From Nitrospinota bacterium (GTDB lineage Bacteria; UBA8248), in contig JAYGFR010000203.1 of assembly GCA_046581755.1 (NCBI GenBank), positions 1-34,271 on the forward strand: 34,271 nucleotides of DNA, given 5' to 3'. Numbering within the stretch: the stretch's first letter is position 1; each line of letters begins with the position of its first letter. The notes beneath the pieces are model-generated. The model saw nothing but the letters and a program-made list of their open reading frames with translations, searched no databases and had not been told where the DNA came from. A program made the position numbers and the translations under genes. Shown piece by piece: positions 1 through 34,271 of the stretch.

Positions 1-157
1 AAAGGGATTCCGCCGGGTGCGGGCCTACCAGGGCATGGCCCGCCTCAGCCCTGCCCTTGAACGCAATGACGAGCGGATTGACGGAAAACTCAAAGTGGAA
101 GAGGCTGCATAGCTACCAGGGGCCGCCCTTCAATTTCAACACAGAACGGGACATCCC
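1..157 (+). mobile_element. Right end of an IS256-family insertion sequence, with terminal inverted repeat ...AATTTCAACACAGAACGGGACATCCC
   Basis: The transposase stop at 110-112 is followed by an IS256-like IRR ending GGGACATCCC at about 157. Base composition switches abruptly to AT-rich immediately afterwards. The left IR is outside the window. Confidence 0.7.
2..112 (+). CDS. C-terminal end of an IS256-family (mutator-like) transposase, partial at window edge
   Basis: Frame 2 reads KGFRRVRAYQGMARLSPALERNDERIDGKLKVEEAA*, resembling the K-x-FRR-(V/I)-x-x-Y-x-x-(M/L)-x-x-L-x-x-AL C-terminus I recall for IS256-family transposases. Not in the ORF track because it lacks a start codon. Confidence 0.75.
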   Translation, partial: KGFRRVRAYQGMARLSPALERNDERIDGKLKVEEAA

Positions 158-327
158 CAATCCTTGCTCTCCATTTGAAGATAAAAATAATTAAACTACG
201 TACCTAAAACCATGCCCAAATAACAATATACCTGGATTAGTTTAAATCGGACAGAAATCCCTGACAAATGGCAAATTGAAGTAGTATATAATATAATAAA
301 CTCTTATAATCATTAAATACCCCGCCA

Positions 328-1290
328 TCAGACAACCCCTGCGCGCAAAAGATGATGAAGGTGAATGACGCCGACGATTTCCTTTTCCCCCTTTTCCATG
401 ACGATGAGCGAGGTAATGGAGTTCAACTCCATCCTTTTCAGGGCGCCGGCGGCTATCTCATTCTTCGCGATGGTATCGGGCGATGAGGTCATCATGCCCT
501 GGGCGTTCGATTGAATATTGCCTTGCGACTCCTCCAGGGACCGCCGCAGATCCCCGTCTGTAACGATGCCGATCAACATCCCCCCACTATCGAGGACACA
601 CGTCAACCCGAGCCCTTTGGCAGTCATCTCGCGGGTCATCTCGCTCAATGACGCCTCACCACTCACCTTCGGAATATCGTCTCCCGTCACCATGAGATCT
701 CCCACCCGCAGGAGTTTCCGCCCGAGGGCGCCGCCCGGATGAAATTTCGCAAAATCCTCCTCGCGAAATCCGCCAGCCTCCAGCACGGCCATCGCCAGCG
801 CATCTCCCATCGCCATGGCCGCGATGGTACTCGCTGTCGGAACCAGGTTCATCGGGCAAGCCTCTTCTTCGACCGAAATGTCGATAACCGTCGCGGCCTC
901 GGTGGCCAAGGTCGATTCCGATTGGCCGGTGATGGCGATCACCGGAGTCCCCAGGCGGGCGAACATCGGCAGCAAACGAAGGACCTCCTCGGTCTCCCCG
1001 CTATAGGAGAGGACAATAACGACATCCCCCCTCGTCACCATGCCCAGGTCCCCGTGGACACCTTCAGCCGAGTGAAGAAAAAACGACGGAGCGCCGACGC
1101 TGGCAAGCGTGGCGGCGATTTTTTGGCCCACCAGCCCGCTTTTGCCAATTCCGGTCACCACGACCCGGCCTTGGCATGCCATGATCAGCTCCACCGATTG
1201 GATGAAATCACGCCCCAGGCGATCCGGCAGCCGGGCCAGCGCCTCGGCCTCGATCTTCAGTGTCCGGATTCCCCGTCCGGCGAGATCCAT
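328..1290 (-). CDS. kdsD: Arabinose-5-phosphate isomerase, KpsF/GutQ family (SIS domain plus CBS pair)
   Basis: GIGKSG, HGDLG, SYSGET, EACP-x-NLVPTAST and FHPGGALG motifs, plus a C-terminal CBS pair. ATG 1290 is preceded by GGAG; the ORF-track start at 1329 is probably too long. Confidence 0.92.
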   Translation of the reverse strand: MDLAGRGIRTLKIEAEALARLPDRLGRDFIQSVELIMACQGRVVVTGIGKSGLVGQKIAATLASVGAPSFFLHSAEGVHGDLGMVTRGDVVIVLSYSGETEEVLRLLPMFARLGTPVIAITGQSESTLATEAATVIDISVEEEACPMNLVPTASTIAAMAMGDALAMAVLEAGGFREEDFAKFHPGGALGRKLLRVGDLMVTGDDIPKVSGEASLSEMTREMTAKGLGLTCVLDSGGMLIGIVTDGDLRRSLEESQGNIQSNAQGMMTSSPDTIAKNEIAAGALKRMELNSITSLIVMEKGEKEIVGVIHLHHLLRAGVV

Positions 1291-1532
1291 GGATAAATGC
1301 TCCATTCCTAAAATAACCAATAGCTTCAAAGGATTTTCGAGTGGAAAAATAGCACCGCCCCCACCCCGTGTCCATATCGACCCTGAAGCCTTCCGGGACC
1401 CGCGTCAATTCCTTTACTTCGCCTCCCGCCGCATGCTAGAAAAACCCATAGCGTTCCGTGATTCAGGGGCCGGTCTTTTTCCCATCCCCTCGGAGTTTCC
1501 CGGCCCTTTTTGACCTTCGGAGACCAAACGCC

Positions 1533-2282
1533 ATGTCCGGCCATTCCAAATGGAGCACGATAAAACGGAAAAAAGGCGCTCTGGACGCCATGCGCGGAAA
1601 AATATTCACCAAGCTGATCCGCGAGATCACCGTGGCGGCAAAAATGGGCGGCGGCGATCCGGGGGGCAACCCCCGCCTCCGGATAGCCATCCAAAACGCC
1701 AAGGGCGCCAACATGCCCCAGGACAACGTCACCCGCGCCATATCGAAGGGAACGGGGGATATGGAAGGTGTCGTCTATGAGGAATTCACCTACGAGGCCT
1801 ACGGGCCCGGGGGCGTCGCCATCCTCATTCCGGTTCTCACTGAAAACCGGAACCGGACGGGTTCGGAAGTCCGGCATATCCTGTCACGAAGGGGCGGCAA
1901 CCTCGCCGAGCCCAATGCCGTGGCCTGGAATTTCGAGAAAAAGGCCCTTTTCCTCATCCCTGGAGAAGGGGTGGAGGAGGACGACCTGCTCGAAGTCGTC
2001 CTCGAGGCCGGGGCCGAAAATTTGGAACCCGTGGACGGCAACTTCGAGGTCACCTCCGAGCCGGAAGCTTACGAGGACATCCGCGCGGCGCTGGAAAAAA
2101 GCGGGATCCCGGCCAAATCCGCCGAGATCACGATGCTGCCCAAAACAACGGTGAAGATCGAGGGAAAACCTGCCGAGCAGATGCTCCGCTTGATCGAAGC
2201 GCTCGAAGACAACGACGACGTTCAGAACGTTTATGCAAACTTCGATATTTCGGAAGAGGAGATGGCCAAGGTCACGGCCTGA
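1533..2282 (+). CDS. yebC: YebC/PmpR family protein
   Basis: [16 protein letters not shown]-terminus, [10 protein letters not shown] and [12 protein letters not shown] motifs; GGAG RBS; classic position upstream of ruvCAB. Confidence 0.96.
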
Positions 2283-2320
2283 GCCCCTCCCCTTCCGCCC
2301 ACCGCCCGGGCGAGGTCCGC

Positions 2321-2854
2321 TTGCCTGAAACGCATTTTTCATTTCGAATCATGGGAGTCGATCCGGGTCTGGGCGTAACGGGTTACGCCTTGCTCGGCCT
2401 TGTGGACCCATTCACGGAGCCCAGCCTCGTGGACGGCGGTGTCCTGAGGAGCAGCGAGCGCGCCCCGCTTGAGGAGCGTCTCCACGAGCTTCACCGCGAC
2501 CTCTCCCAGGTCATTTCCGACCTGCGCCCCTGCGTCATGGCCGTCGAGGATCTGTATGCCCACTACAGCCACCCCCGAACCTCCATCATCATGGGCCACG
2601 CGCGGGGGGTGATATTCCTGGCCGCCGCTCAGGCCGGAATCCCCGTTCACAGTTACGCGGCGACCGAAATCAAGAAATCCCTCGTCGGCGTGGGCCGGGC
2701 CTCCAAGGCCCAGGTGCAGCGGATGGTGCAGCATCGCCTTGCCCTCCCGGAGCTTCCCGAGCCGAACGATTTCGCCGACGCCATCGCCGCGGCCTACTGC
2801 TACATCGATCGAACCCTGCGGCGGCGGGATTCGGCCCAGGCGGTGGCGCAATGA
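2321..2854 (+). CDS. ruvC: Holliday junction resolvase RuvC
   Basis: IMGVDPG, VMAVE, GHARGV, EIKKSLVGVGRASKAQV and DFADAIAAA motifs. TTG start with GAGG upstream. Confidence 0.95.
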   Translation: MPETHFSFRIMGVDPGLGVTGYALLGLVDPFTEPSLVDGGVLRSSERAPLEERLHELHRDLSQVISDLRPCVMAVEDLYAHYSHPRTSIIMGHARGVIFLAAAQAGIPVHSYAATEIKKSLVGVGRASKAQVQRMVQHRLALPELPEPNDFADAIAAAYCYIDRTLRRRDSAQAVAQ

Positions 2855-3489
2855 TCCGGCGCCTCTCGGGCGAGATCGTCGAGATTTTCGACGAGAGCAT
2901 CGCCGTGCGAACCGGCGCGGGCCTTTGCTACGAGGCCTTGGTGGGGACCTACGCCCTGCCCGAGCTCCAGGCCCTCATGGACGCGCGCGAGCCGGTCGAG
3001 CTTCACACCCATCACTACCTCGAGGGGAACGCCGCCTCGGGCCAATCCCTGATTCCGCGCCTGGTGGGCTTCCTCACCCCCGCCGAGCGGGATTTTTTCC
3101 TCCGCTTCAGCAAGGTGCCGGGCATCAGCACCCGCAGCGGCATCCGGGCGATGGGCCTCCCGCCCGAGCGCATCGCGGCGGCGATTGTCGCCCGCGACAT
3201 GGGCACGCTGACGAGGCTCCAGGGAATCGGGAAGAAAAAAGCCGAGCAGATCATCTCCCACCTCGCCGACGAACTGGCCGAGACGGGCCTCCTGGCCGGA
3301 GCCCAGGAAGACGCCCGCCCCCAGGCGGTGCCGGCGTCCCAGGCATCCGAGGTCATGGCCATTCTCGTCGGCCAGCTCGGCCTGCGCACCCCCGATGCCG
3401 AGGAGTTGATCGAACGGGCGCTCTCGGCCAAGGGCGCCGACGCCCAAGTGCCCGTCATCCTCGAAGAAGTTTTTCGCATCAGGCGGTAG
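2851..3489 (+). CDS. ruvA: Holliday junction branch migration protein RuvA
   Basis: MIRRLSG start, HhH motifs (KVPGIS, LQGIGKKKAEQI); ATGA overlap with ruvC; lies between ruvC and ruvB. Confidence 0.9.
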   Translation: MIRRLSGEIVEIFDESIAVRTGAGLCYEALVGTYALPELQALMDAREPVELHTHHYLEGNAASGQSLIPRLVGFLTPAERDFFLRFSKVPGISTRSGIRAMGLPPERIAAAIVARDMGTLTRLQGIGKKKAEQIISHLADELAETGLLAGAQEDARPQAVPASQASEVMAILVGQLGLRTPDAEELIERALSAKGADAQVPVILEEVFRIRR

Positions 3490-3498
3490 GAGAAAGCC

Positions 3499-4575
3499 GT
3501 GGTGATTGAAAGGCGCGTGACGGGCACTGAGGTCAGCCCGGCCGAGGAGCAGGTCTTCTCCTCCCTCCGGCCCTCCCGTCTCGCCGAATACGTCGGCCAG
3601 CAGGACCTTGTCGCCAAACTGCGGATCACCCTCGAAGCCGCGAGCGCGCGGGGCGAGGCGGTGGGCCATATCCTCTTTCACGGCCCGCCCGGGCTGGGCA
3701 AGACCACCCTCTCCCACATCATCGCCCAGGAGAGAGGCTCGCGCCTGGTCAAAACATCGGGGCCATCGCTCACTCGGCCCTTCGACCTGGTGGGCATCCT
3801 CACCGACCTTCAGGCGGGCGATGTCCTCTTCATCGACGAGATTCACCGCATGCCGCGCCCGGTGGAGGAGTATCTCTACCCCGCGATGGAGGATTTCGAG
3901 GTCGATTTCATCTCGCAGCAGGGCCCCATGGCCCGCTCGATCAAGATCAACCTCAAACGGTTTTCGGTGGTCGGGGCCACCACCCGGCCTGGCGCCCTCT
4001 CGGCCCCCCTGCGGGACCGCTTCGAGCGGGTCTACCATGTCGATTTCTACTCCGAGGATGAGCTGAAGATCATCCTGGAGCGGAGCGCCTCGCGCCTGGA
4101 CCTGTCCATCGAACCGGCCGCCGCTGCCGAACTCGCTCGCCGCAGCCGGGGCACCCCCCGGACGGCGAACCGGCTCCTGCTCTGGGTGCGCGACTTCAGC
4201 CAGGCCCGGCGGGACGGCACCATCTCCCACGAGACCACCCGCGAGGCGCTGGCCATGGAGGCCGTGGACGAGGCGGGCCTGGACGCGCTCGACCGTCACT
4301 ACCTCCGCACCATCATCGAACAATACGGCGGCGGCCCGGTGGGCGTGGAAGCCGTCGCCGCCACCATGAACGAGGAGAGCGACACTCTTGTGGACGTGAT
4401 CGAGCCCTACCTGCTGCGCACGGGCTTCGTCCAGAGAACCCGGGGCGGCCGGCGGGCGGCGCCGGCGGCCTACGCCCACCTCAGCCTCCAAATCCCCGAG
4501 GGGCTTCAGGGCGATCTCTGGTCCGCCGCCGGCGAATCCACGGAGACCGGCTCCCCTGCCGGAGAGAGCGGGTAG
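3499..4575 (+). CDS. ruvB: Holliday junction branch migration helicase RuvB
   Basis: LRPSRLAEYVGQ, Walker A GPPGLGKTT, FIDEIHR, GATTR, SRGTPR and IEPYLL motifs. GTG start with AGGAG. Confidence 0.97.
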   Translation: MVIERRVTGTEVSPAEEQVFSSLRPSRLAEYVGQQDLVAKLRITLEAASARGEAVGHILFHGPPGLGKTTLSHIIAQERGSRLVKTSGPSLTRPFDLVGILTDLQAGDVLFIDEIHRMPRPVEEYLYPAMEDFEVDFISQQGPMARSIKINLKRFSVVGATTRPGALSAPLRDRFERVYHVDFYSEDELKIILERSASRLDLSIEPAAAAELARRSRGTPRTANRLLLWVRDFSQARRDGTISHETTREALAMEAVDEAGLDALDRHYLRTIIEQYGGGPVGVEAVAATMNEESDTLVDVIEPYLLRTGFVQRTRGGRRAAPAAYAHLSLQIPEGLQGDLWSAAGESTETGSPAGESG

Positions 4576-4585
4576 GGTCCCATCG

Positions 4586-4819
4586 ATGACGCCAGGCGAT
4601 CCTTTCGGCGGCTTCGGCAAAACCCTCCTCATCATCGGGCTCGTCATCGCGGCCATCGGCGCGCTCATGATGATCGGGCCGAAAATTCCCTGGCTGGGCC
4701 ACCTTCCGGGCGACATTCACCTTCGCGGGAAGAACTGGCGCTTCTCCTTCCCCATCGTCACCTCGATCGTTCTCAGCATCATCCTGACGATTATTCTGAA
4801 TCTGTTTTCAAGGAAATAA
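4586..4819 (+). CDS. DUF2905 family small membrane protein
   Basis: WLGHLPGDI and FSFPIVTSIVLSIILT signature, two hydrophobic helices; typical position after ruvB. Confidence 0.85.
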   Translation: MTPGDPFGGFGKTLLIIGLVIAAIGALMMIGPKIPWLGHLPGDIHLRGKNWRFSFPIVTSIVLSIILTIILNLFSRK

Positions 4820-4913
4820 ACCGCGCCTCCCCTCGTTGACCCGGTCCGCGCCGGAGGCGAGAATCGATGGCGCGGCATCCATCCATTCAGCCATTACCAG
4901 GAGGAGACGTTCC

Positions 4914-5693
4914 ATGTCCCATCCGCTGTTCGACCTTTCGGGCCAAAAAGCCCTCGTTACCGGCGCGGGCCGGGGCATCGGGGCCACCCTCGCCCTCGGT
5001 CTCGCCCAGGCCGGCGCGGACGTGGCCATCGCCGACATCGATCTCGCCCCGGCCGATGAGGGCCGGCGGGCGATCGAGGCCCTGGAGCGGAGGTGCACCC
5101 TCATCGAGGCGGACGTGACCGATCGGGCGGGGGCCGAGAGGATGGTGGCCGAAGCCTCCGCCGCCCTGGGCGGGCTGACGATCCTCGTCAACAACGCGGG
5201 AACCAACGTGCGCAAGACGATGGCGGAGGTCACCGAGGAAGACTGGGATCGCGTCCTCGACCTGAATCTCAAGAGCCTGTTCTTCATCACCCGCCGGGCT
5301 GGGGATGAGATGAAAAAGGCCGGGGGCGGCAAGGTGATCAACATGGCCTCGCTCATGGGCTGGTCCGTTTTCCGGAACCCCCATGGGCAGACCTACGGGC
5401 CCTACGCCTCGAGCAAGGGCGGCGTCATCGCGCTCACCCGCTCGTTCGCCATCGAGTGGGCGAAGGAAAACATTCAGGTCAACGCCATCTGCCCCACCTT
5501 CATCGAAACCCCGCTGACCCAACCCCTGCTGGAGGACCCGGCCGTTAGCGGCGCCATTTGCGCTCGCACCCCCATGGGCCGCTTCGGGCGGATGGAAGAG
5601 CTTATCGGCCCCTGCGTCTTTCTCGCATCCGCCGCCAGCAACCTCGTCACCGGAGAATCCCTCCTCGTGGACGGCGGCTGGCACGCGGGGTAG
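4914..5693 (+). CDS. Classical short-chain dehydrogenase/reductase (KduD/gluconate-5-dehydrogenase-like)
   Basis: TGAGRGIG, VNNAG, YASSKGG and VDGG motifs. ATG 4914 preceded by AGGAGG. Confidence 0.9.
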   Translation: MSHPLFDLSGQKALVTGAGRGIGATLALGLAQAGADVAIADIDLAPADEGRRAIEALERRCTLIEADVTDRAGAERMVAEASAALGGLTILVNNAGTNVRKTMAEVTEEDWDRVLDLNLKSLFFITRRAGDEMKKAGGGKVINMASLMGWSVFRNPHGQTYGPYASSKGGVIALTRSFAIEWAKENIQVNAICPTFIETPLTQPLLEDPAVSGAICARTPMGRFGRMEELIGPCVFLASAASNLVTGESLLVDGGWHAG

Positions 5694-5707
5694 AGAAATT
5701 CCGAAAA
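5577..5707 (+). repeat. Direct repeat copy 1 (SDR 3' end plus 14 bp downstream)
   Basis: 123/131 identical to 6687-6817 by manual alignment; 58-bp perfect core at 5628-5685. Confidence 0.95.
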
Positions 5708-5751
5708 ACCGAACCACAACCGCCGGCTGCCGGCCCTCAGGAGGACCGTCC

Positions 5752-6063
5752 TTGATCTACTCTCTTCGGACCCATCACGTGACCCCGGGCAAGATGAACG
5801 AGTTCCACGAGCTTCGCCGGGAGGCGATCCCCTATTTCGAAAAGCATGGCATCAAAGTCGTGGGCTACTGGAAAACCGAGATCGGCCCCTCACCCTCGGT
5901 GGTCTCCCTCACCGCCTTCGACGACTGGGCCCAGTACGAAAAAGCCCAGAGCGACCTCGTCGCCGACCCCGAGTTCAAAAAGCTCATGGGCCGATTCCAG
6001 GGCCTTAGCCAGCGCACCGACACCGTTATCCTCAGGCCCACGGACTACTCGCCCATGCAGTAG
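5752..6063 (+). CDS. NIPSNAP family protein
   Basis: MIYSLRTHHVTPGKM, HGIKVVGYW and ILRPTDYSPM pattern; TTG start with AGGAGGA RBS. Confidence 0.88.
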   Translation: MIYSLRTHHVTPGKMNEFHELRREAIPYFEKHGIKVVGYWKTEIGPSPSVVSLTAFDDWAQYEKAQSDLVADPEFKKLMGRFQGLSQRTDTVILRPTDYSPMQ

Positions 6064-6067
6064 GGGG

Positions 6068-6097
6068 ATTGTATATCGCATATAATCACTATACAAT
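6068..6097 (+). promoter_or_regulatory. higBA promoter (TTGTAT-17-TACAAT) overlapped by inverted repeat ATTGTATA/TATACAAT, a probable HigA operator
   Basis: -35 at 6069-6074 and -10 at 6092-6097. The perfect 8-bp IR arms (6068-6075, 6090-6097) cover both boxes. The ATG is 7 nt after the -10 with no SD sequence. Confidence 0.75.
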
Positions 6098-6103
6098 TCG
6101 TCC

Positions 6104-6382
6104 ATGATTGAGAGGTTCAAGCATCGCGGCTTGAGGAGGCTGTTCGAAAGAGACGATCCTGGCCGGGTTTCCGCCCAGGACGTCGACAAGATTAAACGCA
6201 TCCTCGCCGCTCTGAGCAGGGCTGGGCGGCCGGAGGACATTAACTTTCCCGGCTTCCGGCTGCACCCCCTGAAAGGAGACATGAAAGGACATTGGGCCGT
6301 CACCGTGCGGGCCAACTGGCGCGTCACCTTCAGGATGGAGCAGGGCAACGCATACGATGTCGATTTAACCGACTACCACTAA
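6104..6382 (+). CDS. higB: HigB-like RelE/ParE family toxin
   Basis: MIERFKHRGLRRLF, PGFRLHPLKGD, WAVTVRANWRVTF and C-terminal DYH; toxin-first gene order. Confidence 0.93.
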   Translation: MIERFKHRGLRRLFERDDPGRVSAQDVDKIKRILAALSRAGRPEDINFPGFRLHPLKGDMKGHWAVTVRANWRVTFRMEQGNAYDVDLTDYH

Positions 6383-6394
6383 GAGGAAGAAACG

Positions 6395-6676
6395 ATGCGC
6401 ATGAAAAATCCGCCACACCCCGGCCAGCTCGTCAAACATGACTGCCTGGAGCCTCTTGGCCTGACCATCACACGGGGGGCGGAAATTCTCGGTGTCTCCC
6501 GTTTGACGCTCAGCAACCTGATTCACGCAAAAAACGGGGTGTCCCCGGAAATGGCCATCCGGCTTTCGAAAGCCTTCGGAAGCTCCCCGGAGGTGTGGCT
6601 TGGCATGCAGATGGACTACGACTTGGCCCGGGCCCAAAAAAAGGCCGGCAAGATCAAGGTGAAAAAAGCGTCCTGA
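6395..6676 (+). CDS. higA: HigA family antitoxin (Xre HTH)
   Basis: NPPHPG, LGVSR, SPEMAIRLSKAFG and WLGMQMDYDL motifs. Confidence 0.94.
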   Translation: MRMKNPPHPGQLVKHDCLEPLGLTITRGAEILGVSRLTLSNLIHAKNGVSPEMAIRLSKAFGSSPEVWLGMQMDYDLARAQKKAGKIKVKKAS

Positions 6677-6686
6677 CATCCAGGTA

Positions 6687-6817
6687 GGCCGCATCGGAGG
6701 GATGGAAGAGCTTATCGGCCCCTGCATCTTTCTCGCCTCCGCCGCCAGCAACCTCGTCACCGGAGAATCCCTCCTCGTGGACGGCGGCTGGCACGAGGGG
6801 TAGGGAAATTCTGAAAA
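6687..6817 (+). repeat. Direct repeat copy 2, an SDR C-terminal remnant (GRIGGMEELIGPCIFLASAASNLVTGESLLVDGGWHEG*)
   Basis: Near-identical to 5577-5707 at an offset of 1110 bp; TAG at 6801-6803; no SDR N-terminal part. Confidence 0.93.
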
Positions 6818-6843
6818 GACCCCATCCATAAAGGACCCACACC

Positions 6844-7695
6844 ATGCATTTATTTCGCCAAATTGATGATTCGTTGTTTCAGCCCCCCCCCGGCTACGGA
6901 GGCCATTCCGAGGGCTTTCGGCGCGCGGATCTGATCGGGCGGGAGCAGGGATCTGTCCACATCGGCTTTTCGATTTCGGAGCTGGCGCCGGGCGGGGGAA
7001 TTGATACCTGCGTTCATGCCTACGAGAAAGGGATTTTCATCACCGAGGGCGAGGTCGAACTCAACCGGGAGGGGAAACGCTTTTGGCTGAAAAAACACGA
7101 CTACGCCCTCGTGCCCATGGGCACGGCCCACGCCATCCGGAATGCTGGAAGCCATCCGACCCGGTGGGTCGAGAAGAGCGCCCCCCAGCCCAAGCCGCCG
7201 GGCGAATGGGAGGACACTTTCTTCCCGCCCGGGCTCGATTGGCCGCTGGAGACCCTGGCACCCGACCCGAAAAACCCCGCCTGCCGGATGACCGGACATT
7301 TCGATAAAAGCCAGCTTCCTCCCCACCAGAGGGTGGATGAGTACATGTGGGGATGGTCTAAGAAAATGCTGATGGACCGCGCGTTCGGCAACCAGCATTT
7401 CAACATGTTCATCATCGGGTTCGCCGAGGACGGGCAGACCAACGAGCACGAACACCCCTTCGAGGAGGCCTATCTGGTCATAGAGGGCGAGGTGACGTTC
7501 ACCGCCGAGGGGGAGGAGTACGTCCTGACCCCGGGGACGATCGCGTGGTCCGGCGTCGGCTCACCTCACGGATTTTACCTCAACCGGGGCGTCTCGTGCC
7601 TTTGGCTCGAAATCATGACGCCCCAGCCCCCCGCGCAAAACTGGAACCGCCGCCTCTCCACTTGGGACGATATCCGCGCCCGCCTGGGGGGTTGA
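6844..7695 (+). CDS. Bicupin domain protein
   Basis: Two cupin motif sets: CVHAYEKG...VPMGTAHAIRN and HEHPFEEAY...GVGSPHGF. Confidence 0.85.
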   Translation: MHLFRQIDDSLFQPPPGYGGHSEGFRRADLIGREQGSVHIGFSISELAPGGGIDTCVHAYEKGIFITEGEVELNREGKRFWLKKHDYALVPMGTAHAIRNAGSHPTRWVEKSAPQPKPPGEWEDTFFPPGLDWPLETLAPDPKNPACRMTGHFDKSQLPPHQRVDEYMWGWSKKMLMDRAFGNQHFNMFIIGFAEDGQTNEHEHPFEEAYLVIEGEVTFTAEGEEYVLTPGTIAWSGVGSPHGFYLNRGVSCLWLEIMTPQPPAQNWNRRLSTWDDIRARLGG

Positions 7696-7703
7696 GCGGA
7701 GTT

Positions 7704-8966
7704 ATGTCCCCCTCCCCCACGAAACGCGTCCTGCTCCTTATGACGACGAACACCTATCGCGCCTCGGCGTATCTGAGGGCGGCGGAGCGGGCGGGGGTGA
7801 GCGCCGTGGTGGGCACGGACCGGCCGGACCTTCTGGCCGGTATGAATCCGGGCGCCTCCCTGACGCTGGATTTTCACGAACCCGAAAAGGCGGCGGCGGA
7901 TATCGCGCGGTTCGCGAAGGAGTTTTCCATCGACGCCGTGGTGGCGGTGGACGATGACGCCGTGATCGCCGGGGCAATGGCGGCCGGAGCGATGGGGCTT
8001 CCGGCGCACACCGTCGAGGCCGCCCGCGCGACGCGGAGCAAGTACGAGCTCCGGAAAATCCTGGACGAGGAGGGGCTGCCCTCGCCCGGCTTCCGGCTGA
8101 TGGCGGCGAATGACGATCCGGCGGCGCTCGCCGCTTCGGTGAATTACCCTTGCGTCCTCAAGCCCACCTTCCTCGCCGGGAGCCAGGGGGTCATCCGCGC
8201 GAACGATGAGGAAGAGTTCGCCGCCGCCTACCGGCGCATCGGAAAAATCCTGGACGATGCCGGTACGAAGGAGCGCGGGGGGGCAGAGAGCGGCTCTATC
8301 CTGACCGAGGATTACGTTCCGGGCCGGGAGGCCGCGCTGGAAGGCCTCGCCGCCGGAGGCCGACTCCACGTGCTCGCCATCTTCGATAAGCCCGACCCGA
8401 TGGAAGGGCCGTTTTTCGAGGAGACGATTTACGTCACGCCCTCGCGCCTCCCCGAAAAAATACAAGAAGAGATTGTCCGCGTTACCGAGCGCGCCGCCAG
8501 GGCGATCGGATTAAAAGACGGGCCGGTACACGCCGAGGTGCGCGTGAACGATGGGGGGGTATGGGTGATCGACGTGGCGAGCCGCACCATCGGCGGCAAT
8601 TGCGCGGCCGCGCTCGAATTCGGGGACGGGGCCTCGCTGGAGGAGTTGATCCTCGCGAATGCCCTCGAGCTGGAGCCGCCGTCCCTGACACGGGAGAGTC
8701 CGGCCTCGGGCGTGATGATGATCCCCATTCCGGGGCGGGGAATCCTCCGCGGGGTGGAGGGGATGGATGCCGCGCTCGCGGTCCCGGGCATCCGGTCCAT
8801 CGACATCGGTATCCACGCGGGCGGGGCCGTCGTCCCCCTGCCCGAGGGAAACCGCTATCTCGGCTTTATCTTCGCCAGGAGGGAGACACCCGGGGAGGCC
8901 GAGGAGGCGCTTCGCCGCGCGCACGAACACCTCCGGTTCCGGATCGATTCAGAAGGAGCAGTTTAA
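7704..8966 (+). CDS. ATP-grasp domain protein (L-amino-acid ligase-like)
   Basis: RSKYELR, YPCVLKP...GSQGV, EDYVPGRE, HAEVR and IDVASRTIGG motifs. ATG 7704 lies just after the cupin stop. Confidence 0.88.
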   Translation: MSPSPTKRVLLLMTTNTYRASAYLRAAERAGVSAVVGTDRPDLLAGMNPGASLTLDFHEPEKAAADIARFAKEFSIDAVVAVDDDAVIAGAMAAGAMGLPAHTVEAARATRSKYELRKILDEEGLPSPGFRLMAANDDPAALAASVNYPCVLKPTFLAGSQGVIRANDEEEFAAAYRRIGKILDDAGTKERGGAESGSILTEDYVPGREAALEGLAAGGRLHVLAIFDKPDPMEGPFFEETIYVTPSRLPEKIQEEIVRVTERAARAIGLKDGPVHAEVRVNDGGVWVIDVASRTIGGNCAAALEFGDGASLEELILANALELEPPSLTRESPASGVMMIPIPGRGILRGVEGMDAALAVPGIRSIDIGIHAGGAVVPLPEGNRYLGFIFARRETPGEAEEALRRAHEHLRFRIDSEGAV

Positions 8967-9035
8967 AAATCGCCAATAACGGACACGGCGATCATACGGG
9001 TCAAAACTCACCACCCTTGAGCAATCTCAACGATC

Positions 9036-9065
9036 AATAAAAAGGGCCGGCCCGAAGGCCGGCCC
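9036..9065 (-). terminator. Rho-independent terminator of nfuA
   Basis: Minus strand reads GGGCCGGCC-TTCG-GGCCGGCCC-TTTTTATT: 9-bp stem, UUCG loop, U tract. Confidence 0.9.
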
Positions 9066-9084
9066 AAGCCGTGAAGGTCCGGAA

Positions 9085-9633
9085 TTATTTCTTGGTCTGC
9101 TCGTAGTAGGGGTTCTGGCCCGAGGCATGGTCGGTGGTGTCCACCACTTCGAGTTCGGGGTCGAGCTGTTTGAGACGCGCCTCGACGCCGGATTTGAGGG
9201 TAACGTCGGCCATGCCACAGCCGGCGCATCCGCCGCCCATCTGGATGAAGACCCGCTTCCCCTCCACATCGAGAATATTGATGACGCCGCCGTGAGAGGC
9301 CACCGCCGGGTTGATCTCGTTGTCGATAATCTCCTGAAGCTGTTTGAGAAGAGACTCCTCGCCCTCCACGCGGGCACGCGTAATCTTGAAGCCGCTCGTG
9401 GGACCTTCGCTGATGAAGTCGATCTCGGCCACCTCGGCGCGGGAGAGGTGCTCCACGGGCGCGAATATGCCGATATCGTCGTGTGGGATCTTTTCAAAAT
9501 TACCGGCGTCCTCCTCCTTCACCAGATCGAGCTTGTATCCGCCTTCAAAGCTGACGAGGATGCCAGCGAACTCGCCGCCATGCTGCTCCATGATTTCCTT
9601 CACCTTGCTTATCGCACCCTCGGTGATTTTCAT
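9085..9633 (-). CDS. nfuA: Fe-S cluster carrier NfuA-like (degenerate A-type domain plus NifU-C domain)
   Basis: EINPAVASHGG, MGGGCAGCG (CxxC), VTLKSGVE and DHASGQNPYY motifs. Confidence 0.88.
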   Translation of the reverse strand: MKITEGAISKVKEIMEQHGGEFAGILVSFEGGYKLDLVKEEDAGNFEKIPHDDIGIFAPVEHLSRAEVAEIDFISEGPTSGFKITRARVEGEESLLKQLQEIIDNEINPAVASHGGVINILDVEGKRVFIQMGGGCAGCGMADVTLKSGVEARLKQLDPELEVVDTTDHASGQNPYYEQTKK

Positions 9634-9812
9634 TTAAGTAGCTCCAGGAAATGGGTCGATGACCGGCCAAAATGGCCCGGCGAATAATCAGACTAAATTC
9701 ATCCAAAATAATATCACGCTCCCCCAAAAAGGCAATCAGAAGGGGGACGCTTCCAGGGCCGCTCGCCGGGGCCGCGAGTAAGCGCCTAACTCGTTCATTA
9801 TCAATTAACTGC

Positions 9813-10181
9813 TTACCCCCCCTCCCCCAGCTGGCGGCCGATGCGCCGCAAGAGCTCGGCCACCTCGAAGGGTTTGACGATGAAATCCTTGGCGCCGGCC
9901 CCCACACATTTGCGCACCGTTTAGGGATCTCCCTTGACGGTCAGCATGATGGTGGGCGGGAGCGAAGGCATGGTTGTCTTGAGGTGCGTCAAAACCTCAA
10001 GACCCGTCAATTTTGGCATGTCGTAGTCCAGAACGATCAGGTCGAAGGCGTGATTCCGGGTCAGATCACAGGCCCGCTCCCCGTCGACCGCCGTTATGAC
10101 TTCGTGTCCTTGGGCCAAAAGCGCGTCCACGACCAGCGGCAGGAGCATTTCATCGTCATCGGCGAGCAGGATAAGCGCCAC
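9813..10181 (-). pseudogene. Single-domain response regulator (receiver) with an in-frame TAA at codon 87
   Basis: ILLADDDE...DLIVLDYDMP...IMLT, then TAA (9921-9923), then in-frame TVRKCVGAGAKDFIVKPFEVAELLRRI up to the stop at 9813. Confidence 0.85.
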
Positions 10182-10195
10182 CTCGGCACCTCTCT

Positions 10196-11272
10196 TTAAA
10201 GGCCGGAATCCGGGTTCGGCTCGACAACGACCTTGAGCGCCCCGCCGGTGCGGTTCCGAAAGGTTTCCATGGCGGCGGTAAACTCGGTCAGCGGGAACCG
10301 GTGGGTCACGAGCTCGGCCAGCCGGAGCGCTCCGCTCTCGGTGAGCGCGAGGACCTCGGGAAGGCAGTTCGGCGCGGCACGCGAGCCCACGACCTCGATC
10401 TCATCGAGAACGAACCGCCGGAGGGGCAGGGGCGCATCCTCCTGGGTGATCCCGCCCACGACGACGCGCCCGCCCTTTTTGATCATCTCTACGGCCTGGA
10501 CGATGGTCCCGGCCGTTCCTGCGCATTCCAGCACAACGTCGGGCCCGATGCCGCCGGTGGCCTCCTTGACGTATTCCATCACGTCCCGCGCGTTCACGTC
10601 CACGGTCTCGTAGCCGAACTCTTTGGCCTTCTCGAGGCGGCTTCCCCGGCCGGCGACGATGACCCGGCCCGCGCCCAGGGCACTCGCGCACTGGTAGGCA
10701 ATCGAGCCGACCGCGCCGGGGCCGATGACGACCACCGTGTCGCCCGCCTCGATGTTTCCCCGCTTGGCGATGTGGAGGGCGATGCCCGCCGTGTCGAGCA
10801 GGGAGGCGGCCGGCATATCGAAGCTGTCCGGCAAATGGACGAGGGAGCGGACGTTGGCGTTGATGTACTGGGCATAGGCCCCCGGAGCGGTCATGCCGTA
10901 TTGCCGGTGGCCGGCCTCCATGTTCCCGTAATTGAGGCAGAGGTTGTAGCGCCCCTTCATGCAGTTGCGGCAAAGGCCGCAGCCGACGGCGGAGCTTCCG
11001 GCCACCCGGTCGCCGGGCGCGAAGGCCGAGACTCCCGGCCCCACCGCCTCGACCGTCCCCGCCCACTCGTGGCCAATGATGAACGGCCATTCCGGCGGCC
11101 ACATCGGGAAAAATTTTCCGGACATGATGCCGATATCCGTCCCGCAGATGGCGACCGCCCCGACGCGGCAAAGCGCCTCGGCCGGTCCGATTTCGGGAAC
11201 GGGTATATCATTCTGAAACTCGTATTCGTCCGGCCCGAGGAGGACAACCGCCTCCATGGTCTCTCCGGGCAT
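10196..11272 (-). CDS. Zn-dependent medium-chain alcohol/polyol dehydrogenase
   Basis: ICGTD, GHEWAG, CGLCRNC...C structural Zn site and GPGAVG; AGGAGG RBS. Confidence 0.92.
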   Translation of the reverse strand: MPGETMEAVVLLGPDEYEFQNDIPVPEIGPAEALCRVGAVAICGTDIGIMSGKFFPMWPPEWPFIIGHEWAGTVEAVGPGVSAFAPGDRVAGSSAVGCGLCRNCMKGRYNLCLNYGNMEAGHRQYGMTAPGAYAQYINANVRSLVHLPDSFDMPAASLLDTAGIALHIAKRGNIEAGDTVVVIGPGAVGSIAYQCASALGAGRVIVAGRGSRLEKAKEFGYETVDVNARDVMEYVKEATGGIGPDVVLECAGTAGTIVQAVEMIKKGGRVVVGGITQEDAPLPLRRFVLDEIEVVGSRAAPNCLPEVLALTESGALRLAELVTHRFPLTEFTAAMETFRNRTGGALKVVVEPNPDSGL

Positions 11273-11318
11273 TTCGGCCTCCTTCTCTTTCGGGCTCTTT
11301 CGGGCGAAACCCGCCTTC

Positions 11319-12176
11319 CTAAAGCGGTGTCCGCGCCAGAATATCCTCTTCCGTCACGTCGCCCATGTAAACGTAGCCCGTCTCCTCGACGCTTCCCGAG
11401 CCGATGTACATGCCCACCGCCTCGACGGGCTCAGTCTCACTCAGGTTGTGAAGCCAGTGCTCGACCCCCTTGGGGATGTAGTGAAAATGCCCGCCGCGCA
11501 CCTCGACGCGGTCGGGCCCCGCCCCGGCGAGGCCGTGGCCGCTGATGATGTAGTAAATTTCCTCGCAGTTGTCATGACGGTGTTTTTTGTGGACGGTGCC
11601 CGGGAAAAAGCGCGCCCGGAAGAGCGTGGTCGAGCTTCCGTTGTGGGTTCCGATGGGGATTCGGAAGTCGGTGATCGACCAGCCCTTCCCCTCGTCCATT
11701 TTCTCCTGGGGAACGTCGTCCAGATGAACGAGAATGCCCTCGCTGAAGCCCTCGCGCGGCATGGCGAGGTCTTCTTCGGTTACGTCGCCGCGGAACTGAT
11801 AACCCGAATCCTCGACGCTCCCCGCCCCGACGTAGAAGCCGACGACCAGCGCCTCCTCGTCCTTCGTTTCGTTGTGGAAAAAATGCTCCGCGCCCGCCGG
11901 CATGAGGCGGCAGTGCCCGGCCCGGACCTCGGCCCGCTCCGAGCCCTGGCCCACGACGCCGTTTCCGCTCAGGTAGACGGCGATCTCGTCGCAGTTCGTA
12001 TGAAGGTGTTTTTTGTGGGTGGAGCCGGGCCGGAAAATCGAATGAAACACGCAGGTCGAGCTTCCGCACGCCTTCGTGATCGGCAGGCGGAACTCCGAGA
12101 TCGCCCAGCCCTCGCCTTCGTTCATGTTCTCGAGTTTCACATCGTCGATATGGATAAGGGGATATTGAAGTGCCAT
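11319..12176 (-). CDS. Bicupin metalloprotein (paralog B)
   Basis: HKKHLHTNCDE...MPAGAEHFFHN and HKKHRHDNCEE...IPKGVEHWLHN. Confidence 0.88.
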   Translation of the reverse strand: MALQYPLIHIDDVKLENMNEGEGWAISEFRLPITKACGSSTCVFHSIFRPGSTHKKHLHTNCDEIAVYLSGNGVVGQGSERAEVRAGHCRLMPAGAEHFFHNETKDEEALVVGFYVGAGSVEDSGYQFRGDVTEEDLAMPREGFSEGILVHLDDVPQEKMDEGKGWSITDFRIPIGTHNGSSTTLFRARFFPGTVHKKHRHDNCEEIYYIISGHGLAGAGPDRVEVRGGHFHYIPKGVEHWLHNLSETEPVEAVGMYIGSGSVEETGYVYMGDVTEEDILARTPL

Positions 12177-12205
12177 CGCGAATTTCCTCTTATAAAAGAT
12201 GCGCT

Positions 12206-13078
12206 TTACAGCTTGCCCGTCCTCGGGGCGTTGATGTCTTCCTCCGTCACGGGGCCGTTATAGGCGAAGCCGCTCTCGTCCAGCCCGCCGACCCCGATGT
12301 ACCAGCCGGGAGCGACGAGGTCTTCGATATCGCTCAGGTTCGCAAGCCAATGCTCACACCCGGCGGGAATGTAGTGAACGTCCCCCTCGACCAGTTCGCC
12401 CCGGTCGGCGCCCACCCCCGCCAGCCCGCGTCCTTTGAGGATATAGCAGATCTCCTCGCAGCGATCGTGGCGGTGCTTCATGTGGACGGTATGAGGGCCG
12501 AAATAGCCCAGCATCCAGCATGAACCCGCACCGTGGCTCCGGTTCAGGGGCTCGCAAAAATAATCCTGCGTCCAGCCCTCATCCTTGGACACCTTCACCA
12601 TGGGAACGGCGTCCTGGTGAACCAGGGGATATTGGAGCCGGCCGGTATCGAGCGTGCGCGAGGCGTTCATGTCCTCCTCAGTCACCCCGCCCAGGTGAAC
12701 ACAGCCCGTGGCCCCGAGGCTGGGGGCGCGGTCGTATAGGCCGATGATAATGAGGGGATCGTTCCGGCTCAGGTTGACGAGCCAGTGCTCCACCCCCTTG
12801 GGGATTAGATGGTAGTGGCCTGGATGGACCTCCACCCGGTCCGGGCCCGCTCCGGCGAGGCCGTGCCCGCTGAGGATGTAATACTGCTCATCGCAGTTAT
12901 CGAGGCGGTGCCGATGGTGGACAGCGTTCGGCGCTAGGATCTGGTGGAACATGGTGGACGAGCAGCCCTGTTTTTCGTCGAGAACGACCCGGAACTCGCC
13001 CTCCGGCCAGCCCTTGCTCTCGTCCAACTTCTCCGGAGTCAGGCCGCCGATGCGAATGTATGGATGCTGAAATGCCAT
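12206..13078 (-). CDS. Bicupin metalloprotein (paralog A)
   Basis: HHRHRLDNCDE...IPKGVEHWLVN and HMKHRHDRCEE...IPAGCEHWLAN. Confidence 0.88.
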   Translation of the reverse strand: MAFQHPYIRIGGLTPEKLDESKGWPEGEFRVVLDEKQGCSSTMFHQILAPNAVHHRHRLDNCDEQYYILSGHGLAGAGPDRVEVHPGHYHLIPKGVEHWLVNLSRNDPLIIIGLYDRAPSLGATGCVHLGGVTEEDMNASRTLDTGRLQYPLVHQDAVPMVKVSKDEGWTQDYFCEPLNRSHGAGSCWMLGYFGPHTVHMKHRHDRCEEICYILKGRGLAGVGADRGELVEGDVHYIPAGCEHWLANLSDIEDLVAPGWYIGVGGLDESGFAYNGPVTEEDINAPRTGKL

Positions 13079-13090
13079 GGAAAATCCCCG

Positions 13091-13896
13091 CTAGTTGGAC
13101 GGCGTATCCTTCTGCTTCAGCGCTACGACTTTCTGAATCCACAGCGCGGCATCGGAGGCGGCGGCATCGGATGCCTCCCGGTGTCCCGAATCCACTTCGA
13201 TGAATTTATTCATCGGATGATCGGGAACCCAGGAAAAAGCGCCCCCATTCTTGAACCGCTCGTTCTTGGCAACCGCCATGAACAACGGGATGCCTTTTTT
13301 TATTTTCATCGCATTCAGTGACATCACCGCAGGCCCTTCGGGATCGAAGTAACTTACATAAATTCGAGCCGTCACGAATATATCCGCCGTTGTCCCCTGG
13401 TTTTTTCGGGAAACGTTCCGATTTCATCGCCTTTTCCCTCTTTCATCATGGCCTTCGCTCTTTTGACATCGGGCCAGAAGTTAAAATTTTCCGGCACATG
13501 ACCGGGAGCGATGCCGAGCACTCCACTTATACCGCCATGATATGCCGCGTACCCGATGGCCGCGTTGGCGCCGATGCTATGTCCTCCGACAAAGATATAT
13601 CTGGCGCCCGAATCGCGCAGGGACCGCACCGCTTTCTTAATCTCCAACAAGGCGTCCTGATAGGTCGCATCATATCCTCTCGACCCGGACCACGGCATTT
13701 CGGGCGACACGACTTGGTACCCCTCCAAAATCAATGCCCCAAGCAATTCGGTGATATTTCTGCCGGGATTTCTGCCCTTGCCGTGCATAAACACGACACC
13801 CACCTTCGACGCATCGATTTTGGGGCTGGAAGGGCCTCCCGCCGATATGGCTTTGCAACCGGCCAGGAACACAAAAATAAACAAACCGGCAACCAT
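13091..13896 (-). pseudogene. Alpha/beta-hydrolase lipoprotein split by a frameshift in an A6 run (13401-13406)
   Basis: The upstream part has lipobox FLAGC, VFMHGKG and nucleophile motif GHSIG. Adding one A gives FPEKNQGTTADIFVTARIYVSYFDPEGPAVM...DSGH, joining ORFs 13372..13953 and 13091..13375. Start codon uncertain. Confidence 0.75.
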
Positions 13897-14045
13897 TTCA
13901 TGCGAACCATAAGCCCTTCGCTTTCCATGTCCGCCAAGAATACACGCAAGCAAATCCGCCGCGGTGAATGGCGTTCAAACCCACCATCGCTCCTATTTAT
14001 AAAGGAGCGCCCGGAGACTTGTTTTCTATTTCGACGATTTCCTTT

Positions 14046-15077
14046 TTACTTCTCGCCGATCTGAATGACCCCGCGCAGGGTTCCGCCGTCGCCGCCGCTC
14101 TCGATGAACTCGAAGCTCTGCTGGATGTCGTCGAGCGGGAAATGATGGGTGACGATCGGTTCGAGATCGATCCGGCCCGATGCCACGAGAGCGATGGCGC
14201 GGCCGAAATCCTCGGCGAGGCCCGCGCGCGAGCCGATGACGGCGATGTCCTTGAAGTAGTAGGCCTGGGCGGGTATCCCTTCCACCGTAGATGGCCCGAT
14301 GCCGAACTGGAGAATCGTCCCGCCCGGACGGACCATCTCGTAGGCCTGGATCATGGTCTGGTTCGTGCCCGCCGTCTCGATCACCACGTCCGCTCCGAGC
14401 CCGCCGGTGAGTTCCTTGACCCGCGCGACCGAATCGGTATTGCCCGCCGGGACAATCTCGTCCGCCCCCATCTTCCGGGCCATCTCGAGCTTCCACTTGC
14501 TACGGGTGATGGCGATGACCCGGGCCGCGCCCGATACCTTTGCGAGCTGGGTGTGGAGCAGCCCGCTCGATCCCTGCCCGATGACAGCGACCGAACCGCC
14601 CGGGATATAGGGCGCCTTGCGCTGACTGTAGACCACCGTGTAGAGCCCGACGAAATTCGTCGCCGCGGCGAAGCCCACGTTGTCCGGAATCTTGTAGGCC
14701 TCGGTCTCCTTGACGCCGATGAGCTCGGCGAAGGTGCCGGGCACCTCTCGGCCGCGCAGGCCGCCGCTGAGGCAAAGATTCGTCAGCCCCCGCAGGCAGT
14801 AATGGCACACCCCGCAGGCCGTCACCGGGTTGAGCACCACACGGTCGCCCTCTTTGAGGCGCGTGACCCCTTCGCCCAGCGCGGCGACGACTCCTGTGCA
14901 CTCATGGCCGGGTATCACCGGAATATTCGCGGGCATTTTTCCGGCCCAGATGGAAACGTCCGTCCCGCAGATGGCCGAGGCCGCCACCTCGACCAGAACC
15001 TCGCCCGGCGCAACCTCCGGGTCCGGCTGCCCCCCCACCGTCATTTTACGGGGCGCTTCGAGCATAGCCGCTTTCAT
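14046..15077 (-). CDS. Zn-dependent medium-chain alcohol/polyol dehydrogenase
   Basis: ICGTD, PGHECTG, CGVCHYC...C and GQGSSG motifs. Confidence 0.92.
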   Translation of the reverse strand: MKAAMLEAPRKMTVGGQPDPEVAPGEVLVEVAASAICGTDVSIWAGKMPANIPVIPGHECTGVVAALGEGVTRLKEGDRVVLNPVTACGVCHYCLRGLTNLCLSGGLRGREVPGTFAELIGVKETEAYKIPDNVGFAAATNFVGLYTVVYSQRKAPYIPGGSVAVIGQGSSGLLHTQLAKVSGAARVIAITRSKWKLEMARKMGADEIVPAGNTDSVARVKELTGGLGADVVIETAGTNQTMIQAYEMVRPGGTILQFGIGPSTVEGIPAQAYYFKDIAVIGSRAGLAEDFGRAIALVASGRIDLEPIVTHHFPLDDIQQSFEFIESGGDGGTLRGVIQIGEK

Positions 15078-15197
15078 GAATCACTCCCGGTTTCATAGGT
15101 TCGATGGTCATGCAGGGGGGAGATAATACCGCCAATCGGGCCAAGACCCAAGGCGAGGAACGGCCGCATGACCCAGAAATAAAAAGCCGCCATCCCG

Positions 15198-15233
15198 ACA
15201 AAAACGGGGGCGGCCCGCGATGGACCGCCCCCG
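15198..15233 (-). terminator. Rho-independent terminator after the DRE-TIM gene
   Basis: Minus strand reads CGGGGGCGG-tccatcgcggg-CCGCCCCCG-TTTTTGT. Confidence 0.8.
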
Positions 15234-15260
15234 CTGAATTGGGCCGAATCGCCTGCCGCC

Positions 15261-16481
15261 TTACTTCTCCCCGGCGAGCTCCTTGAACTCATCCAGGGTG
15301 AGGAGGCGGCCCACTTCGAACGCCTTTTCCTTCACGTCGGTGAGGAGGGCCATCATCTCCTCCTGGGTGGCCTTGATGTTCAGCTCATCCAGGAACCAGG
15401 CGATCGAGTCGATGCCGCTGCCCTTGCCGATGACGGGTTTGGGCTCGGTCTGGCCGACGAGGCCCGCGCGGTAGGGCACGAGCTCGGTCGGGAAGTCCTT
15501 GCCGGCGTTCTTGAGCCAGCTCACGATGATGCCGCTCTCGATGTCGTAGAGTTTTTCGCCCACGATGCAGCGGTTGGGCGGCACGGCCACGTCCGCCAGG
15601 CCGGTGACGAGACGCGAGGTCTCGACGAATTTTTCGGTCTTGAGGCCCATGTCCACGTCGTACATGGTCTTCATGGCGAGTGCGAGCTCTTCATAGGCGC
15701 AGTTTCCGGCGCGCTCGCCGAGTCCGGTGACCGAGGTCTGGGCCACCTGGCAGCCCTCCGCCATCGCCATCAGGGTATTGGCGACGCCCATCCCGAAATC
15801 GTCGTGGAAATGGGGCTCGAATGGGGTGTCCGGGAAGACCTCGCGCATCTTCTTGATCAGGTGGGGCACCGTGTGGGGCGCGAGGCCGCCGAAGGTGTCC
15901 ACGATGGCGAGGGAGTCCATGTGCCCCTCGGTGGCGACCTTCTTGAGCATGTCGAGCACCCACTCGAGCGGGGCGCGCGAAAAGTCGATCGGGAAGAAGC
16001 AGACGTAAAGCCCGTTTTCCTTGGCGTACTGGGTCGCCTTGATCGATGTTTCGATGGCCTTGTTGAGGTCCCACTTGTAGGCGCGCTCGATGATGTGGGT
16101 CGAGCTGGGAACCTCCATGACGATCCCCTTGACGCCGGTATCGACCGATCGCTTTACGTCATCGACCATGCAGCGCGCGAAGCTGAAAACCTCGGTATCG
16201 GTGCCTTCGAGACGCTTGACGATCTCCTTGATGGCCTCCTCGTCCTGCTTTGAAACGACGGGCATGCCCGCTTCGATACGATGGATCCCCACCTCGGCCA
16301 GGGCCTCGGCGATGCGGATTTTGTCGTCCTTGGTGAAGAGGACGCCGGTCTGCTGCTCGCCGTCGCGTAGGGTGACGTCGTGTAGCTTGGGATTGGGATC
16401 GAAGTGGACCTGGTCCCGGACTTCCTTGTCGAAGTTCCAGGGGCTGGTGAACCACATATCGGTGTTCCAGGGCTCGCTCAT
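15261..16481 (-). CDS. DRE-TIM metallolyase (LeuA/homocitrate synthase/Re-citrate synthase-like), no LeuA regulatory domain
   Basis: HDVTLRDGEQ, IEAGMP, HFHDDFG, GLGERAGN and ESGI motifs. ATG 16481 with AAGGAG RBS; 406 aa. Confidence 0.88.
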   Translation of the reverse strand: MSEPWNTDMWFTSPWNFDKEVRDQVHFDPNPKLHDVTLRDGEQQTGVLFTKDDKIRIAEALAEVGIHRIEAGMPVVSKQDEEAIKEIVKRLEGTDTEVFSFARCMVDDVKRSVDTGVKGIVMEVPSSTHIIERAYKWDLNKAIETSIKATQYAKENGLYVCFFPIDFSRAPLEWVLDMLKKVATEGHMDSLAIVDTFGGLAPHTVPHLIKKMREVFPDTPFEPHFHDDFGMGVANTLMAMAEGCQVAQTSVTGLGERAGNCAYEELALAMKTMYDVDMGLKTEKFVETSRLVTGLADVAVPPNRCIVGEKLYDIESGIIVSWLKNAGKDFPTELVPYRAGLVGQTEPKPVIGKGSGIDSIAWFLDELNIKATQEEMMALLTDVKEKAFEVGRLLTLDEFKELAGEK

Positions 16482-16569
16482 TGCCCGATTCTCCTTTCGA
16501 AAAAGATATAAAGCCCCAGCGGCGCGAAGGCCCGAAGCCTCCCCGCCACCGGGGAAGGTATGACCCGGT

Positions 16570-17910
16570 TCACTCGTAACGCCCTTCGCCGCGCGACTTG
16601 TGCGAGAAGTCGAAGTAGGGCGAATCCTTGATGCAATCATCGTAGTGCTGCATGCCGGTGAAGATGATCGGACCGTCGGGGCCGACGAGGACATTCTCCT
16701 CGAGGCGAACGGTCTGCGGCAGACCCGGATGGCCGGCGAACGTCTCGATAGCGAAATACATGTTCTCTTTAATCTCGACCGGGTAGTCGAGGCTGTAGGC
16801 CCGGCTGATCCACATCCCCTCGTAGAGGTCGAGGCCGATGGAATGGGCGAACTGCTGGAGCGTCACCGTGCCGTACTTGTCGTCGGCATACACCGGGAAC
16901 TTCGAGGCGACGTCCTGGGTCGTTTTTCCCGGCTTGAGCTCGGCGAGGCCGGCGTACATCGAATCGTAGACCTCCCGGTAGAGCGCCTTTTCTTTCTTCG
17001 TCCAGTCGCCGCCGCACTTGAAACAGCGCACGTAATCGACGAAGTAGCCGCCGGGGCCGATGGCGTTGATGTCCACGATGATGAGGTCGCCGTCGCGGAT
17101 CATCTTGTCGGTGTGCCAGCGCCGGTAGGGGCTCGTATTTCCGCCCGAAGCCACGATGATGTCGTAGACGAAGTCGAAGCCCTCTTCATAGAGCAGGTTG
17201 TTCACCCAGGCCGTGAGGTCGCACTCGCGGATGCCGGGCTTGAGCCATTCGTGGCGGATTTTCCACATGCAGGTATCGCCGATTGTGGAGCTGATCTTGA
17301 GGCACTCGATCTCCTCGGGGGTCTTGATGACACGCGCTTCGCTCATGGCCGGCCAGGCATTGACCAGGTTCACGCCCTTTTCGGTGAACGCGCTGTATGC
17401 CTGGAAGTCCATGATGTCGATGCCGATGCGGCCGTCCAGAGCGACGCCGCCCTCTTTCAGGACCTCGATGACCGAATCGACCATGCGGTTGACCATCATC
17501 TGCTCGGCCGTCTCGGACCACTTCCAAGTGATCGCCGGGCGGATATTGCCCTCGAGCCAGGGCGCGTCGATGCGGGCGCACTCGTAGTCCGAGCCCGCCG
17601 TCTCGAAGAGCACGGGCGTCTTCGCGCCGCGGCAGAGGACGGCGTAGCGGATGAAGATGTTGTTCTTCCAGTTGCCCTGGTAGACCGAGCAGGTGTAGCG
17701 GATATTCTCGCCCTTGAACATGATGATGGCGTCCATGTCATGCTTTTCCATCATGTCCTTGGCGCGCTGGAGCCGGTCCTCGCGCATCCTGTTGAAATCC
17801 ACCCGGCGCTGCCAGTCGCTGCCCGTCTGGCTGAATACGCGGCGGGGAGACTGATAATGTTCCCGCTGCAAGAAATCCAGCGGCATTCCCTGTTTGCTGA
17901 GGTCCACCAT
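16570..17910 (-). CDS. M24 (aminopeptidase P/creatinase fold) metalloenzyme, DddP-like architecture
   Basis: ENIRY, ARVIKTPEEI, SGGNTSP, IVDIN...VDYVR, HSIG, IETF and RLEEN motifs; GGAGGAG RBS. Confidence 0.87.
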   Translation of the reverse strand: MVDLSKQGMPLDFLQREHYQSPRRVFSQTGSDWQRRVDFNRMREDRLQRAKDMMEKHDMDAIIMFKGENIRYTCSVYQGNWKNNIFIRYAVLCRGAKTPVLFETAGSDYECARIDAPWLEGNIRPAITWKWSETAEQMMVNRMVDSVIEVLKEGGVALDGRIGIDIMDFQAYSAFTEKGVNLVNAWPAMSEARVIKTPEEIECLKISSTIGDTCMWKIRHEWLKPGIRECDLTAWVNNLLYEEGFDFVYDIIVASGGNTSPYRRWHTDKMIRDGDLIIVDINAIGPGGYFVDYVRCFKCGGDWTKKEKALYREVYDSMYAGLAELKPGKTTQDVASKFPVYADDKYGTVTLQQFAHSIGLDLYEGMWISRAYSLDYPVEIKENMYFAIETFAGHPGLPQTVRLEENVLVGPDGPIIFTGMQHYDDCIKDSPYFDFSHKSRGEGRYE

Positions 17911-17997
17911 GGTGAACTCCTCCCGATTAGGATGTTGCGTCTCGCGCGAGGCGCGAAATATTCGCTCCTCACAATTCCGGATAAAATTTCTTCCGAT

Positions 17998-18789
17998 TTA
18001 TGCCGATTTCCTGGCCTTCTCTCCCGTTTTCGCCCGGCGGGAGGTCTTGCCCCCCCCGTTTCGGGAAGTCCCCCGGGCACCGGCGTCCAGGAGCGCATTC
18101 CGAAGATGCTCTCCCTCGGCGTCCATGTGCTCGCGCATCGCTCGGCGGGCGGCCTCGGCGTCCGCCGCATCGACAGCGGCGAGAAGGGCTTCGTGCTTGT
18201 CGAGGGCTTCCTCGGATTGACCCGGGATGCCGATGATGCGCCGCTGGCTTTTCTCGATGAGGCCCGCGATGGCCTCCCAGAGCGTCAGCAGAACGGTGTT
18301 CCCCGCCGCCTCGGCCAGCTTGCGGTGAAATCCGATCCCCGAGCGGACAAACGCCTCCGAAGAGGTTTTGAGAAGCCTCATCTCACCGGTCAGAGCGCGC
18401 AGCTCCCGGATGTCCTTCCCGCTCCGCCGGCAGGCGGCGAGGGACGCTATTTGCTCCTCCAGGCCCCGGCGCACCTCCCAGAGTTCGAGGAGGGTGTCGT
18501 CCCGGACGTCGAGGAGGAAAGAAAGGCTTTCGCGGATGGAAGCGAGATAGGGATCGACGCCGATGTTGCGGAGAAAAGCGCCCTGGCCGCTTCGAACCTC
18601 GATGAGCCCTGTGCTGTCGAGGGTGCGAAGCGCCTCGCGGACCGACGCCCGGCCGATGCCGAGGATGGCGGCCAGTTCGCGCTCGGAGGGAAGCCGGTCG
18701 CCCGGACAAAGCTCCTTCGTCCGGATAAGGTGCTCAATTTGGGCGACGACATCCTCGTAGAGGCGCGTACGTTTGACCGGGCGGAGCAA
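17998..18789 (-). CDS. GntR family regulator, FadR subfamily
   Basis: PGDRLPSERELA...RASVREAL wHTH and FCD domain (FHRKLAEAAGN...H). TTG start with AGGAGG RBS. Confidence 0.93.
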   Translation of the reverse strand: MLRPVKRTRLYEDVVAQIEHLIRTKELCPGDRLPSERELAAILGIGRASVREALRTLDSTGLIEVRSGQGAFLRNIGVDPYLASIRESLSFLLDVRDDTLLELWEVRRGLEEQIASLAACRRSGKDIRELRALTGEMRLLKTSSEAFVRSGIGFHRKLAEAAGNTVLLTLWEAIAGLIEKSQRRIIGIPGQSEEALDKHEALLAAVDAADAEAARRAMREHMDAEGEHLRNALLDAGARGTSRNGGGKTSRRAKTGEKARKSA

Positions 18790-18861
18790 GAAAATTCCTC
18801 CTGGGCCGGCAGAGATTCCGGCGCTCTTTGGTGAACAACAGACTATGATTCGGGGGACTTC

Positions 18862-18880
18862 TGGTCCGACGGTCTGACCA
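18862..18880. promoter_or_regulatory. Probable FadR-subfamily operator TGGTCCGACGGTCTGACCA
   Basis: 16 of 19 positions are palindromic and it contains GGTC-x-GACCA, matching the TGGT-N3-ACCA sites of PdhR/LldR/GlcC-type regulators. It lies just downstream of a minus-strand TTGACA (18902-18907) and TAGTAT (18881-18886), although that spacer is only 15 nt. Confidence 0.72.
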
Positions 18881-19012
18881 ATACTATGGATGGCTCCTGG
18901 GTGTCAACAAATCGGCCCCCGTTTTTGGAGAAAATTCAGGATCGGCGCCCATGAAACGGCCCTCCCCCAGCATCGGCCAGTATCAGGTGGACTTGGATGC
19001 CATTCTCCGAAT

Positions 19013-19055
19013 CGGCCCCCCGCCGTTGATGAACAACGGCGGGGGGCCGTATAAT
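19013..19055 (+). promoter_or_regulatory. Sigma70-like promoter TTGATG-18-TATAAT embedded in a perfect 16-bp inverted repeat
   Basis: IR arms 19013-19028 (CGGCCCCCCGCCGTTG) and 19034-19049; TATAAT at 19050-19055. Confidence 0.6.
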
Positions 19056-19105
19056 GGCCTAAGGGGTTGATTTTCTACCTCTCCACTGCCGAAGGATTCG
19101 ATTTG

Positions 19106-19955
19106 ATGCCAATGCCGAGCCTCTCAGCCCACCTTTTCGCGCAGGAACCGCTGACTTTCGGCCACTTCCAGGCGGTGGCCGAGGCCGGATTCGGCCAGGT
19201 AGAACTCTGGGCCATGAAGCCGAACCTGGACTGCGGAGATCCTGCCGCAATGTCCCGGCTGAAGAGGTGGCTGGCGGATCTTTCCCTTGAGGCCCCGAGC
19301 TTCCACGCACCCTTTTACACCCACCTGGACAGGGCCCGGACCGGAAATTGGCTCTCCCTCGCCCACTCCGAGCCCGAGCAGCGGCTCGAGGCCATCAACG
19401 AGATCCAGGCCTCCCTCATCGCCATGGCGAATCTGGATGCGCGAATTGCGGTGCTCCATCCCTCGGCCCCGGGTTCGGCCGGCGAAGGCGACACCGCCGA
19501 CGGATTCATGCAGAGCATCGAGCGGCTGATTCCCATCGCCGAGCACCTGAACCTGACCTTGGCGGTCGAGAACATCCCCGCACCCCTGGGAGGGGCGGAG
19601 CAGATCGGAGCGCTCATCGAGCGAATCGGCCATCCGTGCGTGAGGGCCTGCCTCGATTCGGGACACGCCTTCCTCACCGAAGGAGAGGCCGCCCCCCGAA
19701 GCCTTCCGGCGGCTTGCGCCCCTGGCCGCCGCCACCCACTTGCACGACAACGACGGGGAGAGCGACGGGCATTTGATCCCGGGTGAGGGCCAGGTTCCCT
19801 TCCCGGCGCTCTGGCGGGCGCTCGATGAGACCGGCTACGAGGGTCCGCTCACGTTCGAGTTGCGCCCCCGCGAGAACAGCGATTACGCCTTCCATCTGAA
19901 CGAGTTGGCACAGGCCGCGCCCCTGGCGGCCGCCGGTCTGGGAAATTCCTCATGA
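19106..19955 (+). pseudogene. Sugar phosphate isomerase/epimerase (xylose isomerase-like/AP-endonuclease-2 TIM barrel) with one extra C in a C6 run (19692-19697)
   Basis: FHAPF, LAVEN and CLDSGHA lie in one frame. Removing one C gives AAPEAFRRLAPLAAATHLHDNDGESDGHLIPGEG...LTFE, restoring the remaining metal-binding motifs. Confidence 0.85.
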
Positions 19956-20989
19956 CGGATCGCCTCCCCAGCGAAGCGGCCGCGTGCCTGAACCGCCTGG
20001 CGGAAGATCGGTTCGGGGTCCCCGCCGCGGAAATCTCTCCGCTCGCGGGAGACGCTTCGGATCGCACCTATGTCCGTCTTTATCATCCGGGCGGCGGCAC
20101 GCCCTCGTCCGTCGGGATGATTCTCGCCGCGCCCTTCGGCGACGGGGAGCTTCCCTTCGTGAACGTCCAAGCGCATTTCAGCGCCATCGGCGTTACCGTC
20201 CCCGAGATTTACGCCGCCGACCCCCGGGCCGGGGTTTTGCTTTTAGAGGACGGCGGCAGCCGCTCCCTCGAGGATGTGTGGAGCGCCGGAGGGTGGGAGG
20301 CCGCCCGGGCCTATTACGAGGAATCGATCGGAATCATCGCCTGCCTCCAAGCATCTCCCCGCAGCCGGGAGGGTGCCATCGCGCTCGATTACGGGTTCGA
20401 CACCGCGCTTTTTATGCGAGAGCTTCACATGACCCGCCGCTATGCCTTCGAGGAGCTGCTGGGCATGTCCGCGCCCGAGGCGGATTTCGCCACCCCGTTC
20501 GCCGCGCTGGCGGCGGAGCTCTGCGCCATGCCCTACGCTCTCACCCACCGCGACTTTCACAGCCGCAACCTCATGACCGGCGGCCCGGGAAAAGATTCCG
20601 GGCGGCTCCTCGTCCTCGATTTTCAGGACGCCCGGATGGGACCCCTAACCTACGACCTCGCCTCCCTGGTCTACGACAGCTATGTTTCCCTCCCGGAGGA
20701 GAACCGGCGGGCGCTGATCGAAAAATACTGGCAAGATTCGGACGCCCGGAACCGCTTTGCGAACAGGACGGCCTTTCGCCGCGCTCTGGCGCTGACGGCG
20801 CTCCAGCGGAATCTCAAGGCCATCGGGACGTTCGCCTATCAAAAAACGGGGCGGGGAAACCCGCGCTACATCCGTCATATTCCATCGGCGGCGGCTCATG
20901 CCCGCCGCCATTTGGCCGCGCTGTCCGGCCTGGAGAATTTCGCAGCAAGGCTAGAACCCTACATTTGCGCTATGGAGGAGGTAAATTAG
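19952..20989 (+). CDS. amgK: AmgK-like anomeric MurNAc/GlcNAc kinase (APH/phosphotransferase fold)
   Basis: LAGDASDRTYVR, LLLED, HRDFHSRNLM, LDFQDA, YDLASL and LQRNLKAIGTF motifs. Confidence 0.8.
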   Translation: MTDRLPSEAAACLNRLAEDRFGVPAAEISPLAGDASDRTYVRLYHPGGGTPSSVGMILAAPFGDGELPFVNVQAHFSAIGVTVPEIYAADPRAGVLLLEDGGSRSLEDVWSAGGWEAARAYYEESIGIIACLQASPRSREGAIALDYGFDTALFMRELHMTRRYAFEELLGMSAPEADFATPFAALAAELCAMPYALTHRDFHSRNLMTGGPGKDSGRLLVLDFQDARMGPLTYDLASLVYDSYVSLPEENRRALIEKYWQDSDARNRFANRTAFRRALALTALQRNLKAIGTFAYQKTGRGNPRYIRHIPSAAAHARRHLAALSGLENFAARLEPYICAMEEVN

Positions 20990-21000
20990 GAGATGGCTCA

Positions 21001-21585
21001 TTGAACGGATGGCCCTCTTTTCTATTCGATAAGATTGAACTCGGCCTGTACGATTTTATGTATCCGGGAAAAATTCCTCCTAACGAGGCTCGTATAGAGG
21101 CCGCCTACAGCATGCTGACCCCGGACTCGCCCGATCACAGCCTGATCCTGGAGGTGCAAGGGGAGCGTCTGTGCCGGGCTCGCTTCAAGCGGGGGGAGAC
21201 GTGCTTCATTGCGGTCCACGAGGGCAGCGTGGTCAGCTACATCTGGGGCTCGCGGGGCAAGGTGGGCGTCGATGAAATCTCGATGGCCGTCCAGACCGCG
21301 CCAAAAGAGATGTATCTCTACGATGCGTTCACGCTGGAGCCCTGGCGGGGAAACAACCTATACCCCGCCGTCCTCCAGCGGGCACTGGAATTCGGCAGGG
21401 ACCTGGGCTTGACGCGATCGACGATTTTCGTTGAGGCGCGCAACACCCCCTCCATCCGGGGCGTCACGAAGGGGGGGTTCACGCTGTTTCAGACGCTTCT
21501 TCTGAAAACTTTGCTCGGATTCGGCAAATCCAAGCTCTTGCCCCATCTCGAGGGTCACGCCCCGGCCGAATTCGTCCCCCTCTAG
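21001..21585 (+). CDS. GNAT family N-acetyltransferase
   Basis: YLYDAFTLEPWRGNNLY (motif A) and NTPSIRGVTKGGF (motif B). TTG 21001 lies 8 nt after AGGAG. This is the real 3' part of ORF 19984..21585. Confidence 0.82.
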   Translation: MNGWPSFLFDKIELGLYDFMYPGKIPPNEARIEAAYSMLTPDSPDHSLILEVQGERLCRARFKRGETCFIAVHEGSVVSYIWGSRGKVGVDEISMAVQTAPKEMYLYDAFTLEPWRGNNLYPAVLQRALEFGRDLGLTRSTIFVEARNTPSIRGVTKGGFTLFQTLLLKTLLGFGKSKLLPHLEGHAPAEFVPL

Positions 21586-21593
21586 CCCAGGGT

Positions 21594-21623
21594 TTGACGT
21601 CCCGGGCGGGGGACTTTTAATAT
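21594..21623 (+). promoter_or_regulatory. Possible internal promoter (TTGACG...TAATAT) overlapping a weak GTCCC/GGGAC-TTTT hairpin
   Basis: TTGACG at 21594-21599 and TAATAT at 21618-21623, in the only sizeable gap of the cluster. Confidence 0.4.
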
Positions 21624-21683
21624 CTTTGGATTTTCCGGCGGCACCGGGAATGCCGCCATCTTGCGCTTTTTCAAGGAGGGAAA

Positions 21684-22745
21684 ATGCCCCCCTCATGCTC
21701 CGCGCCTACTCCGTGCTACACGGTGGCGTCCGCATCCTACGGCGACGAGCCGCTTCGGGTGTGCGTATTCTCCAGCCCCGAAGACATCCTCCGGCTCGCG
21801 CCCGAGTGGCGCGCGCTCATGGAGGCGAGCAGCCACGCCCACCCCTTCTACGACCCCGCCTGGCACCATACCTGGTGGAAGCATCTGGGCTCGGGCGAGG
21901 TTCACATCTGCACGGTGGGCCCCGAGACCGGGCCGCCCATCGCCATCGCCCCCCTCACTCTCCGCGAGGACGGTGTAATGCGCTTCATCGGCGGCGAGGA
22001 CCTGACGGACTACCTCGATATCCTCGCCCGCGACGGAGCCCACGCCGAGGCCTGGCGGGCGCTGCTCGAATACCTGAACAGCCCGGAGGCCCCGCCGTGG
22101 AAAGAGTTGATCCTCCATGGCGTTCCCGCCGGATCGCCAACAGCCGAATTTTTCCGCGCCCCGGCGGGAGGCGCCACCGTAGAGCCGGAGGAGGTCTGCC
22201 CGGTGATTCCGCTTCCGGATTCCTGGGAGGCGTACACCGGTATGCTCGGCCAGCGCGAGGAGCGCGAAATGCGCCGAAAAATCCGCAAGGCGCAGATGGA
22301 GCCGGGCCTCGAAATTCACCGCACGCTCAACGAAAAAGACCTGGAAAACGACCTGGACGAATTTTTCCGCCTCCATGAATTGAGCCAGCCCCAAAAGGCA
22401 GAGTTTTGGAACTGCCCGCGCCGCGCCTTTTTCAGGGAGATGGCCAAGGAGATGCTCGCTCTTGGCTGGCTGGATCTGACCATCATGCGCGTAGACGGGC
22501 ATCCGGTCGCCGCGAATTTCGCTCTCGACTACGGAGACCGGATCTACCTGTACAACTCGGGCTTCGACCCCGGGGAGCGGGAGTTGAGCGCGGGCCTGGT
22601 TCTCCTTGCGCAAGACATCGAGCATGCCATCCAGGCCGGGCGGACCTCGTTCGACATGCTCCGGGGGAATGAACCCTACAAGTACCGCTACGCGGCCCAG
22701 GATGAACCCATCGTGCGGATTCGCCTCGCCCGGAAAGCCTCATGA
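21684..22745 (+). CDS. CelD/BcsL-like double-GNAT (Acetyltransf_6, FemAB-related fold) protein
   Basis: HPFYDPAWHHTWW, GGEDLTDYLD, LPDSWEAY, YLYNSGFDP and FDMLRGNEPYKYR motifs; AAGGAGG RBS. Confidence 0.87.
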   Translation: MPPSCSAPTPCYTVASASYGDEPLRVCVFSSPEDILRLAPEWRALMEASSHAHPFYDPAWHHTWWKHLGSGEVHICTVGPETGPPIAIAPLTLREDGVMRFIGGEDLTDYLDILARDGAHAEAWRALLEYLNSPEAPPWKELILHGVPAGSPTAEFFRAPAGGATVEPEEVCPVIPLPDSWEAYTGMLGQREEREMRRKIRKAQMEPGLEIHRTLNEKDLENDLDEFFRLHELSQPQKAEFWNCPRRAFFREMAKEMLALGWLDLTIMRVDGHPVAANFALDYGDRIYLYNSGFDPGERELSAGLVLLAQDIEHAIQAGRTSFDMLRGNEPYKYRYAAQDEPIVRIRLARKAS

Positions 22746-24055
22746 CCGCTCCCTCCCGGCTCCGCGCCGCGCTGCTCTCGATGCACACCGACCCGCTGGG
22801 ATCGTTGGGCGGGGATGTCTCGGGGGGCATGAACGTCTACATCCGGGAGACGGCGCGGGTCCTGCCCGCGCTCGGGGTGGAGGCGGACATATTCACACGG
22901 GCCTCGGATGACGGCTCTCCCTCCATCGCCAATCTGGCCCCTGGCGTGCGCCTCATCCGGATTCCGGCCGGCCCGAAAAATCCCCTCGAAAAAAACGAGC
23001 AGGCCTGCTTCACAGGCGAATTCGCCTCGGGCATCCACGCCTTCGCCGAATCCCAGGAGGGCGGGTACGACATCGTATCTTCCCATTACTGGCTATCCGC
23101 CCTGGCGGGGCAAGAACTCGCCGATGGGTGGGGTACGCCGCTCATCCACCGGTTTCACACCCTCGCGGCCCGGAAGAACGAATCGCTGCCGGTGGAGGCG
23201 GACCGGGAGACAGGAGATCGCGCTGCGGCCGAAATCCGGATTGCCCAACGGGCGGACGCTCTTATCGCCTCGACGGGCGCGGAGGCCGCCGATCTGGCGC
23301 ACACCCTGGGGGCGGACAAATCGAAGGTCCATATCATCCCCTGCGGCGTGGACCCGGGGAACTTCTCGCCCCTCCCTCGGACAGAGGCACGGGCAGCCCT
23401 CGGGTGGAGCGATGAGGAGCGGATTCTCCTCAACATCGGGAGGATCGAACCCGTAAAAGGGCTCGACAGGCTGGTCCGGGCAATCGCCACCATGAAAAAG
23501 AGCCGGCCCGGCTTCTCCATTGCCGCCGTTCATGTAGGGGGCGAGGTTCGCGCCAGCGCCCGGGCGGAAAATACCGGTTACCGGCCTGAAGATTTTTCCT
23601 CCTCCGTCCAGCGGGAAGAAGTCGCTCGAATCCTCGAAATCGCGGCCGAAGCGGGGGCCTCCGAAAACATCCGCTTCGAGGGGCCAAAATCCCAGGACGA
23701 CCTCCGCGTCTATTACTCCGCCGCGGATGCGCTGACCATCTCATCGCGCTACGAGACGTTCAGCCTCGTTGCACTCGAGGCGGCGGCCTGTGGCCTGCCT
23801 GCGGTGGCCTTTCGCACTGGGGGCCTTGCGGAAGCCATCGAGGCGGACCGGACCGGTCTGCTCGTCCCCGAGGGCGACATCGCAGCGTATGCCGCTGCGA
23901 CGCTGAAAATCACCGCCTCGCCAGACCTTCGAGATCGGCTGGGGACGCAGGCCCGGAGGCGGGCGCGTGCGTTTTCCTGGACGGAGACCGCATCGAAGGA
24001 AGCCGCCGTGTGGAAAAATCTGCTTCGCCGGAGCGTTCCCGCAGTTCCGGCCTGA
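22742..24055 (+). CDS. GT4 glycosyltransferase, MshA-like
   Basis: SMHTDPL...GGDVSGGMNVY, SHYWLS, FHTLA..KN, GRIEPVKG and ETFSLVALEA (Ex7E) motifs; ATGA overlap with the upstream gene. Confidence 0.88.
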   Translation: MTAPSRLRAALLSMHTDPLGSLGGDVSGGMNVYIRETARVLPALGVEADIFTRASDDGSPSIANLAPGVRLIRIPAGPKNPLEKNEQACFTGEFASGIHAFAESQEGGYDIVSSHYWLSALAGQELADGWGTPLIHRFHTLAARKNESLPVEADRETGDRAAAEIRIAQRADALIASTGAEAADLAHTLGADKSKVHIIPCGVDPGNFSPLPRTEARAALGWSDEERILLNIGRIEPVKGLDRLVRAIATMKKSRPGFSIAAVHVGGEVRASARAENTGYRPEDFSSSVQREEVARILEIAAEAGASENIRFEGPKSQDDLRVYYSAADALTISSRYETFSLVALEAAACGLPAVAFRTGGLAEAIEADRTGLLVPEGDIAAYAAATLKITASPDLRDRLGTQARRRARAFSWTETASKEAAVWKNLLRRSVPAVPA

Positions 24056-24073
24056 GAAAATGGAGAGAGCATT

Positions 24074-24760
24074 TTGATTCGATCCGAATTTAAAAACGTC
24101 CTCGTTTTCATGGCCCACCACGACGATGCCGAACTCGGCGCCGGCGGGAGCATCGCCCGCTGGGTGGAGAACGGCGCGGTCGTCCGCACCGTCATCTGCA
24201 CAAATGGAGACAAGGGAACGAAAAATAATATCCCACCCTACAAGCTCACCGAAACCCGCGAGAAAGAACAACTCGCTGCCTCCAAGGCGCTGGGCGTGAA
24301 AGAAACCCTGTTTTTGCGCCACCGGGACGGGGAACTTGAGGATACGCGGGCGTTCCGGAATCAGCTGGCCTTCATCATCCGCCATTTCAAGCCCGACACC
24401 TTGGTCGCGCACGACCCCTGGCTGCCCCATTACTCGCATCCCGATCATCAGGCGGTGGGCCACGCCGCGTTCAAGGGCGTCATTTACGCGAGAGACCATC
24501 ACTTTCTCCCCGAGCTGACCTACGCCGGAATCGAGGCGCATCATACGAATACGCTCATCTACACCCGATCCACCGAGCCGAACTATTTCATCGATATTTC
24601 CGGGACCATCCAGAAAAAAATCAGGGCCATCAAAGCCCATAAAAGCCAGATTCACAATCCGCGCTCAACCGAGAAGCGGGTCCGCATCCGCGCCGTAGAG
24701 GCCGGCCGCCTCGCCGGCCTCCCCATGGCCGAAACTTTCACCATCAAGCGGATGCGCTAG
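24074..24760 (+). CDS. PIG-L/LmbE family N-acetylglucosaminyl deacetylase (MshB/BshB-like)
   Basis: AHHDD (variant of AHPDD), TNGDKG, REKE, HPDH and AHKSQ motifs; TTG start with GGAG. Confidence 0.88.
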   Translation: MIRSEFKNVLVFMAHHDDAELGAGGSIARWVENGAVVRTVICTNGDKGTKNNIPPYKLTETREKEQLAASKALGVKETLFLRHRDGELEDTRAFRNQLAFIIRHFKPDTLVAHDPWLPHYSHPDHQAVGHAAFKGVIYARDHHFLPELTYAGIEAHHTNTLIYTRSTEPNYFIDISGTIQKKIRAIKAHKSQIHNPRSTEKRVRIRAVEAGRLAGLPMAETFTIKRMR

Positions 24761-24785
24761 ACCCACGCCGGAAGTGGGGGCCGGA

Positions 24786-25928
24786 ATGCCGTATTCCGAA
24801 TGGGCGCCGGAGGACCGGGCCGGCGCGCACATCATGGCCGGCTTCGAGGGGAACTCTCCGCCGCCGCCGCTGCTCGATCGAATCCGCAAGGGCCGGGTGG
24901 GCTGCGTGGTTCTTTTCACGCGCAACATCGAAAGCAGCGGGCAAACGCTCGAACTCACCCACTCCCTCCAGTGCGCCGCCGCCGAATCCCCCTACGCCGG
25001 GCCGCTGCTGATCGCCATCGACCAGGAGGGCGGCCGCGTGAGCCGGCTATCGGAGGATTTCACGCGCTTTCCCGCCGCCCGCGTATTCGGGCGGATCGGG
25101 GATCCGGAGCTCGTTTCGCGGTGCGCGCGCGCGTGTGCGGCCGAGCTCCGCGCCTCGGGCATCAACGCGAACTTCGCACCCGTCCTCGACATTCTGACCA
25201 ACCCGGACTGCGAGGTGATCGGCGACCGGGCCTATGGCGATGACGCGGAGCTCGTTTCCGCGATGGGCGCCGCCGCGATCCAGGGCCTCCAGGCGGGCGG
25301 GGTGGCCGCCTGGGCAAAGCATTTTCCGGGCATCGGGGACATGGCGCCCGACCCGCACGAAACGCTCCCTTCCTCCGGCCTTTCCCTCGGCGCCCTACGG
25401 GGGCGCGAACTCAAGCCCTTCCGCGCGGCCATGGACCCTCGAACGGGCGTGGCCGGCGTCATGGCGGCTCATGCCCTCTACGAGCAAATCGATCCCGCCC
25501 GCCCTGCGAGCCAATCGCCGTGTATCATGGAAGGATTGTTGCGGGACGAACTCGGCTACGGCGGAGTGGCCATCACGGACGACCTCGACATGGGCGCCAT
25601 CGATGAGCCCGCCGAGGGGGCGCTTTTGAGCCTGAGAGCGGGAGCGGACATCGCGCTCATCTGCCATTCGGAGGCGGCCCAGGAGCGGGCGCATGGAGAA
25701 ATTGTGCGCGCGATCCGCTACAAGGACATTCCGCCGGACGCCGAGGAACGCTCTCTCGGGCGGATCGGCAGCCTGAAGGCACGCTACGCCGGCCCCGGAC
25801 GCCCGTTTCCCGGGCCGGGGGGCACCGGAGTTCTCCAAGAGGAGAGAAAAAAAATCGTGGGATGTCCCGCCCACCGGGCGCTTCTGGATGAGGTCATGCG
25901 CCGGGCGGGAAATGAAGAGCGTTCGTGA
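24786..25928 (+). CDS. nagZ: Beta-N-acetylhexosaminidase, GH3
   Basis: LFTRNI, IAIDQEGGRVSR, NFAPVLD, KHFPGIG-x4-DPH and ITDDLDMGA motifs. Start is 24774 (GTG) or 24786 (ATG). Confidence 0.88.
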   Translation: MPYSEWAPEDRAGAHIMAGFEGNSPPPPLLDRIRKGRVGCVVLFTRNIESSGQTLELTHSLQCAAAESPYAGPLLIAIDQEGGRVSRLSEDFTRFPAARVFGRIGDPELVSRCARACAAELRASGINANFAPVLDILTNPDCEVIGDRAYGDDAELVSAMGAAAIQGLQAGGVAAWAKHFPGIGDMAPDPHETLPSSGLSLGALRGRELKPFRAAMDPRTGVAGVMAAHALYEQIDPARPASQSPCIMEGLLRDELGYGGVAITDDLDMGAIDEPAEGALLSLRAGADIALICHSEAAQERAHGEIVRAIRYKDIPPDAEERSLGRIGSLKARYAGPGRPFPGPGGTGVLQEERKKIVGCPAHRALLDEVMRRAGNEERS

Positions 25929-26127
25929 GAAACGGCTACCCGTCGCCATCTGCCATTTTTTGAATTTTGGCGGCTACGGCAGGGTACAATATTTATCCGA
26001 ATTGTTGTATTATCATTGCAACCAGTTGAAATCGAATATTTTCGAGGTCGTATTATTTTACTTAAAAGTGCGGCTGCCGTTGTTTCGAAACACGAAACGA
26101 TTTTTATAACCTCTGGCGGGTAAAAAG

Positions 26128-26511
26128 TTGGCGAATATCCTCGTTGCCGACAAAGATGAAACCATGCGGGAGCTGTTGGACGTCTCCCTGAGGCGGACCA
26201 ACCACGACGTCAAAATGGCCGACAACGGGGAAAAAACGCTCGACATGATCCGGGAGGAATCTTTCGACCTCGTCATTATCGACTATTCCCTGTCGGCCCT
26301 GGAAATTCTCCAGCGCCTCCGGGAAAACGACGACGAAATCCCTCATTTCATGATCTTGAGCGCAAAGAGCACCCCCGATTCCATCAGGGAATGCGTCGAG
26401 GCCGGGGCGAAGGATTACGTGGTGAAACCGTTCAACCTGCTGGTCCTGATCAAGCGGATCGAACTTCTTCTGCAGAAAGCCCAAAAAGGATTGTCCGGAA
26501 CCCAACCCTGA
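26128..26511 (+). CDS. Single-domain response regulator, atypical receiver
   Basis: ILVADKDE, DLVIIDY, MILSA and AGAKDYVVKPF motifs; lacks the usual MPxxxG loop after the phospho-acceptor Asp. Confidence 0.82.
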   Translation: MANILVADKDETMRELLDVSLRRTNHDVKMADNGEKTLDMIREESFDLVIIDYSLSALEILQRLRENDDEIPHFMILSAKSTPDSIRECVEAGAKDYVVKPFNLLVLIKRIELLLQKAQKGLSGTQP

Positions 26512-26523
26512 CGGCGGCCCCGG

Positions 26524-27606
26524 CTACACGTTGAAGCGAACGTGCATGATCTCCCCGTCGCGCACCTCGTAGTCCCTGCCCTCGACGCGGAGGGTGCCCC
26601 GTTCCCGGGCCGCCGCCATCGAGCCCGCATCCATGAAATCCTCGTATGAAACCACCTCGGCGCGGATAAACCCCCGCTCCAGGTCCGAGTGAATCGTCCC
26701 CGCCGCCTGGAGGGCTGGCGCTCCCCTCGGAATGGGCCAGGCGCGCACCTCGTCCTCGCCCACCGTCATAAAACACTGGAGACCGAGGAGCTCGAAGGAG
26801 GCGTGAATCACCCGGTCACGCGCCGGCCGCTCAAGGCCGTAATCGGCTAAAAAAATTTCCCGCTCGTCATCTTCCAGCTCGGCCAATTCTTCTTCGAGCC
26901 GGGCGCCGACCACGATGGGGGCCACCTCCCCATCCACCGCCGGCAGGCCGAACGCTCCGGCGGCATCGCCGATCCGGTCCTCGCCTACGTTGAGAACGGA
27001 CAACAGGGGCTTGGCCGACAGGAATCCGAATCCCCGGAGGAGGCTCATTTCCTCATCCGGAATCCCCTGGGCCAGGAGGGGCCGCTCCTCTTCGAGGGCA
27101 GCCTGAACCCTCTGGAGAAGCGCATACTCGGCCACCTCGCCGGGGTCCTTCTTTTTCGCGACCAGCATCTTGAGACGCTCGAGGCGGCGCTCCACGACCA
27201 ACAGGTCGCGGAGAATGAGGTCCAGGCGCATAACGCTCAGATCGCGGGTGGGGTCCACGCTCTCGCGAGGGTGGGGCACACCCGGATCCTCGAAGGCGCG
27301 CAGGAGGAGAAGAAGCGCGTCGGCCCCCTGAAGCGCCGGAGGGATGGTCTCCGAATCCGCGCCGGCGGGCGGGCCGTCCCGGCCTTCTCCCAGGCCTGGA
27401 ACGTCGGCGAATTCGACCGTGGTGTAAGTGGTTTTTTTGGGGTGAAAAATCTCGCTCAGCGCATCGACGCGCGGGTCGGCGACCCGGGCGACCCCCAGAT
27501 GAACCTGAGAGGCGCCATAGCCCCCCGTGCGGGCCGCGCCGCCCGTCAGCGCGTTGAACAGCGTGGTTTTCCCGCTTGCGGCGATTCCGATGATCCCAAT
27601 CTTCAA
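26524..27606 (-). CDS. ychF: YchF/Ola1-family P-loop ATPase
   Basis: KIGIIG...SGKTTLFNALT, DPRVD, DVPGL, NVGE, AGTIHSDLERGFIRAEV and RFNV terminus. TTG 27606 has GGAG upstream. Confidence 0.9.
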   Translation of the reverse strand: MKIGIIGIAASGKTTLFNALTGGAARTGGYGASQVHLGVARVADPRVDALSEIFHPKKTTYTTVEFADVPGLGEGRDGPPAGADSETIPPALQGADALLLLLRAFEDPGVPHPRESVDPTRDLSVMRLDLILRDLLVVERRLERLKMLVAKKKDPGEVAEYALLQRVQAALEEERPLLAQGIPDEEMSLLRGFGFLSAKPLLSVLNVGEDRIGDAAGAFGLPAVDGEVAPIVVGARLEEELAELEDDEREIFLADYGLERPARDRVIHASFELLGLQCFMTVGEDEVRAWPIPRGAPALQAAGTIHSDLERGFIRAEVVSYEDFMDAGSMAAARERGTLRVEGRDYEVRDGEIMHVRFNV

Positions 27607-27643
27607 GGTGTGGCTCTCCAATTGCAGCGCCCGGCAGGGCGCG

Positions 27644-27673
27644 AGTGTACAAAGACTTCACCACCCGGGTCAA
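27644..27673 (-). promoter_or_regulatory. Probable ychF promoter TTGACC-18-TACACT
   Basis: -35 at 27668-27673 and -10 at 27644-27649 on the minus strand, upstream of the ychF RBS. Confidence 0.55.
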
Positions 27674-27727
27674 AACATGGGGGCGAAAAACCCCCGAGGT
27701 CAAAACATGGGGGCAAAAAGCCCCCTT
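27668..27727. repeat. Tandem 2 x 30-bp repeat, each unit a GGGGG/CCCCC hairpin (terminator-like on the minus strand)
   Basis: GGTCAAAACATGGGGGCGAAAAACCCCCGA followed by GGTCAAAACATGGGGGCAAAAAGCCCCCTT. Confidence 0.85.
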
Positions 27728-27732
27728 GGGGC

Positions 27733-28878
27733 TCAGGCCCGGTGTTTTTCCACATAACCCCAGTCGATCTCGGTCCCGAACCCGGGCAGATCGTTCAGAT
27801 GCACCATGCCGCCCCGGACCTGAATTCCCTCTTTGTAGATTCCGTGCTGGATTGGGTGGCGGCCTGGGTCCCCGTGCGATTCCGCCCCAAAGGCGGCCTC
27901 CCCGAAGGCGGAGACCAGATGGGCATGATATTGGGGCGCCGAATGGGGGGCGATGAGAACTCCCATTTGCTCCGCCAGGTGCGCGATGCGCAGCGATTCG
28001 GTAAAGCCGCCGTGGCGGGTCGAATCGAACTGAACGAACCGGATGGCGCCCGAGCGCAAAAAATCGCGAATCGTGAACCGGTGCCACTCCCGCTCCCCGT
28101 GGGCCAGCGGGATGGGCGTGGCCGCCGCGAGGCGCACAAAGTCCTCCGGCTGGAAATACCAATGCAAGGGCTCCTCAAGCCAAAAGATATCGTAGGGGGC
28201 CACCGCACGGGCGAACGCGATGCAATCGTTCACGCCGTAGGGGGCGTTCATATCGAGCATCAACATCGCGTCGCCGATGGCCTCCCGCGTAGCGCGAATT
28301 CTCTCGATCTCATCCGCCACCGCCATGCCGCAGGTTTTCAGCTTGACGGCCCGGTAGTCGGCGGCGGCGAATCCCCCCAATTCGTCCGCGCAGGCGGTAA
28401 GGGGTTCGCCCTCGGCGTAGTAGCCGCCCGTCGCATAGGTGAAAACCTCCCGCCGCGTTCCGCCCAGAAGGCGGTAGATGGGCATTCCCGCCTCTTTTCC
28501 CTTAATATCCCAAAGGGCGATGTCGATTCCCCCGATAGCGGCCATGATCTGGGCCCGCTGGCCGCGCGGAAGAGGCCGGGGCAGACCGTCCCCGCCGGCG
28601 ATTCCGCCGGGCCGGGGCGATGTCAGCGAAAGCAGCTTCTCCCAGACCTCGACATGGCCCAGCGGGTCCATCCCCCGGACAATCTCGCCGAATTGCCCGA
28701 TGAGATCGGCAATCAGCCTCTGGGGCCCCCCCTGCACCTCGCCGAAACCGGTGAGGCCGGAATCCGTGCGGACCTCGACCAGAATCAGGCTGGCCGAGGA
28801 GTGAAACTCGTGCGCGGTCGAGCAGGGACGCTCCAGCGGAACCGACATCGGGTGCGCGGTGACATCCGTGATTTTCAT
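27733..28878 (-). CDS. Mandelate racemase/muconate lactonizing enzyme family (enolase superfamily, MR-like)
   Basis: GLTGFGE, GIDIALWDIKGK, KLK, MLDMN, WLEEP, HGERE and QFD...APH motifs. Confidence 0.92.
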   Translation of the reverse strand: MKITDVTAHPMSVPLERPCSTAHEFHSSASLILVEVRTDSGLTGFGEVQGGPQRLIADLIGQFGEIVRGMDPLGHVEVWEKLLSLTSPRPGGIAGGDGLPRPLPRGQRAQIMAAIGGIDIALWDIKGKEAGMPIYRLLGGTRREVFTYATGGYYAEGEPLTACADELGGFAAADYRAVKLKTCGMAVADEIERIRATREAIGDAMLMLDMNAPYGVNDCIAFARAVAPYDIFWLEEPLHWYFQPEDFVRLAAATPIPLAHGEREWHRFTIRDFLRSGAIRFVQFDSTRHGGFTESLRIAHLAEQMGVLIAPHSAPQYHAHLVSAFGEAAFGAESHGDPGRHPIQHGIYKEGIQVRGGMVHLNDLPGFGTEIDWGYVEKHRA

Positions 28879-28931
28879 CTCATCTCCTCCTCAAGGCGCT
28901 GCGCCCAATTCCGGTGCTCCCCCCCCGCCCA

Positions 28932-31160
28932 TCATCGATTCACGTAAATCGGGCTTGACCAGGCCTGCCCGCCGTCGAGCTGGAGCACGCGCACCCAATA
29001 GGGGCTGCACCCCGGCGGCGCCTCCTCGTCGGTGAAGGCGAACTGTGCGCTCCAATCCCCCGCTTCCGTGGAGACCTCGCTCATCTGGACCCGGATGTTC
29101 ACGCCCCCGCCGGGGACTATATGGGGCTCGTAGCCCAGATCGCCCAGACGCTCGCGGAAGCTCACAACGTTGCTGAAAAAATGCAACTCGGCCTCCGGAG
29201 GAGCCTCGATGTTGAGCATGACCCCATCCGGATCGCCCGAGGTCGCCGTCTGAAAGCGGAGCACCTTATTCGACACGCGCTGAACGTTGTCGTCGTACTG
29301 ATCGAGCGCGTAGGGGGTGAAGCTGACGATGCTCCCCCGGTCCAGGGATATGCCCCCGCGCCAGTTCACTTTTTTGTCCCGCCCGCTCTTGGCGGTGACG
29401 CCGCTCCACTGGACCCTGATCCGGCGAACGGCACCCTGGCCGCCTTGGCCTCTCCGGGGCCGGTTCGCCGGGAACCGGAAGATGGTCTCGATCCCGCGCT
29501 TGAGCTCGACATCGAGCAGGGGGGCCGTGCCGTGGACTTCGACCTCGAGGGTGGGCGGCCCGGAAACGCTGATTTCCTCCCCCATCCAAGCGCCCGCGCA
29601 GGCCGTCTTGAGGAAAATGCGCTCGCCGTTCGTGCCGTAGGTGCGCCGCGCGCGCATGGCCTCCCAAACCGCTTCGCGGGTGAGTTCGGGCGCATACAGC
29701 CCGAGCAGTCCCCCCTTGACGTCGAAGGTGACGACGTTGTTCGTGCGCCGGTTGGGATAGACGAGCCCCTGACGGCCCGTGTGATCGTCGCTGCCACCGG
29801 TAATGCCCACCTTGAAGCCCCGCTCGATGGCCTCTTCGATGAGCCACTCGAACGTTCCGTGGTGGGAATGGGCTTCGATGAGATGGACGAATTCGGGATC
29901 GTAAAAATCCAGGTTGCAGGCGCGGCCCCCGACGTGGGCCACCGACATGACGTCCTCCCGCCCCCGGAAGGTCTCCCAGAGCTTCGAGATGGGAAACCGG
30001 TCGGTGTCGGCATCGCTGAGATCGGCGACTCCCGCGTGGGAGCTTCGATGGATGCGGGCGTCGTCGCCCGAAAAATAGATATTGTAGTCCCCTCCGCCCG
30101 AGCGGGTGCCCGACCACTCGTATCCGAGGAGGGTCACGAAGCGGCCCGGTTCGTTGAAGGCGAGGCACTCGCGCTTGACCTCCTCCCAGTCTTCTTTCCG
30201 GACCCTGAAATCGTTCCCCTGCCAGGCGGCGAAATCGACGCCCGCCCGGTCGCGGGCGAAGCGGAAATACTCTTCCACCGTGCCCGTTCCGACGGTGGAG
30301 CGCGTCTGCCCGTGAATGTCGCCCCAGAACAGGGCGAGCTCCTCGCGCGCCTCGCGGAGGCGGATGGGCGGCCCGAGAGCGCTCAACCCCGCGGCGTCCT
30401 CCACACGGAGGCGGTAGAGACCCTCGCCGGTCAGCCGCACGCCCGGCACTCGGCGGACGCCCCGGTCCTCGGGCCCGAGCTCCACCTCTTCGGGGATATG
30501 ATCGCCCTCCTCGTTTTTCGAAACGCTTTTCAGGAGCCGGACCTTGCCGCGATACTCCTCGGCGGGGTTCCCCCAGCTGTCCACCGGGCGGACGAGGACA
30601 TCGAACGGCTCCCCGCGCAGGGGGCGCTGGGGATACACCAGGTGCCAGGTCTCGGGCGCGCCCCCGGTTACCCGGAGCTCGGGGTTTTCGGCAAGCTCAT
30701 AGAAATAGTTCCGGTTGAAGGTATCCACGGCCACCTTCAGGGTAAAGCGCGCCTCCGGGAAGGTCTGGGCGCGGATGCCGGGGCCGCCGCCCGCCGTATC
30801 GCCCAGCACCACTTCGACCGTATCGCCGGGGCACAGGTATCCCCTGGCGATGCGCACGGCGATGGCCGATCGCCAATCATCGATGTATCCCTGTTCCTCG
30901 TAGGAGAGGGAGAGCCCCACGCCGGGTCTCGAACAGCTTGCCGTGACGTACCCCGATGCGGCGGGGTCGGTAAACTGGGGGAGCTCCATGTCGCAGGCCA
31001 GGCGCTTGCATATCAGAATGCGCGCCCCTTCATCGACGCCGTATTTCCCCGCCGTGAAAATGATCTTCCTGGAAAAAAAACTGCCGGCGATAATGGGGGT
31101 ATCCGGAACGATACGAGCGGCGCCCACGTCGAAGCGGTACGGATCCAGGCGCTGATCCAT
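28932..31160 (-). CDS. DUF3604 family PHP-like metallohydrolase
   Basis: LFWGDIHGQT, GYEWS, AHVGGR, GGSDDH, RRTYGTNGERI and C-terminal AWSSPI motifs. Confidence 0.8.
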   Translation of the reverse strand: MDQRLDPYRFDVGAARIVPDTPIIAGSFFSRKIIFTAGKYGVDEGARILICKRLACDMELPQFTDPAASGYVTASCSRPGVGLSLSYEEQGYIDDWRSAIAVRIARGYLCPGDTVEVVLGDTAGGGPGIRAQTFPEARFTLKVAVDTFNRNYFYELAENPELRVTGGAPETWHLVYPQRPLRGEPFDVLVRPVDSWGNPAEEYRGKVRLLKSVSKNEEGDHIPEEVELGPEDRGVRRVPGVRLTGEGLYRLRVEDAAGLSALGPPIRLREAREELALFWGDIHGQTRSTVGTGTVEEYFRFARDRAGVDFAAWQGNDFRVRKEDWEEVKRECLAFNEPGRFVTLLGYEWSGTRSGGGDYNIYFSGDDARIHRSSHAGVADLSDADTDRFPISKLWETFRGREDVMSVAHVGGRACNLDFYDPEFVHLIEAHSHHGTFEWLIEEAIERGFKVGITGGSDDHTGRQGLVYPNRRTNNVVTFDVKGGLLGLYAPELTREAVWEAMRARRTYGTNGERIFLKTACAGAWMGEEISVSGPPTLEVEVHGTAPLLDVELKRGIETIFRFPANRPRRGQGGQGAVRRIRVQWSGVTAKSGRDKKVNWRGGISLDRGSIVSFTPYALDQYDDNVQRVSNKVLRFQTATSGDPDGVMLNIEAPPEAELHFFSNVVSFRERLGDLGYEPHIVPGGGVNIRVQMSEVSTEAGDWSAQFAFTDEEAPPGCSPYWVRVLQLDGGQAWSSPIYVNR

Positions 31161-31558
31161 CCGAGGAGGACCTCCCTAGCTGTGAATTTTAAGACAGGCG
31201 GCTCCCCCGGCTGAGCTAAGCGGCGGGTGGTCGCCCGCCAACCGGCGCCCGGGGAGAGGGGCCGGATGAATATTTACAAGAATGCTAGAACCTGCCCCCG
31301 CAGTCGAGCCCTTCCGGTCCGGCGCGTCAGCCTCGTCCAGAGGGGGCGTTCGGACCAAAACCCCGAATCTCTGCGCATTTTCGGTAGCGGCCCTTTCGGA
31401 GTCCTGCCCTATATTCATCGCGTTGGTTGCCGGTTCACCGGCGAGGGGGGGGCGGGTTTCGCCCGGCGGAGAAAAAGGAACGGAGTTTGAGGGAGTTTGA
31501 GGGGAACTTTTTTGGGGGGTGGCCCGAGGAGGCCGAGGGCAGGAACAGTTCGGAAACC

Positions 31559-32347
31559 CTAGGCCAACTCGAACCGGCGGGTCCCGGTGTCCGTGGCGAA
31601 ATCGCGGGCCTCGCCGATGAGACGGGCAAAAATATGTTCGGAGGTCGCGCTGTCGCCATATCCATATGCCGCCATGGATTCGGGATGCCACTGGACTCCC
31701 AGGACAAACCGGCATGAGACGCATTCGATAGCCTCCACCACGCCATCGGCGCTCTTCGCCGCAACCCGCATCCCCGCTCCGAGGTCCTTGACCGATTGAT
31801 GATGATGGCTGTTCACCGTATGGGGGCCGGATCCGATGGTGGCTTCGAGATTCGACGATAGCGCTTCGATCGAGTGGAAGGTGTAGGTGTCTTTTTCGGT
31901 GTCCTCGGGCAGATGCACCAGGGGATTATCGATCTGGGTGGCGATGTCCTGCACGAGCGTTCCACCGGCGGCGACGTTGAGCACCTGCATCCCCCCGCAG
32001 ATTCCGAGCACGGGCAGGTCGCGGGAGAGAGCGCCCCGGCATATCGACAGCTCGAAGCCGGCCCGCTTGGCGTTCGGAGGCCCGCATTCGGGCCGGCGCA
32101 TTTCGCCGAAGATTTCCGGATCGATGTCGTGTCCGCCGCCGGAAATCACCAATGCGTCCATCACCTCGATGAGGGAGAGCGCATCCTTTTCCTCTTCCAT
32201 CGAAGGAAGAAGAATCGGCACACCGCCCGCTTTCGAGATGGCATGAACATAGGCGTCCATCAAGGAATGGCGATCGCGCTCAAAGGGTTCTTCCGGAAAC
32301 CGGCGCTTCGTGAGGTTACATGTAATTCCAATCCGGGGGCGAATCAT
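31559..32347 (-). CDS. Gamma-glutamyl-gamma-aminobutyrate hydrolase family (PuuD-like, peptidase C26)
   Basis: RPRIGIT, AGGVP, LGICGGMQ, VNSHHHQ and GVQWHPE (Cys-His-Glu triad). Confidence 0.9.
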   Translation of the reverse strand: MIRPRIGITCNLTKRRFPEEPFERDRHSLMDAYVHAISKAGGVPILLPSMEEEKDALSLIEVMDALVISGGGHDIDPEIFGEMRRPECGPPNAKRAGFELSICRGALSRDLPVLGICGGMQVLNVAAGGTLVQDIATQIDNPLVHLPEDTEKDTYTFHSIEALSSNLEATIGSGPHTVNSHHHQSVKDLGAGMRVAAKSADGVVEAIECVSCRFVLGVQWHPESMAAYGYGDSATSEHIFARLIGEARDFATDTGTRRFELA

Positions 32348-32511
32348 AGAACGTTCCTTTTATTTCTTTTCAAGAATAGGAATAAGACAAACTTCCTCTA
32401 TATCCTAATTGTTTCTGAATAAGATGCAAATGGGTGGCGCGGCTCTGAACCGCCTGGACCCATCATGAAAGGCAGCATAAAATCGTACGTTCGGAACAGG
32501 AGGCGTTGATT

Positions 32512-32943
32512 TTGGCTCGGCTATTTGTTATGCGGCTCGTACTCCCCATCGCGTTCGTAGTGGGGATGATTTCAATACCATTCGTGTGGTTTCCGGAATT
32601 ACCCGGTGCGCCGATAGGCAAGCCTCCGCCCGTCTCCGGTCGGACATCGGGCGCTCGAGGCGCGGGCCAGGAGCGGGCCGGTATATCTCACATGCCCTTT
32701 CCCGGCGATTCCGCCGGCCAGAGCCCTTCGACGCCCGCCGGAAACTCCCCCGCACCTCCCCCCAAGCGGACCCCGTTCCAGCGCTACATGACGATGGGGT
32801 TTGCCCTGATTTTGCTTTCGGTCTTGGTCGGAGGCGTGATGCTGTACGGAATCACGCGGCGCCAAACGGTGAGTTTTCGAAGAAGGTTCGCCCCCAAAAA
32901 GGGGCCGGCGCGAAGCGGCGGGGAAAATAAGTCCGCCTCCTAG
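32512..32943 (+). CDS. Hypothetical membrane protein (two hydrophobic helices, Pro/Gly-rich linker, basic tail)
   Basis: AGGAGG lies 8 nt before TTG 32512. Hydrophobic segments LVLPIAFVVGMISIPFVWF and MGFALILLSVLVGGVMLYGI; the ORF fills the gap between two real genes. Confidence 0.6.
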   Translation: MARLFVMRLVLPIAFVVGMISIPFVWFPELPGAPIGKPPPVSGRTSGARGAGQERAGISHMPFPGDSAGQSPSTPAGNSPAPPPKRTPFQRYMTMGFALILLSVLVGGVMLYGITRRQTVSFRRRFAPKKGPARSGGENKSAS

Positions 32944-34106
32944 ACGGCTCCCGATTCTTGAAGTTTTTCGATGTCGCCGCGGGTGAATCCGATTTCGGCG
33001 AGGATTTCTTCGGTGTGTTGGCCCACCGTGGGAGCGGGCCGGGAGAAGGATAGCGCGCCCTCGCCGAAGGATACGGGAGAGCCCGGCAGCAGGACCGGTC
33101 CGGCCGTGGGGTGATCGACCTCGACGAAGGCTTCGGGAAACCGCTCTTTCAATTGGGCGACATCGTTGATGGCGCTGACGGTGACCCCCTGGGGGATGAG
33201 AACCTCCTCCCATTCGGCGGTGGTCCGCTCTTTCAAAACATCCTCAAGAATCTTCCGAAGCGCACCGTCGTTTTCAACGCGGTTCGCATTTTCCGCGAAA
33301 CGGGGATCGGTGGCCAGGTCCGCGCGGCCCAGCGCCTTGGCAAACACCCGGTAGCGATTCGTGTTCGAGATCGCGACGAAGATGAGCCCGTCGCTCGTCT
33401 TGTATCCCGAAAAGGGGGAGACGACCGGATGGGACAATCCCTCCGGGCCCGGAACCTGTCCGGTGAAGCTGTGCCGAGAGATGGGATTTTCCATGATGTT
33501 AACGGTGGCGGCCAGCATGGAGGCGTCCACACGGCTGCCCTCGCCCGTGCGCTCGCGGCGCCAGAGGGCTGAGAGAATACCCGAGAGGAGAAAAAGCCCG
33601 GTCGCGATATCCACGATGGACACCCCCACCCGCACGGGCGGCCCGCCGGCCGGGCCGGTGACGCTGATGAGCCCGCCCGCCGCCTGGAGCAGGCTGTCGA
33701 ATGCCGGGCGCTTTGCATCGGGACCTTCATGCCCGAACCCCGAGACCGCGCCGTAGATGAGGCGGGGGTTTTCGGCCCGGAGCGCCTCCCAGCCCACCCC
33801 GAGGCGGTCCATCGTGCCGGCCACGTAGTTTTCGACCACCACGTCCGCCGAGCGGGCCAGCCGCCGGAACACTTTGGCCCCATCCGGGTTTTTCAGGTTG
33901 ACGGTAATGGAGCGCTTGCCGCGGTTCAGGCTCATGAAGTAGCTGCTCTCCCCTTCCCGGAAAGGGCCGATGGCGCGGCTGTCCTCTCCTCCGGGGCGCT
34001 CGACCTTGATGATATCGGCGCCGTAGCCGCCCATATACAGCGACACGATCGGGCCAGCGTTGAACTGGCTCGCGTCGATGACTTTCAGGCCATCCAGCAT
34101 TTTCAT
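32940..34106 (-). CDS. CaiB/BaiF family (class III) CoA-transferase
   Basis: LDGLKVID, AGP, GADIIKVE, NRGKRS, DVVVEN, SGFG, IVDIATG and APTVGQHT motifs. Confidence 0.94.
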   Translation of the reverse strand: MKMLDGLKVIDASQFNAGPIVSLYMGGYGADIIKVERPGGEDSRAIGPFREGESSYFMSLNRGKRSITVNLKNPDGAKVFRRLARSADVVVENYVAGTMDRLGVGWEALRAENPRLIYGAVSGFGHEGPDAKRPAFDSLLQAAGGLISVTGPAGGPPVRVGVSIVDIATGLFLLSGILSALWRRERTGEGSRVDASMLAATVNIMENPISRHSFTGQVPGPEGLSHPVVSPFSGYKTSDGLIFVAISNTNRYRVFAKALGRADLATDPRFAENANRVENDGALRKILEDVLKERTTAEWEEVLIPQGVTVSAINDVAQLKERFPEAFVEVDHPTAGPVLLPGSPVSFGEGALSFSRPAPTVGQHTEEILAEIGFTRGDIEKLQESGAV

Positions 34107-34133
34107 GGGAGGTTCAGGGAAGCGGCAAAAGAA

Positions 34134-34271
34134 TCAGCGCTTTTGGGATTTCCGGCCTTTCGGGGTCTTTTTGCGCGCCGATTTTTTAGAGGTATTTTTC
34201 TTGACGATCTTCTTCTTGGCCGCCTTCTTGACGATCTTCTTCTTGGCCGCCTTCTTGGCGATCTTCTTCTT
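34134..34271 (-). CDS. C-terminal Lys/Ala-rich histone-H1-like tail of a protein starting beyond the window (partial)
   Basis: Minus strand reads KKKIAKKAAKKKIVKKAAKKKIVKKNTSKKSARKKTPKGRKSQKR*, with the stop at 34134-34136. Confidence 0.8.
   Translation of the reverse strand, partial: KKKIAKKAAKKKIVKKAAKKKIVKKNTSKKSARKKTPKGRKSQKR
34198..34271. repeat. 27-bp tandem repeat encoding KKAAKKKIV
   Basis: TTGACGATCTTCTTCTTGGCCGCCTTC at 34201-34227 and 34228-34254; a third copy is truncated at the window edge. Confidence 0.92.

Follow-up and report, generated by a model that had tools for sequence, protein, structure and literature searches.

The window, a 34,271-nucleotide contig, comes from a marine bacterium of the Nitrospinota with a conserved gene set that resembles the mycothiol antioxidant pathway. 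Pfam and NCBIfam profile searches confirmed the seven same-strand (+) genes of the preliminary description, each in its proposed family and position. Three of these genes form a core, comprising a double GNAT (Acetyltransf_6; 21684..22745) with a FemX fold, predicted to be an aminoacyl-tRNA-dependent amide ligase in the place of MshC, an MshA-like GT4 glycosyltransferase (22742..24055), predicted to be a UDP-GlcNAc:inositol-phosphate transferase, and a PIG-L/LmbE zinc de-N-acetylase (24074..24760; PF02585, E 1.2e-30), predicted to free the glucosamine amine. Upstream lie two genes peripheral to the core, encoding a xylose-isomerase-like TIM barrel (AP_endonuc_2; 19106..19955; PF01261, E 2.6e-23) and an APH-family, AmgK-like kinase (19952..20989; PF01636; PDB 3csv, E 4.5e-29), followed by a 194 aa single-domain GNAT (21001..21585; PF00583, E 8e-7), a candidate N-acetyltransferase. 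Downstream is a further peripheral gene, encoding the wall-recycling beta-N-acetylhexosaminidase NagZ (GH3; 24786..25928). ATGA overlaps join the TIM barrel to the kinase and the double GNAT to the GT4, and the remaining intergenic gaps are of 11, 98, 18 and 25 nt. In the assembly the TIM-barrel gene is split over two frames by one extra base at 19692; as this base is absent in all three sequencing runs that cover the site (of four), and relatives keep the gene as a single open frame, the frameshift is an assembly error.

NagZ, the sole copy in the genome, passes its equivalog cut-off (NF003740, 219.7 bits vs 207). The kinase, also single-copy, does resemble AmgK, as had been proposed, but is far from an equivalog on either AmgK model (97.8 bits vs 550 for NF045759; 77.4 vs 500 for the second), and its likely role is in wall recycling, as an anomeric kinase of MurNAc/GlcNAc. 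Because both genes are single-copy and AnmK is encoded elsewhere in the genome (328 bits), they would have an ordinary role in peptidoglycan recycling (PMC13046382, available text). The locus differs from that system (NagZ, AnmK, MupP, AmgK, MurU) in its co-located biosynthetic trio and in the absence of an adjacent murU: MurU-like matches lie on other contigs, all under the cut-off (best, 121.7 bits vs 250), so that the recycling route is itself incomplete on present evidence.

The small GNAT starts with TTG preceded by AGGAG, and its homologs are likewise 194 aa long. It matches no NCBIfam family, MshD included, and was thus rejected as an MshD; neither of the two operon GNATs matches the MshD model TIGR03448. 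Within the phylum, 17 of 20 loci have it next to the double GNAT, vs 1 of 80 loci elsewhere, and in genomes G005 and G006 the trio has no such neighbour. Given this absence and the lack of an MshD match, the earlier proposal that it carries out a final acetylation is unsupported.

Fold and motifs of the double GNAT

The FemAB relationship proposed for the double GNAT held in its AF2 model (pLDDT 95), which lies closest to the FemABX fold. A structure search with this model returned FemX (Z 22.6, rmsd 3.7, 296 aligned; Foldseek E 2.4e-13), FemA (Z 22.2), Sbb17 in complex with the amino sugar streptothrisamine (Z 20.4) and L-PGS (Z 18.9) as best folds, whereas the best tandem GNAT outside the Fem-type group reached Z 16.7 and MshD Z 14.2. 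Except for an uncharacterised relative, the nine best matches are all aminoacyl-tRNA transferases, with rmsd values of 3.4-4.2 vs 5.6-7.1 for other tandem GNATs. No sequence match to the double GNAT was found in the PDB.

The motif G-N329-E-x-Y332-K333 is conserved in the protein, with G-x-E-x-Y-K present in 52 of 53 and 70 of 72 aligned homologs; K333 is invariant. DhpH-C has N325, F328 and K329 at the same spacing as N329-x-x-Y332-K333, according to the available text of PMC12945691, and this spacing suggests that K333 may be the equivalent of the catalytic residues K305 of FemX and K329 of DhpH-C. A basic helix (190-204), which corresponds to the tRNA-binding helix of domain 2 described in the same text, has invariant R198 and K199, with K191, R193 and R201 each kept in 90% or more of the 53 rows; in the protein of the window, residue 190 is Q instead of K, and R occupies the 191-201 positions. 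The double GNAT thus shares its fold, the basic helix opening domain 2 and the N-x-x-aromatic-K motif with FemX/FemA, DhpH-C, Orf11/Sbb17/Sba18 and the soluble domain of MprF, among which Orf11 uses Gly-tRNA to aminoacylate an amino sugar (PMC12945691, available text). Unlike these enzymes, to which it is only 9-16% identical, it has a predicted role in primary redox metabolism, and neither its predicted GlcN-inositol acceptor nor its predicted Cys-tRNA donor is reported for the class in the available text of that paper. Its sequence does not mark cysteine as the donor residue, and no cysteine-specific feature was seen in or near the locus.

The glycosyltransferase, the deacetylase and the conserved core

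The GT4 scores 330.8 bits on the MshA model TIGR03449, under the cut-off of 462.5, with the next family at 100.2, envelope GT4 models at 93 or less and GlcNAc-PG synthase at 74.6; its best PDB match is MshA of C. glutamicum (E 1.5e-66). On the GT4 tree, actinobacterial MshA falls inside a clade with a support of 98 together with GT4s from genomes of both ligase types, and the clade of the window's GT4 attaches to it by a weak backbone. The protein keeps H9, K78, Y110, T134, R154, R231, K236, E316 and E324, which we take to be acceptor- and donor-site positions of MshA, most of them common also to outgroup GT4s, and departs at two conserved positions (V for D20, ETFS for ESFG).

The PIG-L protein carries the HxDD and HPDH motifs and is closer to archaeal diacetylchitobiose deacetylases (best PDB match, E 7e-38) than to MshB (E 1e-6). 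At 43.3 bits vs a cut-off of 224.35, it was rejected as an MshB orthologue; among NCBIfam models it scores best on BshB1 (107.7 vs 182.5). A paralog on another contig (C25) reaches 190.4 bits for MshB and 202.9 for Mca, both under cut-off. No pathway gene passes its mycothiol cut-off in this analysis. Like bacillithiol biosynthesis (BshA, BshB1/2, BshC), the locus pairs a GT4 and a PIG-L protein with a predicted cysteine-adding step other than MshC; unlike it, the GT4 is not a BshA (80.5 bits vs a cut-off of 273.7), and no BshC was found in the genome.

In 46 of the 51 phylum genomes, the trio of double GNAT, GT4 and PIG-L genes lies side by side in this order, and an MshA-like GT4 accompanies the double GNAT in 64 of 80 loci outside the phylum. 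Across family and order, 12 of 20 own-phylum loci preserve the full seven-gene order, and the kinase and small GNAT remain upstream in four of six class-level loci. NagZ and the TIM barrel are missing from all six of these, and the kinase, NagZ and TIM barrel accompany the double GNAT in none of the 80 loci outside the phylum. The obligatory coupling to amino-sugar salvage that had been proposed is not supported by these counts, and the NagZ/AmgK link is lineage-restricted and probably incidental.

Ligases and mycothiol-user-like genes across genomes

In keeping with the absence of an MshC/BshC-like ligase from the operon, none was found in the genome (96.5% complete): the search for a canonical mshC elsewhere returned CysRS only, and there were no matches to PF10079 (BshC), GshA or GshB. 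Exactly one CysRS-like gene was found in 50 of 51 phylum genomes and a second in none, hence no MshC in any of the 51. Two Ino1 copies, outside the locus, exceed the Pfam cut-off but not that of the mycothiol-type TIGR03450 (439 and 441 vs 638 bits).

Genes resembling those of mycothiol users are also present. The genome of the window encodes four TIGR03083 proteins over cut-off, one Mca/MshB-like amidase and a copy of the mycothiol-dependent formaldehyde dehydrogenase (481.6 bits vs 512.9; 278 on the glutathione model); a dehydrogenase-like gene occurs in 33 of 51 phylum genomes, none over cut-off. The dehydrogenase passes cut-off in 5 of 121 Chloroflexota, of which four have the double GNAT only, three of these four being close kin on the GT4 tree. 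All 14 strong matches are in GT4-positive genomes, and none in the 33 GT4-negative ones.

Among 87 GT4-positive Chloroflexota, 33 carry the double GNAT only, 48 an MshC-like gene only, five both and one neither, so that 33 of the 38 with a double GNAT are without an MshC-like gene; three of the five two-ligase genomes carry two MshA-like genes. The two types interleave on the GT4 tree, on which the ligase label changes at least seven times. The phylogenetic test, with six independent pairs, was underpowered (same direction, 3.6; opposite, 0; no difference, 2.4; sign test p 0.125), and the raw table therefore overstates the complementarity. Fold and distribution together suggest a FemX-like enzyme distributed as a replacement for MshC. 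Ino1, which also serves lipids, is present in 108 of 120 Chloroflexota.

A proposed thiol pathway and its alternatives

On balance we favor the reading that the double GNAT, the MshA-like GT4 and the PIG-L protein build a mycothiol-type thiol, with a Cys-tRNA-dependent ligase of FemX fold displacing MshC, whose own reaction is driven by ATP. Each substrate and product in this scheme is a prediction from gene content, order, conservation, distribution and predicted fold. Ino1 would supply inositol phosphate, onto which the GT4 would transfer GlcNAc from UDP-GlcNAc; a phosphatase and the PIG-L protein would yield GlcN-inositol; and the double GNAT would take cysteine from the 3' end of a charged tRNA and join it to the sugar amine. 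The resulting Cys-GlcN-inositol could be acetylated afterwards on its cysteine amine, by the small GNAT or otherwise. NagZ and the kinase, likely ordinary wall-recycling enzymes joined to the operon in one lineage, may top up UDP-GlcNAc but would not be required. From the thiol, compatible solute or glycoconjugate and the aminoacyl-tRNA or acyl-CoA donor originally considered, the evidence points more narrowly to a thiol of mycothiol type and a donor of tRNA type; of the original interpretation, the trio, the missing mshC and the FemX-like replacement are supported, while obligatory salvage coupling and acetylation by the small GNAT are not.

Like mycothiol biosynthesis in Actinomycetota (Ino1, MshA, MshA2, MshB, MshC, MshD), the system combines an MshA-family GT4 with a PIG-L deacetylase, and the genome also encodes Ino1 and relatives of mycothiol users (MscR-like, TIGR03083, Mca-like). 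It differs in the FemX-fold double GNAT coupled to the GT4 where MshC was not found, in a PIG-L protein that is no MshB orthologue, in the lack of an MshD match in the operon, in scores below equivalog cut-offs and in being known from genes alone. The available text of a published survey reports complete mycothiol genes in Actinobacteria only (PMC6282198), which would mean that no small thiol is known from either this phylum or Chloroflexota. We see about an even chance that production of mycothiol, or of its des-acetyl form, extends far beyond Actinomycetota, and that this phylum, roughly one third of Chloroflexota and some Tectimicrobiota and Nitrospirota make it via a third kind of cysteine ligase, Fem-fold and Cys-tRNA-using, that was swapped with MshC several times and ties the redox buffer to the translation pool. 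If so, the redox buffer of this phylum and Chloroflexota would be named, one branch of the large 'CelD/BcsL acetyltransferase' family would gain its first function, tRNA-dependent joining of cysteine to a sugar would be added beside MshC and BshC, and several little-studied phyla would have an undescribed route to a protective thiol.

An unlikely alternative keeps the scaffold and changes the amino acid: Gly, Ala, Ser or another residue would pass from tRNA onto GlcN-inositol or GlcN carried by another phosphorylated polyol, making a non-thiol solute or storage glycoside. Fem-type enzymes do use Gly-, Ala-, Ser- or Leu-tRNA (PMC12945691, available text), the locus shows nothing specific to cysteine, and five genomes retain two ligases, three of them with two MshA-like genes. 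This alternative would leave unexplained the missing MshC-like genes in 33 of 38 genomes, the mycothiol-dependent dehydrogenase in double-GNAT-only genomes and the absence of glutathione and BshC genes from the window's genome. Less probable again is a single pathway to which all seven genes are devoted, with NagZ and the kinase returning GlcNAc to the conjugate or, in another version, with the acceptor being made by the kinase and TIM barrel; the shared order within the phylum favors it, but the peripheral genes do not follow the double GNAT outside the phylum, and NagZ acts on beta linkages, while the MshA product has an alpha linkage.

We give still less credence to the possibility that a cysteinyl thiol is made with the double GNAT drawing on a thioester (acyl-CoA or an aminoacyl-carrier) as donor, or with the double GNAT acting as an MshD-like acetyltransferase and some unrecognised enzyme adding the cysteine. 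MshD and other tandem GNATs do appear in the fold list (Z 14.2-16.7), the family bears the label 'acetyltransferase', C172 is conserved in about 85% of homologs (45/53), and MshD is rare in Chloroflexota of either ligase type (over cut-off in 4 of 120, none of double-GNAT type); against this stand the nine better, lower-rmsd matches described above and a distribution that complements MshC, not MshD. Very improbable is an envelope modification, with GlcNAc added to phosphatidylinositol or another lipid or polymer, deacetylated and aminoacylated as by MprF in a unit with wall-recycling genes: NagZ and the kinase in 12 of 20 own-phylum loci, the MprF/L-PGS fold matches, near-universal Ino1 in Chloroflexota and a BioF2-like term tied to exopolysaccharide clusters in the available text of one paper speak for it, but the GT4 is far nearer MshA than envelope enzymes and groups with it, flippase, polymerase and export genes do not recur among neighbour clusters (judged from sequence starts), and the complementarity with a soluble MshC-like ligase would be left unexplained.

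The MshC-like genes of Chloroflexota merit a separate remark. None passes the MshC cut-off of 485.1 in 121 genomes, and four of eight scanned proteins score higher on the cysS model. All 40 genes fetched (of 63) are without the anticodon-domain length, and 39 of the 40 show the TPYD motif of MshC. A tree that left out the full-length CysRSs of those Chloroflexota groups them with MshC, across a split from CysRS supported by an SH-aLRT of 99. These counts suggest that an MshC-like ligase has gone unrecognised in about half of Chloroflexota.

Gene order and conservation of the locus

The window, a stretch that is also present in marine and seawater metagenomes and whose close homologs carry the NCBI label 'Nitrospinota bacterium', contains seven genes on the + strand between 19106 and 25928, encoding a TIM barrel protein, an APH kinase, a single GNAT, an Acetyltransf_6 double GNAT, a GT4 glycosyltransferase, a PIG-L protein and NagZ. 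The preliminary description of a co-oriented, mostly abutting or overlapping set of these families was thus borne out: the TIM barrel and kinase genes, and likewise the double GNAT and GT4 genes, overlap by ATGA, and the remaining gaps are 11, 98, 18 and 25 nt. The TIM barrel gene is interrupted by one surplus base at 19692; because this base is missing from the reads of three of four runs (every run covering the position), and because the TIM gene of relatives is one open frame, we ascribe it to an assembly error and rule out a pseudogene. RNA contigs from one run match six short pieces, which demonstrates neither transcription nor a single transcript. Downstream of nagZ lies a stand-alone response-regulator receiver (26128-26511), found at the same position in five of 20 related loci, and upstream is a separate, divergent, catabolic-looking cluster (10199-18789, - strand) encoding a GntR/FCD regulator, an M24 peptidase/creatinase-like protein, an HMGL-like enzyme, two zinc dehydrogenases, two bicupins and an alpha/beta hydrolase.

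The double GNAT was detected in 48 and the GT4 in 49 of 51 phylum genomes, and match coordinates placed double GNAT, GT4 and PIG-L contiguously and in that order in 46, so that the conservation expected of this trio was confirmed. Three further genomes (G010, G041, G042) have a partial order at contig ends, and the order is absent from two (G001 and the 67% complete G011). All seven genes occurred in 12 of the 20 own-phylum loci examined; four class-level loci carried the kinase, the small GNAT and the trio, two the trio alone, and two were incomplete or partial (G037, G009). Outside the phylum, a GTDB scan with a distant-homolog profile over 10 of 64 collection parts yielded 580 confirmed loci, the best 80 of which comprised 78 from Chloroflexota, one from Entotheonellaceae and one from Nitrospiraceae. 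Among these best 80, an MshA-like GT4 was present in 64, PIG-L in 11, a small GNAT in one, and the kinase, NagZ and TIM barrel in none. From this gene content we take the core to be double GNAT plus GT4, often with PIG-L. In 37 of the same 80 loci the neighbourhood of the double GNAT includes a member of an unannotated family of small proteins (about 118 aa; e.g. L059:8095-8448, - strand).

A coupling of the pathway to amino-sugar salvage, as had been proposed, was consequently rejected as part of the core, given its absence from the 80 outside loci and the gene content of the own-phylum loci; the salvage genes are a lineage-restricted addition. NagZ passed its cut-off and the kinase, which shows a resemblance to AmgK, fell far under that of AmgK. 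Each is present in one copy in the source genome, which encodes AnmK elsewhere and in which no MurU was identified. A passage of PMC13046382 describes the recycling of wall sugars in Caulobacter by NagZ/AnmK/AmgK-type enzymes. NagZ and the kinase could feed UDP-GlcNAc to the GT4, a link that would be incidental or supportive since the core exists without these genes. The further proposal of a single pathway comprising all seven genes is quite improbable. PDB sequence searches returned nothing for the TIM barrel and weak GNAT matches only for the small GNAT, which Atlas placed among unnamed GNAT clusters.

Predicted activities and product

The GT4 scored 330.8 bits with the MshA model (cut-off 462.5), with the runner-up family at 100.2 and BshA at 80.5, and its closest structure match was C. 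glutamicum MshA, all of which upheld its MshA-like assignment. It retains equivalents of H9, K78, Y110, T134, R154, R231, K236, E316 and E324, which presumably bind inositol phosphate or UDP-GlcNAc; most of these positions are common to outgroup GT4s, and the enzyme departs from MshA at D20 and at the ESFG motif. The PIG-L protein has the zinc motifs and is nearer to diacetylchitobiose deacetylases than to MshB. A second PIG-L paralog (G000:C94:1445-2122, in the source genome), with about 36% identity to that of the operon, is kept in most phylum genomes.

For the double GNAT a PDB sequence search returned nothing. Its AlphaFold model (pLDDT 95) matched FemX, FemA, Sbb17 and L-PGS with Z 18.9-22.6 and rmsd 3.4-3.9, and other tandem GNATs less well (Z 14.1-16.7, with MshD at 14.2; rmsd 5.6-7.1), so that the predicted structure agrees with the FemAB/FemX-like nature ascribed to it earlier. 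A basic helix (190-204) is conserved and K333 is invariant within N-x-x-Y-K. In passages of PMC12945691, FemX is described as having a positively charged tRNA-binding helix, DhpH-C as requiring N325, F328 and K329, and Orf11 as using Gly-tRNA to modify streptothrisamine. K333 may correspond to the Fem-type lysine, with which we equate it by motif spacing only.

Like the cluster, the rest of the source genome (4.2 Mb, completeness 96.5%) yielded no canonical MshC or BshC: the sole match to TIGR03447, the MshC model, was CysRS, and no BshC-like ligase was found. Exactly one CysRS-like gene was present in 50 of the 51 phylum genomes, and a second copy in none. Genes for glutathione synthesis were likewise not found: two GshA families had no match in the source genome, and its single match to the GshB model was weak and partial. 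A profile built from only seven CysRS tails detected no stand-alone CysRS anticodon domain in the source genome or in 220 loci.

We lean, by a little over even chances, toward a mycothiol-type pathway in which a Cys-tRNA-dependent FemX-fold ligase replaces MshC, and we infer all of its chemistry. The GT4 would convert UDP-GlcNAc and inositol phosphate to GlcNAc-inositol phosphate, dephosphorylation by some further enzyme and deacetylation by PIG-L would give GlcN-inositol, and the FemX-fold enzyme would transfer cysteine from Cys-tRNA to its amine. The source genome encodes four TIGR03083 proteins (a mycothiol-user-like family) over the cut-off and an Mca/MshB-like PIG-L; since control genomes of bacillithiol producers carry the parent Pfam family, TIGR03083 points to a thiol and not to its kind. 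Transfer of another amino acid, yielding a non-thiol product, appears unlikely. A thioester donor, or an MshD-like role for the double GNAT, whose model scored lower against MshD than against the Fem-type enzymes, is very doubtful, and envelope modification is highly unlikely. The source genome also has a homolog of mycothiol-dependent formaldehyde dehydrogenase (481.6 bits, cut-off 512.9; glutathione-dependent model 278.1), and such homologs occur in 33 of the 51 phylum genomes, none over the cut-off. Its two Ino1 genes, on G000:C292 and C344 (loci L299 and L300), are similar and both near contig starts; they may reflect a genuine duplication, or one may belong to the 3% of the genome that is contamination.

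The locus is a real, widely conserved and apparently undescribed variant of the mycothiol-type pathway. Genomic evidence for displacement of MshC by a Fem-fold enzyme is good, the donor and product being predicted. It resembles mycothiol synthesis in its operation as read here from its genes, and stands outside it by the defining genes, with MshC absent and MshA and MshB under their cut-offs; nor is it a member of bacillithiol synthesis. Part of the finding may be anticipated in the survey of amidoligases that Iyer and colleagues published in 2009. Within the CC-licensed PMC and bioRxiv literature no prior description was found, and the portions of PMC2922099 and PMC9437257 that discuss MshC and Fem-type ligases do so without the present pairing.

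Predicted ligase types in Chloroflexota

One sample of 121 Chloroflexota genomes was searched with double GNAT, MshA, MshC and cysS models, giving 45 matches for the double GNAT (E 1e-60), 88 for MshA (E 1e-70) and 67 for MshC (E 1e-100). Three MshC-model matches (G063, G096, G114) were full-length CysRS and were taken out, and the genome G080 was left out of the ligase counts and is included in tallies of 121. The 87 GT4-positive genomes comprised 33 with the double GNAT only, 48 with an MshC-like gene only, five with both and one with neither; for the 33 GT4-negative genomes the corresponding numbers were 7, 10, 0 and 16. Mycothiol-dependent formaldehyde dehydrogenase exceeded its cut-off in five of 121; in four of these (G051 and the mutually related G071, G091 and G100) the double GNAT is the sole ligase type. 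All 14 strong matches fell in GT4-positive genomes, with none among the 33 GT4-negative. Because the genomes are related, the Fisher p-values (1e-17 for the ligase table, 0.01 for the dehydrogenase) are not counted as evidence. In 40 GT4 loci drawn from 49 genomes without a double-GNAT match, no double GNAT lay within 4 kb of the GT4, and a PIG-L of the same family was immediately downstream in two.

In the GT4 tree the ligase types interleave, with at least seven changes among 71 sampled single-type rows. In this phylogenetic comparison, which had been called for earlier, actinobacterial MshA nests among related GT4s, inside a 98-supported clade with both ligase types, and the window's own clade joins on a poorly resolved backbone. 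Over six independent pairs on well-supported branches, loss of the MshC-like gene accompanied double-GNAT gain in a mean of 3.6, the opposite held in 0 and there was no difference in 2.4 (p 0.125). The pattern of ligase replacement is consistent and not statistically established; the tree is one of GT4s and not of species. Three of the five both-ligase genomes (G062, L230/L231; G095, L243/L244; G104, L248/L249) have two MshA-like genes. Second copies in three 'both/neither' rows have F, A and P at MshA Y110, T134 and S317, as do outgroup GT4s, and may for this reason be another enzyme.

Two co-occurrence tests of the pathway were discarded, that with Ino1 as uninformative, since 108 of 120 Chloroflexota have it, and that with MshD because only four of 120 exceed the cut-off, all MshC-type. 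Given this rarity of MshD, acetylation of the end product may be absent or may fall to another enzyme.

A short second paralog of CysRS, e.g. L188:2979-4181 (G072) and L192:820-2028 (G126), occurs in 63 of 120 sampled Chloroflexota, about half, and 40 of the 63 were examined. A KMSKS motif is present in 39 and is followed by 91-159 residues (CysRS, 193-232; MshC, 124-126), and 39 of the 40 have TPYD, as in MshC, rather than TVYD. In a quick tree built without Chloroflexota CysRS, all those examined and two actinobacterial MshCs split from seven CysRSs (support 99). None passes the MshC cut-off and four of eight scanned score higher on cysS, hence the label 'MshC-like'; being often above the cysS cut-off, they are probably annotated as CysRS. 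Part of PMC5370406 presents MshC as a tRNA-independent CysRS paralogue and compares it with CysRS minus the anticodon-binding domain. By their sequences, the short paralogs suggest unrecognised mycothiol-type synthesis in Chloroflexota. Extra full-length CysRSs are also encoded within long open frames, about 740-920 codons (G051:C1:2327327-2328703, G111:C1:113614-115038, G129:C82:11106-12530 and about ten more), which suggests fusion with another domain.
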